This document shows positions 1 to 64,000 of a stretch of DNA of 64,000 nucleotides, piece by piece (within the stretch, counting starts at the first letter, position 1; every line of letters starts with the position of its first letter). The stretch lies in the UHGV virus genome UHGV-1375844; one strand, given 5' to 3'. The DNA comes from a virus. The notes beneath the pieces are model-generated. The model did no database searches and had not been told where the DNA came from. It saw only the letters and a list, made by a program, of their open reading frames with translations. The position numbers were made by a program, and so were the translations under genes.

Positions 1-2225
1 TTGGTCAAAATGCCTATCGCCATGAGATCAATATCACTAAGGTGTTCAATCTCTTTGGCTACAGTGCGCAGGTGCTCGCTGAACCCATCTCCGGCAGCAC
101 ATGGCGCACCGTCACTCATGACCAGCATAATTTTTTTGTCTTCTGTTCGTCCCGAAAAGAGTGAGGCCAGTTGCGCGATACTCTCCCCATCAACGTTGTT
201 GAGTAACGGGAACGTTTCTCCGACGCAACCCATACGAGCGCGGATCTCTGGTGAGTTAGCTTTCTCGTTCCAGTTTTTGATGATAGGCAACATCAGGGCT
301 TCAAAACGCGAAAAACCACGTTTCGACATTGTTCCATGATCAGGGGCGCCGAATGTGGTAAAGCCGGTGATGATATTCGGTACGTTAATACGATCGAGTG
401 CATCAGCGATTGTGTAGGCACTGGCGAGTGCCAGATGAATCTTTCTGCCGCCCATTGAACCTGACAAATCGATTACCTGCTGCACACAGGCGTTAACTGC
501 CTTGTGATCTTCTTTCCGTCGAAATACGCGATCATCCTTCATTGCCAGACGATAAAGACTTGAGCCATGAACACGCCCTCGACGTTGGCCAGGGACAAAC
601 TGCACACGATTACGACTGGCGATCGCCCGTTCCAAATCTTTGGCCAGGGTTGAAGACACTCCGGCTGAAAGGTGTTCTTCAACCTGCAATTCAAACAGTT
701 TTCGTCCCTCTGGAACCATACGATAGCGATCAACAGGAGAGTGCATAGGGATTGCGCCAAAAACCTTTTTGGCCCGCTTGATATGCTCTTCCGCCTCGTC
801 AATTGGGCCGATGAAATCGTAAGAGCGGTCATACGGACGGTAATCAGAAAGAGAGCCGCTCATCAGCTCTTTGCTGATGGTTTCCGACAGCGCATCCTCA
901 GTCATTTCATCGGTACCGTCTTCTATTTCATCAAGCGCCTTCAGTGCATCTTCCAGCGTCATTCCGTCTGTTTCTGCAACGAAGCCTGTGTCACCATCAG
1001 GCGTCTCTTCTGTACCCTCGTCCTTTTCGCTCCCGTAGCTCTCTTCATCTTCTTCGCCGGGCACCCCATCGCCATCGCCAGCTCCACCATGTTCGGCAGT
1101 GTCATCTTCTCCTGACCCATAACCATCGGAATCATCGGCGTCATCTTGAATGCCGTCACCAGGGGCCGGAGACCCATCGCCCTCTGAGCCAGAACCTTCT
1201 TCATTTGCAGAATCCGGTGGTGTGGTGCTGCCGTCTTCGTCGGTATCTGGGTGTTCTCCGTGTTCTTCTTTACCTGTTTCTGAAGAATCATTACTTGTAT
1301 CACTTATGTCTTTATCGTCAGTAGGTAAGTCCTTATCTAATAAATCAGGCGAATCAGAATCACCAGAATCGCGATCTTTGGCTTCTTCTTCTTTGTCTCC
1401 GCCTTCTTCTTTCCGCCCTGGTGTGGCTTCTTCACGGCTGGGTTTTTCTGGCGCTTCAGGTTTATCTCCAGACTCATCATCGCGCTTGGAGGGCTTCTTT
1501 GCAGAAGATTTCATTTCAGGAAGTTTACCTTCTGGTTTTTCCTTCATGTCTTTCATGATCTGCGCAATAGCCGCGGCAACTTTGACGCAGTCTTCAGTAC
1601 TCGACATGTTGCGAACGGCAGCGTCGATACCGTGTTCTTTAAGCAGGGCGACGGGTTTTGAGATGTAATGCCAGTTATCTTCCATAAACTCGACGAAAGG
1701 GCTTTGGCCATCCCAGGCTCTGACTACAGGGCACAGGAAAAACTTCAGAAACAGATCTCGCTGATCCCCGCGACAGATAGATACTGCCTCGACTACTTTC
1801 GTCTTAAAGTATTTGTCGATAATGAGGTTTTGGGTTGCCAGAAGGTTACGACGAGTCCCATTAAAAACCTGCCCCATCCTGCGTTCGATAAAGACATCTT
1901 CCAGGGCATTCCAGAGACCTGTAGATGGCGCTTTTCCTTTCTCGCGCATCTTCATGGCGACCTTCGGATCAGTAAAAAGGATATGGGCTACCTCATGGTC
2001 TAGAAAGCCGCGTACCGCGTTCATCAGCGTAGGTGTTGCATCATCAGGTATGGATGGTATGTTGACCAACACCGGCTCTCCACGCTTGTTGTAGCGTACA
2101 AATGCTTCATTACCACGCTCCGCTACAGGGATGCTTTTTCCGGAAAGCATGGCGACTACTCGTTTAACGCAATCGCGAAAGTCCTGTACCTCTTTCAGTA
2201 CAGCTTTAGAAGATGCTTTAGACAT
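1..2225 (-). CDS. VWA-domain protein, CobT-like; C-terminal end lies beyond the window start
   Basis: Uninterrupted minus-strand frame from ATG at 2225 (MSKASSKAVLKEVQDF...) to the window edge, absent from the ORF track because it has no in-window stop; MIDAS-like DLSGSMGG motif; ~150-aa D/E/G/S-rich acidic linker; AAGGA 8 nt upstream of the ATG. Confidence 0.6.
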   Translation of the reverse strand, partial: MSKASSKAVLKEVQDFRDCVKRVVAMLSGKSIPVAERGNEAFVRYNKRGEPVLVNIPSIPDDATPTLMNAVRGFLDHEVAHILFTDPKVAMKMREKGKAPSTGLWNALEDVFIERRMGQVFNGTRRNLLATQNLIIDKYFKTKVVEAVSICRGDQRDLFLKFFLCPVVRAWDGQSPFVEFMEDNWHYISKPVALLKEHGIDAAVRNMSSTEDCVKVAAAIAQIMKDMKEKPEGKLPEMKSSAKKPSKRDDESGDKPEAPEKPSREEATPGRKEEGGDKEEEAKDRDSGDSDSPDLLDKDLPTDDKDISDTSNDSSETGKEEHGEHPDTDEDGSTTPPDSANEEGSGSEGDGSPAPGDGIQDDADDSDGYGSGEDDTAEHGGAGDGDGVPGEEDEESYGSEKDEGTEETPDGDTGFVAETDGMTLEDALKALDEIEDGTDEMTEDALSETISKELMSGSLSDYRPYDRSYDFIGPIDEAEEHIKRAKKVFGAIPMHSPVDRYRMVPEGRKLFELQVEEHLSAGVSSTLAKDLERAIASRNRVQFVPGQRRGRVHGSSLYRLAMKDDRVFRRKEDHKAVNACVQQVIDLSGSMGGRKIHLALASAYTIADALDRINVPNIITGFTTFGAPDHGTMSKRGFSRFEALMLPIIKNWNEKANSPEIRARMGCVGETFPLLNNVDGESIAQLASLFSGRTEDKKIMLVMSDGAPCAAGDGFSEHLRTVAKEIEHLSDIDLMAIGILT

Positions 2226-2243
2226 TAGAATTTCCTTGTTTTT

Positions 2244-2264
2244 AAAACAATTTGTTTTCTGATG
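2244..2264 (-). promoter_or_regulatory. Conserved promoter-proximal near-palindrome (AAACAATTTGTTTTCT family), copy 1, upstream of the VWA gene
   Basis: Plus-strand aaaacaatttgttttctgatg lies between a GATACA -10-like hexamer and the RBS of the gene starting at 2225; same motif at 8 other gene starts. Confidence 0.45.
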
Positions 2265-2339
2265 TGTGAAATGTATCACTGTACGAACAGGCCGCTAAAC
2301 TGTTCGTACAGGTCAACTTAGGGGATCAGGGAAGGACGT

Positions 2340-2561
2340 TTAGTTCGTTCTGACTGCTAAGGAGCCGCAGCCGGTATTGATGAGTGTGAAGCGCTTATCA
2401 CAAAGTTCGAAGGTAAAGGCGGTGGCGTCACCCATATCGAGGGAAATCTGTTTTGCTGGAAGGTCGGCTAGGATTGCCGCCACCTTTTCCTCGTGCAAAG
2501 AGAAAATATGGCCAACTTCAAGTTTGTTCAAATTACAGGCTATTTTTTCCATTTCATTCAT
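2340..2561 (-). CDS. Hypothetical small protein (73 aa)
   Basis: ORF track; divergent from the HTH gene across an AT-rich intergenic region (2562-2814); followed by a 10-bp-stem hairpin at 2281-2313. Confidence 0.35.
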   Translation of the reverse strand: MNEMEKIACNLNKLEVGHIFSLHEEKVAAILADLPAKQISLDMGDATAFTFELCDKRFTLINTGCGSLAVRTN

Positions 2562-2814
2562 CCAACTACAACGGTTTCTAAACGTTTCTGAATACTACTA
2601 CCTATTGTATCAATAAGGAATATTTTCATATCAGATGTTTCTGCTTGCGTGACAATGAAAATGCAAATCATTATTCGCTTAAGTCTTGCCCTGTCTGGGA
2701 TTTAAGAGCATAATGTGCCGCCAACAAATGATAGATAAGTCTTTACAACCCTGACCTTTGATGTAATATCAGTAAGCACTTACCAGAGACAAATAAAACA
2801 CGCAGGGTTTAATC

Positions 2815-3195
2815 ATGGCTACCAATGAAACAAAACAAGGTCGCTACGCCGCCTATATCGACTCTCTCATCACCATTTCTCCAAAAAGTCAGGCCACTAT
2901 TGCTAAGGAAATTGGGTACAAAAACCCCAATAATCTATCGCTTATCAAAAGTGGCAAAATTCCTCTGCCGGTGGACAAGGTTCGCCCGTTGGCCAACTCT
3001 TTGGATGCTGATCCAGTACGTCTCATGCTCATGGTTCTCGAAGAGCGTCACCCTGAGCTTCTTGAGTTCTTCCGTGATGAAGGCACAGCTCCGCTTTCCC
3101 AAGACGAAAAACAGGTATTGGATGCTTTTCGTAAGCGTTTCGATGGTCAACAAGGTGCTTCAGAACAGGTCGTCGAGGCCATCAAGTCAATGTGA
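2815..3195 (+). CDS. Putative HTH transcriptional regulator (candidate lysogeny-switch protein)
   Basis: N-terminal segment SQATIAKEIGYKNPNNLSLIKSGK resembles an XRE-type helix-turn-helix; divergent promoter region with 2340..2561; convergent with and adjacent to the integrase; variant of the intergenic palindrome (agtaagcacttac, 2771-2783) upstream. Confidence 0.5.
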   Translation: MATNETKQGRYAAYIDSLITISPKSQATIAKEIGYKNPNNLSLIKSGKIPLPVDKVRPLANSLDADPVRLMLMVLEERHPELLEFFRDEGTAPLSQDEKQVLDAFRKRFDGQQGASEQVVEAIKSM

Positions 3196-4293
3196 GAAAT
3201 TTATACGAATAAGCTCTGTCGCTAGACGATCTCCCTTGAAATTATGGTCTATCTCGTCTAAATCTGGTTGTTCTACGATGGATGCGATGTACGCCGAAAA
3301 TTTACATAAGGCGTCTCGCATTTCATCCATATAGTCGTGACGGTCGTAAACCCGATCTATACCTTCAAGGCTATGGTTCATGATTTTACGAGAGACTTCC
3401 TGATTAATACCCAGGGCAGGGAAATAGCTACGCGCAGTTCTTCGCAGATCGCGTGGGGTGAAAACCTCAACCTCCATCAACTCCGGACGTTCCAAAATCC
3501 TCCGGAGCGCCTGTGATATGGCTACTTTAGACATTGGCATGTCCTTATCGCGTTTCTTGTTTGAGGGCACCAGCCACTGGCTGTCTTTCCCATATTTAAA
3601 CAGTTCCTCGACGCACTTCCTCATCAGCGGGCTTAACGGTAGAGCATGTTGCCTGGCCGATTTATTACGTGTGCCTTGATTCCATACATCACGTTGAAGG
3701 TTGAACTCACTCTTCTTGGCCCGGAGCACTTCATCGGGTCGCCTGGCAGCCACGAGACATAATCTGGCCGCCCACTTTGTCCCTTCGCATACGTTGAAAT
3801 AATCCCAGACGTTCCAAAAAACCCAAACTTCGGCGTCCGTTAGCTTCCGTTCCCGGGGCGTAGGTTTGGCGCCACCAGCGACTTTGTTGAGCGACATATC
3901 GTTCAACGGCGACGTTTCGATGACCCCCTGGAAGGCGCACCAGCCCAAAAACTGCTTCATCAGGGAAAACACACGCCTGCCCATGACGATCTTCCCTTCC
4001 AGAATGAGCGGGTTCACCAGCTGGTTGACGAGAACCCTACTAATGTCACTTACTTTTACATCAGAGATAAAAGGTAAAACATGTATCAAAACACAATGGA
4101 CGGCGATCTCCGGTCGGCGTCTTGTTATGAGTAAAGATAAGCGAGTGAATAACAAGAAGGCATCTGAAAACTTCATGTCGCCACTTACCAGAGAGGCTGC
4201 CATCGCATTCATTTGCGAAGCCCGTTCCAGAAACTCAATCGCTTCTCGTGAGGTGTTTTCGGCTGCGCGTGCTCGATCAAACGAATTTTTCAT
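3187..4293 (-). CDS. int: Tyrosine recombinase / phage integrase (P4-like)
   Basis: C-terminal FTPRDLRRTARSY ... NHSLEGIDRVYDRHDY matches the box II / catalytic Tyr region of tyrosine integrases, but with Arg where the first box II His is usual; 368 aa. Confidence 0.75.
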   Translation of the reverse strand: MKNSFDRARAAENTSREAIEFLERASQMNAMAASLVSGDMKFSDAFLLFTRLSLLITRRRPEIAVHCVLIHVLPFISDVKVSDISRVLVNQLVNPLILEGKIVMGRRVFSLMKQFLGWCAFQGVIETSPLNDMSLNKVAGGAKPTPRERKLTDAEVWVFWNVWDYFNVCEGTKWAARLCLVAARRPDEVLRAKKSEFNLQRDVWNQGTRNKSARQHALPLSPLMRKCVEELFKYGKDSQWLVPSNKKRDKDMPMSKVAISQALRRILERPELMEVEVFTPRDLRRTARSYFPALGINQEVSRKIMNHSLEGIDRVYDRHDYMDEMRDALCKFSAYIASIVEQPDLDEIDHNFKGDRLATELIRINFSH

Positions 4294-4559
4294 AGTCCAA
4301 TCACTTAGTTAGCCGTAACACTGTATGTATAAACAGTATATTAGGCATTGTTTCTTATGGGATCAAGCCTAACGTTACAGTGATTTTACCAATGATTCCA
4401 TACTTAATAGGTATGGAATCATTAGAGGGCATTTTTTTGAATTTTTACCAGTATTTGGGGGGAGAGATTATGGAAACAGTGACCAGTTGCAGAAACGATT
4501 AAAAAAGAGTGGCTAAGCGCGGTAAGCCCAAACCGAATGAAGAGTTACCGCGCGAAATT

Positions 4560-5183
4560 TTAAAAATCTTCCGCTTGTTCGTACCAGTCGCGTTCGGTAT
4601 CCGATTCTATGCGAGTAATTTCAAAATCCTCATCAATAAAATTCCACTTTTCATCACGCCATGACAAACGAACTTTGGCCTCTACATCAAACTCTGTACC
4701 GGAATAAACATGGTCAGGCAGCTGATCGCCCAAATAGTTGAATGCCACCTGCATGTCAAGAATACCCTTTGTTTCATCGTAAGCAGTATCGAGTACCGTT
4801 AGATCATCAATGACGAAACCTTCGGCGTTCGTGGTTGCGATATCTGCTGCTAACTCGTCATCCACGGCCATTTCAAGAGAGAGAAAGGGGCCATTATGAT
4901 AGATAGCTTCTTCGAAATTATTGTCACCAAAAGCGGCCATTAACAAACGAGACTCAAGCGGCGTTTCTTTGGAAACCTTAGTAAGCTCATGATAATTAGA
5001 GAAGTTCGAGTTTTTGGCGATGATCTCTAATGCCTGAGAATGCGTGAGAGAAACATCTGAGCGAGCCAGTTTTTTGGCTTTGGTTTTGATGAGTTCAAGA
5101 CAAGAATATTGTGACATGGCCGTTCTCCAAATTTCTGACGCTTTTGGAAACCGATAGCCTGCTAACCGGACTCCGCGCGTCAC
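4560..5183 (-). CDS. Hypothetical acidic protein (likely start at internal Met, MSQYSCLELIKTK)
   Basis: ORF track; no recognisable motif. Confidence 0.45.
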   Translation of the reverse strand: MTRGVRLAGYRFPKASEIWRTAMSQYSCLELIKTKAKKLARSDVSLTHSQALEIIAKNSNFSNYHELTKVSKETPLESRLLMAAFGDNNFEEAIYHNGPFLSLEMAVDDELAADIATTNAEGFVIDDLTVLDTAYDETKGILDMQVAFNYLGDQLPDHVYSGTEFDVEAKVRLSWRDEKWNFIDEDFEITRIESDTERDWYEQAEDF

Positions 5184-5385
5184 AAATGTGGGCGAGCCAA
5201 GTATTTTAAGGGTAAATCATGATGGGCTATTGCTTCGCGAGACAGGCGCCAGGTGACCATCACCACCTGGCGTCATAATGGCAAATTCATCTAATTAAGT
5301 CAAACTGAGCATCTCTGGTGCGGGTTGATCCAAAAAGATTGCCGTATAAATTACTATTACTGAACGTGGCTAATGTGGGCCTTTT

Positions 5386-5634
5386 TCATAGCGTACTCAC
5401 CAGTGCCGCAAATTCTGTATAACCCCCGATAGGCTCACCATTTACGAACACCTGCGGTATGGTTTCCACCGGCTTGCCAACCAGGTCGCTCAACTTCTCT
5501 TTGTCGATCCCGGCCGCCATGATGTCAATGTATTCGTAATCACCAAAGCCGTGGCCCTGCAGCTGCTTCGCCAGCTCGACCGCACGTTTGCAGTATGAGC
5601 AATTATCGCGTCCGTAGATAACGACCTTCATCAC
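5386..5634 (-). CDS. Glutaredoxin (NrdH/Grx-like)
   Basis: 82 aa; VVIYGRDNCSYCKRA CxxC active site and TIPQVFVNGEPIGGYTEF glutaredoxin signature. Confidence 0.8.
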   Translation of the reverse strand: MMKVVIYGRDNCSYCKRAVELAKQLQGHGFGDYEYIDIMAAGIDKEKLSDLVGKPVETIPQVFVNGEPIGGYTEFAALVSTL

Positions 5635-5996
5635 TTCACCTCGTGCAGCTGCTGCTTGAGAAGATAGCCTTCCAGGGGCCAGATTTTGGCAATCGCGTTC
5701 TGGCGTGCAATTTTACGTCCGATCTCCGGATCAAAGTTCTCCGGGCTGGCGCACGCAGACTCGCCAGTTACCGTGTAGCCGTTCTCCAGCACAAGAACGC
5801 AGAAGGTCAGCAGTTCGAGTGATTGCGGGGCCGGCTCAGGCTCTTCCTGCTTCAGCCACAACGGTGAGCTGCGATATCCGTCCGCGCCGGTAAAGTAAAA
5901 CTCGCCTGAGATAACGGCTTCGATGCGTTCCGGGGTAACACGCGCGGCCGTTTTGCCTTTGGCCACGATCTCTTTCTCGATATCCATATCGGTCAT
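5631..5996 (-). CDS. Gp49-like phage protein (PF13876-like)
   Basis: 121 aa; segment VTGESACASPENFDPEIGRKIARQNAIAKIWPLEGY resembles the N4 gp49 / Sf6 gp66 family as I recall it; 4-nt overlap with the glutaredoxin gene. Confidence 0.45.
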   Translation of the reverse strand: MTDMDIEKEIVAKGKTAARVTPERIEAVISGEFYFTGADGYRSSPLWLKQEEPEPAPQSLELLTFCVLVLENGYTVTGESACASPENFDPEIGRKIARQNAIAKIWPLEGYLLKQQLHEVK

Positions 5997-6011
5997 TTTG
6001 GTTTCCTTACG

Positions 6012-6242
6012 TTAAAAACGAGCAATCCGGGTACGAAGAATCAGCTCATAGGCTTTCATCGCGTCCAGCTGCTTAATGAGCATGTTGCGGTCGACATCAG
6101 GGAGACGACTAAAAATCTCGGTGGCTGTGAAGCACTCCAGCTTGAAAATACGGCGCGACAGATCTTCCTGTTCCTCTATCACGCGCTGCTGGTGAGGCAG
6201 ATATTCTTTGGTCACGCTTATCTCCTTATTGGTAGGCTTCAA
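6012..6242 (-). CDS. Hypothetical small protein (76 aa)
   Basis: ORF track; overlaps the end of the PhoH gene by 17 nt. Confidence 0.4.
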   Translation of the reverse strand: MKPTNKEISVTKEYLPHQQRVIEEQEDLSRRIFKLECFTATEIFSRLPDVDRNMLIKQLDAMKAYELILRTRIARF

Positions 6243-6999
6243 GCGCTATTTTGCATAACTCAGACCGTACACAGTCCTCGCTCTCAAACTCAATCCGACC
6301 AACATATTCAGACGGCTTAAAGCGCTCCATAGCGTCTTCCAGCCCGGATTTGACGCTGCCAGGAAGATCGCATTGGGTGATGTCCCCGTTAACGATAACC
6401 GTGACGTTTTCTCCCATACGGGTCAGGAACATTTTCATTTGTGACGCTGTCACGTTTTGAGCTTCATCCAGAATCACCACAGCGTTTTCGAAAGTGCGCC
6501 CACGCATGTAAGCGAAGGGGGCAATCTCCACTTTGGCCACCTCTGGCTTTAAGTAGTATTCGAGAAACGAGCCACCCAGACGCTTCTGTAGCACGTCATA
6601 GACTGGCCGGAAGAACGGAGCGAACTTCTCGCTCATGTCGCCCGGAAGAAAGCCCAGATCTTCGTCTGCTTGCAATACCGGCCGAGTCACGATGATCTTG
6701 TCTACTTCCTTATTAAGTAGACGCTGCGCTGCAACGGCCGCGGCCAGGTACGTTTTACCGCAGCCAGCTTCGCCAGTGGCGAACGTTAGCGTTTTGGTAT
6801 CGAGGGAGATGAGATAGTGGGCCTGGGCCTCGTTTCGCGCTTCGAGAGGAGAGTTGTCGCGCTTCGGTTTCGGAGGCAGAGCAGGGGCGGCAGCCAGTTC
6901 GTCAACAATGATTGTGTCAATTTCATAGCCACGAATACGTGATTTTGACTTCAGCGCCTGGCGAGCTGCGCGACGCGCCTGTTTACGTTTGTTTCCCAT
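6226..6999 (-). CDS. phoH: PhoH-like ATPase
   Basis: Walker A GEAGCGKTYLAAAVAA and downstream PhoH-like motifs; start re-placed at the internal ATG at 6999 (MGNKRKQARR) which has AGGA 6 nt upstream. Confidence 0.85.
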   Translation of the reverse strand: MGNKRKQARRAARQALKSKSRIRGYEIDTIIVDELAAAPALPPKPKRDNSPLEARNEAQAHYLISLDTKTLTFATGEAGCGKTYLAAAVAAQRLLNKEVDKIIVTRPVLQADEDLGFLPGDMSEKFAPFFRPVYDVLQKRLGGSFLEYYLKPEVAKVEIAPFAYMRGRTFENAVVILDEAQNVTASQMKMFLTRMGENVTVIVNGDITQCDLPGSVKSGLEDAMERFKPSEYVGRIEFESEDCVRSELCKIALEAYQ

Positions 7000-7046
7000 G
7001 TTGAGTCCTTTCAAGTGAGTCACCGGCCTGACTATAGCTAAATATG

Positions 7047-7066
7047 ATAAGTAAGTCATTACTTAT
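7047..7066. repeat. Intergenic palindrome family (ATAAGTAAG-n-CTTACTTAT), copy
   Basis: ataagtaagtcattacttat between the PhoH start and the plus-strand moron. Confidence 0.6.
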
Positions 7067-7205
7067 TTATCGTGGCTTTGTGCTAGGTTAAAACAGCTTT
7101 GGGGAGCTGGTGCGCTTAAGGCCTTCCAGAAAACTCAAACTAGCTGAAATAGTAGGGTCAATTAGGTATCATTCCTTTTCAAATTTAACCAAAGACTCTT
7201 ATAAA

Positions 7206-8438
7206 ATGCCTGCTTTGTTAATTCTCATAATTGGGACATTGATGATTATTTTCTGGGATGTGATTAAGGAAAACGTAGAGGTTATAGGTACGCTTGCCAC
7301 TTCACTTGCCTTTTTTGCTACTGCCTGGGCTGCTTACGAGGCAAGGCATAGTGCAAAGGCGGCAATGAAGGCGACCCAGCTGACGGCTGATTCACTTCTT
7401 GAAATGAAAAAAGCCTCTTTTAAGGAGTGGTACGGCATTTTACTTGAACAGCATAATAAATTACTTGAGGATGTTAATAAGACCTTATTGGATGACAATG
7501 AACTTAATACCAGGTTGAATATTAATGTCATAAGAGGTATTTATTATCACGTAACCAAAAATCCTGCTTACATTAAGTATATTAATCACATAATTTTAAT
7601 CCTGAATTATGTAGATAAAGACTTTTATCTGCCGTCCTCGGCGGAAAATGAAAAGAGATCTTATATAGAACAGTTGCGCAACAGCATTAGCCCAAAAGTA
7701 AGCCTGCTGATTGCTATTTTTGGCCTTAATATCGACAATAATAAAACTTATGATGCAAAGAAACTTTACAACCTTCTAAGCAAATATAACTTTTTTGAAA
7801 ATGAGCTATTTTTTGAAGTTGCAATATCAAAAGTTCATTACTTAGACACTTATGTCGCCGAGATATTTGACAAAGAATACCGAAAAGACGTTGAATTTTA
7901 TGTTGATGAAACGGTTTGTGGTCGTGCGCTCTCTTTTATCAATACGACATGCCGACACCATAGGATTACTTTCGCAGTTCAGTGGTCTTACAACAACCCC
8001 TGCCAAAAGCATTTGCTGAAAAGATTCAATGACCTACCTATGCACATGAGAAACGTCATTGGGCTGAACATGGAAAAAGCAGCCGAGAAAGTGGCTACGT
8101 TTAATTCTGAGTTGCCTGGTTTTGTCGGCTGGGAAATTAAGATTGCTAATAATAAGGTGAGAGTAATTAAGGATGAAAAAGAACTGAAAAGGCTAATAAA
8201 GCTTTACTATAAATACCCCTTTGACCCTCGACAAACTGGTATCGTGTTAACCAATGGTTTCACCAATAGATTCGCCGATGAGATTAGGAATAGTATGTCT
8301 AGCTATGCTTTACATAAAGCCTATCTAGAACTCAGCTCTAATCCGAACAAAGATCAGGTAATTGATGAGATTGTGTCAGAGGTTGAAAAAATGGTCGATA
8401 AATTTAAAACAGAACTTAATTCTTTCTGCTTTAACTGA
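7206..8438 (+). CDS. Hypothetical membrane-anchored protein, AT-rich moron
   Basis: Only plus-strand gene in a minus-strand block; markedly AT-rich, K/N/I/Y-rich; N-terminal hydrophobic helix (PALLILIIGTLMIIFW); own terminator; ORF track begins at GTG 7110, first ATG at 7206, no clear SD. Confidence 0.55.
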   Translation: MPALLILIIGTLMIIFWDVIKENVEVIGTLATSLAFFATAWAAYEARHSAKAAMKATQLTADSLLEMKKASFKEWYGILLEQHNKLLEDVNKTLLDDNELNTRLNINVIRGIYYHVTKNPAYIKYINHIILILNYVDKDFYLPSSAENEKRSYIEQLRNSISPKVSLLIAIFGLNIDNNKTYDAKKLYNLLSKYNFFENELFFEVAISKVHYLDTYVAEIFDKEYRKDVEFYVDETVCGRALSFINTTCRHHRITFAVQWSYNNPCQKHLLKRFNDLPMHMRNVIGLNMEKAAEKVATFNSELPGFVGWEIKIANNKVRVIKDEKELKRLIKLYYKYPFDPRQTGIVLTNGFTNRFADEIRNSMSSYALHKAYLELSSNPNKDQVIDEIVSEVEKMVDKFKTELNSFCFN

Positions 8439-8446
8439 CTAAAAGA

Positions 8447-8474
8447 AAAGGGGCCGAAGCCCCTTTGGATTTTG
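8447..8474. terminator. Bidirectional rho-independent terminator
   Basis: ggggc-cgaa-gcccc hairpin flanked by an A-run (8441-8449) and a T-rich run (8464-8473); sits between convergent genes 7206..8438 (+) and 8639..9250 (-). Confidence 0.7.
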
Positions 8475-8638
8475 CGCTGAAAAAAGTCTAACTACGATGC
8501 TAAGAAGCACTATGGTTAAGAACGTCTGCCGTGTCTATCACAGCGTTGAACGGTCTGGGTGACGTTAGCGGAGTCATTTAGTGAATGGAATCCCAAACCG
8601 TTCAGCGATGTGCTGGCCTCCGCAGAGGCCAGTCGGTA

Positions 8639-9250
8639 TTACGATTTGCCGGCGTTAACTACCACGCCCTGGCGACGAGAGTCAGCTTCGGCAATCTTCA
8701 GTCGAGTTTCGCGTTCGGCCTTCAGCTCGCCCTGCAATTGGGCCACCTGCGACTCAAGGAACTCGATACGAGAGTCTTTCGCGGCGCTGGATGCGTTCAG
8801 TTCCGCCATTTCCACACGATGATCAGACTTCAGCTGGTTGACTTCCGCAGTAAATTTGCTGGCAGCTGCGCTATAGCCAGCTTCGCGAGCTGTGTTAACC
8901 GCCTCTTCGTTGTTGTCCAGCGCGTTTTCAAGATCGCGCTTAAGCTGAGTCAGCTCGACGTTGGAAATGCTGGCCAGACCGCGCTTCTTCATCAGATCCG
9001 CAAGTACGCCATCTTCGTTTTCGATTACCTTCAGACGCAGTTCCGCAGCCTTTTCTCGCTCTTTACTTGCGAACTGGCTATCCAGACCAGCCAGCTCAGC
9101 CTGGCGATATTCAATTTCTTCGGCCAACGTAACGCTGGTTTGTGAAAGGGTGTTCAGCTCGGTCGCAACCTTCGCCATATCACCGGCAGCTTTAACCATT
9201 GCTTTGGTGGAACGCTCAGTTAGGGAGATGACTTTCTTAACTTCGGACAT
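8639..9250 (-). CDS. Hypothetical coiled-coil protein
   Basis: 203 aa, heptad-rich (AELAGLDSQFASKEREKAAELRLK..., VAQLQGELKAERETRLK); immediately downstream of the tRNA cluster. Confidence 0.5.
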   Translation of the reverse strand: MSEVKKVISLTERSTKAMVKAAGDMAKVATELNTLSQTSVTLAEEIEYRQAELAGLDSQFASKEREKAAELRLKVIENEDGVLADLMKKRGLASISNVELTQLKRDLENALDNNEEAVNTAREAGYSAAASKFTAEVNQLKSDHRVEMAELNASSAAKDSRIEFLESQVAQLQGELKAERETRLKIAEADSRRQGVVVNAGKS

Positions 9251-9275
9251 GTGTTTTCCTTCGTCGCTTTTATAT

Positions 9276-9362
9276 TGGCGGAAGGTAATGGAATCGAACC
9301 ATCACCGCGCTCGCAGTGGGACGGTTTTCAAGACCGCTTGAGCACCATGCTCCCTACCTTCC
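9276..9362 (-). tRNA. tRNA-Ser: tRNA-Ser (anticodon UGA), class II with long variable arm
   Basis: Reverse complement gives GGAAGGT...GGTCTTGAAAACCG...GGTTCGATTCC...ACCTTCCGCCA; 7-bp acceptor stem, encoded CCA, anticodon loop CTTGAAA. Confidence 0.7.
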
Positions 9363-9604
9363 GTTATTTAGTGTGGTGGCCGGCGCTGATCTCCGGCATA
9401 ACAACCCGACTTAAATTCGCGACTTTAAATCGGTTCCTCCGTTTGTCCACTTTAGCCCGGAGTTAGCAACCTCAGTCACTCACCGATATGCCTATCGGTG
9501 GCGCGCATCAGCCTGCGCATTCACCACAACGGTGAGAGCACTCTTGGCGAACCTGTAGATTGGGCTATGATCCCGTTACAAGCGAATGCTCTTACCTGTT
9601 GTGT

Positions 9605-9737
9605 TGGTGCCGGTTAACGGACTCGAACCGTTGACCTCTGGCCTAACATCGGATCGTTGTCATTGACCAGCCATGCTGTCTACCGAAGTAGAAACGATGC
9701 TTTGGCTCTCGCGCTCTACCAACTGAGCTAAACCGGC
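9605..9737 (-). tRNA. tRNA-like element with a ~58-nt internal insertion (disrupted or intron-bearing tRNA)
   Basis: Reverse complement starts GCCGGTTTAGCTCAGTTGGTAGAGC (acceptor + D arm) and ends AACGGTTCGAGTCCGTTAACCGGCACCA (T arm + acceptor + CCA), but 79 nt separate the D arm from the T arm; the insert contains a UUCG-tetraloop hairpin (tctac-ttcg-gtaga). Confidence 0.35.
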
Positions 9738-9739
9738 AT

Positions 9740-9814
9740 TGGCGATGATGGGTGGATTCGAACCACCGACCAGTTGATTAACAGTCAACCGCTCTACCAC
9801 TGAGCTACACCATC
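9740..9814 (-). tRNA. tRNA-Asn: tRNA-Asn (anticodon GUU)
   Basis: Reverse complement GATGGTGTAGCTCAGTGGTAGAGCGGTTGACTGTTAATCAACTGGTCGGTGGTTCGAATCCACCCATCATCGCCA folds as a canonical cloverleaf; anticodon loop CTGTTAA. Confidence 0.8.
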
Positions 9815-9829
9815 AATTTCGCAGCGGTA

Positions 9830-10530
9830 CTGGCTTCAAAGATGAAGTTTTCCCGCAACTTGCACTTTGCGTTAGTGCCAGACGAGGCTTGCGGCTCGCT
9901 CAAATAGAGCGAAGATCTTAAACACTGCTCGGTGCTTCAGAGAGCGCCGGGGAGTCAGATCTTATTGGATGTATGGAATCATCCGTGTTGTGGCAGCTAC
10001 ATGCTAAAACCAGAGGGTATTACTATTGCCACAACGTTGAGGCCACTAAACCAGTAATGTTTGCCCAACATCTTTGTCAGTCGCTACAGCCTCTGTGGAT
10101 TCACCTGTATGATTGAAAGAAACAGTGGCCTCAACGTTGTGTGCTGGCTAACCAGGCCAGCCGGGTTACGTCGCCGATCTTCTTTAACCCAAGACAAAAC
10201 GACATAAGTAATGGAAATGACGTAACAGGATGAACGGTCGATAACTGAAACCGGGATAGGTGAATGGAATGAGGAAACCAACCGCCCATCCTGTTACTTC
10301 ATCGGAGAGGGCATGGGTGGTGCCGTATCATGCCCTCTCCTGCGTTCTGCAATCACACTCGCTCAGTGTGTCCCATTTCGGTGACGAGGCTGGAAACTGA
10401 CCTCGCTGGTGTTTGGCTTATTATGCTACTGCCAGATACTGATTGTCGTTTGCAGTTATCTTTAAACGTTCAAACAGTCGCGTACTAACGAAAACAAAGC
10501 AATCTTATACATATCATAAAAATAAGTAAA
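9830..10530. other. ORF-poor, highly structured non-coding region (candidate ncRNA or origin)
   Basis: Perfect 17-bp inverted repeat acaacgttgaggccact (10031-10047) / agtggcctcaacgttgt (10124-10140); perfect 12-bp-stem hairpin ggagagggcatg (10304-10315) / catgccctctcc (10329-10340); 11-bp inverted repeat gtaacaggatg / catcctgttac; no convincing ORF. Confidence 0.4.
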
Positions 10531-10537
10531 TACTTAT
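10521..10537. repeat. Intergenic palindrome family, copy
   Basis: aataagtaaatacttat. Confidence 0.5.
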
Positions 10538-10839
10538 CTATCGGTTATGCGTTCAGTTGATAACTTTTTGATCAGAGTCCCCTTCGAAGAGGGGGTTCGT
10601 GAGACAGTGGCGGTAAATCGCTTACCGTGGATAGTAATACTCTCGTGCTCCTTCAGTTCCCCATAGCGGATTTCCAATAGGGCGCCAAGACGCCATAGTC
10701 CATCATCGATACGCTTTTTACTGGCAAACTTTATCAGCAACCATTTCACAATAAATTGGCCTGCAGCGAATGCGCACGCAACGCCAGCTGCCGTAAAGTA
10801 GGCGACCAGCCACCAGTCGAGTGAGGTCAGTTCCGTCAT
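10534..10839 (-). CDS. Hypothetical membrane protein (101 aa)
   Basis: N-terminal hydrophobic helix (WWLVAYFTAAGVACAFAAGQFIV); start overlaps the stop of the upstream small ORF (ATGA). Confidence 0.5.
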   Translation of the reverse strand: MTELTSLDWWLVAYFTAAGVACAFAAGQFIVKWLLIKFASKKRIDDGLWRLGALLEIRYGELKEHESITIHGKRFTATVSRTPSSKGTLIKKLSTERITDR

Positions 10840-10988
10840 TTTGGCGCCCCTGTTTCATGAACTACACGATATACACGCTTGCCTATGCGCATAGATTTTG
10901 TTTTAAGCTGCTGCTTAACCAGATGTCGATGTGCGATGAAGCCGAGGCTCGCGCCAACAATCAAAGCTAATGTGATGTATGGAATCAT
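10836..10988 (-). CDS. Small membrane protein (50 aa), not in ORF track
   Basis: Own translation: MIPYITLALIVGASLGFIAHRHLVKQQLKTKSMRIGKRVYRVVHETGAPK; start/stop overlaps (ATGA) with both neighbours indicate translational coupling. Confidence 0.4.
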   Translation of the reverse strand: MIPYITLALIVGASLGFIAHRHLVKQQLKTKSMRIGKRVYRVVHETGAPK

Positions 10989-11194
10989 GAGTAAGCACCT
11001 GTTTCCGTCAGTTGTTTCAGTAATTCTCGGCCTTTTTTGGTCAACTGATAGTTCTCTGTTTTGCCCTCTGGCTCGACGTTGGCGACAAGGTTCATCCTCT
11101 CAAGTTTGGCACGCGTTTTTGGCTGCCAGTGTGCGTAGAAACACGACCATTTGCTGATTTCTCGAAGGGTGTCTCGTTCCCGCTTACTAAGCAT
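10985..11194 (-). CDS. Hypothetical small protein (start at internal Met, MLSKRERDTL)
   Basis: ORF track 10985..11233; C-terminal segment resembles a winged-helix DNA-binding protein. Confidence 0.4.
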   Translation of the reverse strand: MLSKRERDTLREISKWSCFYAHWQPKTRAKLERMNLVANVEPEGKTENYQLTKKGRELLKQLTETGAYS

Positions 11195-11352
11195 GATCAT
11201 CATTAACCCCCTGCAACTTATCAGTAATATCAATGATGCGATAAATGCGCCCTCTTCTCTGCATGATGCCCTCTTTCACGTAATCATTGAGACAACTACT
11301 CATCACCATGCTGCCGATAACAATCCCCAACCCCAAAAAAGCAATCATCCAG
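11187..11352 (-). CDS. Small membrane protein (~55 aa), not in ORF track
   Basis: Own translation: MMLGWMIAFLGLGIVIGSMVMSSCLNDYVKEGIMQRRGRIYRIIDITDKLQGVNDDHA; AGGAG RBS upstream; directly downstream of the ligase. Confidence 0.35.
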
Positions 11353-11359
11353 CCAAGCA

Positions 11360-12682
11360 TCATTCCTTGTCTCCTATGCGATCTTCCGTATCACGTAAGC
11401 AGCGCGGCCACTTCAATCGAGGGTGACGCAAACTACCGTCTGGCGTTTTCTCGTGACAGTGAACCTCTACAATGCGCCCGCGATACTTCTCCTGATTGTT
11501 CCAAATTTCATCCAGGTAACGGTGCTTTATGCCACTGGCTCGAACGACAACTCCATTCTCCAGCCGGATAACGATTTTCCCCAATGTATGTGCAAAACCA
11601 GAGTCCGGATCGCCTGGCTCGAAGTCGATAATTTCCCCGTCTTCAGAGTCTTCGTCTTTTAGCTTCCACCAGCTGCGGGAGCGCTTAAACTCATAAACAG
11701 AATCCGGATCTTTGCCCATCTCCCCTTCTTCATTGTCATCGAGGCGTTTCATAAAGCGCTCAATGAAGTCTTCATGGCTATGGATTATGTAGAACGGGTG
11801 CAAATGGATGTCCGGTGCATAGTCTTCACCGCGGGTGTTTCTGAACCATGCCACCAGCGAGGACAGGCGTTCTTTCAGCTTCATGCCCGTCTTCGCATAT
11901 TCTTTTGACTTAGCCAGAGAGCGCCATTCCGGCAAGAAGAAGTCAAAAATGTGATAGACCGCGCCGATCGCTTTTACGTTTTTCTTCCGCAGCGCGGAAA
12001 CAGACTGATTGAACGAACCTGCAGTTCCCTCTCCATCAAAGAAAATGTGTTTGTGGCCAGTGAGTCTCCCCAGCTCTAACATGGCCGGCTTTAAGTGATC
12101 GAGCGAAGTGATCGGGTTGCCTGTACGTGAAAGGAAATTAACCTCTTCCTCATCGACAATGACCTCACAAATGACGCGCAGCCCATCCAGCTTGAGGCTG
12201 CCGATCATTGGCCATTTTGCCTTCGGATTTGGCTTGAACGGATATTTGTCGCCTTTCTCCTTATATGCTGTTGCCAGCTGCACCTCGAACTTGGGAATTG
12301 GGGTTTCAAATACCTTGTTGCATAAACTTATGCCAACGCCGGCTTTCGGATCTTTGAGCAGAAAGCGGCGAAAAACATCCTGCCCATCAGCGCACATCGA
12401 GGCCACAATAGACTCAACGGCAGTGATGGCCGCATTACCGGTTAGTTCGCGTGCTGCGAGTTTCTCCAGTAACTCAACTGCCTTTTCATCGCTTGGAACC
12501 GACTGTTCCAGCGGCATGGCCACTTTATATTTCTTTACCCCGAATCGAATAAACGGGTTGAGCATCAGCGAAACCATGCTCTGTTCGAAAGCATCCATGC
12601 TGGCCAATGCCTCTTTTTTGGCATTGGTTCCCATCGTTTTAATGGCATCCAGCTTATGCTTCAAGGCGATCAATTTTTCCAT
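11360..12682 (-). CDS. ATP-dependent DNA ligase
   Basis: 440 aa; adenylation motif I K-x-D-G (SLKLDGLRVICEV). Confidence 0.8.
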   Translation of the reverse strand: MEKLIALKHKLDAIKTMGTNAKKEALASMDAFEQSMVSLMLNPFIRFGVKKYKVAMPLEQSVPSDEKAVELLEKLAARELTGNAAITAVESIVASMCADGQDVFRRFLLKDPKAGVGISLCNKVFETPIPKFEVQLATAYKEKGDKYPFKPNPKAKWPMIGSLKLDGLRVICEVIVDEEEVNFLSRTGNPITSLDHLKPAMLELGRLTGHKHIFFDGEGTAGSFNQSVSALRKKNVKAIGAVYHIFDFFLPEWRSLAKSKEYAKTGMKLKERLSSLVAWFRNTRGEDYAPDIHLHPFYIIHSHEDFIERFMKRLDDNEEGEMGKDPDSVYEFKRSRSWWKLKDEDSEDGEIIDFEPGDPDSGFAHTLGKIVIRLENGVVVRASGIKHRYLDEIWNNQEKYRGRIVEVHCHEKTPDGSLRHPRLKWPRCLRDTEDRIGDKE

Positions 12683-12716
12683 AGCTATTCAACCTCCATC
12701 GGTCGCTCGGGAGTTC

Positions 12717-13184
12717 TCATGTGTTTTCTTTTGTTGCTTCTTCAACAAGTGCCGCGTACACGTCAGTGACGGGCGCCAGTGATTCTTTAGATGTGGTATC
12801 TGGGTTCGCTTTCTTAGTACGCTTGACCAGACTGTTTATGTTTGTGGAATTGCGTTTGCGGTGGTTGGTTGTGGCGTTCCTGTTGCGCTCTTCAACTTCC
12901 TTAATGAGAGCTGCCATATCGACGAAGTAGATGGGTTCCCCTTTGCGGATCTCCTCAACCATCATCTTTACCGCTTTGCATTTGCCAGCGGCAATAGCCG
13001 TGGCGCAGGATGTAAAGGACGTTGCCGGCAAACGCTTCTCTTTGTAAGCGAGTATGGTGTGCTGGCAGACGGTGTAGCTGCAATGCGCATCATCACCGCC
13101 TATCTTCACTTCGGGACAGCGAAGCGAATAGCCGTTGTTTCCGGAGATGGACGGGATTTTAGAAAAATCTGTTCTTGTGGACAT
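12717..13184 (-). CDS. Hypothetical Cys-rich protein (possible zinc-binding)
   Basis: ORF track 12717..13232, start moved to ATG 13184 (MSTRTDFSK); CPEVKIGGDDAHCSYTVCQH ... SCATAIAAGKCK. Confidence 0.45.
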   Translation of the reverse strand: MSTRTDFSKIPSISGNNGYSLRCPEVKIGGDDAHCSYTVCQHTILAYKEKRLPATSFTSCATAIAAGKCKAVKMMVEEIRKGEPIYFVDMAALIKEVEERNRNATTNHRKRNSTNINSLVKRTKKANPDTTSKESLAPVTDVYAALVEEATKENT

Positions 13185-13202
13185 ATAACAAACCGTAGTC
13201 TT

Positions 13203-13220
13203 GTACTTACTTAATAAGTG
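13203..13220. repeat. Intergenic palindrome family, variant copy
   Basis: gtacttacttaataagtg. Confidence 0.35.
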
Positions 13221-13265
13221 GATTCTAAACAAGCCCCATCAGGGGGCTAAGTGTTTAAGTAAGGC

Positions 13266-14060
13266 TTACCAGGTCGCCCAGCCGGTCATCTTGCCTTGTG
13301 CGGCCTCGAATCTAAACGGCTCAAGTAGTTCATTGGCGTGGTGGACGGCATATGATTTGGCCTCCTGCTTAACCATTGGGAGATCATTAGCCAGACGGAC
13401 AACCTGCCCCGCAAAGCTCGCGAGGACGCCATCGCAAGCCTGTCCTGCATCGACAATGATGCGCACCAGGTCAAGGTCGCTATGACACATATCGCAGATG
13501 GTGCCGTATTCAACCTCACGAACACGCTCCACAGCCTTCTTGGTGTCAGCATTTACAACTAAATCCAGCAGACCAGGCGGGGTCTTCAGCTCAGAAGAAC
13601 GTTCCATTACTTCAGGCAATTCGATGATGCTTAAGAATGCGGCGCAGGCTGTGTCCTCTTCCGTTTCCGCTCTGTTTTTGATCGCTCTTAGGGTGATGTC
13701 TACGACACTAAGAAGATCTTCACCATGCAGGCATTGGGCGTAATTTGTGAAGACGATACGGCCGTCGTACCAGGCACCGGTACGTATCTCCATCGCTCCA
13801 TTCTCAGCCTTCTTCATGAAAGCCACCAACGCGGCACGCTTCGGTTTAATGCCCGGTAATTCAGGGGACTCTCCAAAGCGAACCCACACCCGCATGTAAG
13901 AAGAACCTTCAGCAAGCGATACGGTCTTTAGCACCTGTGCAATATGCTTCAACGCCGCATCGATGGCTTCACCAACAATTTTCTGGCGTTCGTCAGCGTC
14001 GATTTCCACGCCCGATTTATCAATCATCTCTGTCACGGATTTTTGAATGTCTTCTTTCAT
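13266..14060 (-). CDS. Hypothetical protein (264 aa)
   Basis: ORF track; between ligase and primase in the replication module; no motif recognised. Confidence 0.5.
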   Translation of the reverse strand: MKEDIQKSVTEMIDKSGVEIDADERQKIVGEAIDAALKHIAQVLKTVSLAEGSSYMRVWVRFGESPELPGIKPKRAALVAFMKKAENGAMEIRTGAWYDGRIVFTNYAQCLHGEDLLSVVDITLRAIKNRAETEEDTACAAFLSIIELPEVMERSSELKTPPGLLDLVVNADTKKAVERVREVEYGTICDMCHSDLDLVRIIVDAGQACDGVLASFAGQVVRLANDLPMVKQEAKSYAVHHANELLEPFRFEAAQGKMTGWATW

Positions 14061-14101
14061 CGGTATTCCTCACTCAACAATGCGCTTATTCTTACAGAAA
14101 T

Positions 14102-14121
14102 ATAAGTAAGCATCTACTTAT
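14102..14121. repeat. Intergenic palindrome family, copy
   Basis: ataagtaagcatctacttat between primase and the 264-aa gene. Confidence 0.6.
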
Positions 14122-14138
14122 CATAAAGGCTATAAAAC

Positions 14139-15254
14139 CTACACGAGAGCTTTGATGCCAAGCACCTTGCTTTGCAGTTCAAGCTGTCTTGTGTAGGGTT
14201 TCGCACGATAATAGGCTTTGAGGATTTGCTCTGGCGTCGCGTCGCCCGGGTCAAGTCCTTCCTCTCCTAAGCAGGCGACTTTAACGTTGATGCCCAGACT
14301 GGCGAGTCGTCTGGCCGCCGACATCGTGTTGCGGATCGCTTGCTTCTCGCTATCCCACATCATAATGACGTTTCGCAGACCACGGGCCTTCAGTGTCAGG
14401 AACGCGCCCAGCTGGTCTTCTGCATCTTCCGTTGTATTTCCGGATAAGTGCATCCCGAACGTACCTATTGGCTCGACGTACTCTCGCAACGTCTCTTCTT
14501 CGAATATGGCGCGCTTAACCCCCATGACATCAAACGCACCTTCACACACGACGACCGTCTGCTTTCCGACCGCGTTATGGCCGTTGTAGAGAAACTTTCC
14601 GGAGGCTGGCAGCTGCATGGGGAAAAGGTAGCGACGTTCTGCTGTGCCGGTGACATCACGCCCCTGGAATGTCTTCATGACACCATCCAGATCGTAAACC
14701 GGTATGAGAATGCGCATGTCAAACACCTGCCCCTTCACCTGGTCGGTGTAGGGATCGACATACGCGTGCTTGCCTTCCACGCAATAACGAAGGTCAAAGT
14801 ATCTGGCCATTTCCGGCGTTATGAGACGCTTAACGAGATAATCAGGAAGTCGCCCATCGATAGGCAGTTCATAGTGGCGCGGAAGAGCAACTGGCCCCTC
14901 AAGCTCAACACCACTGGATAACACCACTTCTTCTTTCTTCGGCGCCCACCCCTGCGAGATTAAGGCATTCTGAACGTATGCCTCGAAATCCCGGCGTGAT
15001 TTGCCACTGTAGTGCTTGAGAAAAACCAGCTTGTTAAACTGAATCTCTTCGGGGTGATCGCCCGCAAAACATTTACCTACGCCATGAGAGAGGTTGAAAT
15101 ACACTTTCCAGTTTGAGCTGCCGCATACCGGACACTCTTTGATGTTAATTTCTCGTCCGCGCGTACTCACTCCGCCGCGACGATAGATAACGCCTTCAGT
15201 ATCGAGCCATTGTTCAAAATCCAGCTCGGTCAGTAACTCTTTCAGGTCGCTCAC
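14139..15254 (-). CDS. DNA primase (zinc-ribbon + TOPRIM-like)
   Basis: CPVCGSSNWKVYF...GVGKCFAGDHP zinc ribbon; VVVCEGAFDVMG TOPRIM-like acidic motif; immediately downstream of the helicase. Confidence 0.75.
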   Translation of the reverse strand: MSDLKELLTELDFEQWLDTEGVIYRRGGVSTRGREINIKECPVCGSSNWKVYFNLSHGVGKCFAGDHPEEIQFNKLVFLKHYSGKSRRDFEAYVQNALISQGWAPKKEEVVLSSGVELEGPVALPRHYELPIDGRLPDYLVKRLITPEMARYFDLRYCVEGKHAYVDPYTDQVKGQVFDMRILIPVYDLDGVMKTFQGRDVTGTAERRYLFPMQLPASGKFLYNGHNAVGKQTVVVCEGAFDVMGVKRAIFEEETLREYVEPIGTFGMHLSGNTTEDAEDQLGAFLTLKARGLRNVIMMWDSEKQAIRNTMSAARRLASLGINVKVACLGEEGLDPGDATPEQILKAYYRAKPYTRQLELQSKVLGIKALV

Positions 15255-15404
15255 GTTTAAACCTACTTTTTTCAGGCAATATTTTGATTACTCTCGGTTT
15301 TTAGTTACCATAGAGGCTCATGTGTTTTTCTTTTGTGGTTTTGGCAAAAGAAAACTTAAATCTCTGATGGATTAAGGCGTGGAGAGACTTTCCACGCCTG
15401 TTTT

Positions 15405-16745
15405 TTATAAAACATCCATGATTCTTTCGATAAACCGCATTTGTTCCAGGTTCTGTTTGACACGGATGCTCACCCCGCCCTTCTGGTTACGTGAACCAGC
15501 AAAGTAGAGTCTTGCCTCGCCTTTTGCTTCTTCCTCTTCCGTTTTGTTGATAGTGATGACCAGGTCAGCGATACGCACCTTCTCGATGTTGTCTGCTGCG
15601 TGCATCATGGTCGCCACTTCCGATGCCCCACCTTCCCTGTTTGTTTGGGATGCGGTGATGCCGGCAACGTTGTGCTTGTCGTACAGCGCACGAAGATCGG
15701 TGTAAATGCTTCGTATGTTTGCCCGGTCATCACGGAGGTCGTAGCTCGGCCGCATCAGATCGGCATAATCGACAACCACCATATCCGGGATCATGCCATT
15801 TGCCTTCATGCCACCCAGCATACGGTCAAGATCTGCAGGCGATACGCTTCCGGATGGCCGCTCAACAATCCACAAGCTCCCAACCCCTTTCGTCGCCCCC
15901 AGCTCCGCCAGTTTGCGGTGGACGTCGTCGCGGCGCTCCACCAGCTTGGACATTTCCGTCTCGGACAGACGGGCGTCGAAACGGTCTGACAGAATAGAGG
16001 TGTGTACTTCCAGCGACAGATACAGGACGTTGTAACCGGCAAGCGTGGCGTTGACAGAGAACTCACCCATCGCCGTCGATTTACCAGACTTCGCGAAGCC
16101 CATGAACAGCACCATTTCACGCTTGGCCCAGCCTTTCTGGTAAAGCAGTTTATCGAGCAGGGGGAGACCCGTTGTGATGCTGTTTGGCACGTAATCGTCA
16201 GATGCCTCGTACTCACGCGTCTTGTAACGCTCTGCTGACTCAGAGAAGTAATCGTAGATGCCGGTCGCTTCGTTAGAGCCGATTTGCTGGACTTTGGCCA
16301 TGATTGCCATCGCGCCCTGGAAATCGCCCTTCTCCTTCATCTCAGCCGCTTTGATTAGCGCGTCGTCGAACGCCACGCTTTTGGCGAACGTCGCGACCTG
16401 GTCGACCATGTACGCCGTGTCTGACAGCTTCTCAGCGAGAATCCGCTTAAACGCCTCAACAACATCGGGGAACAGCTCTTCGCGGATCGTCTTATCGCGT
16501 TTGGCGCGTTTGAGCATGTCGAGGATGGCCGACGACGAAGGTGCGCTTTTGTACATTCTGTAATAGCCAGACACCATATTCACCAGCAGGGCATTGGCCG
16601 CGTTGGAGAACTGGTTAGGTGCAACCAAATCGCCTGCACGAGTCAGAAACTCATGGTCGCGACAGAAATAGGCTGCGAGCCGGTTCTGGAAGTCGTCATC
16701 GAACTCTTCTGACAACCCTCGTCCTGTGTGGCAAAGTTCGGTCAT
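15405..16745 (-). CDS. Replicative DNA helicase, DnaB-like
   Basis: 446 aa; Walker A GFAKSGKSTAMGEF; RecA-like C-terminal domain; adjacent primase. Confidence 0.8.
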   Translation of the reverse strand: MTELCHTGRGLSEEFDDDFQNRLAAYFCRDHEFLTRAGDLVAPNQFSNAANALLVNMVSGYYRMYKSAPSSSAILDMLKRAKRDKTIREELFPDVVEAFKRILAEKLSDTAYMVDQVATFAKSVAFDDALIKAAEMKEKGDFQGAMAIMAKVQQIGSNEATGIYDYFSESAERYKTREYEASDDYVPNSITTGLPLLDKLLYQKGWAKREMVLFMGFAKSGKSTAMGEFSVNATLAGYNVLYLSLEVHTSILSDRFDARLSETEMSKLVERRDDVHRKLAELGATKGVGSLWIVERPSGSVSPADLDRMLGGMKANGMIPDMVVVDYADLMRPSYDLRDDRANIRSIYTDLRALYDKHNVAGITASQTNREGGASEVATMMHAADNIEKVRIADLVITINKTEEEEAKGEARLYFAGSRNQKGGVSIRVKQNLEQMRFIERIMDVL

Positions 16746-16763
16746 GTGCTTTCCTTTAGTTCT

Positions 16764-16784
16764 TAAACAAATTGTTTTCTAATG
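16764..16784 (-). promoter_or_regulatory. Conserved promoter-proximal near-palindrome, copy 2, upstream of the helicase
   Basis: taaacaaattgttttctaatg, 19 nt upstream of the helicase start. Confidence 0.45.
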
Positions 16785-16805
16785 CTAAAAAAGCCAGATA
16801 GGGGA

Positions 16806-17531
16806 TCAACAGAAACGCCGCGCTTCTTCCAGCTCTTCCGGAAAGTGGGCGTAGATAACTCGCTCAGGCACAACTTCCATGAGCCAGATGGCAGAAAAAA
16901 TTATGCGTATGCGCTTATCCCGGGTGATGCCACGTAAACGCTCCAGAACCCACTCAAAATAGCTTTCCTGAATCGGGTCGTGCTGCATGTCTCCCATATG
17001 CTTAAAACTCACCAGAGAGTCATCCAGACGGGTTACAGCGCGTTTAGCTAACTTCTCTTCGAATATCTCGATTAGCTCTGGCTGCCAGAGATGTTGTGGG
17101 CGAGGTAATTTGTCCCACAACCGGCGTGCAGCTGCGGAGAGAACGGTGGAGATGAAGTAGTCATAAGAGCAGCAATAACGATCTGCGAACTGCCTGGCTT
17201 TCCAGAGAGAAGTCTTATTGGCTGTGGATAGCTCCTGATATGGCAAACGCTTCAGGCCAGTTGTAAACGGTGCTGTCTCGAAGTGTTCACGTCCATGCGA
17301 CAGCATGATGTAGGAGTACTGCCGCTTGTATGCTTCGGTGAACAGACATGTCGCCATTAGCGGGTGCATATCGCGGTAGTCGAACCACTTGGAGTCATAC
17401 AACTCGGCCTCATCCTTACAGCGCGAAAGACCGATGTTTTCGGCCACCCACTTGTCCATGACAGCGGTGTCCCACTCCTTCATGAAGGCGTACTGGTCGT
17501 TGTCGATAGTGTTGAAGAAAATCTGGCTCAT
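16806..17531 (-). CDS. Hypothetical protein (241 aa)
   Basis: ORF track; no motif recognised. Confidence 0.5.
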   Translation of the reverse strand: MSQIFFNTIDNDQYAFMKEWDTAVMDKWVAENIGLSRCKDEAELYDSKWFDYRDMHPLMATCLFTEAYKRQYSYIMLSHGREHFETAPFTTGLKRLPYQELSTANKTSLWKARQFADRYCCSYDYFISTVLSAAARRLWDKLPRPQHLWQPELIEIFEEKLAKRAVTRLDDSLVSFKHMGDMQHDPIQESYFEWVLERLRGITRDKRIRIIFSAIWLMEVVPERVIYAHFPEELEEARRFC

Positions 17532-17544
17532 GTGATCCGCTATG

Positions 17545-17563
17545 GTAGGTAGTTACTTACTTA
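17545..17563. repeat. Intergenic palindrome family, copy
   Basis: taggtagttacttacttat. Confidence 0.5.
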
Positions 17564-17649
17564 TCAAAGTGAGCGAATCATAACGACTGGAGACAGCTTT
17601 TGGAAGTGGCAACTGAAGGGAATGTGTCTGGGAAGCTCGTTGTGAAAAG

Positions 17650-17706
17650 ACCTGCTTCCGTATAAATAATAATAAGTAACTTAGTATTTATATACAGAAG
17701 CAGGTT
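17650..17706. repeat. Long palindrome A (CCTGCTTCCGTATA - AT-rich centre - TATACGGAAGCAGG family)
   Basis: acctgcttccgtata ... tatacagaagcaggt, 14 of 15 arm positions paired, ~27-nt AT-rich centre; second copy at 51708-51765. Confidence 0.6.
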
Positions 17707-17720
17707 ATAAAATCCTTTAT

Positions 17721-18131
17721 CTATTTTTCGATAACTCTTTGTTCAACTTCTTGCATCTGCTTTTCAGTGAGACTAGAAATGTGTTGATTCAGCAACAGAT
17801 TGCGGTAGAAACTTTTTTGAGCCTCCGATAAATCCTGTCGCTTATCAATGTTTCTCAAAGCATTGCCGTAACTCTCGCTGATCGCATCACCATTGAATGC
17901 CTCAATAATGGTTTTCACATTCATAGCCAAGACGCCAAAGATAAAACAACCAGTGTTGTATACCCAGTCTACAACAAACCCTTTGGCGTACAAGAAAGGG
18001 GTTAAAATGTGAAGAATAACCCAAAGCAAAGCGCCAATTATTATTCCAAAAGCAGTTCTAAGCGGATAGCCCAAAAACAGAATATCTATTGCCCGATTTA
18101 AATTCCGACTAAAGAAATCATGATCTGGCAT
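17721..18131 (-). CDS. Hypothetical membrane protein (136 aa), AT-rich
   Basis: Two predicted TM helices; last gene of the ParA operon; start overlaps upstream gene. Confidence 0.5.
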   Translation of the reverse strand: MPDHDFFSRNLNRAIDILFLGYPLRTAFGIIIGALLWVILHILTPFLYAKGFVVDWVYNTGCFIFGVLAMNVKTIIEAFNGDAISESYGNALRNIDKRQDLSEAQKSFYRNLLLNQHISSLTEKQMQEVEQRVIEK

Positions 18132-18762
18132 CTAAAACCCCCTTTCCCAATTCTTCCCCTGGAATTTCTTCCGAGGCAGGGGTATTAAATATTTTACGCC
18201 TTCTGCCGCTTCCACCATCATCGATCTTGTCGATATTATTTTCGATGAACTTTAAAAGCTGTATAGCCTCTGTACTATTGTTGCCGTAAAACCCTTTGGA
18301 AATACGATATGTCAGAACGCGCTCTTTCAGCTCAAGTAAAACAAAGACAACAATCCCGATAATAGTTACAATGGGGCTAAAGCCCCAAAAGTAACCCATT
18401 GAAGCACCAAGAAAAATCATCAGCACCGATAAAAACTTAACCTTAAGGAAGGTTTTTTTCTCATATAAAAGATAAAGCTCGGAAATAGTTTTCCTTTTCA
18501 AAAACTCTTGCTCTTTCTTTAAATTGTCCTCATGTTTTGCTTTTATCTCTTGTAATTTTATTCTGTACTCTTCTGATTTTATATAACTCAATGTATTACG
18601 ATACAAGAAACTACATACCATACCTATCATTGAGCCAATAACAGAAATGACACCTTGGTTTGAAATTCCCAACAACCCCATAACCTTTCCAAAGATCACG
18701 GCGGCTATAATGGCTAACATTAGACCTACGAACCATCCGAAATGTCTATTCAGGAATTTCAT
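18118..18762 (-). CDS. Hypothetical multi-pass membrane protein (214 aa), AT-rich
   Basis: Several hydrophobic helices; K/E-rich coiled segment; composition clearly more AT-rich than flanking genes. Confidence 0.5.
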   Translation of the reverse strand: MKFLNRHFGWFVGLMLAIIAAVIFGKVMGLLGISNQGVISVIGSMIGMVCSFLYRNTLSYIKSEEYRIKLQEIKAKHEDNLKKEQEFLKRKTISELYLLYEKKTFLKVKFLSVLMIFLGASMGYFWGFSPIVTIIGIVVFVLLELKERVLTYRISKGFYGNNSTEAIQLLKFIENNIDKIDDGGSGRRRKIFNTPASEEIPGEELGKGVLDARS

Positions 18763-18766
18763 TATA

Positions 18767-19126
18767 TTAGCCTTTCTTCATCAGCTCGCGCTTGATCTCG
18801 TCTGTGCGCATCGTGACGTCAGCAGCGGTGATCGCCTCGTTCAGTTTCACAATGTCCTCGATTTCCTGCGGCGACTTCTCTGCCAGATGGTAAATGGCTG
18901 CACGAATCACGTCAGAACGGGTGAACTTCTCAAAGCGAGGGATGAATTTCATCATCTCCAGCAGATCGAAGTATTCGTCCTCCAGCGACATGGTACGGCT
19001 CTTTATTTTCTCTTTCCCACGAGTCGGGCGGCCCTGTGGTCTGACTGGCTGGCGCAACGGCGTGCTGTTTTTGGCCGGAGCATCCGGTTCTTTGCGCTTG
19101 GCAAGGTCTCCCATCTTCATGGACAT
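18767..19126 (-). CDS. Small basic protein, candidate ParA partner (centromere-binding, ParG/ParB-like role)
   Basis: 119 aa, basic N-terminus; start/stop junction with parA. Confidence 0.4.
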   Translation of the reverse strand: MSMKMGDLAKRKEPDAPAKNSTPLRQPVRPQGRPTRGKEKIKSRTMSLEDEYFDLLEMMKFIPRFEKFTRSDVIRAAIYHLAEKSPQEIEDIVKLNEAITAADVTMRTDEIKRELMKKG

Positions 19127-19791
19127 TACTCTTCCTCCAGACTCAAGATATAATCAACAAACTGTTCAAACTCGGCTTCTGCCTTCTTGTCGCGTTCGGC
19201 GCCAGTCATTTCAAAGATAGAGCGACCAGCCTCTTCTGCATCATCGTAAACGTTACGGTTGTACAAATTGACCGGTGCAGCTTCGATACCAAACGTCTCA
19301 ACGATTTCTTTGGCGGCCAGAATACGCGACACCTGGGAAGGTAGTGACGGGCACTGGTTGATAACGGCACGTATTTTCACCTTCTCGTTCACATTGCGTA
19401 CATTGTCGATAATCGGGTCGATGTCGCGCAGCGATTTCAGGTCACGACGTTTAGGGCGCAGCGGTATGACGATAACATCAGCCATCAGCATAGCTTGTCG
19501 CTGGATTTCGGAGTCGAAGCCCCCTGCGTCTACAACCACGTAATCGAAGCGCCCCTGAAGCGATTTGAGATGCTTAACGACGTCTTCCTGAACGTAAGCG
19601 AAAGGAATGAGATCGAGATCTTCATTCTGTCGACGGTCTTCGCACCAGCTGGTAGTGGTGCGCTGGATGTCGATGTCGGTAACTTGGATTTTCTTTTTCT
19701 TTTTGACTTTCAGGCAAACCGCTATTTGCTGGGCAACGGTCGATTTACCCGGGCCACCCTTCGTGCCGCCAACCACAATGATCCTAGTCAT
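19126..19791 (-). CDS. parA: ParA/MinD-family partition ATPase
   Basis: Deviant Walker A GGTKGGPGKST at the N-terminus; 221 aa; unusual KKKKKI insertion encoded by an A-rich tract (19681-19700). Confidence 0.75.
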   Translation of the reverse strand: MTRIIVVGGTKGGPGKSTVAQQIAVCLKVKKKKKIQVTDIDIQRTTTSWCEDRRQNEDLDLIPFAYVQEDVVKHLKSLQGRFDYVVVDAGGFDSEIQRQAMLMADVIVIPLRPKRRDLKSLRDIDPIIDNVRNVNEKVKIRAVINQCPSLPSQVSRILAAKEIVETFGIEAAPVNLYNRNVYDDAEEAGRSIFEMTGAERDKKAEAEFEQFVDYILSLEEE

Positions 19792-19825
19792 TGAATAGTT
19801 CCCTTTGCGTGAATTATTGTCGTAT

Positions 19826-19845
19826 GAAACAACTTGTTTTCTTAT
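19826..19845 (-). promoter_or_regulatory. Conserved promoter-proximal near-palindrome, copy 3, upstream of parA
   Basis: gaaacaacttgttttcttat, 35 nt upstream of the parA start. Confidence 0.4.
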
Positions 19846-19986
19846 ATGCGATATAGCCTAAATGCCTACGGCTGCGGTGTAAAGGTGAAATGGTAGGTAT
19901 TATCGAGATAGAGAGGGTCTTGAGATTAAGAATGAGAAGAGGTAAACAACTTTTGGCGAGAAGGCGGCACATAGCCGCCAGACTGT

Positions 19987-20736
19987 TTATTTAGTGTATA
20001 GGCCGACAGGTGCTCTTGAGCAACGAGAGATGATTAGAACAATGAACTTCTGTACATTGACCTGAACTTTGTTAGGCAGCCATGAACTGAGTTCGGGATC
20101 GAGCAGTAACCCACGATTCCAAGGTAAAAAACCCGTGTTCTTGCCCATGCCGTATTCACCCAGCACGTCCTCGAACGTTTCTGTTTTGGCATTGTATATA
20201 CGCACATCGCCGGTACGCATGAGAGGGCCAGCCCAGATCTTAGCGCCAGGAATGGTTTGTTTATCGTCGCAGACTAAATGCTCGTACCAATGAAGAAGGA
20301 AAAGATAGGTACGGTGACACAATCCTCGCTGACGAAGCGCTCTGACGGTTTCGACCCCTGCTACCTGGTAACAGTCAATCTCGTTGCCGTCTTCAATAAA
20401 ACTATATCCACGCAGAGCTATCCTGCCGGCGATCGTGTTTTTGCTTTCGTCCAGCAGTCCGGACTGGAGCGCCTCTTTGATGATCTCTTCTTCAGGGGCA
20501 TCTTCATCAGCTCGATCTAAGATAAATTCACTCAGGTCGCCCTGGTCGTGCGCGCCGACTCGCTCCATAGAGACATACAGGCAAATGTCATCTTCTGGCT
20601 CGATGATTTCAATTTCTGAGATTTTATAGAGGGAGGCTTCGTTGATGAGAAAGCCAAAACGAGCAACACGAGTCTCCCCTTGATGAGGAAACTCGCTTAG
20701 ATCTTTTGAATATGCGGTATCTAGTGTAGGAGCCAT
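19987..20736 (-). CDS. Hypothetical protein (249 aa)
   Basis: ORF track; acidic; no motif recognised. Confidence 0.45.
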   Translation of the reverse strand: MAPTLDTAYSKDLSEFPHQGETRVARFGFLINEASLYKISEIEIIEPEDDICLYVSMERVGAHDQGDLSEFILDRADEDAPEEEIIKEALQSGLLDESKNTIAGRIALRGYSFIEDGNEIDCYQVAGVETVRALRQRGLCHRTYLFLLHWYEHLVCDDKQTIPGAKIWAGPLMRTGDVRIYNAKTETFEDVLGEYGMGKNTGFLPWNRGLLLDPELSSWLPNKVQVNVQKFIVLIISRCSRAPVGLYTK

Positions 20737-21104
20737 CTTGTAGCAGAGTCATCAGCCTTAACCGTACTGACAATGCTACCATGATTACGTAAGAAGCGGC
20801 GAATAGAATGTTCAATAACCTCCGAAAAAGCCTCGATAAAACGAGACAGCTCAGGGTACTGTTTGGCTGGCTTCACTACAAAACGAACACGACCATTCAG
20901 GTAAATTGCTTCAGCCAACGGTTTCACGCTTGCACCGGCGCGCTCGACATCGTCTTTAAAGGTAACGATGAAGCGTGAGTCTTCAGGTTCAATAGCGTCG
21001 TTATTGAGCTTACGTACTTCGAGCTTGTGCTGATGCAGCACATGAGTCTCGATAATACTCGTGCAATCGCGAATAGTTTGTATAGAACGTTTCTCGTTCA
21101 GCAT
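20721..21104 (-). CDS. Hypothetical protein (127 aa)
   Basis: ORF track. Confidence 0.45.
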   Translation of the reverse strand: MLNEKRSIQTIRDCTSIIETHVLHQHKLEVRKLNNDAIEPEDSRFIVTFKDDVERAGASVKPLAEAIYLNGRVRFVVKPAKQYPELSRFIEAFSEVIEHSIRRFLRNHGSIVSTVKADDSATRWLLH

Positions 21105-21346
21105 GTGTCCACCTTAGCCGTTAACACAAGTGTCATTGCGGCACCCCTTCCGGGGTTAAAGGCTACGAGTATGCGTAGCTTGTATGTGTCCCACTTACGT
21201 GGATGCCTAATAAATCTACATCAAATTGCTAAATGGTTCAACATGAGGTTGCGTGAACAGGCGTGTATACGGGTGAAGATGCCATCTTTAGGATAAAAGG
21301 TAAATTGGAGGCGCCACATAATTTCTGGCGCCCATAAATCACCAAC

Positions 21347-21574
21347 TCAGCTCCGGTGCTCCCACTTACACAACCTTTCACCTATCGTATTGTGGATAAG
21401 CAGCTGTCGCTCTGTTTCCTCGGTCATAAAATCCTCTCTACTCACATAGATAGGATTTGCGGCATCGCAGAATTGTACGCCCAAGGTCTGGGGTTTAATC
21501 ACGCATCCACTTATCGCGAAGCTCGCGATGAATGGCAGAAGCATCCTTAGCCCTGACTTCATTAATCGTTTCAT
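21347..21574 (-). CDS. Rz1-like o-spanin lipoprotein
   Basis: Signal peptide + lipobox (LLPFIASFAISGC); 75 aa; 80 nt of its 5' end overlap the 3' end of the Rz-like gene in another frame. Confidence 0.5.
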   Translation of the reverse strand: MKRLMKSGLRMLLPFIASFAISGCVIKPQTLGVQFCDAANPIYVSREDFMTEETERQLLIHNTIGERLCKWEHRS

Positions 21575-21746
21575 TTTTCACATCCACTGTGTTCTGAAGC
21601 CGTTTCCTGTCGTCTTGCCGCGCCTTTTCTTCCATTGCTTGCCGCGCCGCACGACCACCCATCGTATAGGCGCCTGCAAGCACTAAAAGAACGGCAGCCG
21701 CGGTAATCAGAGCAATCTTTAGCTTCGAAAATAGGCTGCCGAACAT
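21495..21746 (-). CDS. Rz-like i-spanin
   Basis: Internal ATG at 21746 with AAAGGA RBS (MFGSLFSKLKIALITAAAVLLVLAGA...); N-terminal TM helix then charged coiled-coil; the longer ORF-track frame (to 21944) overlaps the upstream gene and is taken as spurious. Confidence 0.5.
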   Translation of the reverse strand: MFGSLFSKLKIALITAAAVLLVLAGAYTMGGRAARQAMEEKARQDDRKRLQNTVDVKNETINEVRAKDASAIHRELRDKWMRD

Positions 21747-21747
21747 A

Positions 21748-22440
21748 TCAGACGATTCCTTTCTGATGCTTTCTGACCTGCGACCAGGCAATGAAGCCGG
21801 CCACGACGATAGTTGCGATCCCGAAGACGATGCGGATCGTGTCACCGCTGGTAATGTGGCCCTGTGCCTTGTCCATTGCCACCGATACCTGTGGCATGAC
21901 ATCGGCCAGCTGCGCCAGGCCAATACCTGCCGTAACGGTCGCACCGGCAGTCTCTTTGGTAACGGGAACAGCTTTTACAGTCTTTACCGGTTTGACAATG
22001 CCGGCACGTCGCAGACCTTCTTCGATAAGCTCGGATGCATACCAGGTATTTGGTGTTTTCAGCGGACCTCGACCATTTTCGTGTCTGATGATCGCCTCTA
22101 CCAGCGGTCTTAGGGTCTCGTAGTCATGTAAATCGATCACCATGTCCGGCGTGACACCAACAGCTTTGGCCACCTCATTCACGTAAGCCACAGTGTTGTT
22201 CTCATGTGGAGGCGCCCAGCGCTCAATAACTTCGCGGATCGTGTCGATGCTTGAGCCGTCTTTGGCTCGACGTTTGTCATGGTAGGTGATGAGCGTAACT
22301 GCCAATGCGCGAATCCCCCATACGGGATCTTTGAAAGTGCAGAAGCGCGGTTCTGAAGGGTTGTCGACTAAGCCCTGCCACGGCGAACCTTTATCAAGAT
22401 TGCCAGGGTTGTTGTTGCGAATACCTCTTGGAGTTTTCAT
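21748..22440 (-). CDS. Putative endolysin / peptidoglycan hydrolase-like protein with C-terminal TM helix
   Basis: Position between holin candidate and Rz/Rz1; N-terminal RGIRNNNPGNL motif that I associate with phage lysozyme-like proteins (recall only); C-terminal hydrophobic helix IVFGIATIVVAGFIAW. Confidence 0.4.
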   Translation of the reverse strand: MKTPRGIRNNNPGNLDKGSPWQGLVDNPSEPRFCTFKDPVWGIRALAVTLITYHDKRRAKDGSSIDTIREVIERWAPPHENNTVAYVNEVAKAVGVTPDMVIDLHDYETLRPLVEAIIRHENGRGPLKTPNTWYASELIEEGLRRAGIVKPVKTVKAVPVTKETAGATVTAGIGLAQLADVMPQVSVAMDKAQGHITSGDTIRIVFGIATIVVAGFIAWSQVRKHQKGIV

Positions 22441-22451
22441 CCTTGATCTCC

Positions 22452-22787
22452 TTATTGCAGTCCATTTTTAACGCCGTAAGCGGCCAGCCCCAACAGCAGT
22501 ACGGTAATCAGGAACGACGTAATCTTTGAGACAATGCCGCCAAAAAACCCGCTGGAGATGGAGTCGAGCCGATTAAGAAGTTTGTCCAGATTTGAATGCT
22601 GGATGCTGTGTTGTGCCGGGGTCATATCGCCAAAGTAGGTCTTGAGCTGATCGTTAACTTCCTGACCAATCTCCTCGCGCAGTTCTTTGCCCAATTTGCC
22701 GACTACCTCGCGGGCAACAATCGCGGCAATGCGCTCTACCTGCTCTGGCGTTACGCCTGCCATCTCGTTCGACATTATTTCCTCCAT
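22452..22787 (-). CDS. Putative holin (position-based), C-terminally anchored membrane protein
   Basis: 111 aa; single C-terminal TM (ITSFLITVLLLGLAAYGV); first gene of the lysis cassette. Confidence 0.35.
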   Translation of the reverse strand: MEEIMSNEMAGVTPEQVERIAAIVAREVVGKLGKELREEIGQEVNDQLKTYFGDMTPAQHSIQHSNLDKLLNRLDSISSGFFGGIVSKITSFLITVLLLGLAAYGVKNGLQ

Positions 22788-22838
22788 GAAAAGTCAAATC
22801 GGGATGGCAGGGTTATAACACATTAGCAAACAATTTTG

Positions 22839-22857
22839 TAGGTAAGCACTTACTTAT
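22839..22857. repeat. Intergenic palindrome family, copy
   Basis: taggtaagcacttacttat. Confidence 0.6.
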
Positions 22858-22865
22858 TAATGCAT

Positions 22866-23690
22866 TTAAACACGGGTGCCATGAATTGTGCCAACCGTCA
22901 CCCACGTTGGGGCATTACCATTAACAGCAGCGCCACCAGCCCCACCTGCATACGGGGTGATATTCTTCCCCCCTCCAGACTGCGAAGCAGCTGCACCAGC
23001 GGAACCCAAGTCACCACCTTTCCCGCCAACAGATGTTCCAAGGCTTGTGGAGGTATTCCCTGCACCTGGAGCCGTAAGCGAAGCATTGCTGCCGTTGCCA
23101 CCGCCGCCGCTGGGGTAGGTTTTTGTACCACCGACGCCAAATGGTCGCCCGCCGCCGCCGCCTGAATAAGTTGGTTTATTATTACCAGCCCCAACAGCGC
23201 CGCCGCCTCCACCACCGCCTCCAATAATGCCGTTATTTTGGATGCGCAGTTTGCTTCCGATGGCATTGGTGATCGCAGGACCGCCCGGCTTACCTTTGTT
23301 GGCATCGCCGTTTCCTCCACCGCCGCCATTTCCCCCACGGCCAAGCACCATTTGTCCCGAGTTAATCACAAGCAAGATATAAGCGCAGCTGGCAAGCTCG
23401 CTTGTAAAATTGAGACAGGGCGCACTGGCAGAACTCGACACAATGGTACCGGTGATGTTGACTCTGATGGCGTTGTCCTTCACGCCTAAAGACTTAATCT
23501 GATTGACTAGAGTAGACCAGGAATAGTTGTTGTTCGCTGAAACATTGATGACCTGCTCTCTGGACTTGCCTACCAGGGTTTTCATCCAGAAAGGGGCGCC
23601 AACCCGTACAGATCTGCCGGCAGCTGACATCCATCGTTGCCCAGTCTCACTTACTGCGGAGGAGCCAACCCATCCGGAGTTGATGGTCAT
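22866..23690 (-). CDS. Tail fibre / receptor-binding protein 2, glycine-rich C-terminal domain
   Basis: Start re-placed at ATG 23690 (MTINSGWVGSSAVSETGQRWMSAAG...); N-terminal ~40 aa paralogous to 25124..25681; long poly-Gly runs (GGGGGGGG). Confidence 0.6.
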   Translation of the reverse strand: MTINSGWVGSSAVSETGQRWMSAAGRSVRVGAPFWMKTLVGKSREQVINVSANNNYSWSTLVNQIKSLGVKDNAIRVNITGTIVSSSASAPCLNFTSELASCAYILLVINSGQMVLGRGGNGGGGGNGDANKGKPGGPAITNAIGSKLRIQNNGIIGGGGGGGGAVGAGNNKPTYSGGGGGRPFGVGGTKTYPSGGGGNGSNASLTAPGAGNTSTSLGTSVGGKGGDLGSAGAAASQSGGGKNITPYAGGAGGAAVNGNAPTWVTVGTIHGTRV

Positions 23691-23694
23691 TTTC

Positions 23695-23840
23695 TCATCT
23701 CCTTGAGTTCCATAACCTCTTTTTCGACGCTTTAACAGCTTCGACCATAATCCCAATGATACCGTTACATTTCAGACGAAGGCGTTCTTCTCCTGAATGG
23801 TCGTTTTTATCGGCTGTAACCAGCTCTGGTTGCAACTTTT
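23695..23840 (-). pseudogene. Remnant of a tail-fibre C-terminal intramolecular-chaperone domain
   Basis: Start-less frame KLQPELVTADKNDHSGEERLRLKCNGIIGIMVEAVKASKKRLWNSRR aligns with the C-terminus of the L-shaped fibre (KVQPELVTVDKNDQSGEERLRLNYNGVIGLLVEAVKELRDEI); DNA homology to 25681-25840. Confidence 0.6.
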
Positions 23841-23941
23841 ACATCTCGGGCGGTCAAGCTACCCGCCATCTTGCCCGACATCATTTCCTTAATGAAAGTC
23901 AGTTCAGATGGCAGGTAATACTATACTTTTTTTACCGGTCT

Positions 23942-23961
23942 ATAGGTAAGCACTTACCTAT
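23942..23961. repeat. Intergenic palindrome family, copy
   Basis: ataggtaagcacttacctat. Confidence 0.6.
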
Positions 23962-23975
23962 ATAACAAGCTAATT

Positions 23976-24221
23976 TTAGGATTTTGGGCAGTTGATGGAG
24001 GTGAACGCCCCTTGCCCCACCCAACGCCAGTTAAAAATACTCCCGGCCCGATAAAGCGTATACTTACCTTCTTTCTTGATCGCATAAATTGGCACACTCG
24101 TTGACGAACCGCCAACCATTGCCTTCCCATAGCAAACAGGCTCTGGTAATTTTTGACAGGCGCTCAATGTAAGTGTTACGCCTAGTAATAAAACTAATTT
24201 CTTCATTTTATATTCCATCAT
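23976..24221 (-). CDS. Small lipoprotein (candidate Cor/Llp-like superinfection-exclusion protein)
   Basis: Signal peptide with lipobox (MKKLVLLLGVTLTLSAC); ~60-aa mature part; sits inside the receptor-binding gene cluster. Confidence 0.5.
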   Translation of the reverse strand: MMEYKMKKLVLLLGVTLTLSACQKLPEPVCYGKAMVGGSSTSVPIYAIKKEGKYTLYRAGSIFNWRWVGQGAFTSINCPKS

Positions 24222-24826
24222 CCGTAGAGATTTCTGTTTAAGACTGGAACTCGGTTGTTGATAGCAAGGCTCGCCCCTCCATTAATTTCATTAACAAGGA
24301 TAGAACTCACGGTATTTCCGTAGCATGTGTAGCCGTAAACCAGCGTCTTAGCGCCACCCGGCATTGGAATAGCAAAGGCGTTAGCGTAAGTTGGCACAAC
24401 CGCTACCGGATAATTGAATACGTGCTTATCATTACTGTTCCAGCTATTATTATCAAGAAATGTGAAAGACAGTGGGATATTTGCCGTGTTATAGATCTCA
24501 ACCCCTGAAGAATTGAAAAAACTCATTCCCCATTTTTCTTTTCTGGTTATGCCCGTAGCGAAAACATACACAGTTACGTTTGAATCACTCCCACGTCCAC
24601 CGAAGCTGTAAATAACCTGGTTATTGCGAACTATACGATTCGCAAGCAGTGAAACAGCTTTTGTATACGCCACGAAGACCATAGGGGACCGATCAGGAGA
24701 TAGTCCCGTATTGAACTCGCTCCCCCCTTTCAGTGAGACAACATGTTTGCTCTGGAAAACCAGAGGCGTAAGGCTTGGAGACATCCAGACCTTTCCATCA
24801 GATCGAACGATTTTGCTTCCGTACAT
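24218..24826 (-). CDS. Hypothetical protein (202 aa), tail-fibre locus
   Basis: ORF track; start overlaps the upstream stop (TAATG). Confidence 0.45.
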   Translation of the reverse strand: MYGSKIVRSDGKVWMSPSLTPLVFQSKHVVSLKGGSEFNTGLSPDRSPMVFVAYTKAVSLLANRIVRNNQVIYSFGGRGSDSNVTVYVFATGITRKEKWGMSFFNSSGVEIYNTANIPLSFTFLDNNSWNSNDKHVFNYPVAVVPTYANAFAIPMPGGAKTLVYGYTCYGNTVSSILVNEINGGASLAINNRVPVLNRNLYG

Positions 24827-25080
24827 TATTTCTGAAACACCATTAGGTAGATGGTTCCGTATGCATTTGTCCAGTTAATCTGGTTTCCTGAAATGGTTAC
24901 ACTGCCAATGTTGCCATTCAGTGTTTCCATAATGTAGTAATCAAGAGACATCCCCGACTCGACAGCATACCTTCTGCTGCCGCTACCGGTTGGCTGAAAA
25001 TAATCCAGATAATAAATTGGCGCTAAGGCGTCGACCATTTCCTGTCTGCTCGGCGACCAAATTTTTGCTCCATAACTCAT
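24826..25080 (-). CDS. Hypothetical protein (84 aa), tail-fibre locus
   Basis: ORF track. Confidence 0.4.
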   Translation of the reverse strand: MSYGAKIWSPSRQEMVDALAPIYYLDYFQPTGSGSRRYAVESGMSLDYYIMETLNGNIGSVTISGNQINWTNAYGTIYLMVFQK

Positions 25081-25123
25081 ATATCATCCTTGATTATGTA
25101 AGGCGCTTGTGGGCGCCTTCTAA

Positions 25124-25681
25124 TTAAATTTTAGTTACGGCAATCGTTTTGCCATTTTGATTGTAAAGCCAGCCTCCTGCTGTACTCGCTCTATAATGCC
25201 TGGTGTTATATGCAAAGTGGCTCGGAGTGAAGGTAAAATTAGTTCCACCAAAAGAAAGCGTGAAATTTTGGTTCGGCCCATTAGTTAAACCTATATACAT
25301 GGTTGTCGCATTTTGAACCTGGGAAACATGCGTAATAGCACACCCCAATAATGTTCCACTAACAGAGCCTGTTGCGTTAATCGAGAGCGGTTGTTGCGCA
25401 CCGCTTACGACTGTTGCAGCAATGGCTCCTGTTTGAACGGAGTTATTTGAAAAACCACCATACGAGGATGTCCCTTGAATGAATTGACCGTTCGAAATCT
25501 GCGCTCTGAAAGCGTATGTGTTCCGGCCAACCACCACCGTGAAGTCCTGCATCGCTTTTCCAACCAGAGAACTCATCCAAAACGGAGTGCCAACCTTAAC
25601 TTTGGAGCCAGCGGCAGACATCCACCGCTGGCCAGTAGTTGATACGGCTGACGACCCGACCCATCCTGAGCCAATCGCCAT
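25124..25681 (-). CDS. Tail fibre / receptor-binding protein 1
   Basis: N-terminus MAIGSGWVGSSAVSTTGQRWMSAAG... paralogous to 22866..23690; start overlaps the stop of the L-shaped fibre (TAATG). Confidence 0.6.
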   Translation of the reverse strand: MAIGSGWVGSSAVSTTGQRWMSAAGSKVKVGTPFWMSSLVGKAMQDFTVVVGRNTYAFRAQISNGQFIQGTSSYGGFSNNSVQTGAIAATVVSGAQQPLSINATGSVSGTLLGCAITHVSQVQNATTMYIGLTNGPNQNFTLSFGGTNFTFTPSHFAYNTRHYRASTAGGWLYNQNGKTIAVTKI

Positions 25682-28600
25682 TATCTGTTCTCCTTGATTT
25701 CACGGATTTCGTCACGCAGCTCTTTCACCGCTTCGACCAGCAGTCCAATGACGCCGTTATAGTTCAGACGCAGACGCTCTTCCCCGGATTGGTCATTTTT
25801 ATCAACCGTTACCAGTTCTGGCTGTACCTTCTGAACATCCTGAGCGATCAGGCCACCAGACTGCTCGTATCGATCATGTACCTGAATCTCATACAGAACC
25901 CCTTCAATCTGCCCCAGCTTGTCGAGTGCGCTCTCGATTTTGCGGATATTCCGCTTACTTCTACGGTCAGAACGGATATATACGTCGTTGAAGCTACCAT
26001 TACCGCCACATACCCAAGTGCCATCGTTTTGCAGATATGCCTGGGCATCCGTACCGTTGGCCGTCCGTGAGTTGTTGATCATGTAAAAACCAAACTGGCT
26101 GTTACCCAGACCGCCGACGAAAAACTTACGATCGGCATGATCTTGTCTCAACAACGCTTGGGCCGAGCTGGTTGACACGGCATTCCGTCCAAAAATAACG
26201 TTCTGATCACGCATGTTAATCCACGAGCCAGAGCCGCTATTGATGGCGAAGCGACCTGCGTAGACCCACGCACTTGAAGTAATGTCTCCTGACACAGAAA
26301 GGGGCTTATTGCTTTGCAACGTCCCGTTGACGAATCGGAACACATGAGCGCTATTGGCGTAGACATCCAGTACGCCATCCCCATTTTGCTTAAACCCGGT
26401 ATCGTTATCTCCCAGAACAATAGAGTTCCCACCTAATCCATTCGTTACGCCTAAACCGAGGCTGCCGGCAATAGTTGCGCCACCAGCGATATCAAGGCCG
26501 TTAGCCATCGACGCACGACCAGAAGTGTTGTTAATGGTCAGCGGTCGAAGGCCGTTCCATCCACCAAACTTGTCGCCTGATGCCGTTAAAAGGAAATAGG
26601 TGCTGCTGCCATCGTTTCGGATGAAGAAGCCAAAGTTACCGTAAGCAGCTCGCAGAGCATTGGCGCTTAATGAGGTGATCTCATTTCTTGCACGAACACC
26701 ATATCCAGTGTTGATAATGAGTTCCTCTTGCGCGTCAGTATTCCCTGTCGCCCAACGGATAGTTCCACCCTGAACCGTCTCGTGCCAGATTGTGTCGCTA
26801 CTTCCCCCGCGGTATTTGCGGAGATATTTCTTACCCCCTGTCGTGCCTCCACATAAAGCGGTGGCCATGTACGTGCCCTGGGCGCCGCCATCCTGATTAA
26901 TGGTTCCGGTAACTGCTCCACCGCCTGTAGGGAGTGCCCCAACCTCAGCGGCGCTCGGTTTGTTAGCCGTGGTGTAGATCTGCGCCCAACCAGACCAATT
27001 GGCGTCAGTGGTATCACGACGAGAGCGGATGTAAGCTGGGGCATGGCCACCGCTGGTGCCACTCCAGCCGAGTAACAACTCGCCTTCGCCTGCAGCAGAC
27101 CCTCCTTTAAAATGAAGAACGTTGCCGTAAGTTGTTGGATAGCCGTTGTTGTAGGCTTCATACATCTGGATACCCGGCATGGCCCCCTGCGTACTTCCGG
27201 CCAGCGCGGTAACGCGACCGCGAGATACCAGAGTAGGGATGCTGATATTCGCGGTACCATCAAAAGCGACATTGTTGATCGATCTTGCCGTCTGCAATTT
27301 GCTCGCTGAGACCGCATTAGCACCTGAAGCAAGAGCGCCAATATCGGCAGGCGTTGGCTTATTACGGGTGTTATATAAGCGACGCCAGCCTGGTCCATAG
27401 CCGTCACCATTATTTACGTAAATAAACTCGGCGTTAGTTACCCCACCATGACCTGTCGTCGTTGGTGTGGTAATGCGGATCGTGTAGTTACCTGAGTTTC
27501 CATTGCTGAAAACTTCAATAACTGAACCAGAGAGATCAATCCTGCCGCATCCAGTGTCGTCAATGTAGTTATTGCTGGCGTAAGACCATGAGCAACGCGC
27601 GATCCAACATTTATACCCAAAAGCACCTTGTTCATTAAGCCAGGTAACAAACTGAGCTGTGGTAAAGGCCGCACCACTGCCACTATTCAGCCAACCACTA
27701 ACTGCTGCCGCAGCATTGATGTTTGCCGGGCTAATGTTAATGTCAGAAGAACCGTCGAAGTTTACACCTGCGATTTTACGTGCGGTTTGTAGCTTAGTTG
27801 CAGTCGCTGCGTTGCCTGTCGTGCTTTGATTTCCCTGGGTGTTAACACCAGGCAAGTTGATATCGGCGGAACCGTCAAAATTCACCCCACCAATTTTTCG
27901 GGGCGTCCTGAGCTTGCTGGCCGTACCCGCATTCCCTGATGTTGACTGGTTCCCCTCGGCATTCACACCCGGAAGATTGATGTCCTGGCTGCCATCGAAC
28001 AGCACCCCACCAATACGACGTCCCGTCTGGAGTACCGTCGCAGTACTCGCATTGCCCACCAGTGAGCCTGTAATAGCACCATTGATGTCTGAAAGTACTC
28101 GATGATATACCGTTCCCTCTACGGCGCCTTCAGGCAACGAGTCAACCGATTCGATCACTTCCAGCGATTCAACCGCGGCGCCGGAGAATTGCAGGTTCAC
28201 AATTAACTTTTGAGCGCCCGCGCCCACGCGAAGGTAGATGTCGTAATTTTCTTCGTCGGTATTAACGGTGGCCACGCTATTTACAGCGGAGTCCTGCGTT
28301 AAATAGGCAACAGCATTGAGACCTTTGGGATCGCCCCCCGCTGTGCGAAGAACAATGTCAGCCATCGCAGCCTGGCCTGGGCTATCGGTATCATAGCCAG
28401 CGCCACCGATCACTTCGATGTAGACAGTGCTGGTCGCTTGCGGCATACGCGCACGCGAGACTTTTACCCACTTGGGCGTATCAGAGGTCAAGTCCAGTTC
28501 GGCGGACGTACCTTTCCATTTCACGCTGGCGATACTGGACTGCGCATTCTGCGCATATTCGTATGCCTTGTCCTCAGACGCTTTCGCTTTCGTCTGGGAT

Positions 28601-29880
28601 GCTTTGGCCTCAGCTGCCGAAGTCGAGGCCTCGGACGCTTTTGCTGTCGCGAGTGTGGCCGACTCAGCGGCTTCTGTTGCCTTTGCTTCAATACCTGCCA
28701 GCGCGTCAGTTGCGGTGGTCGCAGATGCGGCTGCGCTTGCCTCAGACTTCTTCGCTTCGCCAGCACTTGATGCAGCTGCATCTTTGCTGGCCTCTGCCGC
28801 ATCAGCATATTCGCCAGCTGTAGTGGCGCTCCCCGCCGCCGCGTCAGCGCTTAAACCGGCAGCCACTTTACTCGCGGCGGCGGCTGTTTCCGAGGCGGCA
28901 GCGTTGGTTTCAGACACTTTAGCCGCGGCAGCGCTGGCGGCCGACCCGTCGGCGCTCTGCGCCGCGTTTGTTTCAGATGTTTTGGCTGCGTTCTGAGATG
29001 CAAGTGCGGCAGCTGCACTACCCGCTGCTGCGTTTTCCGATGCGGCGGCATTGCTCTCAGAAACTTCAGCAGCCGCAGCGGAATTAGATGCTGCGGTCGC
29101 AGAATCCGCAGCAGAGACAGCGCTGCCAGCAGCGTTAGTTTCTGAGGCTTTCGCGGCATTTTTGGACGCTGCGGCACTCGAAGCAGATGCCCCTGCTTCG
29201 GCGGCTTTCTCCGTTGCGGTGGCAGCTGAAGCTACAGCAGTCTCTTTATAGCTTTCTGCATTCGTTTCGGAGGTCTTTGCACCCTTAGCGGCTTCGCTGG
29301 CAACGCTTTCGGATGCAGCAGCTGCGGCAGCACTTTTACTGGCCTCAGTCGCCTTTGTTCCGGCAGTGCTTGCGCTATTGGCAGCTGCTGCTGCGCTGGC
29401 GGCTGCCTGTTTAGCTTTGTCACCCGCGGCATCGATTGCATCCGTATTGTCTCTGTACCATTGCTGGTTGGCATTGTGCTCATTGACGATTTGGGTGAGC
29501 GATTTGACTGTCACCTCAGTGCCGTCCTCGCGTTCGAGTGTCACTTCATCAATGGCAGTTAACCAGCTTCGCATTGTCTTCGAGTCGGCTGACATTCGAG
29601 TCATCAATGCCGTGAAGCGAGCACTGAACTGTGTCAGATCGCCTTCATAGGTAGTGATGATGCGGCATGGGACATCATTCTGGGTCTCACCCGAGTACTG
29701 CTCCATAAGTGTCAGGCGGGTGTCATTTAGCACACGCTTAATTTCGTACAGCTTGTTATCGGGGCCGATGACAATCATGCCCGGCAACACGCCATTGGCA
29801 GTGACGTTCCAAAACGTGCCAGTGCCCTCAAGCGTGTCACTTCCCTGTGTAAATGTGATAGTACCTTCCCTGTACCACAT
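25681..29880 (-). CDS. L-shaped tail fibre-like protein with C-terminal intramolecular chaperone (peptidase S74-like)
   Basis: 1399 aa; ~290-aa Ala/Ser-rich low-complexity repeat region; C-terminus ...IRSDRRSKRNIRKIESALDKLGQIEGVLYEI... resembles the self-cleaving chaperone domain of T5 pb1 and endosialidases. Confidence 0.75.
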   Translation of the reverse strand: MWYREGTITFTQGSDTLEGTGTFWNVTANGVLPGMIVIGPDNKLYEIKRVLNDTRLTLMEQYSGETQNDVPCRIITTYEGDLTQFSARFTALMTRMSADSKTMRSWLTAIDEVTLEREDGTEVTVKSLTQIVNEHNANQQWYRDNTDAIDAAGDKAKQAAASAAAAANSASTAGTKATEASKSAAAAAASESVASEAAKGAKTSETNAESYKETAVASAATATEKAAEAGASASSAAASKNAAKASETNAAGSAVSAADSATAASNSAAAAEVSESNAAASENAAAGSAAAALASQNAAKTSETNAAQSADGSAASAAAAKVSETNAAASETAAAASKVAAGLSADAAAGSATTAGEYADAAEASKDAAASSAGEAKKSEASAAASATTATDALAGIEAKATEAAESATLATAKASEASTSAAEAKASQTKAKASEDKAYEYAQNAQSSIASVKWKGTSAELDLTSDTPKWVKVSRARMPQATSTVYIEVIGGAGYDTDSPGQAAMADIVLRTAGGDPKGLNAVAYLTQDSAVNSVATVNTDEENYDIYLRVGAGAQKLIVNLQFSGAAVESLEVIESVDSLPEGAVEGTVYHRVLSDINGAITGSLVGNASTATVLQTGRRIGGVLFDGSQDINLPGVNAEGNQSTSGNAGTASKLRTPRKIGGVNFDGSADINLPGVNTQGNQSTTGNAATATKLQTARKIAGVNFDGSSDINISPANINAAAAVSGWLNSGSGAAFTTAQFVTWLNEQGAFGYKCWIARCSWSYASNNYIDDTGCGRIDLSGSVIEVFSNGNSGNYTIRITTPTTTGHGGVTNAEFIYVNNGDGYGPGWRRLYNTRNKPTPADIGALASGANAVSASKLQTARSINNVAFDGTANISIPTLVSRGRVTALAGSTQGAMPGIQMYEAYNNGYPTTYGNVLHFKGGSAAGEGELLLGWSGTSGGHAPAYIRSRRDTTDANWSGWAQIYTTANKPSAAEVGALPTGGGAVTGTINQDGGAQGTYMATALCGGTTGGKKYLRKYRGGSSDTIWHETVQGGTIRWATGNTDAQEELIINTGYGVRARNEITSLSANALRAAYGNFGFFIRNDGSSTYFLLTASGDKFGGWNGLRPLTINNTSGRASMANGLDIAGGATIAGSLGLGVTNGLGGNSIVLGDNDTGFKQNGDGVLDVYANSAHVFRFVNGTLQSNKPLSVSGDITSSAWVYAGRFAINSGSGSWINMRDQNVIFGRNAVSTSSAQALLRQDHADRKFFVGGLGNSQFGFYMINNSRTANGTDAQAYLQNDGTWVCGGNGSFNDVYIRSDRRSKRNIRKIESALDKLGQIEGVLYEIQVHDRYEQSGGLIAQDVQKVQPELVTVDKNDQSGEERLRLNYNGVIGLLVEAVKELRDEIREIKENR
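28560..29430. repeat. Low-complexity Ala-rich repeat-coding DNA within the L-shaped fibre gene
   Basis: Reiterated A-S-E-T-N-A-A-like units; produces spurious long ORFs on the opposite strand. Confidence 0.6.
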
Positions 29881-29917
29881 ATTCGCTCCTTGAAAGGACG
29901 GGCATCCTTGCCCGTCA

Positions 29918-29937
29918 TTAAGTAAGTACCTACTTAT
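29918..29937. repeat. Intergenic palindrome family, copy
   Basis: ttaagtaagtacctacttat; adjacent 7-bp-stem hairpin gacgggc-atcctt-gcccgtc (29896-29916). Confidence 0.6.
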
Positions 29938-29967
29938 TTTTACCGATATAAAGAAATATTTCTACTA

Positions 29968-32900
29968 TCAAAGCAAGCCAATGCGCACCCGGAGAACATT
30001 GTTGTCATCATAAACATCAATGCGCTGACCATTAATGACCAAACGACCGTTGCCACCGCTGTTGCCGTTAATCTCCAGAACTCCGTTTTTGCCAAACCGC
30101 CACCCAGAGCGCCCGGAAACAAAATTCGTAGACTGGAGATCGCCCACTTTGGCATTGGTAATCGTGCCATCCTTGATATAGGCGCCATTCATGTAAGCAA
30201 TGCTGTTTTCAACCACGAACGGCGTTGTAACCTTCCCGTTCACTGAGTTCACCAATCCAAAACGGTCGGCTTGAACAAGGAATTGAGACAGGCCAGTGCT
30301 GTCGATCCCCAGCGCGATGCCGGCAACATACTTCTGCCCGCCGCTGGTGGATGTCTCCATCTTAAGTGTCCAAGCTGTAGAGACCTTTTTATTGGTATCT
30401 GCAATAGCTGTCGCCTGTTGCCTAATCGTTGCAGAGTTACCGTCAACAGAGGCTTTTAGCGTGTCGATACGTGACCCCAACGCCCCATCAGCATTAGCCC
30501 TGGCGTTCGCCTCGGACGTAATCGCTGCATTAATGTCCTTGCCAGTCTGGGCTTTCAGGCTTGTGATCTGCCCGGCCAGCGCCGAATCGGCATCAGTACG
30601 AGCTTTAGTCTCAGTAGCAACCGCTGCTTTGATGTCCTGTGCAGTCTGGGCCTTTAACGTGCTGATCTGGGTTGCCAGTGCGCTATCCGCGTCAGTACGC
30701 GCTTTCGTTTCACTGGCAACTGCCGCCTTAATATCCTCCCCCGTCTGAGCCTTGAGGCTGGTAATTTGTTTGGATAATGCCTCATCCCCTGAAGCTCGTG
30801 CGGTCTGCTCTTCCGTAAGAGCCGCACTAATGTCACCTTCTACCTTCGCCTGCAGTGACGTAATCTGCCTGGAAAGCGATTCATCCGCAGTCGCTCGGGC
30901 CTCCTGCTCAGAAACAATGGCCGCAGAAATATCATCATTGATCTGGGCTTCCAGCTTGGTGATTTGTGTTGCGATCGCCTTATCAGCTTCAACACGAGCT
31001 GTCGTCTCTTCGGTAATAGATGCCCGGATGTCCTCACCAATCTCTGCGCGGATCTCTTCCACTTTGGAGGCCATCGCAGACATATCGTCAGCAAAGGTCT
31101 TTTGAGTGGTGGCGATCTTCGCATTATTGACCATCTGCTTATGCTGGTCTTCGTCCTGTCGCAGTGCGAGGTCGATGTTGGTTTTGGCCAATGCCTCGAT
31201 ATTAGTCGTCACTTCCGCGCTGGCACGTTCGACTTCGGCAACGGTCTTTTTCATCTCTTCGACAGCGGCTACGCTATCATCGACAGAAGACTTAATCGCC
31301 TCGATCTGTTTGGCGTTCGCCTTGTCACCCTCTACTCTGGCCTCTCGCTCTTCAGCAATTAAGGCAGATGAATTGTCCAGGGCCGCTTGAGCCGCTTCAA
31401 CCGCGCCGGCCACTGCTTTGCCCTGTTCAGACACAGTCTCCTGCAATTCAACCAGGGCGGCGTTTGAGTCTTCGACTTGACTCAGCGCCTCGTTAACCTT
31501 ATCGAGCGTGCCAGACACCTCTGTTTTCAGGTCATTCTGGGCCTGCTCAAGTCTGTCGCTGGTCTCTGACAGCTTCCCGTCCAGATCGGAAACAGACTGG
31601 TCGAGTTCTTTGAGGCTTTCCTCCATCTGCTTATTGATAGCGTCAACGGCTTCTTGAGAGGCTTTGGTGTCAATTTCCTCCAACAGTTCCTGCCCCAGCT
31701 CAGAAGACGTGATCTTACCTGTCAGGAAAGAAAGCACGTCTTTCGTCATAGCCTCTGTACCCAGATTAGAGTTAGGCGGACTTAACATGCCTCGTTTATT
31801 GGCTGCACGTACCCAATAGAACCAGGTCTCGCTATCCCCTAAACCCGCATGGGTAAAGGTCGTGCTGGCCGACTCAGCGATCAGCTTGGCTGTGTCCAGA
31901 TTGTTAGTCTGGGATGCATATACGTTGATATGGTCGAGGTCGATTGAGTCTGGGTTTACCCAATTCAAAATCACATTTCGGTAGTCGCCAACGGCCGTCA
32001 AAGCAGTCGGGGCGTCAGGCGGAGTCATCGTTCCCTGCACTTTGTATACGGTGCTGATAATCTCCGTCTTCTTACCGCTAAACGACACTGCGTACAGCTG
32101 GATGTCGTACTGCCCGTTTTCAGCAATATTGATGATCTCATATTGCTCTTCCGTTACGCGTGCCGACTGCCAGTTAGAAACGTTGTTAGCATCAGAACGT
32201 CGCCAGCTGATCCAGTATTCAGCAGATTTACCTTCCCACGTAGCAATGAGCTTGATTGAAAGGTTGCCCGGGCTGGAAATATACGTCCCTTCCGTAACCT
32301 GCAAATTTGTCGGCTTCGAGAAAGTCGGGTCAAGAACAGTATTGTTTTCCGGAATCAACGTCGCCCCGTTGTCGATGGCTTCGTATTTCGATGGGTTGTT
32401 CTGGACAACCGTAACATCGAAAGATCCCTGGGCATCACCTTGCGCAACGTTAATAACACGCACACGCATTGGCTCCAGATCTGGCTCGGTGATAGTCCAG
32501 ACGCCGTTCAACACAGGCATATCGCCTGACGACAGCGATTTTGAGAAGGTAACTTTGGTAAGGTTCTCACCGGTCTCAAGAATGTCTCTCTCGACGATTT
32601 TACCTTCCTGATTCATGACACGGATGTAGCTGCCGCCTTTCTTCAGCGTTACCGGCGCATCGAGCGTGATGCTGTTCTTGTTGAACGCCATAATGCGCCC
32701 GGAATTGCGTTTGCCGGCGCGATATTTGTTCTGAATCAGAACAGTCTCGCCAGGCATTAAGAAAGAGGCATCCAGACCTGCAGTAAAGGTGATTACGTCA
32801 GATTCCATGCGAGCGGTATACAGGAGCCACAGCCCGACTCGATGCGCCTGGCCACGACTGGTGCAGCCAAACGCCACGACTTCAGTTTTGCGCTCGCCAT

Positions 32901-34251
32901 AGCGACGCATCGCCTCCTGGTCTTCAACGTATTCGATGTTCTGCTTATAGCCATCTTCCTTGTTGTTGTAGGTTACAAGTGCAACGGAAGGACGGTCTTT
33001 GCGAGCAGATCCTTTGTAGCTGAATAAACCATCTTTGACGTTGGCATTAGTGAACATCATTACCGGATCAGATGGGCTATCCTGCATGACATTAACCATA
33101 CCACCAGCCCAGAAAACCATACCGCGGAACGCTCCAGCGATGTCCTGAATCAGTCGGTAAGCGTCCTGTCGGCTCGTGATCTGAGTGTTGATAGCGAAGC
33201 GTTTTTCTTTACCGCCGAAACCATCGTCGATCTCTTCATCGCAATAGCGGCCAATTTGGTAGAGCTGCCCCAGGTCGATCATGGATTCGGAAACGAACTG
33301 CCCGAGGCCGTAACGTGCGTTTGTCAGTACGTCGAAAAGAATCCACGCCGGGTTCGAAGATGACAACAGCTTAAAGGTGCCATCCCAGATGCCTTCATAG
33401 GTGTTAGTTTTTTCGTTGTAGTTTGACGGCACACGAATTTTTAAACCGCGAACCAGATACGAACGAGAAGGCATAGAACTACCAAACTGCTCGGAGTTAA
33501 CCTTAAGCCCCACCAGAGCGGAGTTCGGGTAGTTCATTGGCGTATCAACGATCTCACCGATCGAGTCAACCCAGGTGTCGTTATACAGATACTGAGTTTT
33601 ACTGTCGTCAGTAAGCCGGATGACGCGAACCTTATATGCCCGGCCAGGTTTCGGCAGCTTCAGCTCATAGCTGCGGTAGTAAACGCCTGTTTTCTTCGCT
33701 GTCAGCGCGATCTCAACGTTTTTCTCTCCTTCGGCAACCACGTCAGAGAATGTTCCGTCGCCGTTGGCGATCTGAAACTTGTACTGGACGGTCGTACCAT
33801 TGGTATCCCCGGATTTTTTATCCACGCTACGCAATGAAGGAAACTTGAGGATGACGCGAACGCGATCGGCTTCGTCGTTGTCGATGGAGACCGTAACGTC
33901 ATGCGTTTTTTTCAACTGAATGTTGATGGACTTCGGCGTCTCGACGAAATCAAAACCGGCCATAGGCGTCTGGTCTTGCGAGCCATCGCGAAAATCCCAT
34001 GTAATGCCGCTGTAGTTTGCAGAGCCGTCTTCGTTGAGGATCGGCAGATCGTCGATAAAAATCGACTTCGCGCCATCTACCAAGCCACCAATAACACCTT
34101 CCCCGAGCAGATCGAGGATGGATGCCATAGCACGCGAGTTAACGGTATCATCCGCTTCAACCGGTGTGCGGCTTGAGCCACTGCTTTTCTTACCGCCTGC
34201 ACCTGCGATCAGGAGAGGAAGTCTTTTCTTCTTGAACTGTTCCATGTTCAA
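29968..34251 (-). CDS. Central tail fibre / host-specificity protein, lambda J-like
   Basis: 1427 aa; follows the I-like gene in lambda order; C-terminal tandem ~32-aa coiled repeats. Confidence 0.75.
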   Translation of the reverse strand: MNMEQFKKKRLPLLIAGAGGKKSSGSSRTPVEADDTVNSRAMASILDLLGEGVIGGLVDGAKSIFIDDLPILNEDGSANYSGITWDFRDGSQDQTPMAGFDFVETPKSINIQLKKTHDVTVSIDNDEADRVRVILKFPSLRSVDKKSGDTNGTTVQYKFQIANGDGTFSDVVAEGEKNVEIALTAKKTGVYYRSYELKLPKPGRAYKVRVIRLTDDSKTQYLYNDTWVDSIGEIVDTPMNYPNSALVGLKVNSEQFGSSMPSRSYLVRGLKIRVPSNYNEKTNTYEGIWDGTFKLLSSSNPAWILFDVLTNARYGLGQFVSESMIDLGQLYQIGRYCDEEIDDGFGGKEKRFAINTQITSRQDAYRLIQDIAGAFRGMVFWAGGMVNVMQDSPSDPVMMFTNANVKDGLFSYKGSARKDRPSVALVTYNNKEDGYKQNIEYVEDQEAMRRYGERKTEVVAFGCTSRGQAHRVGLWLLYTARMESDVITFTAGLDASFLMPGETVLIQNKYRAGKRNSGRIMAFNKNSITLDAPVTLKKGGSYIRVMNQEGKIVERDILETGENLTKVTFSKSLSSGDMPVLNGVWTITEPDLEPMRVRVINVAQGDAQGSFDVTVVQNNPSKYEAIDNGATLIPENNTVLDPTFSKPTNLQVTEGTYISSPGNLSIKLIATWEGKSAEYWISWRRSDANNVSNWQSARVTEEQYEIINIAENGQYDIQLYAVSFSGKKTEIISTVYKVQGTMTPPDAPTALTAVGDYRNVILNWVNPDSIDLDHINVYASQTNNLDTAKLIAESASTTFTHAGLGDSETWFYWVRAANKRGMLSPPNSNLGTEAMTKDVLSFLTGKITSSELGQELLEEIDTKASQEAVDAINKQMEESLKELDQSVSDLDGKLSETSDRLEQAQNDLKTEVSGTLDKVNEALSQVEDSNAALVELQETVSEQGKAVAGAVEAAQAALDNSSALIAEEREARVEGDKANAKQIEAIKSSVDDSVAAVEEMKKTVAEVERASAEVTTNIEALAKTNIDLALRQDEDQHKQMVNNAKIATTQKTFADDMSAMASKVEEIRAEIGEDIRASITEETTARVEADKAIATQITKLEAQINDDISAAIVSEQEARATADESLSRQITSLQAKVEGDISAALTEEQTARASGDEALSKQITSLKAQTGEDIKAAVASETKARTDADSALATQISTLKAQTAQDIKAAVATETKARTDADSALAGQITSLKAQTGKDINAAITSEANARANADGALGSRIDTLKASVDGNSATIRQQATAIADTNKKVSTAWTLKMETSTSGGQKYVAGIALGIDSTGLSQFLVQADRFGLVNSVNGKVTTPFVVENSIAYMNGAYIKDGTITNAKVGDLQSTNFVSGRSGWRFGKNGVLEINGNSGGNGRLVINGQRIDVYDDNNVLRVRIGLL
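30260..31000. repeat. Tandem ~96-bp coding repeats in the J-like gene
   Basis: Protein units of type ITSLKAQTGEDIKAAVASETKARTDADSALATQ repeated at least 4 times. Confidence 0.6.
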
Positions 34252-34261
34252 AAATCCCTTA

Positions 34262-34852
34262 TTACATAAGCTGGTCGATAGTGATTGAAGAACTCACAAC
34301 CTGCGAACCAACCAAAATTTCTTCTCCGTAGATGAGCTGCACCGGATTGCCCTGATTGGTGGTGTTTTGCGGCCCATCGAAATAAAACGAGTTGGAATTG
34401 TCTGCCTGCCGAACGCTATCGTTCGTAGCCTGTGGGGAGATCAGCTGCGCCACCCCCCCCATCATCAGAGACAATCCCAACGGTGCTAGGGCGGGAACCC
34501 AGATTGAGGCAACTAGCAGGACTGCGCCGACAACGGTCTGAAACCACCCAAATGCAGAGCCGCCGCTACCGCGAGGAACTGGCGTGATGCGGATCTTCGC
34601 GATGTTTTCAGACTGCCCCATCATCTGGTACTCACCTTCGTCGACAGACCATTTGTGGCCTTGTTTGTTGGTGATCTGGATGTGGTAACTGTCATATCGT
34701 TTAATGTTGCGCTTCATCCAGGCTTTAAATCCCGGTCGGTTTGCGTCGATTAAATCCAGCGCCTGCTTGGTATTACGCACCTTCAAATGCCAGTGGCGGC
34801 CAAAGTGTTTGGCCATCGGGCCGCCAAGTTGAACATGAACTAACTCAGACAC
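34262..34852 (-). CDS. Tail assembly protein, lambda I-like
   Basis: C-terminal GGSAFGWFQTVVGAVLLVASIWVPALAPLGLSLMMGG hydrophobic segment; lambda gene order. Confidence 0.65.
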   Translation of the reverse strand: MSELVHVQLGGPMAKHFGRHWHLKVRNTKQALDLIDANRPGFKAWMKRNIKRYDSYHIQITNKQGHKWSVDEGEYQMMGQSENIAKIRITPVPRGSGGSAFGWFQTVVGAVLLVASIWVPALAPLGLSLMMGGVAQLISPQATNDSVRQADNSNSFYFDGPQNTTNQGNPVQLIYGEEILVGSQVVSSSITIDQLM

Positions 34853-35637
34853 GTCTCATCTCCCTTGAGTAAGTCTCTATGACGCAGGTGATGCGTCGTA
34901 TGTTTCTGGTACATTCCTCCGTAATAAGCCCGGCAGCTAAGACGGTCGATTTGGTGATGGAGAATCATTCCCTCTCCGATATAGACCGCGCAGTGATCAG
35001 GCATCTTCCCGTACTGGATGAAGAAGATGTCTCCTGGCTGTGGTTCCGTCCCTGGTGCCAGGCGCACTAACCCTTCTTTGCGATAGTTCTGATCAAGAAT
35101 GTCGTTGTCGCCCGTGTACCACGATGGAATGTGCAAATGAGCATTGGGGTTAAGGTCGACGCCGAACTCGCGCTTAAGGTAGTCGCGGCACAACATCCAG
35201 CAATCGAAAACGCCAAACACATACGGCCGGCCTACATAGGGCATTTCGAAGCCATCCGGGGTGATCACGTTCATCTCGCTAAAGTGGAAAGAAGCATCCC
35301 CCTCAACATTCTTGCGAACAGCCAGAATCATCCACGGTACCTCCGTGGCTTCGCAGCCTGCACGATCGGCATCTGACGCTTCCGCAGACTCATCAGTATG
35401 TGAATGCCAGATAGCAATCACCTCGCCTGCATCTTCTGCGGCCATGATGTCGTCGACGTGCATAACGAAAGTGTTTTGCGGGTTTTCCGACACGTTCCGA
35501 GCTTCCATAAAGCGATATTTATCGCCATGAGTACGCACCAGAAAGCCACACGCTTCGTTAGGGTAGCGATTGATGGCGCAGAGATAGATTTGCTGCATAA
35601 CGTCCGAACCAAGTTCAGGGAGCGCTTTATTACCCAT
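34840..35637 (-). CDS. Tail tip protein, lambda K-like (MPN/JAB + NlpC/P60-like)
   Basis: AIWHSHTDESAEASDAD JAB-type metal site; Cys-containing FDCWMLCRDY segment; lambda gene order. Confidence 0.7.
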   Translation of the reverse strand: MGNKALPELGSDVMQQIYLCAINRYPNEACGFLVRTHGDKYRFMEARNVSENPQNTFVMHVDDIMAAEDAGEVIAIWHSHTDESAEASDADRAGCEATEVPWMILAVRKNVEGDASFHFSEMNVITPDGFEMPYVGRPYVFGVFDCWMLCRDYLKREFGVDLNPNAHLHIPSWYTGDNDILDQNYRKEGLVRLAPGTEPQPGDIFFIQYGKMPDHCAVYIGEGMILHHQIDRLSCRAYYGGMYQKHTTHHLRHRDLLKGDETCLS

Positions 35638-36361
35638 AACGCGTTGCTCCTATAAACCCGCCAAAATGGATAACGCCATTGGCGAAGAAATTTCGACGAG
35701 CGTTGCATGAGTCGTAGCGTTTCGTGCAGTAATCCGCGCCTGACATCGTGGTTTGCTGGTTGTTCTTGTCGAAGTACGGACCGGTGTAGCCGCATTCGGG
35801 GCCACGGTACTTCCACGGACAGGTATTTTTGATAATCTGGCGATACGGCAGCTGCACGCCCATTAGATCGAACACACTGGACAACTCGAACTCGACAACC
35901 TCATGTGTTTCGAGAGTTTTTTGTTCGATAAACCACATTTCATCCGGGAAATGCTGGTTTGGATCGGCGGTGGGATTGCCGTCTTTGAAGTTGGCCGCAT
36001 CGAGGAAACGGGCCAGCGTCATCTTGCGAATTACACGACACCCAACCAGATCATCATTGGCCTGGACTTCAGCCGAGACGGTTCCTGCAAAGTTGGAAAC
36101 CTGAATTTTTGGACGCGGCAAAGTACCCTGACCAGTCTTATCAAAGCCTGATGCTTTGATTGGCCACGGTTCATAGGTCACCCCCTGCCAAACGACTGGC
36201 TCCATCAGTTCGTTCGTGCCGGCGTGAAAATACAGCTTGCCCCCAGAAGTGGTGTTCGACATATCCAGCTCGAACAGCTCAATGAGCGCGGAGGGTGACA
36301 AGCTTTGAATATCAGCTTTAATACCCATTGTTTCATCCTTGAAATTAACAGGCGCCAACAT
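35630..36361 (-). CDS. Minor tail protein, lambda L-like
   Basis: C-terminal Cys cluster (CPWKYRGPECGYTG...CTKRYDSCNARRNFFANGVIHFGGF); lambda gene order. Confidence 0.7.
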   Translation of the reverse strand: MLAPVNFKDETMGIKADIQSLSPSALIELFELDMSNTTSGGKLYFHAGTNELMEPVVWQGVTYEPWPIKASGFDKTGQGTLPRPKIQVSNFAGTVSAEVQANDDLVGCRVIRKMTLARFLDAANFKDGNPTADPNQHFPDEMWFIEQKTLETHEVVEFELSSVFDLMGVQLPYRQIIKNTCPWKYRGPECGYTGPYFDKNNQQTTMSGADYCTKRYDSCNARRNFFANGVIHFGGFIGATRYG

Positions 36362-36387
36362 CCTGTCAGCGCCTACAAATAATAGTA

Positions 36388-36403
36388 AATAAGCACTTAC
36401 TTA
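36388..36403. repeat. Intergenic palindrome family, copy
   Basis: aaataagcacttacttat between the M-like and L-like genes. Confidence 0.55.
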
Positions 36404-36417
36404 TCCAGTAGGATAAA

Positions 36418-36753
36418 TCAACCCTCAAACACTTGTCTGAACGTAGCTGTGAGTAAGAGATGCCCCTGATAGCGTTTCACCGTGTGGCTGTCGCACACCA
36501 CAATGATTTTCTTGCCTCTCGGGTTCGTCCAATAAAATGACTCGACCGCGGCCCGCTCTGTCAGGAAATCGTCAATGGCGTTAATCACATCATGTGTTCT
36601 TGTGAAGGTTAGAGACCACTCTTCTTTAATGCGATTAAGCCCTTTGCTCTGGCGCTGCTCATAATCGTCGCCAAAATTTAAAACTGTCACATTCGGTTTG
36701 ACGGTTTTTTCAGACTCGTAATCCGGGTACCAAGTGAAGGTTTTTCTTTCCAT
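36418..36753 (-). CDS. Minor tail protein, lambda M-like
   Basis: Start at internal ATG 36753 (MERKTFTWYPDY...); several segments align by eye with lambda gpM (KTF.W, FGDGY.QR, GLN, F.WT.P). Confidence 0.65.
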   Translation of the reverse strand: MERKTFTWYPDYESEKTVKPNVTVLNFGDDYEQRQSKGLNRIKEEWSLTFTRTHDVINAIDDFLTERAAVESFYWTNPRGKKIIVVCDSHTVKRYQGHLLLTATFRQVFEG

Positions 36754-36793
36754 TTCACGTCCTTGTGATGCTGCCCGCCAGGGCAGCAATTGG

Positions 36794-39700
36794 TTAGTTA
36801 CGTTTCGAGTTCGGGTTAAGTGATCCGCCAGGTCTCTTTTCCTGAGCGATGGTTTCGAGTGCGATCGCTTTCATTCGCTGTGCGGCATTGTTCCATGCAC
36901 TCTCTGTGTTAGCGCTCTCTGTTGTGCTTCCATCGCTGTTGACGTTGATCGCAATGGAAACCGGGGACACAACGCTTCCACCACCTTTAAACCCATCGGT
37001 GTTAAGCGTAACCGGAATGGTTCGTCCATCAGGCAGAGGTACGTATGCTTCGTTCATATCCCCTTCGCCAAACAGCGCAAGCTGCGGTGAATTGGCAATC
37101 CCGCCGTTCCGATATGCGCGAAGCGGAACAACGCCGTCCTTGCCGAAAATGCCACCGTTAGCGAACTTAGGAATATCAGGAATACCACTCGTTCCATCCG
37201 CGGCTGAACCGGTCAGGTTGTTAAAACCTGATGTTGAGCTGGATGAGCCAGAAGATGTGCTGTCAAACCCACCTCCTGCCCAGGCAGACGCCAGCCCAGA
37301 GGCGATGGTCATACCAAAGCCCAACCACTTGTTACCTGAACCCGATGCATTCGCGCCCAGCATGGCAAATGCGGCAGAAAGAGCGCCGGTTACAGAACTG
37401 AGGTTTTGCATAGAGAAGATGGAAGTCTTCACCGCTTTGGTTTCGGCATCTTTGGCCTCAGTACTGGTGAACAATCCATTTACCCAGCTGCCGATCGCGT
37501 TCGTTGCCGAGCCGATCGCATTTGCTGTCTCCTGGGTCGTCTGCCCCAGACCGGACACAGAGCTGGAGGTCTCCTTCGTTGCTTCACCTACAGATTTGTC
37601 ACCATTGACAGCGTTCATACGGACGCCCTGGTTCGCGACGGCTGAAGATACGCCTGTCAGCAGGTTTCCGCTTTGAGAGCTGCCGGGCGCCGTCGTCCCC
37701 ATGCCCAGCATGTTCATAAGCGGCAGAGTGATCTGCGTCTTAATAACCATGTTGGTGATGTCACGGAGAATGGATTCGGCCAGGCTGGAGAAATCCATTT
37801 TCCCCTTCATGACAAAGTCGGTGAGCGTGTCTGTCAGGCTACTGAAGAGATTGCTCCAGCTGCTTTCCAGCTGCTCGGCCAGGTTCTCATATTCAAGCGC
37901 CAGCTTTTGTGTAGCAGTCCCGGTCTCTTTAATGAGCGCGGTATTACCAGCGGCAACAAGCTGGTTGATCTGCTTCGTATACAGGGCCACGATTTTCGGG
38001 TCGGAAGCCTGTTCGCGCAGATCCATCAGAGCTTTCAGATTACGATTGTAGGTGTCGTTGAAATCAGCCACCTTCTCTTCACGAGACTTCGTATACCCTG
38101 CGCTAATGATGGAGTCGGACTCCGGCGCCCAGGTAGAGATCATCTGCTCGACGTTGCGGCGATTGAACATCTCACGATAGTCGTCGCTCGCATTCGCCAG
38201 ATCAGCCAGGCGAGATTTTGCCTTGTCGATCATCTCCTGAGTGATGAACTCGTTCGGAACAGCGTTAGCAAGGTCAGTCAGTGATTTTGTGGTATTTCGA
38301 AGAGACTGATCAAACGACACGGTCGCTTTAGAGCTTTCACCCATTTGCCCCATCAGCTGATCGGCTTTATCCAATGCTTTCTGGTAGCCGGCCGCCAGTT
38401 TACGCTGCGCACTCTCTTCTTTCTTCGCTGCACGCTGGGCAGCGTTTGCTGTACGCTGGCCCGCTTTTTCTGCTGCTGCTGCGTCCTGCTCACGCGCTTT
38501 GGTAAGAGCGGCAATAGCTGCGGTTCGCTCCTCATCGCTCATTTTCTCCAGAGAACTGGCACTTGAGGCTTTTTGCAGGTTCAGCTGAGTCTTGAGCTGC
38601 TTAGGCCCAATAATCGGCTTACCCTCAAAGTCCATCATCGGTGTGCCGTCTGGCAAGGTTCGCTGGTACGTTCCAGAATCCATCTGGTTGCGCATAAACT
38701 GAGCCACAGCTTTCTGAGCAGCTTTATCGGTCGTCCCCAGGCCCAGAACCGTCCCCTGGTTGGAAAGGACGCCCTTACCAGTTTTGGCCGCATTATCACG
38801 CTCAAACTCTGCCTGAGTCAGTTCCTGAGCAACCGCCTCCAGATGCTCCTGATAGCCGCGAATACTCCCTTGCAGCTTCTGTACCTGCTCGGTATTACCC
38901 TCCTTTTTGGCTTTCTCCAGCAGGTCGCTAAAATGTGCAATCTGCTTTTCGGTAGCAGTCTTACGTGATGACAAAGAGTCGACCAGCTTTTGTGCTGGTT
39001 CCAGATAGGACTTGTTTACCGTTTCGCGAAGCGGTTTGAGCAGGTTGTTCTTCTCTTCGTCAGAGAGAGATTTGTCGTCATTGATTTTCTGGATCTGTTC
39101 CAGTGCATCCTGACGCGCCTTCACGAATGTCGCGGAAAATACCTGGTTATCCGCACGGATTTTTTCAATCTGGGATTCGGCAGCCTCTTTTGCCAGACGC
39201 TTCGCTACAGCGCCATCCCCAAGCGCGATCGTGCCGGTGAGCGTTTTGTACTCTTCCTGATTCTTTTTCAGGCGAGCCTCAATATCAGCCTTCGACTCAG
39301 TAACGGTCACAGCACCGACAGTGCGAGAGACATAGTTCAGCCCTTGCCCTGTTTTCAGGGCTTGCTGGTCTGCCTGAATTTCTTTTTCAAGTTTGCCTGC
39401 ACGTTCTGCCATCTGCGCACGTTTGGCCGCCGTCATCGCTTCCGGGATCTTGCGAATCTCGTCCACAACTTTTGACGTTTCGCTGCGGAGCATGGTCATA
39501 TACGTGATCAGCCCGGCAACAGCTACGGTAGCAACGGTAAAAGCTGCACCAATGGGGTTGGCTGCGATGAACGCAGTCAGTCCGGCGAAAGCTCCCTGCA
39601 GACCCGTAATCGCACCACGAATGGCAAAAATGAGTGATGGGATCGGGGCCAGGCCCAACCGAGCTGCGCGGTTGAATCGGGTAATGGCCGTCGCGCCAAG

Positions 39701-41395
39701 ATTGAACGGCGCCTGGAGAACAGTCGACATCGTCGCGAACGTATTCACCATCTGTCCGGCTGTGCCGATCACGCCCATGATGCCGGCTCGCATCAGTTTG
39801 AAAGCCACCATCGCGGCCACAACCTTACCGAGATTGATGATCAGTTCCTGATTCTTCGCCAACCACTGAGCCAGCTCTCTCAGGGCGTCAATAGCAGTGG
39901 AAAGACCAGCTCCCAGAGAATTAGCAAAGGAAATGCCTTCTGCGCTGTTCATGATGGAAGCCAGCTCTTTCATCCCCTTGGAAAGAGAATCCAGATAGCC
40001 CGCCTGACCGATGCGATCAGCAAACAACGTGAAGGAGGTTTGCAGCTGCGCCAGCGCACCGGTGTAGGTTTGCATCATGTCTTTGGCCGCGTTTTCGTTT
40101 TCAGCACGCAGCCCAACAAACATCAGCGATAGCGCCTGTTTCGCTTCCACTGTACCGGTGGAAACTGCTTTGGTCAGTTCCCCCATAGTGATACCGGCAG
40201 CGTCTGCCATCGCTTTCATCGCGTTAGGAACGGCTTCACCCAATTGCTGACGCAGTTCTTCCATCGACACGACGCCCTTACCGGACATCTGCTGGACAGC
40301 TACGGCTGCACGTTTAAGTAGTTCACTGTCCCCGCCAAAACGTGCGACCGAGTCCACCAGCGCTTTCAAAGAGCCGTCAGTAGGATCAAGACCAGCCGAA
40401 CGGAATTTGACGAAGGAGTCGGTCAGCGCCTGCATAGCGAACGGGGCATTTTGTGCCATATTGACGATGTACTGCATATCGTCAGCGGCCGCCTGGCCAG
40501 GGTTGGCCTTGTCCTTATTCAGACCGCGCAGCATGACGCGCATACGCTCCATCTCGGCAGCGGCTTCAATAATCGGCTTCTGCCAACCGAAAAGAATGTC
40601 GGTTACTGTTCGGGCCGCATCACCGATCTCACCCAACAGAAAAATGTTACCGCGCAGCCCGGAGAACATGCCTCCTTCATAGCTTCTGCCGCCATGACCG
40701 GAAGACCAGCCGCGGCGACCATTTCCGCCATAACCAGAGCCATTCCCATCGCCCGTCGCCCGGACACGTACCGGTTTGCTAATGAGCTGCTGGCGACTGA
40801 TAACCGCATCCATCTGATCGCGGACCTTTTTAAGCCCTTCGGCAGCCTGGTTGGTCGTGACGCCCCAATTACTTAATCGCTTAGTTGTGGTGTTAAGGCG
40901 TGTATTCATGCCGCTGACGGATGCAGAGGCTTCCTTTACCTCCGTACCAAAGCGGCCAGCGCTTTTGCTCGCAAACGTTGCCCAATCTGAAAACTCATTG
41001 AGTTCAGACTGAACCTTTCGCAGCGAGGAAGTCAGTTTGTTGACGGATGAGATTGTGTGGTCGACTCTTTCAACCAGGGTTTTTAAGCCTGAGTTGAGAC
41101 TGGTGATGTTGCTACGCGTTTTACGAGAAGCATCAGAAACAAGCTCGAAGCCGGCAGCTACGTCCTGTAGTTTGTCTGCCGTGGCATCGAGCTTAGATTC
41201 AAGAACGCCGATGATGCGGGAGACCGAACCCAGCGAGCGTTCCAGACTATTAATTTTTTGAGCTGGCTTAGTGGCCTGCTCTCCGAATCTGGTAAGTAGC
41301 TTACCCGCCCGGTCAATTGACGCTGTAAACTGTTTGTCTTCCAGCGACAGGATAAACTCTACGTTTTGTGACATTCCCTTGTCATCCTCTGCCAA
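36794..41395 (-). CDS. Tail tape measure protein
   Basis: 1533 aa, largely helical, directly downstream of the G/GT chaperone genes. Confidence 0.85.
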   Translation of the reverse strand: MAEDDKGMSQNVEFILSLEDKQFTASIDRAGKLLTRFGEQATKPAQKINSLERSLGSVSRIIGVLESKLDATADKLQDVAAGFELVSDASRKTRSNITSLNSGLKTLVERVDHTISSVNKLTSSLRKVQSELNEFSDWATFASKSAGRFGTEVKEASASVSGMNTRLNTTTKRLSNWGVTTNQAAEGLKKVRDQMDAVISRQQLISKPVRVRATGDGNGSGYGGNGRRGWSSGHGGRSYEGGMFSGLRGNIFLLGEIGDAARTVTDILFGWQKPIIEAAAEMERMRVMLRGLNKDKANPGQAAADDMQYIVNMAQNAPFAMQALTDSFVKFRSAGLDPTDGSLKALVDSVARFGGDSELLKRAAVAVQQMSGKGVVSMEELRQQLGEAVPNAMKAMADAAGITMGELTKAVSTGTVEAKQALSLMFVGLRAENENAAKDMMQTYTGALAQLQTSFTLFADRIGQAGYLDSLSKGMKELASIMNSAEGISFANSLGAGLSTAIDALRELAQWLAKNQELIINLGKVVAAMVAFKLMRAGIMGVIGTAGQMVNTFATMSTVLQAPFNLGATAITRFNRAARLGLAPIPSLIFAIRGAITGLQGAFAGLTAFIAANPIGAAFTVATVAVAGLITYMTMLRSETSKVVDEIRKIPEAMTAAKRAQMAERAGKLEKEIQADQQALKTGQGLNYVSRTVGAVTVTESKADIEARLKKNQEEYKTLTGTIALGDGAVAKRLAKEAAESQIEKIRADNQVFSATFVKARQDALEQIQKINDDKSLSDEEKNNLLKPLRETVNKSYLEPAQKLVDSLSSRKTATEKQIAHFSDLLEKAKKEGNTEQVQKLQGSIRGYQEHLEAVAQELTQAEFERDNAAKTGKGVLSNQGTVLGLGTTDKAAQKAVAQFMRNQMDSGTYQRTLPDGTPMMDFEGKPIIGPKQLKTQLNLQKASSASSLEKMSDEERTAAIAALTKAREQDAAAAEKAGQRTANAAQRAAKKEESAQRKLAAGYQKALDKADQLMGQMGESSKATVSFDQSLRNTTKSLTDLANAVPNEFITQEMIDKAKSRLADLANASDDYREMFNRRNVEQMISTWAPESDSIISAGYTKSREEKVADFNDTYNRNLKALMDLREQASDPKIVALYTKQINQLVAAGNTALIKETGTATQKLALEYENLAEQLESSWSNLFSSLTDTLTDFVMKGKMDFSSLAESILRDITNMVIKTQITLPLMNMLGMGTTAPGSSQSGNLLTGVSSAVANQGVRMNAVNGDKSVGEATKETSSSVSGLGQTTQETANAIGSATNAIGSWVNGLFTSTEAKDAETKAVKTSIFSMQNLSSVTGALSAAFAMLGANASGSGNKWLGFGMTIASGLASAWAGGGFDSTSSGSSSSTSGFNNLTGSAADGTSGIPDIPKFANGGIFGKDGVVPLRAYRNGGIANSPQLALFGEGDMNEAYVPLPDGRTIPVTLNTDGFKGGGSVVSPVSIAINVNSDGSTTESANTESAWNNAAQRMKAIALETIAQEKRPGGSLNPNSKRN

Positions 41396-41744
41396 AAATT
41401 TGCATCAGTTGCTCTTTGGCGTCAGGGTCTGCCTTATCCTTACGTGGATCGTAGACTTTATCGGTAACGACTGGTCTTCCAATCCTGAGTTGCAAACCCT
41501 CCATGAACGCCTTCACGCCCTCGCCATCTGCCTGGGCAGCGCGAGCGACTTGTAGGTTGCGGACATCCTCTTCCGCACGTAGACGGTCGATGTTGCGACT
41601 GAGCATCCAGAACATCGTGAGAGGGACGCCCAGCAGCTCTATTGGCGACACGGCGTAGTGAGCAACTACACGACTGAAATAGAACCCGAGATCTATCGAG
41701 ACGGTCTTTATCCCGGATTCATCGCGGGAAACTACTTTGCCCCT
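41382..41744 (-). other. Candidate -1 frameshift extension of the tail assembly chaperone (GT fusion segment)
   Basis: Frame -1 relative to G is open from 41744 to the stop at 41382 and overlaps the G stop; proposed slip on A-AAG with TAG in the A site (caAAGTAG, 41732-41739). Confidence 0.4.
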
Positions 41745-42049
41745 TCACCAGCCGCTTTTTCGTTCTCTTCATCAATCACTTCCATAGCGAAGGTGAAGAT
41801 CTGCTGAAGCTGCGGAACAGTTAGTTTTTCCAGCACTGCATCAGGTACGGATGGGATGACCTTGCGCACAAGATCGGCATAGGCAGTAACCTGCTCTACC
41901 GGGGACATGTTCTGAAGGTCTTTCCCTTCCATTTGTTTGATGGAAACGAACAGGCCAACAGTCATTTCAACGATGGGGTATTCCTGACCGCCGAATTTGA
42001 TGCTTTTCTTCGGAGGCAGAATGGAGTCGAGATCGAGTAATTTGGTCAT
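41732..42049 (-). CDS. Tail assembly chaperone, lambda G-like
   Basis: 105 aa acidic protein between the major tail and tape measure genes. Confidence 0.6.
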   Translation of the reverse strand: MTKLLDLDSILPPKKSIKFGGQEYPIVEMTVGLFVSIKQMEGKDLQNMSPVEQVTAYADLVRKVIPSVPDAVLEKLTVPQLQQIFTFAMEVIDEENEKAAGEGAK

Positions 42050-42109
42050 TGGTTAAAATCCTTTTTGAAGAGAGGCTCTTCCTGAGCCTCTGCTTAATTA
42101 ACACCACGA

Positions 42110-42856
42110 TTAACTGGCAGCAGTCACCGTTACAGATTTGGTGGCCTTCTTGCCGCCGCTATTAGCAGTAAACGAAATGTTGACTGCGCCTTCTGCAACA
42201 CCGCGAACCAGTCCGGACTGGTCTACGGTTGCTTTTTGTGGATCTTCTGATGCCCAGACACCGGTTTTGTCTGCAACATCATCTGGTTGAACTTGCGCCG
42301 AAAGTTGAACCGTAGCCCCTACTTTGCAGGTCGGTGAACCCGGAGAGATGGTTACGGTTTTAACCGGCTTTGGGCCGCTCATTTTCCCCAGAACGCCGTT
42401 GTCATCCGGATATGCGGTGAACTGAACGGAGAAAACGCGAACATCATCAGACTGGTAGGTCATGGTGAAGTTGCCTGCGGTTGCGGCTTTCGGGATTGTC
42501 AGAACGTAGTCGGTCGTATCCTGCGGGGTCAGAATCAACTCTTTAGCAACGTCGATCAGGTTGACGCCCTGGGCAGAGGTAATGGTCACAGAATTGTCTT
42601 CTTCGCTCATGGTTGAACCAGGCATAAGATCGACCATGTTCTGCAACACGGACTCGGCCAGCGGCGCAGTGATGGTAATGTTACGACCCTGTACCAATTC
42701 TGAGATGGTGGTCTGCCCCAACTGGTCGACGGTCACTTTGAGGGTCTCTGTCGCAACTTCGACCTGAACGCCGCCTTTGGTGTAACCCAGATCCACGCCA
42801 CCAAACGACACTTTACAAGCGCCAAGTTTGATGTTTTTTACATGGGTATTGGACAT
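42110..42856 (-). CDS. Major tail protein with C-terminal Ig-like (Big_2-like) domain
   Basis: Start re-placed at ATG 42856 (MSNTHVKNIKL) with AAGGAG RBS; C-terminal TVTISPGSPTCKVGATVQLSAQV Ig-like segment. Confidence 0.7.
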   Translation of the reverse strand: MSNTHVKNIKLGACKVSFGGVDLGYTKGGVQVEVATETLKVTVDQLGQTTISELVQGRNITITAPLAESVLQNMVDLMPGSTMSEEDNSVTITSAQGVNLIDVAKELILTPQDTTDYVLTIPKAATAGNFTMTYQSDDVRVFSVQFTAYPDDNGVLGKMSGPKPVKTVTISPGSPTCKVGATVQLSAQVQPDDVADKTGVWASEDPQKATVDQSGLVRGVAEGAVNISFTANSGGKKATKSVTVTAAS

Positions 42857-42905
42857 TGTTGGAAAACTCCTTTTTCCGTTAATCGGCACCGTCATCGTGC
42901 CAATG

Positions 42906-42925
42906 ATAAGTATATACTTACTTAT
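42906..42925. repeat. Intergenic palindrome family, copy
   Basis: ataagtatatacttacttat. Confidence 0.6.
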
Positions 42926-42929
42926 TTTA

Positions 42930-43286
42930 TTAATTCAACAAATAGCCAGCAAATTCAACGGGGATGCCGGCTTCAATTAGCGCCCCATCGTTTTTGGGAT
43001 AGGTTATTGGCATCGTCATTGGGCGCACCAACCGAAAATGAACGCCTTCCGACTCAGTTTCCTCTACGGGCAGCATGGCCATAATTTTATTGGCCTTTTC
43101 CATAGTCTTTGTGATCGTCGCGTTTCTCACAATGATGGTAAAAGACTCATAGAAGAAACCCTGTAACTCGTGGTCAATACCAATGCCGCTGTTGGGGTTG
43201 ATCAGCAGAACGCCTGACTTCACATTGGCCGGCATAAAATGACAAAAAATGTCTGTTCCTACTTTCCCGATCTTCGCCTTTTGCAT
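42930..43286 (-). CDS. Putative tail terminator (lambda U position)
   Basis: Position only; start set at internal ATG 43286 to avoid a 65-nt overlap with the upstream gene. Confidence 0.35.
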   Translation of the reverse strand: MQKAKIGKVGTDIFCHFMPANVKSGVLLINPNSGIGIDHELQGFFYESFTIIVRNATITKTMEKANKIMAMLPVEETESEGVHFRLVRPMTMPITYPKNDGALIEAGIPVEFAGYLLN

Positions 43287-43314
43287 CAGGCTCGCAAATG
43301 CTTCAATAAACACA

Positions 43315-43788
43315 TTAACCTCTCGTAAAACCGGCTTTCCTTGCCGCGTCTGCAATTGTCTGCGAGAAACGCTTCTCACTAATCAACGCTGCCCTTTCGA
43401 GGAAGAAAGGCCCAACACGAGGCTGCACGCCAGCTACGGGCGGGTTGGTAACACTTTTCATGCGGGAAAGGTACCCGAGACGATATTTACCCAGCTCCAT
43501 ATATTCTGCGTAGTCGCCCACTTCCACGCCCGGGTGCCCCTCACGCGACTTTGCCCCTGAAACAGACAGCTCGATCCGCAACCCTGAATATCCCTCTTTA
43601 ACAACGCGAGCAAATATGGCGCTTTCCAACGAACCGGTCTCGATCGGTGCCATAGCACGCGCCAGACGCTCGACAAGCCTGGCCAGTTTCTCCATATCGC
43701 GGATCAAATAGCGTTTGAAGGCTTTTTGACTGTTGTTAAGTCGCTCACCAGCGCGTTTAAACTGGTGTGCGTCATAGCTTAAACCCAT
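43315..43788 (-). CDS. Putative tail completion / head-tail joining protein (lambda Z position)
   Basis: Position only. Confidence 0.35.
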   Translation of the reverse strand: MGLSYDAHQFKRAGERLNNSQKAFKRYLIRDMEKLARLVERLARAMAPIETGSLESAIFARVVKEGYSGLRIELSVSGAKSREGHPGVEVGDYAEYMELGKYRLGYLSRMKSVTNPPVAGVQPRVGPFFLERAALISEKRFSQTIADAARKAGFTRG

Positions 43789-44237
43789 ACGTTTGCCCCC
43801 ACTTCAAAATGCCCTGGGCGCTCACGGAGTCCCCAGCGGCGATGCACGCTTGATACTTTCAACTTTTGCCCTTCAAGTATCAGTACATCATCCAGCTGAA
43901 CAGTGGCTTCAAGAGGTAGTACCAAGACCGCATCGAACAATTCCAGATTCGCTTTGCCGCGGCTGCCTGAGCTATCGGCACGCACTGATGACTTCTCGTT
44001 GCTCTGCTCAAACTTAACAATACCGGCGCTCGTCTTTCTGACGAACTGCAACTGTGCCTCGCCGTAGACGTTTTTTGCACCGAAACGGTAGATTGCTAAT
44101 TCAGCTTGCCATGAAATATTCATCCACTCTCCCTCGTGATGATCGCCACACTCAAAACCAGGCGAAGGCGCGATTCCTCGTCTTAAGCCTTTCGACCAGA
44201 AGTAGATCATGCGGCGAGCGTTACGCACGGCGTACAA
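43779..44237 (-). CDS. Putative head-tail connector protein (lambda FII position); likely start at internal Met MNISWQAE
   Basis: Position only. Confidence 0.35.
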   Translation of the reverse strand: MYAVRNARRMIYFWSKGLRRGIAPSPGFECGDHHEGEWMNISWQAELAIYRFGAKNVYGEAQLQFVRKTSAGIVKFEQSNEKSSVRADSSGSRGKANLELFDAVLVLPLEATVQLDDVLILEGQKLKVSSVHRRWGLRERPGHFEVGANVWV

Positions 44238-45054
44238 TCATTCGATTGTTAATGTAACTGGTCAGCAGCCGCCAGGTACTGCGTGCCACTCGTACATTTG
44301 CCGCTTTACCGGTTCGATACATATTGGTGGTTTCACCAATAGACTCAGACAAGATGCCGTCCTCGCGGGCTGCCGCCACGTCATTACCGTTAGCGATCTC
44401 GCAGGCTTCATTTACCACGGCCAGCATCAGTGCCTCTTTGAAGTAGTCCGGTAACTCATCAAATTTTTCCTGTGTCATTCGCTCCCAATCGACAATATCG
44501 TGACGGTATACACCGTCAGCGCCCCACGGAATGTCATAGACGTTCAGCATATTCTGGGGTCGATCGTAACGGTCAAAGTCGATGCGCAGAATCTTGCGAA
44601 TGGAGAACGGGAGCGTTTTGACTCGCCTGGTGGCCTCGATGAGCCGTTTGCGCATTAGTCCTTCGCCATCGGCCAGCAAAGTGTCGCCATTCAGCATATC
44701 AATGGCTTGCATCTGAGCATCAGCCACTGTTGCGAATGACTGATCGGGAATAGCCAGCTCGAAACTGTTCAGGAGAACGTACATCTGTCGCTCTTCATGC
44801 GTCAGCCCTGCAGCAGTAGCTTTGACGATGACATAGCGCAAATCTCGCTCTTTATCGATCAGCTGGTTGTGCTCGGCCGACACGACAACCGGAATGGACA
44901 TCTGGCCTTCACTAATTTCGATTGGCTCGCCATCAACGAGGGTAGTCCCAGAGCTGTCTTTGACGGTGAAAGTGGCCGACTGAATATCGAGCACATTAAA
45001 CGCAAACGACAGTGAAACAGGTTCACCACTACGGTACGTGTCGATCTGAGCCAT
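44221..45054 (-). CDS. Hypothetical structural protein (277 aa)
   Basis: ORF track; within the head-tail joining block. Confidence 0.4.
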   Translation of the reverse strand: MAQIDTYRSGEPVSLSFAFNVLDIQSATFTVKDSSGTTLVDGEPIEISEGQMSIPVVVSAEHNQLIDKERDLRYVIVKATAAGLTHEERQMYVLLNSFELAIPDQSFATVADAQMQAIDMLNGDTLLADGEGLMRKRLIEATRRVKTLPFSIRKILRIDFDRYDRPQNMLNVYDIPWGADGVYRHDIVDWERMTQEKFDELPDYFKEALMLAVVNEACEIANGNDVAAAREDGILSESIGETTNMYRTGKAANVRVARSTWRLLTSYINNRMIVRRA

Positions 45055-45485
45055 TATTCACCGCCTTGCGCTTTAAGAATGCCTTCGATCATTTCGACAA
45101 TGCCTTTGGCTTTCACACCAATGGAGTTCCCAATCTGGCGAAGACCGGCGATACCTTCGCAGTCTGCAATGGACTCCAGCTCTTCCCGGGTAAACCGTTG
45201 CATTGGCTTGGCAACCTCTTCAGAGCCGCGTTTCAACGGGACAATATCAGGGGCAGTCTGCTCGACAATCTGATCGGCCACCAATTCATTACGGCGACTG
45301 TATGCGGCAGAGGGGGAAACGTTCGTCCCTTCTACGGTAGAGGCGCGCATAGACGCACAAATTCGTTGCTGATCTACGAATGGCAGTTCAGACACCGATA
45401 CGCCCTCCACGAACTGAACGCCGCATAAAATGCCCGTATAGCCTACGAATTGGGGTTCTAATAAACGAATTTTTGCTGGTTTCAT
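45054..45485 (-). CDS. Hypothetical structural protein (143 aa)
   Basis: ORF track. Confidence 0.4.
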   Translation of the reverse strand: MKPAKIRLLEPQFVGYTGILCGVQFVEGVSVSELPFVDQQRICASMRASTVEGTNVSPSAAYSRRNELVADQIVEQTAPDIVPLKRGSEEVAKPMQRFTREELESIADCEGIAGLRQIGNSIGVKAKGIVEMIEGILKAQGGE

Positions 45486-45524
45486 AATTTCTCACTTATG
45501 GGCGGCCTGGCCGCCCATGTGTTG

Positions 45525-46187
45525 TTACGCGTCTGGAGATTCGGTCACTTGCAAAGATGCAGTGGCCTTATGGCTTCCGTCTTCTGAGACGATTTCAATG
45601 GTTGCAACACCAGCTGCGACACCCGTTGCCAAGCCTGACTGATCGATGGTTGCGAACTCTGGATTCTTCGAAGCCCAGGTCACTTTTTTATTCGATGCAT
45701 TGGCTGGCAGGACATTAGCGGCCAGTCTTACGGTCGCGCCTTTCTCCACTGTGGCGGAATCCGGTTTAATGGATACCGACTCAACGGAAACAGGTTTCAC
45801 GGTTAACTCAACTGTCGCTGATAGATTCGTTTCCGAATCCGTCGCGGTGATCTGCACTTTCCCTGCCGCTACGCCTGTCACCAAGCCAGCGGTATTAACG
45901 GTAGCAATCGCGTTGTCGGCGCTTTTCCATGTAAATGAACCCGCACCTTCGCTCATAGTGATAGCTGCACGTAGCTGTACAGTTTTCCCTACCAAAACAG
46001 AGGGCGAAGCCGGTGTGATTGACACGGTCTGACTGAATGGAACGGCCTGGAGACAAGCGGCAAGATGGCCCTGCTGACGCTCACTTAAAGGCTCGTTGGA
46101 AATGGAGTTAGTGAATCCGGCTCGGCACATATGGCCAGTAAAATCCGAAAACGCCTCTTCCATAATTTTCATCTTTTGCTCTGGCAT
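45525..46187 (-). CDS. Ig-like (Big_2-like) domain protein, candidate capsid decoration protein
   Basis: Two tandem Ig-like segments (VSITPASPSVLVGKTVQLRA...; VSIKPDSATVEKGATVRLAA...); immediately downstream of the major capsid gene. Confidence 0.6.
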   Translation of the reverse strand: MPEQKMKIMEEAFSDFTGHMCRAGFTNSISNEPLSERQQGHLAACLQAVPFSQTVSITPASPSVLVGKTVQLRAAITMSEGAGSFTWKSADNAIATVNTAGLVTGVAAGKVQITATDSETNLSATVELTVKPVSVESVSIKPDSATVEKGATVRLAANVLPANASNKKVTWASKNPEFATIDQSGLATGVAAGVATIEIVSEDGSHKATASLQVTESPDA

Positions 46188-46204
46188 TCTTCTGCTCCTA
46201 CAAA

Positions 46205-46229
46205 AAGGGTGGGCGTATAGCCCACCCTT
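46205..46229 (-). terminator. Rho-independent terminator / attenuator after the major capsid gene
   Basis: aagggtgggc-tata-gcccaccctt hairpin followed by TTTTTG on the minus strand. Confidence 0.6.
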
Positions 46230-46233
46230 AACA

Positions 46234-46253
46234 GTAGATAACTACTTACCTAC
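46234..46253. repeat. Intergenic palindrome family, copy
   Basis: gtagataactacttacctac. Confidence 0.5.
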
Positions 46254-46261
46254 TACACTGA

Positions 46262-47143
46262 TCAAATTTTGACGTTTTTCAGTGCCGCGATAGCTTTATC
46301 GTGCTTATTCGCCAGCGAGCAGTACCATTTAACACGGGTACGAACTGCGTCTTTGTTCTGAACAGTGCCGATATTTTCCACAACGATACCGGCATTCTCG
46401 CCACCGTACAGGCCAGTCACACCGTTTTCTTCAGACAGATGCAGACAGTAAATGTCAGCCGCATCATTCTCTTCAGTTTTAGGAATGAAGTCGTTGATGA
46501 TGAACGGAATACCGTTGTGGCACAGCATCGGGCGACCGAAGTTTTCCAGCATAATTTCGGACGGACCGACATTTACGGTACGCAGCAGTGCTCGGTATGC
46601 ACGCAGGTGCTCAGAACGCATCATGATGCAGTCAGCGCCCAGATCCTTCACTGCGTCGACCAGCTCATCGAACATAGAGAAGGTCATGGAAGCCTTCGCA
46701 ATGTCAATTTTCTGATCGTCGTGCATCAGCTTAGGAATGCCGTCGAACGCTTTGGTGTTCTCGGTAGAGTTACCAAGAATCAGGTTACGACGGAAAGCAC
46801 GCGCCAGGCCTTTTACCTTCTGACGAACCTGAATTGCGAGCTGGCTGTTGGTGTCAGACATAGTGGTCGCCAGGAATTTGTCGACGTCTACGTCGCCTGC
46901 CAGAATACGCAGCTTCGCCACATGCTCGGTGAAGGTTGCCGCGCCTTCGGAGATGGTGTCGTTCACATCAATGAAGGTCGCTTCGCTCAGGGTAGCTTCA
47001 CGGTTGTAAAGGTACGCTTTGGAGTCGATCTTCATGAACGGCAGAATGGCGAACAGATCATCGCGGTCAATAATAGTTTCGATCACGCCCTGTTCGAGTT
47101 CGTTGTTAGACAGCTTTTCAGCTTCTTCACGCAGTAATGGCAT
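46262..47143 (-). CDS. Major capsid protein (lambda E-like by position and local similarity)
   Basis: 293 aa between scaffold and decoration genes; GLYGGENAGIVVENIGTVQNKD resembles lambda gpE GMYGDVAIVVYSGQYVENGVKK; followed by an attenuator. Confidence 0.65.
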   Translation of the reverse strand: MPLLREEAEKLSNNELEQGVIETIIDRDDLFAILPFMKIDSKAYLYNREATLSEATFIDVNDTISEGAATFTEHVAKLRILAGDVDVDKFLATTMSDTNSQLAIQVRQKVKGLARAFRRNLILGNSTENTKAFDGIPKLMHDDQKIDIAKASMTFSMFDELVDAVKDLGADCIMMRSEHLRAYRALLRTVNVGPSEIMLENFGRPMLCHNGIPFIINDFIPKTEENDAADIYCLHLSEENGVTGLYGGENAGIVVENIGTVQNKDAVRTRVKWYCSLANKHDKAIAALKNVKI

Positions 47144-47168
47144 CTTTCATTTCCCTATGATTAAGATG

Positions 47169-48065
47169 TTACTTGAGTCCGATTTTCCCCAGACCGGAAG
47201 TCAACTTATCCATTGTCGACCTGTTCTTCGGCTGGTTAACTTTATGGGTCGGTTTGCTGTTTGAACCGGCACCCTGCTTGGCTTCGCTGCGCATCAATGC
47301 GTCAGCCTCCGGATCAGCACGCAGAATGCGCTCAATCGCGGATTCGAACGGTAACGGCTTACCTTCGCCGTCAACCAGAACTGCACGTTCCTTCTGACCG
47401 GCCGGCTTGTCATAGCCAACAACGCTACCGTCTTCACCCACTTCAAAATGAGAGCCGTAGATAACGCGTGCTTTTGCCGGTGTCATCAGAACCTTTTCAC
47501 GCAGGAAGGTAGAGCCGCTGAATGACGCGCCGACAGTCATTTCGACCAGCTGGGCTTTTAAGGCGGCGTTTTCACTCTCCAAAGCGGAGAATCGTTCGTC
47601 ACGCTGTGCCAGCTCATGCTGATGCGCTTCGATCATCTGCTTTTTGACAGCGTCGAACTCGCCTCGGCGTTCCAGTTCAGCTTGCTCCGCCTCACGGCGT
47701 GCATTTTCTGCGGCTTGTTCAGCTTCCAGAAGCTGACGAGCACGCGCCGGGTCAATGTCACCGTACTGAGCAAGCTGATCGGATAAAGAGCGCTCTTTTT
47801 CCTTGCGCTTCATATTCTCTTTCAGCAGGTCAGCGCCAGCTTTCTTAGACTTACGCAGTTCGGCCAGCAACTCTTCAGGAGTCAAACCAGCTAAATCGTC
47901 GTCTTCACCCTTCGGCTGCTCTTTTTGCTCACCCTGTTTGCCTGGGTCTTGAGTACCCTGCTCGTTATCACCAGCAGGAGCACCAGCACCTGCGCCGCCA
48001 CGCTCATGCGATTCGGCTACATCCATCAGGCCACGACGGGCCATAAGCATTTGCCACAGATTCAT
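47169..48065 (-). CDS. Scaffolding protein (possibly with protease function)
   Basis: 298 aa; highly charged coiled-coil core (EQAAENARREAEQAELERRG...); between portal and capsid. Confidence 0.6.
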   Translation of the reverse strand: MNLWQMLMARRGLMDVAESHERGGAGAGAPAGDNEQGTQDPGKQGEQKEQPKGEDDDLAGLTPEELLAELRKSKKAGADLLKENMKRKEKERSLSDQLAQYGDIDPARARQLLEAEQAAENARREAEQAELERRGEFDAVKKQMIEAHQHELAQRDERFSALESENAALKAQLVEMTVGASFSGSTFLREKVLMTPAKARVIYGSHFEVGEDGSVVGYDKPAGQKERAVLVDGEGKPLPFESAIERILRADPEADALMRSEAKQGAGSNSKPTHKVNQPKNRSTMDKLTSGLGKIGLK

Positions 48066-48086
48066 AGAAATTCCTTTTGTTACTTA

Positions 48087-49661
48087 TCACTCGGTCTCTT
48101 GAGTAGATGAGTCCCCATTCCCTCGGGGTTGATCTTGCCCGCTCTCTTGGGCTGCATCTCGATCATAAGTAAGTACTGACTTATTTTCAAGGGTGTTTAG
48201 ATCATTTTTTAGAGGAAATTTCAAGAGGTCTTTATCAAATTCCTTTTTCATCGCTTCGGAAATGTTAGGGAAGACTTTCTCGATAAGCATTTCCATCTGG
48301 TGCCGACGAACAGAATCTGGCGCCTGCAGCAATGCGAGTTTCTCAGCAACAGCAAATTCGTCAGTCAGCCCGCGAATATCGAAACTCTCCGGGTAAGCAA
48401 TTAAAGAGTGGTCTTCGTCCAGTTCGACACCCATCCACTTCGCGGCCAGCATCATCATTTGGCGCTCGGCTCTTTCGAGACGTTCAGCCTTTGTCACCAG
48501 CAGACTGTTAACTCTCTGGAAGTCGTACATTTTGGCTGCGCCTGATGAGTTATCGATACCCTGCGCGTTATCCTGCTTGGTTCGCTCTCCTGCAACACCA
48601 ACGGAGTGGTAGATCTCATTAATCACGGTCTTAATCGTGGTAATGATCATCTGCGCTTGTTTTGGGTCAGGCGAAAGGTAAAACGGCTGGTTCCCGCCCT
48701 CGGAATCGTAGGTGAAAACACGCTTCGTCCCCATCTCCAGCACCTTGTCGTGATTTTCATCGCCCGGCAGTAGAGACTGAACAGGGATAGCAAGCTGGCT
48801 AAATGTCTGATCCTGAATGATGGCGTCCAGGTTCGAGAGATAGTTAGCGACGGCCCGATCGAGATAGGCAATATCATCAATGAGTGACGGGCTGAAATAA
48901 GGTGATTCACTTTCCCCGATGCAATCTACCGGGAATACCGGTACCGCGCCCAACTTGTGCTCACCGTAGTCCTCCAGCACGACTTTTGCCTGCCTGCGAC
49001 CTGCGCCACCGGAACTCTTTTTCACCTCTTCACGGAAGAGATACCATTCATTTTGTGTCCATAGACGATAACGCTGGTATTCCTGACCAGTTGAGGTGAA
49101 AGGGTCCGTATCGTCACGCGCAATTTCTACGATCAGCGCCCACAGCATATTGCCATCTTCGTCCCAGGCCACATCAAGCAGCTGCTGCGGCGAAATCCAG
49201 TAGGCATAGGCTCGCGCCCCCTTCTGTTTCTCGTCAGCAACGGACTCAACGTCACCGTTCATTGTGCTATCGACCACAACCCAGATGCGGCCGTAAATAG
49301 ACGACTGAAGATCGATTGCCGCCATGAACGCATCAATGGAAGCATTCTGCCGTGTGGCTCGTTTCCAGAAATTGCGGATCTGCTCGGGCGCCTCTTCGAT
49401 ATTGCGATGAATATCCTCTTTGAAGAGATATTTGTTGATCAGGTTTACCACTTCGCGAGTGTGGTTAAAGCGATACGCTCGCTCAAGGCGCTCCTTGAAC
49501 TCCTGATCACCCTCTTTGAAGTAACGAAAGATATTTTCGCTGAACCAGGCTCGCCCGCCAGCGTAAGTGCTGGCGAGAAAATCCCAATGTTCTTTTTTCT
49601 TCTCATATTCGGGGTGGCGCCGGGCCACCAGATCTTTGATTTGCTTATCAGTCAATTCCAT
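48087..49661 (-). CDS. Portal protein
   Basis: 524 aa directly downstream of the large terminase; AGGAG RBS; a palindrome copy (48165-48184) lies inside its 3' end. Confidence 0.7.
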   Translation of the reverse strand: MELTDKQIKDLVARRHPEYEKKKEHWDFLASTYAGGRAWFSENIFRYFKEGDQEFKERLERAYRFNHTREVVNLINKYLFKEDIHRNIEEAPEQIRNFWKRATRQNASIDAFMAAIDLQSSIYGRIWVVVDSTMNGDVESVADEKQKGARAYAYWISPQQLLDVAWDEDGNMLWALIVEIARDDTDPFTSTGQEYQRYRLWTQNEWYLFREEVKKSSGGAGRRQAKVVLEDYGEHKLGAVPVFPVDCIGESESPYFSPSLIDDIAYLDRAVANYLSNLDAIIQDQTFSQLAIPVQSLLPGDENHDKVLEMGTKRVFTYDSEGGNQPFYLSPDPKQAQMIITTIKTVINEIYHSVGVAGERTKQDNAQGIDNSSGAAKMYDFQRVNSLLVTKAERLERAERQMMMLAAKWMGVELDEDHSLIAYPESFDIRGLTDEFAVAEKLALLQAPDSVRRHQMEMLIEKVFPNISEAMKKEFDKDLLKFPLKNDLNTLENKSVLTYDRDAAQESGQDQPRGNGDSSTQETE

Positions 49662-49677
49662 TTGCTTTACTCTCCTG

Positions 49678-49697
49678 ATAGGTAAGCACTTACTTAT
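49678..49697. repeat. Intergenic palindrome family, copy
   Basis: ataggtaagcacttacttat between terL and portal. Confidence 0.6.
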
Positions 49698-50956
49698 CTT
49701 GATCCGCCAAGAATAACACGATTTTTAACCGGATACCTACGATGAACTGGATAACCTAATGCATCCGCGCTGTGCTCAATGCCACCACTCTTATCCATAT
49801 CCCGTGAGCCAGGTTTATAAATTACTTTTTCAAGCGAATCGATAAGGTGTTTGCATTTCGGGTCGATATAAAGCCGCGTTTCGCCAGATGCGCTTAACAG
49901 CATACGGTTTACGGCATTCACACGATCCGCTATTGGCGGGTGCTTCTTCGGAAAATCAACCCGTAGAAAACCCTTTTCCTTAAAAATGTCTACGTCTGAC
50001 TCACCACGAGCGTGCTGACGATACGCGCCGGCAGGGTCGGGGAAAATGGTCACATGTGATTTCCATCGCCAGTAACGGCGCTCCAGCTCATCACACACTT
50101 CTGCCGTGTTGGATGAGAAAAGCACCAACTCGTCAACCGCCCACAACTCGCCATTTGGCTGTGGCTGGAGAATGACAGAAGACATCGGATCGATGTTGAA
50201 GTCCTGACCAACCCAGATCGGCAGCTTTGGATTGAACTGCAACGGCTTCACATGCACGCTTCGGTCGAAAGGATAGTAAACACGACCGGACATGTTTTCG
50301 AAGCTGGCCAGGTACTCCTGAGCGAACGACTTAGGGTCCATATCATTCTTCGCGGCTTCGATTTCAGCGGTCGGAACAAACGGAGAGTCAGCAGTAACAA
50401 ACTGCCAGCTCTTCCACTGGCCTTTACGCTGTAGCTCTTTGTTCTGGCCGATCGTCCACAGCTTATGGAACTCAGAGAAGCCTTTCGGCGTACCGATGAT
50501 CAGCGCCCCGCCCCGGGTGGATGACAACGTCGGTCGAAGAACCTTATACCAGGTGTCCGGCTTCATATCCTGAAACTCGTCGAGTACCACGAAGTGAAGC
50601 GCAACACCACGGAGCGTATCGGGCTTATCGGCGCCTTTGAGCGCGATCTCAGAGCCGTTCTTCAGCACGATTGTCATCGTGGTATCGTTTTTCTTACGAA
50701 TCCATTTCCGGGGTAAAACTTCCTGCAGGTCATCCCACAAAATCTGGCGTGCCATCTGATAAGTCGGCGCGACATACCAGACACGTTGTTTTTTCTCTTT
50801 GGCCGCGGCTCGGATAATGGTGGAAATCGACAACCGGGATTTACCCCAGCGTCGACCCGCACATACCACCTTGAATCGATGTGGCGACTGGAAGACTTTC
50901 ATCTGTCCAGAATGCAGCTGTACGAGACTCAGAGACGACGGGATGCTCATAATCAA
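49694..50956 (-). CDS. terL: Terminase large subunit
   Basis: Walker A VVCAGRRWGKS, Walker B-like VVLDEFQDM; 420 aa; overlaps terS by 4 nt. Confidence 0.8.
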   Translation of the reverse strand: MIMSIPSSLSLVQLHSGQMKVFQSPHRFKVVCAGRRWGKSRLSISTIIRAAAKEKKQRVWYVAPTYQMARQILWDDLQEVLPRKWIRKKNDTTMTIVLKNGSEIALKGADKPDTLRGVALHFVVLDEFQDMKPDTWYKVLRPTLSSTRGGALIIGTPKGFSEFHKLWTIGQNKELQRKGQWKSWQFVTADSPFVPTAEIEAAKNDMDPKSFAQEYLASFENMSGRVYYPFDRSVHVKPLQFNPKLPIWVGQDFNIDPMSSVILQPQPNGELWAVDELVLFSSNTAEVCDELERRYWRWKSHVTIFPDPAGAYRQHARGESDVDIFKEKGFLRVDFPKKHPPIADRVNAVNRMLLSASGETRLYIDPKCKHLIDSLEKVIYKPGSRDMDKSGGIEHSADALGYPVHRRYPVKNRVILGGSR

Positions 50957-51594
50957 ACACTCCCATCACTTTCATCGTCCGACGCGTCAGAATCGATTTC
51001 AGCTTCGCTCAGCGCTTCCTCTTCCAGCGACTCAAGCAGTTCATCATCGATCAACTCAGGCTCATCGTCTTCCTTACGCAGCTGCGCAACCTGTGAAGGT
51101 GTAAGTTCGCCAAACACCAGGTTCGGAATTTCATCTTCCTCATTTTCGGCGCGATCCATGCCGAGCGCTTTCGAAGAGATTTCGAAGCACTTGGCCAGTG
51201 TGCCGCTGGCTCGCTGGAGACTTTTAAGGTCATCTTCTATAGCTGCGAGAGGTCTGCCATCCTTTTTGGCAGTGGCAACTTCGTGCATGACCATGCGCCC
51301 GAGTGCAAACGCCCAATCGTCGTAGCGAGTACGCCGCTCTTCAATTTTGTCTGCTCTCGCTTTGGCACGAAGCTCCGCATCGGATTTGAGCGATTCGCGA
51401 ACCATCTTTCCAACAGAGTCAGCGCCCTTCTCTAATCCACGCTTTTTGAAATGTCTGGAGAGCGTTTCACGACGAATGCCGTACTCTTCCTCCAGTTTTG
51501 AGAGCGTATACTCGCCTGAAGTCCACTTCGCTTCGGCTTCTGCCCACTCAGCTGGCGTCAGGCGAGTTTTGGTCTCGTCTTTTTCTACCGTCAT
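50953..51594 (-). CDS. terS: Terminase small subunit
   Basis: 213 aa; N-terminal HTH-like segment, acidic C-terminus; immediately upstream of terL. Confidence 0.6.
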   Translation of the reverse strand: MTVEKDETKTRLTPAEWAEAEAKWTSGEYTLSKLEEEYGIRRETLSRHFKKRGLEKGADSVGKMVRESLKSDAELRAKARADKIEERRTRYDDWAFALGRMVMHEVATAKKDGRPLAAIEDDLKSLQRASGTLAKCFEISSKALGMDRAENEEDEIPNLVFGELTPSQVAQLRKEDDEPELIDDELLESLEEEALSEAEIDSDASDDESDGSV

Positions 51595-51634
51595 AGATCC
51601 CTCTAAAACACGCAGAGCGCATCCTTGCGCCCTC

Positions 51635-51682
51635 TAAACAATTTGTTTAAATCTCTGTCTAACCAATTTGTTTTCTGGGTGG
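51635..51682 (-). promoter_or_regulatory. Conserved promoter-proximal near-palindrome, copies 4 and 5 (tandem), upstream of terS
   Basis: taaacaatttgtttaaatc (51635-51653) and accaatttgttttctgggtgg (51662-51682). Confidence 0.45.
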
Positions 51683-51707
51683 TTTATCAAAACTTGAGAG
51701 TTGCAGA

Positions 51708-51765
51708 ACCTGCTTCCGTATATAATTAATAAGTGACTTAATATTTATTTATACGGAAGCAGGCT
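51708..51765. repeat. Long palindrome B (same family as 17650-17706)
   Basis: cctgcttccgtatata - AT-rich centre - tatacggaagcagg, perfect arms. Confidence 0.65.
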
Positions 51766-51788
51766 CCACATCTGACTCCCAGACCTGC

Positions 51789-52055
51789 TTACATCACCAG
51801 TAACTTGGCCCTTGCTCGACCCAATGCAGTCAGCCCCAGCGTGCGGCGGTGATAGCCTGAATCCCCGCGCTGCCGACACATTCCCTTCTCCACCAGCCCC
51901 TTTTTCACCAGTGCGCGGATAGAGAACTGCATACTCTGCTTGGTCGTTTTGTACGGCAGGACTTCAAGCAGCTCGTCCAGATCAAGCAGATTCCCTCGCT
52001 CGTGCCCTAAATTGATGGTTTTAATGATGTCTTTCTGTTTGTCGGTCAAAGTCAT
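51789..52055 (-). CDS. Putative winged-helix DNA-binding protein (88 aa)
   Basis: Basic C-terminal half; last gene of the ParB-ATPase-GNAT operon. Confidence 0.4.
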   Translation of the reverse strand: MTLTDKQKDIIKTINLGHERGNLLDLDELLEVLPYKTTKQSMQFSIRALVKKGLVEKGMCRQRGDSGYHRRTLGLTALGRARAKLLVM

Positions 52056-52064
52056 GGCAAATCC

Positions 52065-52964
52065 TTATGCCGGTAAAGCAATTTCAAGTGGTTTATCCAA
52101 AGGCTGTTTGTCGAACGCCAGCAGCGGCAGAGTTTCTGGCAACGAGCGACCAAAATCCGGGTTGCGGTACACCCCATATAACGGTGAGGTGAAGCTCAGG
52201 TTATGAATATCTTTGAGTAGCTTCACGATGCTGGCTTCATCCACCAGGCTGTCGGCAATATCCTGAATGGTAGTGCCTCGGTTACGCCCGGCTTTGGCCA
52301 GTGAACTGTTCTTGTGGTAGTCGGCAACCAGATCACGCAGCGCACGACGACGGCGAGATTCGCTCATGGCGAACAGCTCTTTGACGATCGCTTCGTTGTC
52401 GCCAGGGTCGGAACGAAAATGACGCTGGAAGACGCGCAGCGCACTCTCATAGCTCTTCGGACGCTCCGGACGGATGAACTGGAACCCTGCTTTCATGGCG
52501 AACGGGTTGTATTTGCTCATCGATGACTGGATCTCGATGATTGGCCGGTCATGCATCCTGCTAACCAGGTTAATCATTCGATAGGAGACGCCGACACCGC
52601 GATACTGCGTATCCACTACAGAACGGCTGATCACTGCAAAGTTATTGTTCACGTACCGGCCCCAATACTGGTTGGCCACAGTGGTATTGGTCGTTGGCTT
52701 CAGCTTAGGAAACATGCGATGGCGAGGTGCCAGTAGAAGTTTCGGATAGGCCATGACCACGACGCCCACCAGCCGGCCGTCCAGCTCGCAGCGATAATAC
52801 GTGGGCGCGAACGGTTTACCGTCCGTCTTGTAGTGCAGCGACTTCAGCGCGTGCCAGTCTTCAACAGTGCCTTTGGATACGGTCATTCGTTCCAGAAAGT
52901 CCAGATGCCGCGGGAACTCTTCCGGACGGTAGCGTTTGATGATGATGTCTGCCATGTCGATCAC
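52065..52964 (-). CDS. GNAT-fold acyltransferase-like protein (299 aa)
   Basis: VVDTQYRGVGVSYRMINLV matches GNAT motif A (R-x-x-G-x-G/S); SKYNPFAMKAGFQF matches motif B. Confidence 0.5.
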   Translation of the reverse strand: MIDMADIIIKRYRPEEFPRHLDFLERMTVSKGTVEDWHALKSLHYKTDGKPFAPTYYRCELDGRLVGVVVMAYPKLLLAPRHRMFPKLKPTTNTTVANQYWGRYVNNNFAVISRSVVDTQYRGVGVSYRMINLVSRMHDRPIIEIQSSMSKYNPFAMKAGFQFIRPERPKSYESALRVFQRHFRSDPGDNEAIVKELFAMSESRRRRALRDLVADYHKNSSLAKAGRNRGTTIQDIADSLVDEASIVKLLKDIHNLSFTSPLYGVYRNPDFGRSLPETLPLLAFDKQPLDKPLEIALPA

Positions 52965-53215
52965 CTGCGCTCGATATTGGCATTAATGAAATCCAGGCGA
53001 AGAGATTCCATCGCTCCCACCATGACATACGGGCGCCCGCCGTTATGCCAGCAATCAAGAACACTGCCGTCATTGTTGATCATCAGCAGCGCCAGGCTCT
53101 GGCTTTTGCCTTCTCTGGCGTACTGAAGTGCTTCTTCCAGCAGGCGGATGACTTCAACGTTATTGTTGTCAGCCTCTTTCGATGGCTTCAGCTCTACGAT
53201 CTTCAAATCAGGCAT
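52961..53215 (-). CDS. Hypothetical protein (84 aa)
   Basis: ORF track; start/stop overlaps with both neighbours. Confidence 0.4.
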   Translation of the reverse strand: MPDLKIVELKPSKEADNNNVEVIRLLEEALQYAREGKSQSLALLMINNDGSVLDCWHNGGRPYVMVGAMESLRLDFINANIERR

Positions 53216-53846
53216 ATTCCACCTTCACGCGTTCTTTGTAGTGCTTGGTGATCTGCATATCCGGCCGCAGGGCGTTCTTCAGATCTTCGTGTGTCGTCGC
53301 CACCATTACCGTCGCGCCAACCTTACGAGCGGCACGCTGGAGGTTCGACGCAACAACCTGAGCGGTTACACGGTCGAGTACGGCACCAAATTCGTCGGCC
53401 GCCCACACTTTCGCGCCGGACTCGATTAGCTTGGCGATTTTGAGACGGTATTTCTGGCCGTCAGACATTTCGGATGGCTTGCGCACAAAGAGATAGGCGT
53501 CATTCAATCCGGCCATAGACAACAGCCCCAGCGCTTCGCTGGTGGTTTTGCCCAGCTGGTCGATGACGTTAACCTCATTGTCGAAAGCAAAATCATCGAT
53601 TGAGGCCACAGAAAGACCTTCATCCTTCATCTGGCGTTGCAGCTCGCGCAGCACAACGGATTTGCCTGAACCGGATTGTCCGGTGATGTACACAACATCA
53701 CCCTGCTTCACTTCCAGCTCCAGATTGTCGTAAAGCGTCCACTCTTTTTCGTCCAGACCAAGACCGAACGATTCGGCAATTTCCAGCGTTCGCGTGGTTT
53801 TGTTCACGCGGGTCTGGAACGACACGTTGATGGTGTACTTACTCAT
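53208..53846 (-). CDS. ABC-type ATPase (stand-alone nucleotide-binding domain, 212 aa)
   Basis: Walker A GQSGSGKS, signature-like MSDGQKYR, Walker B VWAADEFGA, H-loop-like VATTHEDL. Confidence 0.65.
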   Translation of the reverse strand: MSKYTINVSFQTRVNKTTRTLEIAESFGLGLDEKEWTLYDNLELEVKQGDVVYITGQSGSGKSVVLRELQRQMKDEGLSVASIDDFAFDNEVNVIDQLGKTTSEALGLLSMAGLNDAYLFVRKPSEMSDGQKYRLKIAKLIESGAKVWAADEFGAVLDRVTAQVVASNLQRAARKVGATVMVATTHEDLKNALRPDMQITKHYKERVKVEYA

Positions 53847-54511
53847 GCAGCCAGCTCCCCGGAGGACACTTTCTCCGCATACGCCACGAAAGCGTTCACC
53901 CCGCGCTCTCCCGTGATTTCTTCCATGTGGGCGAGCAAATCCCCAACCACAATGGCAGAGCCAGCAGGAAGCGTTTTAAAGCCCAATACGTCGATGACAC
54001 GGACTTCTTCAGCGGCCACTTCGCGACTGATCTCGGTGTGCTCTTCTTTCTGGCGTTCCGTCTCTTCGCCCAGATCGAGCACCAGAGAGCCGGTTTCCAT
54101 CTCTTCGGTCATGCTGCCGACAAGCACATTCAGTTCACGCTCTTCAAAACCGAAGACCTCGACGTCGCCCAGCACCAGGGATTCCAGTTCCTGCTGCAAT
54201 TTGATGGCGTCGTAATCGATACTGGCAAGGCGGTTGTCTTCCAGACGCTTCGCCTTCACCTCTTCTTCATTCAGATCGTCGCGAACAATGACCGGCACAC
54301 GCTCCAGACCAGCCAGAAGCGCCGCCTCGCGACGACCATGACCAGTAATGATGACGCCGTTCTTGTCGATCGTGATCGGCTGGTCAAAACCGCGCTTTTT
54401 GATGGCGGCAGCCAGATCGCGGATCTGCTGTTCATCATGTTTTTTGGCGTTCATCTCATACGGGATGAGTTCAGCCGGGTTTCGATAGACGATTTCAAAG
54501 TTCTTGGTCAT
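53843..54511 (-). CDS. ParB/Srx-like N-terminal domain protein 2
   Basis: Start at ATG 54511 overlapping the upstream stop (TAATG); GVIITGHGRREAALLAG resembles the ParB arginine-patch motif; acidic C-terminus. Confidence 0.6.
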   Translation of the reverse strand: MTKNFEIVYRNPAELIPYEMNAKKHDEQQIRDLAAAIKKRGFDQPITIDKNGVIITGHGRREAALLAGLERVPVIVRDDLNEEEVKAKRLEDNRLASIDYDAIKLQQELESLVLGDVEVFGFEERELNVLVGSMTEEMETGSLVLDLGEETERQKEEHTEISREVAAEEVRVIDVLGFKTLPAGSAIVVGDLLAHMEEITGERGVNAFVAYAEKVSSGELAA

Positions 54512-55209
54512 TACATACGCTCCTTGTAGTAGTCGACCAGCCACACCAGGGCTTCCCCGGCGTTCTCCATTTCGTTACCGGTGTTGATCCCCTGCTCTTT
54601 GATGATGGTTTTGATGGTGTCGGCGACGCGATCTGACGCATCAAACGTCACTTTGAAGCGCATCGTCTGGTGTTCTGCGCCAACACGCTCCGTTTTCTCG
54701 CGGCGATCGTCGTCAGCTGGCTCATCATCGCCGCGGGAAAGCGCTTCCAGCGCTTCGAGATCAATGGCAGAGGCTTTGGCAAGGGTGGCCGCCATTTCAT
54801 CGTCATAGGGGGCAATATCGGAAAGCCGGTAGTCGATTTCAGACTGGATTTCTTCGATCAGTCGCTGCAAAGCGATCTGATCGTCTTCGCCGTAACGTTC
54901 GTTATCGACAAGTGACATCTGCTTGGCCACCAGGTCGTTGATTTTGCCAACCGAGATGACAGGAACAGTCGAAATTCCCTGCTCTATCGCAGCCCGCCAG
55001 CGATGTTCGCCGCCGAGGATCTGGAAAGTGCCACCGTCCAGCTCACGGGCCAAAATTGGCTTAAAAAAGCCCAGCTTCTCGATAGAACCTTTCAGTTTTT
55101 CGAAGTTTTGCGCCCCCACCGAGTTGGTGTTCCAGGGATTCGGACACAGTTTCGCAACTTCAACCTGCAAAATCGTAATTTTCACATCCATTTTCTTGAT
55201 ACAATCCAT
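54511..55209 (-). CDS. ParB/Srx-like N-terminal domain protein 1
   Basis: FQILGGEHRWRAAIEQG ParB-box-like motif; acidic C-terminus; palindrome copy immediately upstream of the ATG in place of a classical SD. Confidence 0.6.
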   Translation of the reverse strand: MDCIKKMDVKITILQVEVAKLCPNPWNTNSVGAQNFEKLKGSIEKLGFFKPILARELDGGTFQILGGEHRWRAAIEQGISTVPVISVGKINDLVAKQMSLVDNERYGEDDQIALQRLIEEIQSEIDYRLSDIAPYDDEMAATLAKASAIDLEALEALSRGDDEPADDDRREKTERVGAEHQTMRFKVTFDASDRVADTIKTIIKEQGINTGNEMENAGEALVWLVDYYKERM

Positions 55210-55212
55210 TGT

Positions 55213-55229
55213 ATAAGTACTTACTTATT
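55213..55229. repeat. Intergenic palindrome family, copy, in the divergent region between the ParB operon and the helicase
   Basis: tataagtacttacttat. Confidence 0.6.
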
Positions 55230-55273
55230 ATAATAGCCAATTAACACACAAAAGGCACGAAGGAAAGAGGTTT

Positions 55274-56833
55274 ATGACAGTTCGTATTGTATCGAATGCC
55301 GTCAATGCACTTATTTCGGGTGCAGATGACAATGTAAAAAGGCTCGTTCAGGAAATGTTGAGCTACGAAGTAGAGGCTGGTGACTGGAAAGGCACCAGCA
55401 CGATGTTCAACTGGAGCAAAAATGCGTTCCCGGCCGGCTTCGCCAAGCCAGTGGCAGCCAACCTTCTCAAAGCGGGCATCAAATGCGTCCACGTTCGTAA
55501 GGATAAAGCGACGCCGCTTGGCAAGCCTAATCCAGTCGTTAATCCGTTTCCGTACAACCCAGACTATGCCTATCAAGATCAGACTGTCGAAACGCTCGTT
55601 CGCGAGGGGATGATGATCGCGCAAATTGCGACAGGGGGCGGGAAGTCTAACGTAGCGTGTAAAGCAGCAGCACGTATTGGGCGAATGACGTTGTTTTTAA
55701 CCACGCGTTCTGTTTTGATGTTCCAGATGGCTGAAAATTTCCAAAAATCTATCGATTATCGAGCTGAAAACGGAGAACCGTGGCTTAAAGGCCAGAAGGT
55801 GGGCGTAATAGGATCTGGTCAGTGTCAGGTTTCACGCCATATCAACGTCGCAACGGTGCAAACCCTGGCCAGCTTCCTTGAAGAACCGCCACGCGATGCT
55901 TCACCGGAAAAGAGGAATCACCACCTTAGACGTCAGGGGCTTGTTAAGCGGTTCCTTTCCAGCGTTTCCCTCCTGATTCTGGAAGAAGCCCACGAATCAT
56001 CAGGCTCCAATTTCTACGATATAGCGCGGTTATGCATTAATGCTGATTATCGACTGGCTCTGACAGCTACACCGTTCATGAAGGATTCGACGGAAGCGAA
56101 CATGCGTCTCATGGCAGTGGCCGGGCGAATTGAGATCAAAGTCACCGAAAAATACTTGATCGACCGAGGTATTTTAGCAAAGCCCTACTTTCTTTATCAT
56201 AAGATCTCGTACACTCCGGATGAGGTACGAATCCGGGCCGAACTAGCTTCAAAACATCTCAATTTCAGGGTCGGAATGAGCACTGCGTATCAGAAAGCCT
56301 ATCAATTAGGTATTGTCTACAATCTGGCTCGCAACGAAGCCATTGTGCGTGAGGCGCTCATGTACAAAAGCCACGGCCTGAACTGTATGACACTGGTGCG
56401 TCTGAAAAGGCATGGACAGATCCTGATGGAAATGATGAGAGAGAGCGGCCTTAACGTCGACTTTATCTATGGGGAGTCAAATCAGTCTACCCGGCAAGCC
56501 AAACTGAGCAGCTTAGCGGCAGGCAAGATAGACGTTTTGATTGGCTCAACCATACTGGATGTAGGCGTCGACGTTCCTAGCGTCGGGGCGGTAATTCTGG
56601 GTGGTGGAGGAAAGGCCGAAGTTGAAATGCGTCAGCGCGTAGGACGTGGCCTTCGAGCCAAAAAAAATCAGGCGAATGTGTGTTTTGTTACCGACTTCAT
56701 CGATGTGAGCAACAAATATCTCATGTCGCACTCATATGAACGGAAAAACATCATCGACACTACGCCTGGGTTTGCCGAGGGCGTATTGCCAGTGGGTAGC
56801 ACCTTCGATTTTACTGTTTTAAATAGAGAGTAA
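55274..56833 (+). CDS. Superfamily 2 helicase (DEAH-like)
   Basis: Motif I ATGGGKSN, motif II LILEEAHES, motif VI QRVGRGLR; AAGGAAAGAGG RBS; 519 aa. Confidence 0.75.
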   Translation: MTVRIVSNAVNALISGADDNVKRLVQEMLSYEVEAGDWKGTSTMFNWSKNAFPAGFAKPVAANLLKAGIKCVHVRKDKATPLGKPNPVVNPFPYNPDYAYQDQTVETLVREGMMIAQIATGGGKSNVACKAAARIGRMTLFLTTRSVLMFQMAENFQKSIDYRAENGEPWLKGQKVGVIGSGQCQVSRHINVATVQTLASFLEEPPRDASPEKRNHHLRRQGLVKRFLSSVSLLILEEAHESSGSNFYDIARLCINADYRLALTATPFMKDSTEANMRLMAVAGRIEIKVTEKYLIDRGILAKPYFLYHKISYTPDEVRIRAELASKHLNFRVGMSTAYQKAYQLGIVYNLARNEAIVREALMYKSHGLNCMTLVRLKRHGQILMEMMRESGLNVDFIYGESNQSTRQAKLSSLAAGKIDVLIGSTILDVGVDVPSVGAVILGGGGKAEVEMRQRVGRGLRAKKNQANVCFVTDFIDVSNKYLMSHSYERKNIIDTTPGFAEGVLPVGSTFDFTVLNRE

Positions 56834-56835
56834 TA

Positions 56836-57114
56836 ATGAGCGATAAACGCGCTATACATTGCCAGGTGCAACTGACCGAGAAGGCCAACGACAAGCTGGA
56901 AAACTTTCAAAATCGTCTTCGTGAACGCAACATTAAGTTGTCAAAGGCAGACATCATCAATCTGGTGCTGGCCAACATGACAGTTGCCGATTTTGATAAG
57001 GCAGCGACATCTCTGGAGGCGTCAGCGAAAGCTCGTGAAAAAGTCATGAAAATTTACGAGAACTCGGGGATGACCAAAGAAGATTTGGCCGATATTCTAA
57101 AACGTCTCGACTGA
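56836..57114 (+). CDS. Hypothetical small protein (92 aa)
   Basis: ORF track; followed by terminator hairpin atggcgcc-ttta-ggcgccat + GTTTT (57121-57145). Confidence 0.45.
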   Translation: MSDKRAIHCQVQLTEKANDKLENFQNRLRERNIKLSKADIINLVLANMTVADFDKAATSLEASAKAREKVMKIYENSGMTKEDLADILKRLD

Positions 57115-57120
57115 ATCAAG

Positions 57121-57145
57121 ATGGCGCCTTTAGGCGCCATGTTTT
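57121..57145 (+). terminator. Rho-independent terminator
   Basis: Perfect 8-bp stem, 4-nt loop, T-rich tail. Confidence 0.6.
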
Positions 57146-57176
57146 AATGAACTGATAAGGACTTTGTTCAGGTACG

Positions 57177-57599
57177 ATGAAATACGTAATAATTCCACTA
57201 ATCACCACCTCTGCTTTACTTCTTTCCGCATGTCAGTCCCGTCCTGTTTCTGTTTCTGATGCAAAACCCGCGCCGCAGGCCAGAGTATTCAAATATCAGA
57301 CTCCAGAAGCCTCCACCCTGGTGGTCTTACGTGATAAAGGCATGGTCGGCTCTGGATGTGACGCTTCCATCTTCATCAATGGGGAAACCGTCGCAAAACT
57401 GGAGACAGGTGAAAAAGCCACTTTCCATCTTGCAGCTGGAGAATGGATCGTCGGAGCCTCGCTTGAAGGTTCCGGACTGTGCGCACTTAACCCGGCACGA
57501 CAGGAGCGTGAAACAATTACCAAAGCCGGTGACACGAAAGTGTTCAGGGTGTTTACCAGCAATGCTGGTGACATAGATATTCTTCCAACGACGCTGTAA
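57177..57599 (+). CDS. Lipoprotein (140 aa)
   Basis: Signal peptide and lipobox (IIPLITTSALLLSAC). Confidence 0.55.
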   Translation: MKYVIIPLITTSALLLSACQSRPVSVSDAKPAPQARVFKYQTPEASTLVVLRDKGMVGSGCDASIFINGETVAKLETGEKATFHLAAGEWIVGASLEGSGLCALNPARQERETITKAGDTKVFRVFTSNAGDIDILPTTL

Positions 57600-57603
57600 T
57601 GAC

Positions 57604-58131
57604 ATGACGAACATAACTGACATCACCTACGGTATACCTGCAGAAGTCTGGCCGCGGGATTATTCTAACGTCGAGAAGGCACTCATGTTCTGGCGTAAAT
57701 CCCTCATTCCTGTAAGGGTCACGATGGAGGATGGTCAGGTGTTCTGCATGTATGTGCAGGGTCTCATGTCATCCCGCAATAAGGTTGATCTTTGCTCTGC
57801 CCCGTTCGACAAAGAAAATCGTATAAGGCTCCCACTTGAGCGGATCAGCACGATTGAGTCGGGTGTGACAGAAAGTATTGGACACGACTTCAAGGGGCGA
57901 ATCACGATTAACCCCGAATATGTTGATAATCGGCCATCTCGCCGGGACTTCTTCAAAATCTGTCGGCAGGCTCATGCGTCTCAGAAGTCTATAAGGGTGT
58001 ACATGGCGGATGGCCGTGAAATTGAAGGTGTGTCATTAGGCGTTGACGCTTGCCAGGTCACGATCGGCATTGGTGAAGGTCGCAAGATGGTGGTCTTGTT
58101 CGATTGGGTCGAAAGGATTATACCGTTTTAA
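57604..58131 (+). CDS. Hypothetical protein (175 aa)
   Basis: ORF track; 4 nt after the lipoprotein gene. Confidence 0.45.
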   Translation: MTNITDITYGIPAEVWPRDYSNVEKALMFWRKSLIPVRVTMEDGQVFCMYVQGLMSSRNKVDLCSAPFDKENRIRLPLERISTIESGVTESIGHDFKGRITINPEYVDNRPSRRDFFKICRQAHASQKSIRVYMADGREIEGVSLGVDACQVTIGIGEGRKMVVLFDWVERIIPF

Positions 58132-58452
58132 ATCTATAAGGGTAATAACCGGCTAAGTCCGGTTATTATTTTATGGGTCACTTCTTCACTATATATTCCT
58201 TACAGCCAATTCCCGCCAATAATATATAAGGGCAATCTCACAATTGCGTTATTTATTTAGGGAACACCTTCAAGAAAAACGGATTTATTTCTAAGACTTT
58301 GATTTTTATTGAATAAAATTTTTTCCTGCTACCTTACAAAAAATACTTGCTTTTAAAATTCATATAGCGATAATTACACACATCGAAAGCGAACACGCTA
58401 ACGATAAATAAAAAACAAATTAATTTTCAATATTACATAAGGATTAAATATT

Positions 58453-59100
58453 ATGTCTAACGTTATCTCTAAAAAAGCTATCATCGACGCTGCTGTAGTT
58501 ATCACTGAAGAGCTTCAGATCAAAGCAAATGAAGCAAGCCAGACACGCGAACAACGCGCTAAAAATGGAACTGCTACCAAAGCAGATAAAGCTAACGAGC
58601 TTGCAGCCACTACTAAACTTGCATACTTCACTAACAACGTATTAAACGCGCTTAAAGATGAAAAATTAGCTGGTGTCTTTTACTACGCGATTAAAGCCAG
58701 CAAGCAAGATCCAGAAGTATTTTTCCGTGAAGCGATGACTAATAGCTACTCTCTCGAAAAGCTGGTTTATCTGGTGAAGTCTATTAAGTCTGGCAAATGT
58801 GTTTATTCAGTCGCTGATATGTCAGGATCTCGCGTATTCGCATTAATCGAAATGATTAATGATGAAATGGAAACTTTTACTAATGGCGCTGTATTCGATT
58901 TAATGAATGAAGCTAAAAAAGCATGTGAGATTAAATTAGACGCTGGCTACACTCAAGCCAATCAGCTTATCAATTTGTGTGAACGTCTGGGACTGGTCGA
59001 GAAGATCAAAGGAATGGGCGCTGCTAAAAACGGATCTCAGCAATATCGCTTTATCAAGAATGATTTTTATAACTATCTGGCTGAAGCGTTCAAAGCGTAA
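58453..59100 (+). CDS. Hypothetical protein (215 aa), AT-rich moron-like gene
   Basis: Preceded by a ~300-bp very AT-rich promoter-like region (58140-58450); followed by a strong terminator. Confidence 0.5.
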   Translation: MSNVISKKAIIDAAVVITEELQIKANEASQTREQRAKNGTATKADKANELAATTKLAYFTNNVLNALKDEKLAGVFYYAIKASKQDPEVFFREAMTNSYSLEKLVYLVKSIKSGKCVYSVADMSGSRVFALIEMINDEMETFTNGAVFDLMNEAKKACEIKLDAGYTQANQLINLCERLGLVEKIKGMGAAKNGSQQYRFIKNDFYNYLAEAFKA

Positions 59101-59112
59101 TTAGATGGATAT

Positions 59113-59138
59113 AGCGCCCACTATGGGCGCTAGTTTTA
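59113..59138 (+). terminator. Rho-independent terminator (agcgccca-ctat-gggcgct + T-run)
   Basis: Hairpin followed by agtttt. Confidence 0.6.
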
Positions 59139-59150
59139 AGGATAAAAATC

Positions 59151-59354
59151 ATGACAAGCTATGACCAGATCCTCGCGGAGTATCGCGCAAAATATCGCGC
59201 TTATAAACTTGAATTAATCGACGATCTAAAAGCGCAACGCGATAAACTAAATTTTACTTTTGCTGATTTGCTTAACAGTAAAAGAGACTGTAAACGCAAG
59301 CGTGAATATTTGCGCTTGTCTGAAATGATCGGAAAACTGCAAAACAGCATTTAA
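59151..59354 (+). CDS. Hypothetical small basic protein (67 aa)
   Basis: ORF track; AGGA RBS; flanked by two near-identical terminator hairpins. Confidence 0.45.
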   Translation: MTSYDQILAEYRAKYRAYKLELIDDLKAQRDKLNFTFADLLNSKRDCKRKREYLRLSEMIGKLQNSI

Positions 59355-59356
59355 AC

Positions 59357-59430
59357 AAAAGCGCCCACTATGGGCGCTTTTTTCGTTTCAGGATCTCCAC
59401 CATAACGCGCCAACAATGGCGCGTTTTCTT
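59357..59430 (+). terminator. Tandem rho-independent terminators
   Basis: aaagcgccca-ctat-gggcgcttttttcg (59357-59382) and aacgcgcc-aacaat-ggcgcgttttctttt (59404-59430). Confidence 0.65.
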
Positions 59431-59859
59431 TTGTCTGGCGTTCACTCATTCACAACAAAAATAAGCTCCATAAAAACGCCACTGCGACGCGTTTTAACGT
59501 GTGGCAATACGTACCCATAGCTAAAACAAAAAAGCGCTCAGAATGCGAGGTGTGGCGTTTTAGTGTATGGCTTATTTTATGCTGTCGTGGGCGTGATCGT
59601 CTGGCGTTATCTGGCGACGTGATCCGCGCCATCCTTCGGGACGTGTCGGCAATAATGGCGTGATCCGTGGGCGCTCGCGTATAGTCTCCACGTTGGCGCA
59701 ACGTGTACGCGCTTACAGTCTCGTTTATTCAGTGATTCATAATCACATAGCGAAAGCTATCCGGATGGCTCAGGGGCTGAAAAGCCCACCAGCACCACCC
59801 CAGCGCCTCTGTGCATTTTCTGGTGTGATTCTGAGCGTCTCCCGCTCGGTTTCTACATA

Positions 59860-59990
59860 GAGGCAAACCCAGCCGTTTCCCGAAAATTCCCTGGCCGTTT
59901 CCCTACGGCTGCCCGAATCGCTCTCTGGCCGTTCCTGAAGTTTTCCCCTGCGGCAGCGGGCGTCCAAAAAGAAAGGGCCGTTTCCAGCCC
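59860..59990. repeat. Iteron-like array 1 (GCCGTTTCC motif, 4 copies)
   Basis: cagccgtttccc, ggccgtttccct, ggccgttcctg (variant), gggccgtttccag at irregular 25-40-bp spacing. Confidence 0.55.
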
Positions 59991-59998
59991 CTCCCCTC

Positions 59999-60481
59999 TC
60001 ACACGCCAGGCAGGATATGAATGCGGTTGCTGACATACATCTCTTTCACGAAGTCCCCGCATGTGACTTTCCATTCACTGACACCGGCTTCATAAACCAC
60101 GTTTTTGCATTTAAGTGCATTGTCAGCGATACGCACACCCTGCGCTGTTGCTTCCTGGTCGGTGAAGTCGAACCCGGATTCAGTTTTGACCCACACGGCA
60201 ATTTGTGTTGCCAGCTCGATGAGTTTTGACTGGCAGAAGCGACCGCGTCGTACCGGGAAGATAAATACCCCGAACCCCGCGGTGGTAACGTAGGCTTTTT
60301 CGAATACGCGTTTATGTCGACGGTTACAGATAATGTTGCTGGCGATCTGCTGCTTCTCTTTCCCTGACAACTCAATGGTCTCATTGCCACGCCAGGCGCC
60401 CAGCACGCTTTTTTCAATGTCAGAGTAAGTCACGGAGATCGTGCCATGCTCGGGAGTGTTCACAGTAGCGATATAGTTCAT
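59999..60481 (-). CDS. Hypothetical early protein (160 aa)
   Basis: ORF track; own promoter-proximal motif upstream. Confidence 0.5.
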   Translation of the reverse strand: MNYIATVNTPEHGTISVTYSDIEKSVLGAWRGNETIELSGKEKQQIASNIICNRRHKRVFEKAYVTTAGFGVFIFPVRRGRFCQSKLIELATQIAVWVKTESGFDFTDQEATAQGVRIADNALKCKNVVYEAGVSEWKVTCGDFVKEMYVSNRIHILPGV

Positions 60482-60493
60482 CGAGATAATCCT

Positions 60494-60517
60494 TTAAACA
60501 ATTTGTTTTCTTGATGG
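60494..60517 (-). promoter_or_regulatory. Conserved promoter-proximal near-palindrome, copy 6
   Basis: ttaaacaatttgttttcttgatgg; on the minus strand follows GATAAT (-10-like) with a TTGGAC -35-like box 16 nt upstream. Confidence 0.5.
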
Positions 60518-60704
60518 TTTAATTATCGCTACGCGTATCAGGCGTCCAAGCGCTCTATTCCGGCATCTGTTTGCCTGAAGGGAGTCAGAGGGTCGTTCGG
60601 TAGCCTGGCGGTAAGAGGTGGGTGTTTTGCCTGATGTGATGAGGTTGGTATATCTGGCGGGCAAGCGGTGCTATCTTGGCCGCAGGTAACTCAGGAGACT
60701 CAAG

Positions 60705-60893
60705 ATGTTAGATAAACTGGATAATCTGCAATTAAGCGAAGAAGAGGCAACGGCTCTGGCCCAGCTCGTCAAACGACTCACCTGGACTGATATGCGAGGC
60801 TGTGCCGTTGACGATGATGAGGCGTATACCATCAGTGATGCGGTCGCCAAATTGCAGAAGAGTCTCGCTGAAGCAGGCTTCGCTCCGCGATAG
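60705..60893 (+). CDS. Hypothetical small protein (62 aa)
   Basis: ORF track; AGGAG RBS. Confidence 0.35.
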   Translation: MLDKLDNLQLSEEEATALAQLVKRLTWTDMRGCAVDDDEAYTISDAVAKLQKSLAEAGFAPR

Positions 60894-60920
60894 GCCACCA
60901 GCAAGGGTGGCCCCGTTCTC

Positions 60921-61202
60921 TTAGTGGAGCAGACCGACGTCGATGGTGTCGCCGGAGTCTGTGATGCGGATCATCAGCATGGCGAAGGCATTTAACGGAT
61001 AGCCTGCGTGCCACTCCGGGAAACGATCGTCTCGCATGAAATCGGCAATGTCATACACGCTGTCCTGAAAACGGAAGAAGCGGGTGGCGCTCTGCTCGTC
61101 GTATTCAACATGATCCATCTCCTGCTGTTCTGCCGGCGACAGGTCCAGCCAGGACTCCAGGTAAACATTTTCAGCTTTAGGGGTAATTGTAAAATCGGTC
61201 AT
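60921..61202 (-). CDS. Hypothetical early acidic protein (93 aa)
   Basis: ORF track; own promoter-proximal motif. Confidence 0.45.
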   Translation of the reverse strand: MTDFTITPKAENVYLESWLDLSPAEQQEMDHVEYDEQSATRFFRFQDSVYDIADFMRDDRFPEWHAGYPLNAFAMLMIRITDSGDTIDVGLLH

Positions 61203-61220
61203 GTGCTTAATCCTCAGTGC

Positions 61221-61244
61221 GTAAACAATTTGTTTTCTTGTTGG
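61221..61244 (-). promoter_or_regulatory. Conserved promoter-proximal near-palindrome, copy 7
   Basis: gtaaacaatttgttttcttgttgg followed by taattatcgc (GATAAT on the minus strand). Confidence 0.5.
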
Positions 61245-61329
61245 TGTAATTATCGCAGTGTGAATAAGGCAGAAAACATTTTGTTATCGGGGGCAAGTAA
61301 GTGGCGCGGGATTCGCGCCACTGGCGGGA

Positions 61330-61722
61330 TTAGGCGAACACGCTTTCAGGGATGTAATCATCAATGAGTGCGCCGGAGTTAATGCGCAAACCGTACTGAC
61401 CCATCCAGGTGCTGTTAGGGTTAAGATCTGAGGTGAACAGCGCGTTCACTTTCGTCATAAGCGATTCGAACATCGTACTATCGACGGTGCGGAAGTAGGC
61501 TTCCAGTTTGAGCAGTAGCGGATCTGATGCGTCGCTAATGTTCTGGTAGCCAATGGCGTATGTGCTCTTATCAGTACCCTTACGCACTAAGGTGCTGGTA
61601 TGTACCTCAGTTCCGGTGGTGTTATCACGCACAACAACGGTCAGTTTGGCAGTGGCTTCGCCGGAGGTGGTCTCAGATGCATAATGCAGATCGAGTACCA
61701 GATTTTCACGTAAAACAGTCAT
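61330..61722 (-). CDS. Hypothetical early protein (130 aa)
   Basis: ORF track. Confidence 0.45.
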   Translation of the reverse strand: MTVLRENLVLDLHYASETTSGEATAKLTVVVRDNTTGTEVHTSTLVRKGTDKSTYAIGYQNISDASDPLLLKLEAYFRTVDSTMFESLMTKVNALFTSDLNPNSTWMGQYGLRINSGALIDDYIPESVFA

Positions 61723-61762
61723 TATCTTCTCCCTGTGTTAGACCCCTTTTATATTATTGTCA

Positions 61763-61778
61763 TAAGTAACTACTTACA
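61763..61778. repeat. Intergenic palindrome family, copy
   Basis: ataagtaactacttac. Confidence 0.45.
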
Positions 61779-61852
61779 ATACAGAGTAGCCAAAAAAGCC
61801 CCGAAGGATGGACGGGGCTGTCGTAAATTCGACTAAACGCTTTTGCACATGG

Positions 61853-62164
61853 TCAGGCTGTGGCTTGAAGAGAGACGCGCTGTATTTCCTGCTGGGCTGC
61901 TTTATTGGCTTCAAGTAATGCCAGCTCAAGCTCCCCTTCTGGCCATATCATTTGTTTGGACACCCATCCTGTTTTCCCCTGGCGTCTGACACTCATCACA
62001 TAGCGCGAGCGGGCGCCATTTTCGAACGTGACAAGTGTCTCCTTGAAGAGCCTGATGGATGTACCGTTTGCGATAACATCAAGGAGAGTCAGTTGCTTCA
62101 GTATTGTTGGCTTGGCCTTTTTTGGCTGCCCAACACTCAGTCTGGAAATCATCCCGATATTCAT
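61853..62164 (-). CDS. Hypothetical early protein (start at internal Met, MNIGMISRLSVGQ)
   Basis: ORF-track frame extends through the promoter motif; ATG at 62164 lies just downstream of motif copy 8. Confidence 0.45.
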   Translation of the reverse strand: MNIGMISRLSVGQPKKAKPTILKQLTLLDVIANGTSIRLFKETLVTFENGARSRYVMSVRRQGKTGWVSKQMIWPEGELELALLEANKAAQQEIQRVSLQATA

Positions 62165-62175
62165 ACACAACTCCG

Positions 62176-62199
62176 TAAACAATTTGTTTTCTTGATGGC
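62176..62199 (-). promoter_or_regulatory. Conserved promoter-proximal near-palindrome, copy 8
   Basis: gtaaacaatttgttttcttgatgg; TATTAT -10-like hexamer on the minus strand. Confidence 0.5.
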
Positions 62200-62304
62200 G
62201 TAAATAATACCAGTGTGAAAACGGTGACAAAGCGTGTCGTTACGGCGCTGCGCTGCCCCGGAGGTGGCAAACAACAAAAAGCCACCGTGCTGGTGGCCTC
62301 ACTC

Positions 62305-62523
62305 TTAATCTTCTTCGTCCGGGAACTCGCTGTGTACCGCGTCCACCAGCTGCCGCTTTTCATCTTCACTCAGCAGGTGCCAGATATCCTTCCCTTTGGG
62401 CGATTCCCCTTCTGCCGGGACGAACGACCATAGCTTGCGGTGCAGTTCCGGCCCTACAGCATCCAGACATTCGGCCAGCGAATCCACACTCCACACCTCA
62501 ACCAGCACAGGCATCTTAATCAT
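62305..62523 (-). CDS. Hypothetical early acidic protein (start at internal Met, MIKMPVLVEVW)
   Basis: ORF track 62305..62601; internal ATG 62523 has a GAGGG RBS. Confidence 0.4.
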   Translation of the reverse strand: MIKMPVLVEVWSVDSLAECLDAVGPELHRKLWSFVPAEGESPKGKDIWHLLSEDEKRQLVDAVHSEFPDEED

Positions 62524-62533
62524 CTCTTCGCCC

Positions 62534-62752
62534 TCACTTCGTTTCTGACGTTGTGCAGTTCCACGCGACGGACATTGGGCTGTCCTCGATATGGAAATCA
62601 AACGTCCCTTCTCTGTACCCTTCAGAGATAAGCGTCGCTACGCGAGTAGTGACATCCTGGGAACGGATAACGTCATCGAGGGAGATCTGGAGTTCGTCAG
62701 TGCATGTCTCTTCTCCGCAAAGGGTGATGCTGATATTAAGATGCTTGTACAT
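62534..62752 (-). CDS. Hypothetical early protein (72 aa)
   Basis: ORF track; promoter-proximal motif upstream. Confidence 0.45.
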   Translation of the reverse strand: MYKHLNISITLCGEETCTDELQISLDDVIRSQDVTTRVATLISEGYREGTFDFHIEDSPMSVAWNCTTSETK

Positions 62753-62767
62753 GTGTTTCTCCTTTGT

Positions 62768-62790
62768 CTAAACACGTTGTTTTCTTATTG
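62768..62790 (-). promoter_or_regulatory. Conserved promoter-proximal near-palindrome, copy 9 (variant AAACACGTTGTTTTCT)
   Basis: ctaaacacgttgttttcttattgg followed by ttattatcgc. Confidence 0.45.
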
Positions 62791-62897
62791 GTGTTATTAT
62801 CGCAATAAGAAAACGGGGAAAAAGCATTCATTAAAGGCTGATGTGTTTGTGTCGATTTATTGCTATGTATGTATCTGGCTAACTCAGAGGGAATGTG

Positions 62898-63140
62898 ATG
62901 AGCACTAACAACTACACAGACGGCTACTTCAGCATCGATGTCGAGAGAGGCGAACTGCTACATGGCGGCGCCTCTGTTGGACGCATTATTCTGGTCAACG
63001 GCCAGATTTACACAGAGCTGGACGATAGCAGTGCAGACACACCTGTCGTCTCCGGTCCCTTCGGGACAAGAGAGGAGGCGTTAGATGATTTGTGGGACAA
63101 CAGGGATGATGCAAATCAGGGCAGCGAGATTTTCGAATAA
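62898..63140 (+). CDS. Hypothetical acidic protein (80 aa)
   Basis: ORF track starts at GTG 62895; ATG at 62898 with GAGGGA RBS. Confidence 0.4.
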   Translation: MSTNNYTDGYFSIDVERGELLHGGASVGRIILVNGQIYTELDDSSADTPVVSGPFGTREEALDDLWDNRDDANQGSEIFE

Positions 63141-63289
63141 ACGTCCTCGGCAATTTCGCCACCAAAACCCTTAACCCTTTACACTAGCTCTGGCTTCCCG
63201 ACATGAGCGTGCGAAGCTAGTCTGGTCTCAACACTCAATTGCGGGACTCACAAGTTCCCGCAATATTCAGGTTAACGAGAAGCAAGACA

Positions 63290-63450
63290 CACTCCCGCAG
63301 CGCTCCCTCGCTCTTTACCGGGATGCATCCGTTTCCTGACCTGAAGCCAGCCTTTTCCCGGTTCGCATGACGGGATTCTCCCCGTTTCCCTGAAAAACCC
63401 AGCCGTTTCCCTGCGGCGATGCTCCCGTTTTCCAGTAGGGATGCAGCCTT
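63290..63450. repeat. Iteron-like array 2 (CCGTTTCC motif, 5-6 copies)
   Basis: atccgtttcctg, agccttttcccgg, ccccgtttccctg, agccgtttccctg, cccgttttccag, agccttttctctg. Confidence 0.55.
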
Positions 63451-63499
63451 TTCTCTGGATGGCCCGCAGGTTGACCGTAGGGGTGGGGAGGGACGTTAC

Positions 63500-64000
63500 G
63501 GGAGATAAAATCATGGCTTGAATAAATACGGGAAAAGTAGCGATCCCCCTCTTCCCCTTCCCACTTATACCTCCAGTTAAATCTCTGCGTTCCTCTCTCC
63601 TTTAATCGAATCTGTCTTCCCTCCGATAAGGCTCAATACGATGACTACCTCTGTACGTGAAATGGGTGGTTCGTACTCTCTGCCGGCATATGTCTTTTTG
63701 CGCTTCTTGAGGCTGTTCTTCTATGCGTTTTCTTCTGGGTTGTTTTCGTCTCTTTGGGTGTTCTTCTTCTCTGGGTATTGAGTAATGGCAGGTGTGCTTT
63801 CCTCTTCGTTTACTTGCTGAGAAGGAAGTGTGGGGAATGGCAGTAGGGCGCTTTAGTTGTTCTCTGCATATCAAGTAATAGCGTTCCCTGCTTTTCAGGA
63901 CTTTGCGCTCTCTTCAGGGGTAATGGTGGGTAAGTAAGATTGCAACGGCTCCTGTTCTGGTCTGGGTTTGCCCGGGGTTGCATTCTGAGCGCTGTTCTCT
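63500..64000. other. ORF-free pyrimidine-rich (T/C-skewed) region at the window end
   Basis: Strong T+C excess on the plus strand; no RBS-supported ORF; follows iteron array 2. Confidence 0.4.

What the first reader, a model, noticed from the sequence alone, without database searches (positions are those of the whole stretch)
41382..42049. Candidate -1 programmed frameshift at a shifty stop producing a G-T tail-chaperone fusion
The frame -1 relative to the G-like gene is open from just before the G stop through 41382. The G gene ends ...GCA AAG TAG; slipping of Lys-tRNA from AAG to AAA with the stop codon in the A site would continue as ...AK-VVSRDESGIKTV.... A G/GT frameshift is conserved in tailed phages, but the site here is not the canonical XXXYYYZ heptamer.
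Basis: partly seen in the sequence, partly recalled or inferred. Interest (0 to 1): 0.4.

Follow-up and report, generated by a model that had tools for sequence, protein, structure and literature searches.

The report
Unannotated tail-chaperone G/GT frameshift site
Between the tail-tube and tape-measure genes of this SSU5-like phage-plasmid, a small gene almost certainly uses a programmed backward (-1) ribosome slip at the short site A_AAG next to its stop codon to make a longer fusion protein, an ordinary phage trick at an unusual site that no database record seen here annotates.

Summary
On the minus strand a 105-codon gene (42049..41732) ends GCA AAG TAG. The -1 frame opens only four codons before that stop and runs to 41382, just ahead of the tape-measure gene.

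Comparison supports a programmed -1 frameshift giving a 222-aa G-T fusion:
- A_AAG plus a stop is invariant in 74 distinct sequences from about 100 related loci, and the synonymous third base of the preceding Ala/Val codon is always A.
- The 28 codons between the stop and the first possible start codon are under purifying selection only in the -1 frame (pN/pS 0.24 against 1.9 and 1.7).
- The first start codon in that frame moves from +26 to +116 nt between relatives.
- Distant relatives with the same gene order carry canonical heptamers (G_GGA_AAG, A_AAA_AAG, G_GGA_AAA) at the same place, also shifting -1.
- Sister lineages use CCA_AAG_stop to add an Ig domain to the major tail protein.

It is unresolved whether the stop codon helps ("shifty stop") or the slip is the known NNA_AAG type. 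The chaperone identity rests on gene order and weak fold matches. This is a new, unannotated member of a known kind.

The parts
42110..42895 (-). Major tail protein gene with a C-terminal Big_2 Ig-like domain fused in frame; the upstream neighbour of G.
   Evidence: ORF. Pfam Big_2 E 7e-23 at residues 177-255. Annotated 'Ig domain containing protein / tail protein' in SSU5 and Cyrano.
41732..42049 (-). G-like ORF (105 aa, 11.6 kDa), the zero-frame product; includes the stop TAG at 41734..41732.
   Evidence: PHROG 893, function unknown. Predicted fold is a beta-hairpin plus four helices, pLDDT 72. 12 of the top 50 BFVD fold hits are named tail assembly chaperone.
41745..41747 (-). TGA stop in the -1 frame. 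It sets the upstream limit of where the shift can occur.
   Evidence: Read directly from the sequence.
41735..41740 (-). Shift site GCA_AAG. tRNA-Lys re-pairs from AAG (41737..41735) to AAA (41738..41736).
   Evidence: A_AAG is invariant in 74 of 74 distinct related sequences. The 5' codon is always GCA or GTA, with third base A in 74 of 74, while neighbouring four-fold sites vary.
41732..41734 (-). Zero-frame stop TAG directly after the shift codon (TAA in most relatives).
   Evidence: The stop is adjacent in 74 of 74 sequences: TAA 67, TAG 7.
41385..41735 (-). T segment, 117 codons read in the -1 frame after the shift (GTA GTT TCC ...). The stop TGA is at 41384..41382. The GT fusion is 222 aa, 24.7 kDa.
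   Evidence: In the first 28 codons pN/pS is 0.24 in this frame, against 1.89 and 1.65 in the other two. The peptide KV[IV][ST]R[DE]E.G..SID[LF]GFYF is conserved from the shift site onward. PHROG 1131 covers only the part that databases annotate.
41682..41720 (-). Conserved hairpin candidate: 5' arm 41720..41710 (GAAUCCGGGAU), 3' arm 41692..41682 (AUCUCGGGUUC). It starts 14 nt after AAG. Its role is unproven.
   Evidence: Helix 1 is 98% paired in 20 diverse sequences. Pair 28-63 occurs as UA 15, GC 3, AU 1, UG 1; pair 37-57 as AU 8, GC 6, GU 6. RNAalifold predicts the same helix. Against it: stability is no better than shuffled sequence, z -0.68, and by my reading (no tool count) it is broken in L109.
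36794..41374 (-). Tape measure protein gene. Its probable start is ATG 41374, after AAGGGA; it is the downstream neighbour.
   Evidence: ORF. Relatives carry Pfam TMP_3 and Tape_meas_lam_C. The start matches the SSU5 annotation and the sequence.

Best explanation
This is the tail assembly chaperone pair of an SSU5-like phage-plasmid, expressed by a programmed -1 ribosomal frameshift.

Most ribosomes translate the 105-aa G protein and terminate at TAG. A minority slip back one base at GCA_AAG. The single E. coli-type tRNA-Lys (anticodon mnm5s2UUU) leaves AAG and re-pairs with the overlapping AAA. The next codon read is GTA, and translation continues for 117 codons to give a 222-aa G-T fusion.

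By analogy with lambda gpG/gpGT, G and the G part of GT coat the tape measure protein, and the T part recruits the major tail protein. The fixed low G:GT ratio then comes from the slip frequency.

What is shown: the two frames, the conserved site, and coding selection on the -1 frame from the site onward.

What is inferred: the fusion protein itself, its function, and the sub-mechanism. The sub-mechanism may be an A-site, translocation-linked slip of the NNA_AAG type. It may be a P-site slip while the stop codon waits in the A site. Or it may be both.
For: 1. Site conservation. A_AAG followed by a stop is invariant in about 100 loci, 74 distinct sequences, down to 37-55% protein identity. The flanks vary: GGG GCA, GAA GCA, GAC GTA, GAA GTA. 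The third base of the Ala/Val codon is a synonymous site in G and untranslated in T. It is A in 74 of 74, whereas nearby Gly and Ala codons use three or four different third bases.

2. Coding selection. The 28 codons between the G stop and the window's first in-frame GTG give pN/pS 0.24 in the -1 frame, against 1.89 and 1.65 in the other frames. Variable sites by codon position are 17/8/25.

3. No conserved start. The first ATG/GTG/TTG in the T frame lies at +26, +83, +101, +104, +113 or +116 nt in different relatives. Gene callers give products of 74 to 109 aa for the same ORF.

4. Distant relatives. They share the gene order terminator - tail tube - G - T - tape measure and have T in the -1 frame. 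Their sites are G_GGA_AAG (L114), A_AAA_AAG (L112) and G_GGA_AAA (L110), one to three codons before the G stop.

5. A second site of the same design. CCA_AAG_TAA/TGA joins the tail-tube core to a Big_2 domain in the -1 frame in L011-L014, L094, L095, L107 and L108.

6. Precedent. A_AAG is the most shift-prone tetramer in E. coli (PMC4066793). NNA_AAG sites work in B. subtilis cdd and in IS1222 (PMC5009743).

7. Structure prediction. The T model places a beta-hairpin at residues 2-14, inside the stretch that databases leave unannotated.
Against: - There is no protein-level evidence for the fusion.
- Without a stimulator, A_AA.G gave only about 0.15% shifting in a reporter, and no convincing stimulator was found here.
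- The upstream SD-like AAGGGG is not conserved.
- The conserved hairpin starts 14 nt after AAG, beyond the usual 5-9 nt. It is no more stable than shuffled sequence. By my reading it is broken in L109.
- The stop context UAGU/UAAU is, from my own knowledge of E. coli termination signals, a strong one. That does not favour a long pause at the stop.
- G and T hit no curated chaperone family.
Confidence: 0.85

Rival explanations
1. There are two separate genes. The downstream ORF is translated on its own from GTG 41651 or the ATG about 36 nt further on, as every database record annotates it. No fusion is made.
For: All 12 phage records and the listed rows of the 232 matching E. coli plasmid records (one search shows 12 of them) annotate two hypothetical proteins. 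PHROG 1131 models only the annotated part.
Against: The 28 codons upstream of that GTG are under purifying selection in this frame only. The start position is not conserved. The conserved motif SID[LF]GFYF lies upstream of the annotated starts. By direct reading, no Shine-Dalgarno sequence precedes the GTG or the ATG. Distant relatives have canonical slippery heptamers at the junction.
Confidence: 0.05
2. Termination-reinitiation. Ribosomes finish G at the stop and restart nearby in the -1 frame at a non-canonical codon (ATT, ATA or GTT). This would give a free T protein that includes the conserved N-terminal stretch.
For: In most relatives an ATT follows GTA two codons after the shift point, and AAGGGG lies upstream in the SSU5 subgroup.
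Against: That codon is GTT in the window, ATA in the Klebsiella group and GAA in L107, so no start-capable codon is conserved. The SD-like run is absent in diverged relatives. This model does not explain the invariant A before AAG or the heptamers in distant relatives.
Confidence: 0.03
3. Transcriptional slippage, or a sequencing or assembly error, or a decaying gene split by a frameshift mutation.
For: None specific. These are generic alternatives for any split reading frame.
Against: The run is only three A's, too short for polymerase slippage (established knowledge). The same arrangement occurs in about 100 independent assemblies from many genera, with both frames under selection.
Confidence: 0.02
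4. Sub-mechanism rival. The stop codon is incidental. The slip is the known A-site, translocation-linked NNA_AAG event, and G simply ends there because the overlap is minimal.
For: NNA_AAG sites work without an adjacent stop in cdd and IS1222, with efficiency set by the wobble capacity of the 5' tRNA (PMC5009743). Here the 5' codon is always GCA or GUA; from my own knowledge both are read by cmo5U34 tRNAs. The relatives' heptamers put AAG or AAA in the A site.
Against: Both independent tetramer sites in this phage group (G/T and tail tube/Ig) have the stop directly adjacent. Four of five heptamer sites do not. The sample is small.
Confidence: 0.45

Closest known systems
Phage lambda G/GT tail assembly chaperone frameshift (Levin, Hendrix & Casjens 1993; Xu, Hendrix & Duda 2004; summarised in PMC5009743)
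   Same: Two overlapping ORFs lie between the major tail protein gene and the tape measure gene. [quoted passage not shown] The second ORF has no start of its own. Lys AAG is the slipping codon. A long fusion is expected at low yield.
   Different: Lambda uses the heptamer G_GGA_AAG, with two tRNAs slipping and the G stop further downstream. Here only A_AAG can re-pair and the stop follows directly. There is no detectable sequence similarity to the Pfam lambda-type G or T families.
NNA_AAG / Z_ZZN minimal -1 sites: Bacillus subtilis cdd (A_CGA_AAG), IS1222 (G_CGA_AAG), synthetic A_AA.G constructs (PMC5009743; PMC4066793)
   Same: A single-tRNA slip of tRNA-Lys from AAG to AAA. The 5' codon ends in A and is read by a tRNA with broad wobble.
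   Different: Those cases rely on an upstream SD-like element or a downstream pseudoknot. No well-placed stimulator was found here. The 5' codon here is GCA or GUA rather than CGA. A stop codon is adjacent.
'Shifty stop' frameshifting (Weiss et al. 1987; prfB +1 at CUU_UGA)
   Same: The shift-prone codon is immediately followed by a stop. That stop could hold the ribosome with an empty A site while the P-site tRNA re-pairs.
   Different: prfB shifts +1, needs an SD three nt upstream and has a weak stop context. Here the shift is -1, the SD-like run is not conserved, and the context UAAU/UAGU is strong.
Ig-like domains added to phage structural proteins by programmed frameshifts (Fraser et al. 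2006; recalled from my own knowledge, not read here)
   Same: In sister lineages the Big_2 domain of the tail tube protein lies in the -1 frame behind CCA_AAG_stop.
   Different: In this window the Big_2 domain is fused in frame, so no shift is needed there.

Membership tests
G/GT-type tail assembly chaperone frameshift | A pair of ORFs located between the major tail protein gene and the tape measure gene | tested here: met
   The order is Big_2 tail protein 42895..42110, G 42049..41732, T to 41382, tape measure from 41374. Relatives have the same order, with PF12691 terminator and TMP_3/Tape_meas_lam_C.
G/GT-type tail assembly chaperone frameshift | The second ORF overlaps the end of the first in another frame and lacks a conserved start of its own | tested here: met
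   The -1 frame opens 10 nt before the G stop. The first start codon varies from +26 to +116 nt among relatives. Coding selection begins at the shift site.
G/GT-type tail assembly chaperone frameshift | A canonical X_XXY_YYZ slippery heptamer in the overlap | tested here: not met
   The site is G_GCA_AAG; only A_AAG can re-pair. Distant relatives do have G_GGA_AAG, A_AAA_AAG and G_GGA_AAA.
G/GT-type tail assembly chaperone frameshift | The arrangement and the shift direction are conserved among relatives | tested here: met
   T is in the -1 frame in all of about 100 close loci and in six distant loci.
G/GT-type tail assembly chaperone frameshift | Sequence or fold relationship to known tail assembly chaperones | tested here: inconclusive
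G/GT-type tail assembly chaperone frameshift | A fusion protein is made at a low fixed ratio and is needed for tail assembly | not testable with these tools
   This needs protein detection and genetics.
NNA_AAG / Z_ZZN minimal -1 frameshift sites | A_AAG in the correct phase, so that tRNA-Lys can re-pair on AAA | tested here: met
   GCA_AAG is in the zero frame and invariant in 74 of 74 sequences.
NNA_AAG / Z_ZZN minimal -1 frameshift sites | A stimulator at working distance: an SD-like element 10-14 nt upstream, or a structure 5-9 nt downstream | tested here: inconclusive
   AAGGGG directly upstream is not conserved. The conserved hairpin starts 14 nt downstream, shows some covariation, but has z -0.68. 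No Rfam frameshift element matches.
Shifty-stop frameshifting | A stop codon immediately 3' of a codon whose tRNA can re-pair in the new frame | tested here: met
   AAG is followed by TAG or TAA in 74 of 74 sequences. The tail-tube/Ig site CCA_AAG_TAA/TGA has the same design.
Shifty-stop frameshifting | Shifting depends on slow termination (a weak stop context, or sensitivity to release factor level) | not testable with these tools
   The base after the stop is U in nearly all sequences, which from my own knowledge is a strong context in E. coli. Dependence on release factors needs an experiment.

The most novel reading that the evidence does not exclude
NNA_AAG_stop may be a distinct -1 recoding cassette that depends on the stop codon. 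This phage-plasmid group would have adopted it at least twice independently: G to GT, and tail tube to tail tube-Ig. It would replace the canonical heptamers still present in distant relatives. Its efficiency, and therefore the chaperone ratio and the Ig decoration of the tail, would be tuned by release-factor activity in the host.
Probability: 0.3. Interest if true: 0.6.

Novelty: new member of a known kind. Interest (0 to 1): 0.4.

Why it matters
SSU5-like phage-plasmids (the relatives found here come from E. coli, Salmonella including serovar Typhi, Klebsiella, Cronobacter, Citrobacter, Shigella and others) are common in clinical enterobacteria. The locus is on plasmids of 232 of 5426 complete E. 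coli genomes.

In every record seen, their tail chaperone genes are annotated as two hypothetical proteins, with arbitrary starts for the second. Recognising the frameshift corrects the annotation of a gene likely to be essential for tail assembly.

The case also shows why motif-based predictors miss it. PRFect lists no backward motif made of only three identical bases (PMC10274946).

It offers a natural series in one protein family: a tetramer next to a stop, and canonical heptamers in relatives. That series could be used to test how much an adjacent stop codon contributes to -1 shifting at minimal sites.

Tried and rejected
- Pfam, NCBIfam and PHROGs on G and T gave no named family.
- Foldseek of the G model against the PDB found nothing significant.
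- A profile of 79 G homologues against PDB sequences found nothing.
- An Rfam scan of 41550..41850 gave only chance-level snoRNA matches.
- A literature search for SSU5 plus frameshift returned nothing relevant. The Licznar 2003 paper is not held, so I relied on its summary in PMC5009743.
- The upstream AAGGGG was considered as an SD-like stimulator and rejected because it is not conserved.
- An outer helix CGCGAU/GUCGUG would bring the structure to +13. By my own inspection of the sequences it is absent in diverged relatives, and RNAalifold did not predict it, so it was rejected.
- The +1 frame stops after five codons (read), so a +1 shift is excluded.
- The length of the open -1 frame was tried as a statistic. 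It is not discriminating in this dense genome.
- The script mislabelled the frames. I re-derived the frames of L113 and L114 by hand.
- The T model has pLDDT 66, too low for a fold search.
Full report
WHAT IS THERE

The finding lies on the minus strand of a window that is 83-89% identical to Salmonella phage SSU5, Escherichia phage Cyrano and Klebsiella phage-plasmids. It is about 95% identical to plasmids present in 232 of 5426 complete E. coli genomes.

Read 5' to 3' on the minus strand, the order is:
- a major tail protein with a C-terminal Big_2 domain, 42895..42110;
- a 105-codon ORF, 42049..41732, here called G;
- an open frame that ends at TGA 41384..41382;
- the 1.5-kb-codon tape measure gene, whose likely start is ATG 41374.

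G ends GCA AAG TAG. The -1 frame carries a TGA at 41747..41745 and is then open (AGG GGC AAA GTA GTT TCC ...) for 120 codons. A -1 shift can therefore happen only within four codons. AAG->AAA is the only re-pairing there that keeps all three base pairs. The +1 frame closes after five codons.

IS THE -1 FRAME TRANSLATED FROM THE SHIFT POINT?

I collected about 100 related loci from phage records, viral contigs, genomes and metagenomes. This gave 74 distinct sequences around the junction.

Three results bear on the question.

First, site conservation. A_AAG followed directly by a stop is invariant, although the flanking codons change: GGG GCA, GAA GCA, GAC GTA, GAA GTA, GAC GCA.
- The most telling position is the third base of the Ala/Val codon before AAG. 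It is synonymous in G and is not translated in T.
- It is A in 74 of 74 sequences.
- The Gly and Ala codons a few positions upstream use three or four different third bases.

Second, coding selection. The 28 codons between the G stop and the window's first in-frame start (GTG 41651) give pN/pS 0.24 in the -1 frame, against 1.89 and 1.65 in the other two frames. Variable sites by codon position are 17/8/25. The peptide KV[IV][ST]R[DE]E.G..SID[LF]GFYFSRV is conserved from the very first codon after the shift, even at 49-55% identity.

Third, no conserved start. The first ATG/GTG/TTG in that frame sits at +26, +83, +101, +104, +113 or +116 nt in different relatives. Gene callers have produced products of 74, 77, 86, 89, 108 and 109 aa for the same ORF. 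No protein longer than 151 aa was listed by either of the two protein searches of the 5.8-billion-sequence collection, so no fusion was found there.

DISTANT RELATIVES

A profile search with G found a family of about 100-120-aa proteins, 413 cluster representatives. I looked up six of them. All have the same gene order and have T in the -1 frame.

| Locus | Site at the end of G |
|---|---|
| L109, L113 | GCA_AAG_TAG / GCA_AAG_TAA |
| L114 | GAG_GGA_AAG_GAA_TAA, the lambda heptamer G_GGA_AAG |
| L112 | GCA_AAA_AAG_CAG_TAA, the dnaX heptamer A_AAA_AAG |
| L110 | G_GGA_AAA |
| L111 | G_GGG_AAG_TAA |

In one search my script mislabelled the frames, so I re-read them by hand.

A -1 frameshift is thus a family trait. 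The SSU5 clade carries a reduced site.

A SECOND SITE OF THE SAME DESIGN

In a sister lineage (L011-L014, L094, L095, L107, L108) the tail-tube core ORF ends CCA AAG TAA, or TGA in L107. An 86-aa Big_2 domain follows in the -1 frame.

L107 and L108 differ by TGA/TAA. That is stop/stop in frame 0 and Val/Val (GTG/GTA) in frame -1.

In the window this domain is fused in frame (GGC CCA AAG CCG GTT AAA), so no shift is needed there.

MECHANISM

From the literature read here:
- The minimal -1 site is a Z_ZZN tetramer.
- A_AAG is by far the most shift-prone tetramer in E. coli: 5.6% with a pseudoknot stimulator, and about 0.15% on average for tetramer constructs without one.
- NNA_AAG works naturally in B. 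subtilis cdd and in IS1222.
- Its efficiency depends on the wobble capacity of the tRNA reading the 5' codon (PMC4066793; PMC5009743).

Here the 5' codon is always GCA or GUA. From my own knowledge, both are read by cmo5U34 tRNAs.

The stop is adjacent at both tetramer sites of this phage group, but at only one of five heptamer sites. This hints that the stop contributes a pause. The sample is small, and the context UAAU/UAGU is a strong terminator in E. coli (my knowledge).

A hairpin with arms 41720..41710 and 41692..41682 is conserved:
- Helix 1 is 98% paired in 20 diverse sequences.
- Two pairs show compensatory changes.
- RNAalifold finds the same helix.

Against a role for it: it starts 14 nt after AAG, it is no more stable than shuffled sequence (z -0.68), and by my reading (no tool count) it is broken in L109. 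I list it as a candidate only.

The upstream AAGGGG is not conserved. No Rfam element matches.

IDENTITY AS A TAIL CHAPERONE

The gene position is the classical one. Family searches are silent.

The G model (pLDDT 72) is a beta-hairpin plus four helices. Fold comparisons gave:
- BFVD: 12 of the top 50 matches are named tail assembly chaperone, best E 3e-4, TM 0.65.
- Pfam on remote homologues: 3 of 79 touch Phage_TAC_7 weakly.

So the function is inferred from gene order plus weak fold evidence.

VERDICT

A programmed -1 frameshift producing a 222-aa, 24.7-kDa G-T fusion is very likely; I put it at about 0.85.

It is a new member of a known kind, and it is not annotated in any record seen here. 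It has an unusual minimal site abutting the stop. The role of that stop is the one open mechanistic point.

Noticed in passing
L011-L014, L094, L095, L107, L108 (for example L013 1686-1949); window equivalent about 42380..42360, minus strand: In a sister lineage the major tail protein core ends CCA AAG TAA (TGA in L107), and an 86-aa Big_2 Ig-like domain follows in the -1 frame. This looks like a second programmed frameshift of the same NNA_AAG_stop design. In the window the domain is fused in frame (GGC CCA AAG CCG), so no shift is needed there.
   Followed up: partly
L103 about 943-1100; L104 about 1003-1110: The Morganella and Xenorhabdus relatives end their tail-tube gene with the canonical heptamer A_AAA_AAG. 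The stop is adjacent in L104 and one codon later in L103. Short charged -1 extensions of 48 and 32 aa follow. Their function is unknown.
   Followed up: no
window 41372..41395 (minus strand): The mechanical ORF list starts the tape measure gene at TTG 41395, overlapping the end of T. The SSU5 annotation and the AAGGGA-ATG context point to ATG 41374, ten nucleotides after the last base of the T stop (seven untranslated bases in between).
   Followed up: partly
L099 (Yersinia pestis NCTC5923, 108-kb contig); L096 and L100 (metagenome bins labelled Bacillota / Fimivivens): The same G/T locus, 82-97% identical, occurs on a 108-kb Y. pestis contig. It also occurs in metagenome-assembled genomes assigned to Firmicutes. 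Given the enterobacterial sequence, the Firmicutes assignment is probably a binning error.
   Followed up: no
window 41651..41680 (minus strand), GUGUAGU ugcuc ACUACGC: A second 7-bp hairpin is predicted about 55 nt downstream of the shift site. It is nearly invariant in the SSU5 subgroup (one G-C pair becomes G-U in L033) and is not kept in diverged relatives. It was not analysed further.
   Followed up: no
alignment A1 columns 256-420 (window about 41805..41640): The last 70 nt of G and the first 90 nt after the shift site are almost invariant at the nucleotide level among eight SSU5-like phages, while the body of G shows many synonymous changes. Dual coding explains only the downstream part.
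   Followed up: no

What the first reader, a model, noticed from the sequence alone, without database searches (positions are those of the whole stretch)
57121..59430. Plus-strand AT-rich module (lipoprotein and three unknowns) insulated by three near-identical terminator hairpins
Four plus-strand genes run against the prevailing orientation: a lipoprotein, a 175-aa protein, a 215-aa protein behind a 300-bp very AT-rich promoter-like region, and a 67-aa basic protein. The last two are each followed by hairpins built on the same gcgcccactatgggcgc core, and a third terminator follows. The insulation and composition suggest an independently regulated accessory module, possibly lysogenic conversion or exclusion.
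Basis: partly seen in the sequence, partly recalled or inferred. Interest (0 to 1): 0.5.

Follow-up and report, generated by a model that had tools for sequence, protein, structure and literature searches.

The report
FljA-like regulator in phage-plasmid core
This stretch of a Salmonella SSU5-type phage-plasmid is mostly conserved core, not an accessory island: it holds a flagellin-repressor-like RNA-binding protein and a gene that is silent in a related lysogen, and only the lipoprotein and the last small gene are swappable.

Summary
Four + strand genes, a 321-bp region of 29% GC and two identical 19-nt hairpins plus a third terminator lie where stated.

The window is an SSU5/pHCM2/pMT1-type phage-plasmid, 99.5% identical to a Salmonella plasmid. 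The "unknown" 175-aa protein is a full-length FljA-family member (PF03614, E 2.7e-89). Its model shows two Sm/Hfq-like barrels.

FljA-like and the 215-aa gene sit in about 95% of roughly 825 related plasmids. These include plasmids of Klebsiella pneumoniae and Yersinia pestis, which from general knowledge lack working flagella. Order is conserved and dN/dS is about 0.1, so both are core genes. The lipoprotein (about half) and the 67-aa gene (about 60%) are variable; the 67-aa gene is a cassette bounded by copies of the hairpin.

Published RNA-seq of the related E. coli lysogen Cyrano shows the 215-aa homologue silent and FljA-like tracking the helicase. The 215-aa gene has an invariant sigma70-like promoter and codon usage like the capsid gene, with a weak winged-helix match.

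An unexplained, sense-strand-only RTAAGG array spans the FljA-like gene and the control region.

The accessory/lysogenic-conversion reading is only partly supported. Interest is moderate.

The parts
55274..56833 (+). DEAD/DEAH (UvsW-like) helicase; first gene of the + strand block (context, outside the finding)
   Evidence: Pfam DEAD, ResIII and Helicase_C. It diverges from two ParB-like genes across a 64-bp gap. About 825 plasmid records match at 60% identity or more.
56836..57114 (+). 92-aa protein of unknown function; its start codon lies 3 nt after the helicase stop
   Evidence: phrog_1466. The Cyrano homologue CYRAN_117 is 12-fold above prophage background in the lysogen.
57121..57140 (+). 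Hairpin T0 (ATGGCGCC-TTTA-GGCGCCAT) with a weak U-run; probable leaky terminator
   Evidence: -16.1 kcal/mol, z -4.3. The stem is kept through changed sequence in pFra and L121.
57177..57599 (+). Lipoprotein gene in a variable slot (lipobox LLSA|C; Gln at +2)
   Evidence: phrog_890, with a weak DUF2846 match. Found in 418 plasmid records, only 52 of them Klebsiella. Other lineages carry other genes in this slot, often lipoproteins.
57604..58131 (+). FljA-family protein (Flag1_repress); two tandem Sm/Hfq-like barrels behind a conserved disordered N-terminal peptide. Its start codon lies 4 nt after the lipoprotein stop
58143..58173 (+). Terminator T1: stem TAATAACCGG/CCGGTTATTA, loop CTAAGT, then UUUUAU
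   Evidence: -15.3 kcal/mol, z -3.7. Nearly invariant across 81 distinct sequences, and the stem is re-made with other bases in pL3995-2. It is the only consensus structure RNAalifold finds in the gap.
58132..58452 (+). 321-bp control region of 29% GC. Contents: TATAAGGG at 58135 and 58225; ATTTATTTAGGGAACACCTTC at 58251-58271; TTATTTCTAAGACTTTGA at 58285-58302; an A-tract; -35 TTGCTT at 58347-58352; -10 GATAAT at 58369-58374; a leader of about 70 nt
   Evidence: Alignments of 6 and of 81 distinct sequences. These motifs occur nowhere else in the 106-kb plasmid.
58453..59100 (+). 215-aa protein: N-terminal long helical hairpin and a possible C-terminal winged helix; AT-rich but rich in optimal codons
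   Evidence: phrog_1513, with no Pfam, NCBIfam or PDB match. Only 21 representatives among 1.84e9 proteins. AF2 pLDDT 84.5. Foldseek gives weak winged-helix hits. Fop 0.60. The Cyrano homologue is silent in the lysogen.
59113..59131 (+). Hairpin T2, AGCGCCCACTATGGGCGCT, with only a U4 tail, 19 nt before the next start codon; intercistronic attenuator and cassette boundary
   Evidence: Conserved across lineages.
59151..59354 (+). 67-aa basic protein; optional cassette gene with no room for a promoter of its own
   Evidence: phrog_6145. pI 9.5. Found in 517 plasmid records, none from Yersinia. Replaced by, or stacked with, a 75-aa gene in other lineages.
59360..59384 (+). Terminator T3: the same 19-nt hairpin followed by UUUUUU
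   Evidence: z -5.2. Invariant in 6 lineages.
59404..59433 (+). Terminator T4: AACGCGCC-AACA-ATGGCGCGTT followed by UUUCUUUU
   Evidence: The loop differs and the stem is conserved across lineages.

Best explanation
The finding is the downstream half of the single rightward gene block in the early/replication region of an SSU5/pHCM2/pMT1-type phage-plasmid. It contains three different things.

1. Tail of the helicase operon. The order is helicase, 92-aa gene, leaky hairpin T0, a swappable slot (here a lipoprotein), the FljA-family gene, then the strong terminator T1.
- Shown: the FljA-like protein is a full-length family member, and its model shows two Sm/Hfq-like barrels.
- Inferred from the family: it binds RNA and represses post-transcriptionally.
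- Inferred from comparison: because it is kept under purifying selection in plasmids of hosts I take to be non-flagellate (general knowledge), its main target is probably a phage-plasmid transcript rather than host flagellin mRNA.
- Best guess for the target: transcripts carrying the sense-strand RUAAGG elements, that is its own mRNA and the neighbouring 215-aa gene's leader.

2. A self-contained gene for a 215-aa protein with a possible winged helix.
- Shown: an invariant sigma70-like promoter inside a 321-bp AT-rich control region whose motifs are unique in the plasmid.
- Shown in a relative: the gene is transcriptionally silent in the plasmid-prophage state.
- Inferred from capsid-like codon usage: it is made in large amounts once switched on, most likely during lytic development or just after entry.

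3. An optional small-gene cassette. The 67-aa gene is read through the U-poor hairpin T2 and is bounded by a second copy of that hairpin (T3). T3 and T4 together end the unit.
For: Identity and core status:
- 99.5% identical to pSA20094620.2 and 85% to phage SSU5.
- PLSDB record counts: helicase about 825 at 60% identity or more, FljA-like 831, 215-aa 815, lipoprotein 418, 67-aa 517.
- Fixed gene order in 88 loci, including a lineage at 37% FljA-like identity.
- dN/dS 0.03-0.13 for all genes.
- In the phage collection, full-length FljA-like genes occur only in SSU5-like phages.

FljA-like:
- PF03614 at 297.9 bits against a cut-off of 24.
- 37% identity to chromosomal FljA, which sits directly after a flagellin gene in L196.
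- Tandem Sm-like fold.
- Family function as a blocker of fliC mRNA translation, as summarised in PMC2652032.

Transcription units:
- Gene spacing of 3 nt and 4 nt.
- Hairpin energies.
- Conservation of T1 and the promoter blocks in 81 distinct sequences.
- Only 19 nt between T2 and the 67-aa ATG.

Expression, from PMC9928086 S1 Table, for the Cyrano homologues:
- 215-aa (CYRAN_113): 5.9, and small gene (CYRAN_112): 5.0. The floor is 4.99 and the background implied by Table 1 is about 9.8.
- FljA-like (CYRAN_114): 18 in overnight LB and log2 7-8 in four other conditions, tracking the helicase (CYRAN_118).

215-aa protein: Fop 0.60 with GC3 0.35; weak winged-helix matches.

Cassette: loci carry one hairpin and no small gene, or two hairpins flanking the 67-aa gene, a 75-aa gene, or both.

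RTAAGG array.
Against: - There are no transcript data for this element itself. The RNA-seq comes from an E. coli relative whose variable slot differs (an opposite-strand gene precedes its FljA-like gene). It is gene-level only and does not sample induced cells.
- No RNA target of the FljA-like protein is shown.
- RNAalifold finds no conserved structure in the 215-aa leader. Covariation in a small leader hairpin is limited to a few clades, and some sequences break a pair.
- Floor-level mRNA of the 215-aa homologue points to transcriptional silencing. A translational repressor alone would not explain it.
- FljA-like alleles recombine independently of the 215-aa gene. That weakens the idea of a co-evolving pair.
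Confidence: 0.55

Rival explanations
1. The FljA-like protein is a true flagellin repressor. When expressed from the phage-plasmid it blocks translation of host fliC mRNA. This would be lysogenic conversion or host takeover: loss of flagella could protect against flagellum-dependent phages or innate immune detection, or save resources.
For: - Full-length PF03614 match.
- The N-terminal motif ITYGxxAEVWPRDY and about 29 other positions are invariant between plasmid and chromosomal members.
- The closest full-length plasmid relative is from Salmonella, whose fliC leader is the known FljA target type.
- The Cyrano homologue is expressed in lysogens at log2 7-8.
- SSU5 and pHCM2 annotators named it a flagellin repressor.
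Against: - Intact copies occur in 341 Klebsiella and 62 Yersinia pestis plasmid records. From general knowledge, K. pneumoniae lacks flagella and Y. pestis is non-motile. Several diverged Klebsiella-type alleles show dN/dS of about 0.08.
- No flagellin gene accompanies it, unlike canonical fljB-fljA.
- In LF82, flagellin mRNA reaches log2 11.7 while the FljA-like gene is expressed. This is mRNA only.
- From general knowledge, S. Typhi CT18 carries pHCM2 and still types as H:d.
Confidence: 0.2
2. The AT-rich 215-aa/67-aa segment is a horizontally acquired accessory island (a moron) silenced by H-NS, giving lysogens an exclusion or conversion phenotype under some condition.
For: - 29-40% GC against about 50% for the element.
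- Own promoter and terminators.
- Silent in standard conditions.
- The invariant TCGATAATT at the -10 resembles the H-NS nucleation motif TCGATAAATT. This is recalled from the literature and was not tested.
- The 67-aa gene is variable.
Against: - The 215-aa gene is in 815 records, against about 825 with the helicase, and always in the same place.
- Purifying selection.
- Fop is 5th of 52 genes, unlike the low-Fop AT-rich genes elsewhere in the window.
- The control region is conserved block by block across lineages at 50-62% protein identity.
- Its expression in the lysogen matches structural genes, not morons.
Confidence: 0.12
3. The RTAAGG/TATAAGG repeats and the other invariant blocks are DNA sites (iteron-like operators) for the winged-helix 215-aa protein or another plasmid-encoded DNA-binding regulator. 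On this view they are not RNA elements, and the FljA-like protein has nothing to do with the neighbouring gene.
For: - The blocks are conserved as sequence, not as structure.
- TATAAGG persists upstream of the 215-aa gene in lineages where the FljA-like gene lies 2 kb away.
- Floor-level mRNA implies control of transcription.
- The 215-aa protein has a possible winged helix.
Against: - The strict sense-strand bias extends into the FljA-like coding region, where the motif is built from tandem rare codons.
- Nothing tested here separates DNA recognition from RNA recognition.
Confidence: 0.25

Closest known systems
FljA, repressor of phase-1 flagellin (Salmonella fljBA operon; Pfam PF03614)
   Same: Full-length homologue of the same size (175 against 176-179 aa). 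About 37% identity to chromosomal members, with the same invariant N-terminal motif and two-repeat layout. By homology it should bind RNA.
   Different: It is not linked to a flagellin gene or an invertible promoter. It lies in the helicase operon of a phage-plasmid and is conserved in plasmids of hosts I take to be non-flagellate. Its target is therefore probably different and is unknown.
Hfq / Sm-like and WYL small beta-barrel nucleic-acid-binding domains
   Different: Two barrels sit in one chain, with sequence identity of only 10-17%. There is no evidence for a hexameric ring, and no Sm1/Sm2 motif was tested.
Phage morons (Hendrix-type gene plus promoter plus terminator inserts)
   Same: The lipoprotein and the 67-aa gene are present or absent among close relatives and lie next to hairpins.
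   Different: The 67-aa gene has no room for a promoter. The 215-aa and FljA-like genes are not variable. The 215-aa homologue is not expressed in a lysogen.
PeSL-type mobile regulatory cassettes of T4-type phages (repeated promoter/stem-loop units flanking small ORFs). This comparison is recalled from the literature (Arbiol et al. 2010) and was not checked here
   Same: An identical stem-loop recurs at the boundaries of alternative small ORFs. Loci hold 0, 1 or 2 such ORFs, with 1, 2 or 3 hairpin copies.
   Different: No promoter element accompanies the hairpin. There is one site per genome rather than many.
SSU5 / pHCM2 / pMT1 (pFra) / Cyrano phage-plasmids
   Same: Same gene order and 85-99.5% DNA identity. 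The region corresponds to SSU5_119-123 and CYRAN_112-117.
   Different: Only allelic differences and the content of the two variable slots.

Membership tests
FljA / Flag1_repress (PF03614) | Sequence matches the family profile above the curated cut-off over its full length | tested here: met
   297.9 bits against a cut-off of 24, E 2.7e-89, residues 6-172 on profile positions 1-170 of 170.
FljA / Flag1_repress (PF03614) | Encoded directly downstream of a second flagellin gene (fljB) in one operon | tested here: not met
   No flagellin gene lies in the + block; the neighbours are a helicase, the 92-aa gene and a lipoprotein. The canonical arrangement is seen in Atlantibacter locus L196, flagellin 2239-3909 then FljA 4001-4531.
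FljA / Flag1_repress (PF03614) | Binds the 5' leader of fliC mRNA and blocks its translation | not testable with these tools
   The function is known for Salmonella and z66 FljA (PMC2652032). Indirect evidence against fliC as the sole target: conservation in Klebsiella and Y. pestis plasmids.
Sm/Hfq-like fold | N-terminal helix followed by a five-stranded bent beta-sheet barrel | tested here: met
Sm/Hfq-like fold | Ring oligomer with RNA-binding faces | not tested
   Only a monomer was modelled.
Phage moron | Variable presence among otherwise syntenic relatives | tested here: inconclusive
   Met for the lipoprotein (418 records) and the 67-aa gene (517), against about 825 for the helicase. Not met for FljA-like (831) or the 215-aa gene (815).
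Phage moron | Expressed autonomously in the lysogen | tested here: not met
   For the 215-aa/67-aa unit, the Cyrano homologues CYRAN_113 and CYRAN_112 are at the floor in all five conditions of PMC9928086 S1 Table. This was not testable for the lipoprotein of this element.
Intrinsic terminator | GC-rich stem-loop followed directly by a U-run | tested here: met
   T3 at 59357-59381 with UUUUUU, T4 at 59404-59425 and T0 at 57121-57140 were found by the scan. T1 folds at -15.3 kcal/mol and is followed by UUUUAU. T2 at 59113-59131 has only U4 and was not called by the scan.
Winged-helix DNA-binding proteins (215-aa protein) | Helix-turn-helix plus a beta-hairpin wing with a significant structural match | tested here: inconclusive
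   The model has H144-157, H167-178, E182-184 and E197-200. Foldseek hits to Orc/Cdc6 WH, MukF, RTP and PadR have E 0.02-0.5, none at or below 0.001. No sequence match to Pfam or PDB.
SSU5-like phage-plasmid | DNA identity and gene order shared with SSU5, pHCM2 and pMT1 | tested here: met
   85% identity over 99% of the query to SSU5, and 99.5% to pSA20094620.2 (IncFIB, non-mobilizable). Same order ParB-ParB | helicase-92aa-slot-FljA-like-215aa.

The most novel reading that the evidence does not exclude
FljA-family proteins may be, first of all, post-transcriptional regulators of phage-plasmids. On this reading they recognise sense-strand RUAAGG elements on their own operon and on the leader of the adjacent 215-aa gene. 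They would help keep that abundant winged-helix protein, a lytic-phase or entry-phase factor, off during plasmid-prophage maintenance. The flagellar phase-variation repressor of Salmonella would then be a domesticated copy picked up from such a mobile element. This fits two things: the canonical flagellin-fljA pair in Atlantibacter lies between phage tail-fibre-like and integrase genes, and Hin is related to phage invertases.
Probability: 0.15. Interest if true: 0.65.

Novelty: new variant of a known kind. Interest (0 to 1): 0.4.

Why it matters
SSU5-type phage-plasmids are very common in clinical Klebsiella, E. coli, Enterobacter and Salmonella, and they form the backbone of the Y. pestis pMT1/pFra plasmid. 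Their regulation is almost unstudied.

This work identifies three things that can be tested directly:
- A core FljA-like Sm-fold protein that probably has a non-flagellar RNA target.
- A neighbouring gene that is silent in a related lysogen yet built for high expression, with a control region whose motifs are unique in the plasmid.
- A concrete candidate cis-element, RUAAGG.

It also corrects database labels. The 175-aa protein is annotated as 'transcriptional regulator' or 'repressor of phase-1 flagellin', and the 67-aa protein as 'CorA transporter'. If the FljA-like protein did repress flagellin in flagellated hosts, carrying these plasmids would alter motility, H-antigen typing and TLR5 signalling.

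Tried and rejected
- Rfam scan of 55000-61000 at E up to 1 gave only sub-threshold hits (sraL 24.9 bits against 39, Phe leader, STnc350, MicX) overlapping the terminators. I rejected them.
- PADLOC, NCBIfam and PDB sequence searches gave nothing usable for any of the proteins.
- I looked for a conserved RNA structure in the 215-aa leader. A small hairpin, AUCG..AGCG-AACA-CGCU..CGAU, shows some compensatory changes (ATCG/CGAT to GTCG/CGAC; AGCG/CGCT to AGCA/TGCT). About 15 sequences break a pair, and RNAalifold predicts no consensus. I do not claim it.
- I compared the region with the Salmonella fliC leader obtained from genome loci. There is a resemblance: AAGGGU followed by a CGG-stem hairpin, an AACA-loop hairpin, and GAUAAGGA at the ribosome site. 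It is short, and the Atlantibacter fliC leader reads AUGGGUU. I keep it as a lead only.
- I tested whether the control-region blocks are operators of a global prophage repressor. No further copies exist in the other 42 kb of the plasmid or in the window. Any regulator is therefore local.
- A sigma28-like reading of TTTCTAAGACTTT was rejected because no GCCGATAA lies at the right spacing.
- I checked for phage tRNAs that could decode the rare ATA and AGG codons. There are none.
- The primary FljA mechanism papers (Yamamoto & Kutsukake 2006; Aldridge 2006) are not in the held library.
- The genome-contig scan for flagellin starts returned fliC loci but no Salmonella fljBA locus. A canonical fljA locus was obtained instead through P0084.
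Full report
**Observation**

The sequence holds the four + strand ORFs as described:
- 57177-57599, 140 aa, with signal peptide and lipobox LLSA|C.
- 57604-58131, 175 aa.
- 58453-59100, 215 aa.
- 59151-59354, 67 aa, pI 9.5.

The gap 58132-58452 is 321 bp at 29% GC.

The core gcgcccactatgggcgc occurs exactly twice in 64 kb. It lies inside an identical 19-nt palindrome-like unit at 59113-59131 and 59360-59378. A third, different hairpin with a T-run follows at 59404-59425. All fold far better than shuffled controls.

A crude ORF call gives 63 minus-strand and 18 plus-strand ORFs, so the block does run against the prevailing orientation.

Three corrections apply:
- The block begins with the helicase (55274-56833) and a 92-aa gene whose start lies 3 nt after the helicase stop, not at 57121.
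- Two more conserved hairpins exist: T0 at 57121-57140 and T1 at 58143-58168.
- The first twin hairpin (T2) has only a U4 tail and lies 19 nt before the 67-aa ATG. It cannot fully insulate that gene, which also has no room for a promoter.

**What the element is**

The stretch is 99.5% identical to Salmonella plasmid pSA20094620.2 (IncFIB, non-mobilizable, 106.6 kb). It is 85% identical to phage SSU5 genes SSU5_119-123. 778 plasmid records match at the DNA level.

This is the SSU5/pHCM2/pMT1 phage-plasmid family. The rest of the window carries the structural genes on the minus strand.

**The four proteins**

The 175-aa protein is a full-length member of Pfam PF03614, 'Repressor of phase-1 flagellin' (FljA): E 2.7e-89, 297.9 bits against a cut-off of 24. 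It also matches phrog_1444.
- Its relatives come overwhelmingly from contigs of 100-112 kb. Chromosomal 'phase 1 flagellin repressor' proteins match at 37-41% identity.
- The alignment keeps an N-terminal motif, ITYGxxAEVWPRDY, and a repeated (V/I)R(V)xMxDG(R/Q) element. The DNA shows the same internal repeat at 57710-57734 and 57989-58013.
- The AlphaFold model (pLDDT 85) has a disordered N-terminus followed by two units of one helix plus five strands.
- FljA is known to prevent translation of fliC mRNA (summarised in PMC2652032). An RNA-binding role is therefore the reasonable inference.

The 215-aa protein has no Pfam, NCBIfam, PADLOC or PDB relative.
- It belongs to phrog_1513 (unknown function). 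It has only 21 representatives among 1.84 billion cluster representatives.
- Its model (pLDDT 84.5) has a long N-terminal helical hairpin, a helical middle, and a C-terminal helix-helix-beta-hairpin.

The lipoprotein is phrog_890, with a weak DUF2846 match.

The 67-aa protein is phrog_6145. The label 'MIT family metal ion transporter' is implausible for a hydrophilic basic protein of 67 aa.

**Core or accessory**

tblastn against 72,556 plasmids gave these record counts:

| Gene | Records | Notes |
|---|---|---|
| Helicase | about 825 at 60% identity or more | |
| FljA-like | 831 (821 near full length) | Klebsiella 341, Escherichia 229, Enterobacter 92, Yersinia 62, Salmonella 60 |
| 215-aa | 815 | |
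| Lipoprotein | 418 | only 52 Klebsiella |
| 67-aa | 517 | no Yersinia, 15 Salmonella |

- Annotated regions from Y. pestis pFra, K. pneumoniae, K. oxytoca, E. coli, Cyrano and the distant pL3995-2 show one order: ParB-ParB (minus) | helicase, 92-aa, variable slot, FljA-like, AT-rich gap, 215-aa, optional small gene | a convergent 160-aa gene.
- 80 IMG/VR loci fit the same order, apart from the L187-L191 lineage, where extra genes separate FljA-like from the 215-aa gene.
- Pairwise dN/dS is 0.03-0.13 for every gene. That includes FljA-like alleles compared within Klebsiella-type plasmids.
- In the phage collection, full-length FljA-like genes occur only in SSU5-like phages.

FljA-like and the 215-aa gene are therefore core genes. 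The lipoprotein slot and the small-gene slot are the variable parts.

**Transcription units**

T0 is conserved as a structure with changed stem bases, and its U-run is weak. The lipoprotein gene starts 36 nt after it, and the FljA-like gene starts 4 nt after the lipoprotein stop. These two genes are thus most likely read from upstream.

T1 is nearly invariant in 81 distinct sequences. Its stem is rebuilt with other bases in pL3995-2. It is the only consensus structure RNAalifold finds in the gap.

Downstream of T1 the gap is conserved in blocks:
- TATAAGG(G/T) twice, 90 bp apart (58135 and 58225).
- ATTTATTTAGG(G/C)AACACCTTC.
- TTATTTCTA(A/G)GACTTT.
- An A-tract.
- CTTG(A/C)..., then 16 nt, then the nearly invariant CGATAAT. 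This gives -35 TTGCTT at 58347-58352 and -10 GATAAT at 58369-58374.

The simple promoter scan missed this promoter because the window's -35 matches only 3 of 6 positions.

None of these blocks recurs anywhere else in the 106-kb plasmid. Whatever reads them acts locally.

**Expression evidence from a relative**

PMC9928086 re-analysed RNA-seq of E. coli LF82, a lysogen of the SSU5-like phage-plasmid Cyrano (OV696614). Mapping the locus tags gives these homologues:
- CYRAN_118: helicase.
- CYRAN_117: 92-aa.
- CYRAN_114: FljA-like.
- CYRAN_113: 215-aa.
- CYRAN_112: small gene.

In the paper's S1 Table, averaged normalised counts in overnight LB are:

| Homologue | Count |
|---|---|
| Helicase | 46.1 |
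| 92-aa | 114.5 |
| FljA-like | 18.1 |
| 215-aa | 5.9 |
| Small gene | 4.99 |

The floor is 4.99. The background implied by the paper's Table 1 is about 9.8 (7084 divided by 723).

Across the other four conditions:
- FljA-like runs at log2 7-8 and follows the helicase.
- The 215-aa homologue stays at log2 2.8-3.9, rising to 5.5 at 6 h in macrophages, much like the terminase and capsid genes.

The authors list CYRAN_117, but not 112-114, among lysogen-expressed morons.

The 215-aa unit therefore has a near-consensus promoter yet is silent in the plasmid-prophage state. Its codon usage (Fop 0.60, 5th of 52 genes, next to capsid and tail genes, despite the lowest GC3 at 0.35) predicts high expression when it is on. 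Other AT-rich ORFs in the window have low Fop (0.37-0.43).

**Hairpins as cassette boundaries**

Across 84 loci, the region after the 215-aa gene takes one of these forms:
- One copy of the 19-nt hairpin and no small gene (25 loci).
- Two copies flanking the 67-aa gene.
- Two copies flanking an unrelated 75-aa gene (MFVLIAGVNV...; this is the form seen in the Y. pestis pFra record examined and in many E. coli-type loci).
- Both genes, with a spacing of about 480 nt and sometimes three hairpin copies.

Each small gene thus travels with its own copy of the hairpin. It resembles stem-loop-bounded gene shuffling described for T4-type phages, a comparison from memory that was not tested.

**An unexplained array**

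- ATAAGG occurs 15 times on the + strand of the window, and 8 of these lie in 56996-58437. None of the 16 minus-strand copies lies there. Seven copies in 1.3 kb was never reached in 20,000 random placements.
- Inside the FljA-like gene the copies are tandem rare codons (ATA-AGG at I74-R75 and I130-R131; GTA-AGG at V37-R38). They are retained in most of 61 distinct alleles although dS is 0.6 to above 2.
- The chromosomal fljA of Atlantibacter also reads GTA AGG GTT at the equivalent site.
- The same + strand-only enrichment of RTAAGG holds in SSU5, pFra, Klebsiella, E. coli and pL3995-2 loci.
- The strand bias favours an RNA element, but direct-repeat DNA sites are not excluded.

**Mechanism and rivals**

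My best reading (confidence 0.55) is this:
- FljA-like is an RNA-binding post-transcriptional regulator that serves the phage-plasmid itself.
- The 215-aa gene is a separately controlled gene, silent in the prophage state and highly expressed when on, for a probable DNA-binding protein.
- The lipoprotein and the small gene are swappable extras.

That FljA-like specifically controls the 215-aa gene is a guess, at roughly 0.25. Floor-level mRNA indicates that transcription is also shut off. That could be through the unique upstream blocks, or through H-NS on this AT-rich DNA; the -10 overlaps a TCGATAATT motif resembling the H-NS nucleation site, which I recall from the literature.

The flagellin-repressor rival gets 0.2:
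- For it: the family assignment and the Salmonella host.
- Against it: conservation in plasmids of hosts I take to be aflagellate, the absence of a partner flagellin gene (compare L196), and abundant flagellin mRNA in LF82 while the gene is expressed (mRNA only).

The accessory-island reading gets 0.12 for the 215-aa unit.

**Novelty and score**

The locus is essentially identical to deposited plasmids, and the FljA label already exists in the SSU5 and pHCM2 annotations. The thing itself is not new.

As far as the held literature shows, these points are new (no paper pairs SSU5 or 'phage-plasmid' with fljA):
- An FljA-family, Sm-fold protein is a core gene of this very common phage-plasmid family, independent of host flagellation.
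- It is linked to a gene that is silent in a related lysogen yet built for high expression, with a control region whose motifs are unique in the plasmid.
- The region carries a sense-strand RTAAGG array.

I rate it a new variant of a known kind, with interest 0.4.

Noticed in passing
window 59430-59998: A 570-bp ORF-free stretch lies between the + block and the convergent minus-strand gene 59999-60481. It is 78% identical on average over six lineages, with long invariant runs. It carries GCCGTTTCC(C/A) repeats at 59872, 59894 and 59977, plus GCCGTTCC near 59921. This could be an origin, a centromere or a non-coding RNA. There is no Rfam hit, and the RNAalifold covariation term is only -0.29.
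   Followed up: partly
window 56996-58437 (+ strand): 8 of the 15 + strand ATAAGG copies in the 64-kb window cluster here, and none of the 16 minus-strand copies does. Inside the FljA-like gene they are conserved tandem rare codons (ATA-AGG). TATAAGGG occurs three times in the whole 106-kb plasmid, all within 57990-58232.
   Followed up: partly
L196 1-8531 (Atlantibacter chromosome): The canonical flagellin-fljA pair lies between a Peptidase_S74 tail-fibre-like gene and a phage-type integrase. The classical FljA may itself ride on a mobile element.
   Followed up: no
L004 vs L006 (Klebsiella plasmids); window 57604-59100: Mosaicism: the FljA-like alleles differ at saturated dS, while the adjacent 215-aa genes differ at dS 0.075. 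Across lineages the 215-aa gene has much lower dS (0.6-0.76) than the helicase (1.5 or more). There is a recombination breakpoint between the two genes, or extra constraint on the nucleotide sequence.
   Followed up: partly
window 59151-59354; L001 7427-7630: The 67-aa protein is annotated in SSU5 and PHROGs as 'MIT family metal ion transporter (CorA)'. It is hydrophilic (GRAVY -0.8), basic (pI 9.5) and far too short. The label looks like an annotation error.
   Followed up: yes
window 9276-9362 and 9740-9814 (minus strand): Two tRNA genes, tRNA-Ser(tga) and tRNA-Asn(gtt). No others were found in the rest of the plasmid.
   Followed up: no
window 7110-8438 (+), 17721-18131 and 18118-18762 (-): AT-rich ORFs (GC 0.37-0.39) with the lowest share of optimal codons in the window (Fop 0.37-0.43). 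They look more like recent acquisitions than the 215-aa gene does.
   Followed up: no
window 53843-55209 (-) and 52065-53846 (-): Two tandem ParB-like genes, plus ORFs whose counterparts in related records are annotated as ABC-type ATPases, diverge from the helicase across a 64-bp gap. These are probable partition or early functions sharing a bidirectional promoter region with the helicase operon.
   Followed up: no

What the first reader, a model, noticed from the sequence alone, without database searches (positions are those of the whole stretch)
59860..63450. Two iteron-like arrays of CCGTTTCC repeats flanking the early-gene block
Arrays at 59860-59990 (4 copies) and 63290-63450 (5-6 copies) carry the same 8-9-bp motif at irregular 25-40-bp spacing in ORF-free DNA. 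Iteron arrays of this kind mark replication origins or packaging and terminus regions in phages and plasmids. Here they bracket a 3-kb block of promoter-driven early genes.
Basis: partly seen in the sequence, partly recalled or inferred. Interest (0 to 1): 0.55.

Follow-up and report, generated by a model that had tools for sequence, protein, structure and literature searches.

The report
Paired protein-binding repeat arrays, SSU5-type phage-plasmid
Two clusters of a short DNA motif, spaced two helical turns apart and almost unchanged across a large family of phage-plasmids of enteric bacteria, flank a variable island of small genes. They are most likely docking sites for an uncharacterised DNA-binding protein encoded next door, and they are not the plasmid's known replication origin.

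Summary
The window is an SSU5/pHCM2-type phage-plasmid. CCGTTTCC occurs 11 times against 2.3 expected, and six exact plus four variant copies lie in two ORF-free arrays (59869-59985 and 63325-63454), all on the + strand. Spacing is not irregular: 22 bp dominates, which is iteron-like phasing. The motif copies are 97-99% conserved where flanks have diverged to about 40% identity. The two-array layout, 1.5-4.2 kb apart, persists in relatives with 37-40% GC. The arrays are not the plasmid origin: the closest relative has repA about 28 kb away, flanked by unrelated iterons (AACCACTRTAGAGAGC). No other array exists in the 106.6-kb element. Y. pestis pMT1 has lost array 2, so that array is dispensable for plasmid maintenance. 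RNA-level readings got no support. A narrowly distributed 215-aa protein (58453-59100) with a predicted C-terminal winged helix is always encoded just upstream of array 1 and is the best candidate binder. My best guess is a paired cis site for a phage-phase function, namely a lytic origin plus enhancer (about 0.35). The borders of a T5-like terminal repeat or packaging signal come next (about 0.2). Neither can be settled without wet-lab or read-level data. The arrays appear to be undescribed.

The parts
59869..59909 (+). Array 1 core pair: R1 CCAGCCGTTTCCCGAAAA (motif at 59873) and R2 CTGGCCGTTTCCCTACGGC (motif at 59895), 22 bp apart
   Evidence: 22.7 and 21.1 bits. Column identity is 0.99 and 0.97 over 11 non-redundant relatives, against 0.69 in the 130-bp left flank.
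59925..59955 (+). Array 1 degenerate copy R3: GGCCGTTCC (one T short, motif at 59929), followed by TTTTCCCCTGCGGC
   Evidence: Relatives carry GGCCGTTTC...TTTCCCTGCGGC at the same place.
59966..59999 (-). Terminator-like hairpin of the 160-aa gene. Its loop carries the fourth motif copy (CCGTTTCC at 59978-59985 on the + strand).
   Evidence: The fold gives a long stem followed by a U-run on the - strand. Stem sequences differ between relatives (GGGC/GCCC, GGGGC/GCCCC, GGGCG/CGCCC) while the loop keeps CGTTTCC.
63325..63454 (+). Array 2: six copies at 63329, 63351, 63382, 63403, 63425 and 63447 (CCGTTTCC x3, CCTTTTCC, CCGTTTTCC, CCTTTTCT), spaced 22, 31, 21, 22, 22 bp
   Evidence: Copy number varies among relatives through in-register unit deletions (L025, L078, L014).
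63473..63571 (+). Conserved unique element next to array 2: GACCGTAGGGG (an inverted partial copy of the R2-type repeat) .. TTACGGGAGAT .. TTGAATAAATACGG .. GCGATCCCCCTC .. CCCACTTATAC
   Evidence: It is alignable in all relatives, including those with 37-48% GC. No sigma-70 promoter match. No consensus RNA structure.
58453..59100 (+). Gene for the 215-aa protein ('p215'): N-terminal helical bundle plus a C-terminal winged helix-turn-helix. Candidate binder of the arrays.
59999..63140 (.). Island of eight small genes between the arrays. Six are on the - strand and two on the + strand; four of the - strand genes have a 55-nt conserved upstream unit.
   Evidence: all of unknown function; one is DUF7706. 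Content and size vary among relatives, with an inter-array distance of 1.5-4.2 kb.
59357..59425 (+). Two intrinsic terminators that close the helicase-p215 operon about 450 bp before array 1
   Evidence: L002 11858-11882 and 11905-11926, equal to window 59357-59381 and 59404-59425. Conserved.
63238..63263 (+). Hairpin after the 81-aa + strand gene, just before array 2
   Evidence: Read from the sequence. Conserved, with changes.

Best explanation
The two arrays are DNA-level binding sites (iterons) for one sequence-specific protein of the element itself. The most likely binder is the 215-aa winged-helix protein encoded just upstream of array 1.

Proposed mechanism: copies phased at 22 bp put all sites on one face of the helix, so several protein units can bind cooperatively. 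The strong array (array 2, six sites plus an inverted half-site and a conserved unique element) and the weak array (array 1, two to three sites) would be bridged by the same protein, looping out the 3.3-kb island.

I propose that this pair serves the phage phase of the life cycle and not plasmid maintenance. The most likely role is a second, lytic origin with a distal enhancer, as in P4 ori/crr or R6K.

What is shown: the arrays, their phasing, their conservation, their uniqueness in the genome, their difference from the RepA iterons, and their synteny with p215.

What is inferred: that p215 binds them, that the arrays pair, and that the function is replication.
For: - **Non-random, unique arrays.** They are same-strand and occur nowhere else in the element.
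- **Phasing.** The 22-bp period dominates across 14 non-redundant relatives.
- **Conservation.** Motif columns are 0.97-0.99 identical, against 0.69 in flanks that fall to 38-41% pairwise identity.
- **Depth of the architecture.** It is kept in 894 plasmid records of ten or more genera and in relatives with 37-40% GC, where p215 is only 31% identical.
- **Copy number.** It changes by whole units, as in iteron arrays.
- **Not the RepA replicon.** repA is about 28 kb away, with different iterons at 21-bp spacing on both sides.
- **pMT1.** It keeps p215 and array 1 but has lost array 2 together with a large stretch of neighbouring DNA. Array 2 is therefore not needed for plasmid replication or partition.
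- **Location.** Both arrays sit just outside terminators, in untranscribed DNA.
- **Candidate binder.** p215 has a predicted winged helix. Its putative recognition helix is conserved when the rest of the protein is not, which matches an unchanging DNA motif. It shares an operon with an SF2 helicase.
- **No RNA structure signal**.
- **Context.** No lytic origin has been reported for this family in the papers I could search.
Against: - No AT-rich unwinding region is consistently next to either array. It is present only in the low-GC relatives, and the arrays themselves are GC-rich islands.
- I recognised no DnaA box when reading the array flanks by eye. No scan was run.
- p215 resembles generic ArsR/MarR-type winged helices, not known initiators. 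It has no sequence match in the PDB or in the family libraries.
- The element's DnaB-like helicase, primase and polymerase genes lie about 40-60 kb away.
- GC skew is uninformative.
- Binding of p215 to the motif is untested. The motif never changes, so no co-variation test was possible.
- Array 1 has only two strong copies.
Confidence: 0.35

Rival explanations
1. Packaging signals or borders of a long direct terminal repeat. In this reading the island is a T5/SPO1-like first-entering 'pre-early' module, present once in the plasmid and twice in virion DNA. The two same-orientation arrays mark where terminase (or a helper such as p215) defines the repeat ends. The ORF-free repeat-rich DNA right of array 2 would correspond to the T5 injection-stop region.
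For: - The arrays are directly oriented at both borders of a block of small genes, four of which have their own conserved upstream unit; terminators or hairpins were seen after four of the block genes.
- About 1.6 kb of ORF-free DNA with several repeat families lies next to array 2. This parallels the annotated T5 FST and iss regions.
- T5 has an array of TGTGCAAATCCGAC copies across the inner end of its terminal repeat.
- The large terminase is about 26% identical over 91% of its length to T5-like terminases.
- The map position is the junction between the packaging genes and the nucleotide-metabolism genes.
- From my own knowledge, T7 has arrays of short repeats (SRL/SRR) flanking its terminal repeat.
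Against: - No physical ends are known for any SSU5-type virion. The library searches found no paper linking SSU5 to virion ends.
- The terminase is at least as similar to Jersey-like/Kagunavirus terminases, which from my own knowledge package by headful.
- terS/TerL lie 8-12 kb away.
- The block genes share their 18-nt upstream element with replication, partition and late operons, so they are not a distinct temporal class.
- T5 shows no matching array at its outer repeat border.
- No block protein resembles T5 pre-early proteins.
- The clustering of contig ends nearby is explained by a cargo/IS hotspot.
Confidence: 0.2
2. Regulatory or insulating operator clusters. A repressor-like protein (p215 or another) binds both arrays and loops the DNA, as lambda CI does between OL and OR. 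This would silence or insulate the variable island, or block read-through from the flanking operons.
For: - Two clusters of phased sites lie 1.5-4.2 kb apart and flank a gene island whose content varies while the arrays stay constant.
- The arrays lie at the convergence of transcription units.
- The best structural matches of p215's C-terminal part are transcription-factor winged helices.
Against: - Neither array overlaps a recognisable promoter.
- The block genes already carry their own palindromic 18-nt operator-like element.
- The sites are direct repeats, not palindromes.
- Array 1 lies downstream of terminators on both sides.
Confidence: 0.15
3. Extra partition (centromere) sites scattered in the genome, as in phage-plasmid N15, and bound by a centromere-binding protein.
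For: Phased direct repeats are typical of type Ib, II and III centromeres. The element is a low-copy plasmid with a ParA-type ATPase.
Against: - The par operon is about 40 kb away, and its control region has the 18-nt palindromic element and no CCGTTTCC.
- Its small partner protein looks, from its sequence, like a ribbon-helix-helix protein (no tool confirmed this); from my own knowledge these usually bind 4-8-bp contiguous units.
- pMT1 is stably kept without array 2.
- The motif is invariant although plasmid modules vary in this family (PMC7969092).
Confidence: 0.07
4. RNA-level element: a CsrA-titrating RNA (GGA motifs on the - strand), or a C-rich Rho-loading site on the + strand.
For: The - strand reads (C/A)GGGAAACGG, with GGA every 22 nt. 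The + strand is C-rich and G-poor.
Against: - There is no promoter/terminator pair around the arrays. On the - strand, array 1 lies beyond a strong terminator, and on the + strand it lies beyond two.
- Folding z-scores are about 0, except -2.5 for array 2 on the + strand.
- There is no Rfam match.
- Consensus structures are weak, with only small local hairpins.
- Ten to twelve invariant bases at fixed 22-bp spacing exceed what CsrA or Rho needs.
- E. coli-type relatives have no + strand gene feeding array 2.
Confidence: 0.04
5. Auxiliary iterons of the plasmid initiator RepA (copy-number control by handcuffing, like P1 incA), or a chance or relic duplication.
For: Two arrays flanking genes recall P1 incC/incA. 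The arrays are paralogous to each other (family D6).
Against: - RepA iterons have a different sequence, and none scores in the array region of this plasmid.
- The motif is conserved across relatives, and the paper read (PMC7969092) reports that plasmid-type gene repertoires vary within the SSU5 supergroup; I did not compare the repA genes of these relatives.
- Conservation statistics exclude chance.
Confidence: 0.03

Closest known systems
Satellite phage P4 ori / crr (type I iterons TGTTCACC bound by the alpha protein); the R6K gamma-alpha/beta origins are similar
   Same: An 8-bp core motif is repeated in two separate clusters a few kb apart on one replicon. One cluster is richer than the other. 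Function depends on one protein bridging both. (This comparison rests on my knowledge of P4 and R6K.)
   Different: No primase-helicase initiator is encoded beside the arrays. The motif is unrelated. All copies are in one orientation. No AT-rich region is consistently adjacent. Replication from here has not been shown.
P1/RepFIB-type plasmid origin (iterons on both sides of repA)
   Same: Direct repeats phased at 21-22 bp, in two arrays that flank genes.
   Different: This element has exactly that system elsewhere, with iteron AACCACTRTAGAGAGC around repA. The CCGTTTCC arrays share neither sequence nor location with it.
Phage T5 first-step-transfer region and injection-stop signal (and the T7 SRL/SRR repeats beside the terminal repeat)
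   Same: A block of small genes, four of them with a shared conserved upstream unit, lies next to about 1-1.6 kb of ORF-free DNA that carries same-orientation short repeats at variable spacing. The large terminases are distantly related, at 26% identity.
   Different: T5 has repeats only at the inner end of its terminal repeat, and its motif is unrelated. No terminal repeat is known for SSU5-type virions. No block protein is homologous to a T5 pre-early protein.
Lambda OL/OR operator clusters with CI-mediated looping
   Same: Two clusters of sites about 23 bp apart, separated by a few kb, flank a gene block. (From my own knowledge.)
   Different: Lambda's sites are palindromes that overlap promoters. 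Here the sites are direct repeats with no promoter detected.

Membership tests
Iteron origin of the resident RepA (IncFIB/P1-type) replicon | Repeats lie next to or flank the rep gene | tested here: not met
   In the 98%-identical plasmid, repA is at record 1-1056 and the arrays are at about record 74.2 and 77.6 kb.
Iteron origin of the resident RepA (IncFIB/P1-type) replicon | Same sequence as the initiator's proven or predicted iterons | tested here: not met
   The repA-flanking repeats are AACCACTRTAGAGAGC at 21-bp spacing. The matrix built from them scores nothing in the array region of this plasmid or its close relatives. The CCGTTTCC matrix scores nothing near repA.
Iteron-type origin in general | Several same-orientation repeats phased at about two helical turns | tested here: met
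   22 bp in 32 of 57 intervals. The other intervals are 31 bp or sums of 22 and 31.
Iteron-type origin in general | Adjacent AT-rich unwinding element and host-factor boxes (DnaA, IHF) | tested here: not met
   60-bp AT profiles show no AT-rich peak beside the arrays in the window or in L103, and one only in the relatives with 37-40% GC. I saw no good DnaA or IHF consensus when reading the sequence.
Iteron-type origin in general | Cognate initiator encoded nearby and binding the repeats | not testable with these tools
   The candidate p215 (winged helix) is always 0.5-1.4 kb upstream. Binding is untested.
Partition centromere (type Ib / II / III) | Located in or next to the par operon and bound by its adaptor protein | tested here: not met
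   The ParA-type gene and its 117-aa partner are at L003 33056-34080, about 40 kb away. Their upstream DNA lacks the motif.
Partition centromere (type Ib / II / III) | Needed for stable plasmid inheritance | tested here: inconclusive
   pMT1 of Y. pestis lacks array 2 but keeps array 1.
Terminase recognition site (pac/cos) or terminal-repeat border | Virion DNA ends map at the site | not testable with these tools
   No read data were available, and no report was found. No phage record shows the block twice.
Terminase recognition site (pac/cos) or terminal-repeat border | Large terminase belongs to a clade with a known packaging mode | tested here: inconclusive
   The terminase is about 26% identical both to T5-like packagers (long terminal repeat) and to Jersey-like/Kagunavirus ones. 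Its best solved match is the P74-26 ATPase domain.
Structured or sponge non-coding RNA (for example CsrB-like) | Own promoter and terminator, conserved hairpins, covariation | tested here: not met

The most novel reading that the evidence does not exclude
p215 and the CCGTTTCC arrays form a previously unrecognised cis/trans module that defines the phage-phase 'start' of SSU5-type phage-plasmids. It would be either a new class of lytic origin run by a new initiator family, or the borders of a T5-like terminal repeat / first-entering module in a temperate phage-plasmid. The second reading would make these elements the first plasmid prophages known to package that way. Because the arrays bracket the family's variable island, they would also be the fixed anchors for exchange of small accessory genes.
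Probability: 0.3. Interest if true: 0.7.

Novelty: new variant of a known kind. Interest (0 to 1): 0.5.

Why it matters
SSU5/pHCM2/pMT1-type phage-plasmids are common in Klebsiella, E. coli, Enterobacter, Salmonella and Yersinia: 894 plasmid records matched this region. They also carry resistance genes (PMC9600943). Their plasmid replicon is known. How they replicate lytically, how their DNA is cut for packaging, and what holds their conserved backbone together around variable islands are not known.

A deeply conserved pair of binding arrays with a dedicated, family-specific DNA-binding protein gives a concrete and cheap handle on those questions. EMSA, ChIP, array deletions and read-end analysis would all address it. 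The module could also serve as a typing marker, or as a target for curing or blocking these elements.

Tried and rejected
- **GC and AT skew over the reconstructed 106.6-kb plasmid.** The skew follows gene strand only and gives no origin or terminus signal.
- **Rfam at permissive threshold.** Only sub-threshold terminator-like hits, away from the arrays.
- **Single-strand folding and RNAalifold.** No significant or conserved structure. In one search I gave wrong coordinates for L013. One search repeats the test on clean alignments.
- **Sigma-70 scan.** No promoter in or beside the arrays.
- **Contig ends as a proxy for physical ends.** Twelve of 80 IMG/VR contigs break 5.5-7.3 kb downstream of p215. 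The breaks lie beyond the conserved ORF-free DNA, where homology between relatives ends. I read this as a cargo/IS hotspot, not as termini.
- **Records with '2 places' of the block.** CP044370.1 is an ordinary circular plasmid, not a terminal duplication.
- **T5 comparison.** There are repeats at the inner repeat border only, and no protein homology.
- **p160 (59999-60481) as the binder.** It is absent from the distant relatives that keep the arrays.
- **Genome contigs pattern scan.** The pattern was too loose for 596 Gb. Almost all hits were chance, and only the Kluyvera contigs were relevant.
- **Literature.** Nothing was found on these arrays, on a lytic origin, or on virion ends in this family. 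Two papers could not be opened.
- **Sigma-54, OmpR, NarL, MuA-end and LexA motif resemblances.** I considered these by eye and dropped them because spacing or key bases do not fit.

Full report
**What the window is.** The region 59500-64000 is 98% identical to plasmids of Salmonella and Enterobacter, and 83% identical to Salmonella phage SSU5. The distant search over 59700-63600 matched 894 plasmid records in Klebsiella, Escherichia, Enterobacter, Salmonella, Yersinia (pMT1), Citrobacter, Cronobacter and other genera. The window therefore comes from an SSU5/pHCM2-type phage-plasmid. For everything beyond the window I used the complete 106,569-bp relative NZ_CP030187.1 (loci L002-L004; window 59500 corresponds to record 73789).

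**Check of the observation.**
- CCGTTTCC occurs 11 times against 2.27 expected, and no shuffle reaches 11.
- With the variants that relatives show at the same positions, array 1 has four copies (59873, 59895, 59929, 59978). Array 2 has six copies (63329, 63351, 63382, 63403, 63425, 63447).
- Six copies within 170 bp was never reached in 300 simulations, where the maximum was 4.
- A 16-nt matrix (consensus CCAGCCGTTTCCCTGn) scores 15-23 bits only in the arrays. Nothing else in the window exceeds 11.7 bits, and nothing else in the rest of the 106.6-kb plasmid exceeds 12.7 bits.
Array 2 runs 22, 31, 21, 22, 22 bp. Over 14 non-redundant relatives, 22 bp accounts for 32 of 57 intervals and 31 bp for 8, and the rest are mostly sums of these two. 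That is two or three helical turns, so all sites lie on one face of the DNA.

**Anatomy.**
- Array 1 lies where two transcription units converge. The + strand operon (SF2 helicase, 92-aa, lipoprotein, FljA-like, 215-aa and 67-aa genes) ends with two strong terminators at 59357-59425.
- The - strand 160-aa gene ends at 59999 with a hairpin whose loop is the fourth motif copy. The stem differs between relatives while the loop stays the same.
- Array 2 follows the hairpin of the 81-aa + strand gene. After it comes a roughly 100-bp unique element: GACCGTAGGGG .. TTGAATAAATACGG .. CTTATAC. This element is conserved in every relative.
- Its first part is an inverted partial copy of the R2-type repeat (CCGTAGGG is the reverse complement of CCCTACGG).
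- To the right lie about 1.6 kb of ORF-free DNA with other repeat families.
- The two arrays are paralogous. In the divergent relatives (L103, L071, L028) both start with a CTATAC(C/A)G-like box followed by CCGTTTCCCGAAAA...CCGTT; in the window the boxes have diverged.

**Conservation.**
- In 11 non-redundant array 1 sequences, the two core repeats are 0.99 and 0.97 identical per column. The 130-bp left flank is 0.69 identical, and it falls to 0.38-0.41 pairwise identity in the divergent group.
- The two-array layout is kept while the island between the arrays ranges from 1.5 to 4.2 kb with changing gene content.
- Array 2 gains and loses whole units.
- Relatives with 37-40% GC still have CCGTTTCCCGAAA arrays 3.4-4.1 kb apart, plus the TTGAAnAAATACGG...CTTATAC element. 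In these relatives the neighbouring helicase is 60% identical and the 215-aa protein only 31% identical.

**What it is not.**
- *Plasmid origin.* repA is about 28 kb away. It is flanked by two upstream sets and one downstream set of AACCACTRTAGAGAGC iterons at 21-bp spacing, with GATC clusters. That is a P1/RepFIB-type layout. Neither matrix finds the other's sites. A paper on related IncpKPHS1 plasmids likewise places the predicted iterons beside repA (PMC6735626).
- *par centromere.* The ParA-type gene and its small partner are about 40 kb away, with a different control element.
- *RNA.* There is no Rfam hit. Folding z-scores are near zero, apart from -2.5 for array 2 on the + strand. No meaningful consensus structure emerges. 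Both arrays lie beyond terminators.
- *Needed for plasmid maintenance.* pMT1 keeps array 1 and the upstream operon but has lost array 2. So at least array 2 is not needed for plasmid maintenance.

**Candidate binder.**
- The 215-aa gene (58453-59100) always lies 0.5-1.4 kb upstream of array 1, even in the most distant relatives. The 160-aa gene next to array 1 is missing from those relatives.
- The family is tiny: 23 clusters among 1.84 billion representatives, all of this element type. It has no Pfam, NCBIfam or PDB sequence match.
- The segment D..GYTQxNQ...CERLGL stays conserved at 24-32% overall identity. That fits a DNA motif that never changes.
- This evidence is circumstantial. Binding has not been tested.

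**Function.** Sequence analysis cannot decide the function.

For a lytic origin with an enhancer:
- the arrays have iteron phasing, and there is an inverted half-site;
- a winged-helix gene and a helicase lie alongside;
- the two-site layout resembles P4 ori/crr;
- the arrays are independent of the plasmid module;
- no lytic origin is known for this family.

Against a lytic origin:
- no consistent AT-rich element is adjacent;
- no initiator-like homology was found;
- the replisome genes lie far away;
- the GC skew is uninformative.

For a packaging or terminal-repeat role:
- the layout resembles the T5 FST/iss region;
- the large terminase is distantly related to T5-like terminases;
- the arrays sit at the junction of the late and early gene modules.

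Against a packaging or terminal-repeat role:
- the terminase is equally similar to Jersey-like/Kagunavirus terminases, which from my own knowledge package by headful;
- the terminase genes are 8-12 kb away;
- the block genes share their upstream element with other operons;
- no data on virion ends exist.

My estimates are:
| Reading | Probability |
|---|---|
| Lytic origin plus enhancer | about 0.35 |
| Packaging signal or terminal-repeat border | about 0.2 |
| Looping or insulating operators | about 0.15 |
| Centromere | about 0.07 |
| RNA element | about 0.04 |
| RepA-related or relic | about 0.03 |

The more general statement is that these are protein-binding arrays under strong selection, specific to this element family and distinct from the RepA iterons. 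I hold that at about 0.85.

**Novelty.** I found no description of these arrays or of p215 in the searchable literature. The kind of feature, phased binding-site arrays, is familiar. What appears to be new is the motif, the candidate protein family, and the paired arrangement around a variable island in a clinically widespread phage-plasmid family.

Noticed in passing
window 2244, 16764, 19826, 51635, 51660, 60495, 61222, 62176, 62769 (all - strand): An 18-nt near-palindromic element, AAGAAAACAAnTTGTTTA, occurs 9 times against 0.23 expected. It precedes the CobT-like, DnaB-helicase, parA and terS/TerL operons and four genes of the island. It looks like an element-wide operator or promoter class for one global regulator. 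The four island copies are part of a 55-nt repeated upstream unit.
   Followed up: partly
whole plasmid; window 59786(-), 60895(-), 62289(+), 62343(-): Chi (GCTGGTGG) is strongly over-represented. There are 27 copies in 106.6 kb (8 on the + strand, 19 on the - strand), against about 1-2 per strand expected. A local cluster surrounds the island, partly inside terminator stems. E. coli and Klebsiella relatives carry a Chi inside array 1.
   Followed up: partly
window 63600-64000 and L002 16150-17295; also window 60590-60630: The ORF-free DNA of about 1.6 kb right of array 2 has further repeat families. TAATGGC occurs about 5-6 times. GGTAGCCTGGnGGnAAGAGGTGGGT occurs 3 times, with a fourth copy inside the island. 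There are also two operator-like TTGTTTTCT inverted repeats.
   Followed up: partly
about L002 17060 onward (just outside the window's right end): Homology between relatives stops here. Twelve of 80 IMG/VR contigs break 5.5-7.3 kb downstream of p215, against about 1.4 expected. This looks like a cargo or IS insertion hotspot. SSU5 and Klebsiella relatives have a gene of about 400 aa of unknown function there, which this plasmid lacks.
   Followed up: partly
window 59590-59670: There are three copies of CGTGATCCG (each with a GATC Dam site) in the ORF-free DNA left of array 1. They are conserved in SSU5, pMT1 and Klebsiella relatives, and less so in E. coli relatives.
   Followed up: no
window 57604-58131 (+): A full-length homologue of FljA, the repressor of phase-1 flagellin (PF03614, E 2.7e-89), is encoded in the helicase-p215 operon. 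This could be host flagellar control by the phage-plasmid.
   Followed up: no
L004 18023-18534 and L003 1058-1616 (outside the window): The RepA origin has at least 24 iterons (AACCACTRTAGAGAGC). Two sets lie upstream at 21-bp spacing, with GATC clusters. One set lies downstream in both orientations at about 40-bp spacing.
   Followed up: yes
L103 6775 and 6878; L028 7199 and 7303: In the divergent relatives, an inverted pair of 17-mers resembling this plasmid's RepA iterons lies about 100 bp right of the conserved element beside array 2. It may link the plasmid replicon to this region.
   Followed up: no
L116 7105-7240: In a relative with 40% GC, five AT-rich repeats of about 17 bp (TTCTCAAATAAGGnnGG) lie directly left of a five-copy, 33-bp-period array 1. 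This origin-like arrangement is not seen in the window itself.
   Followed up: partly
window 60705-60893 (+): One island gene is a DUF7706 protein (E 1.3e-28). Its DNA alone matches unrelated 26-57-kb plasmids (hits H82-H86), which suggests that single island genes move between replicons.
   Followed up: no
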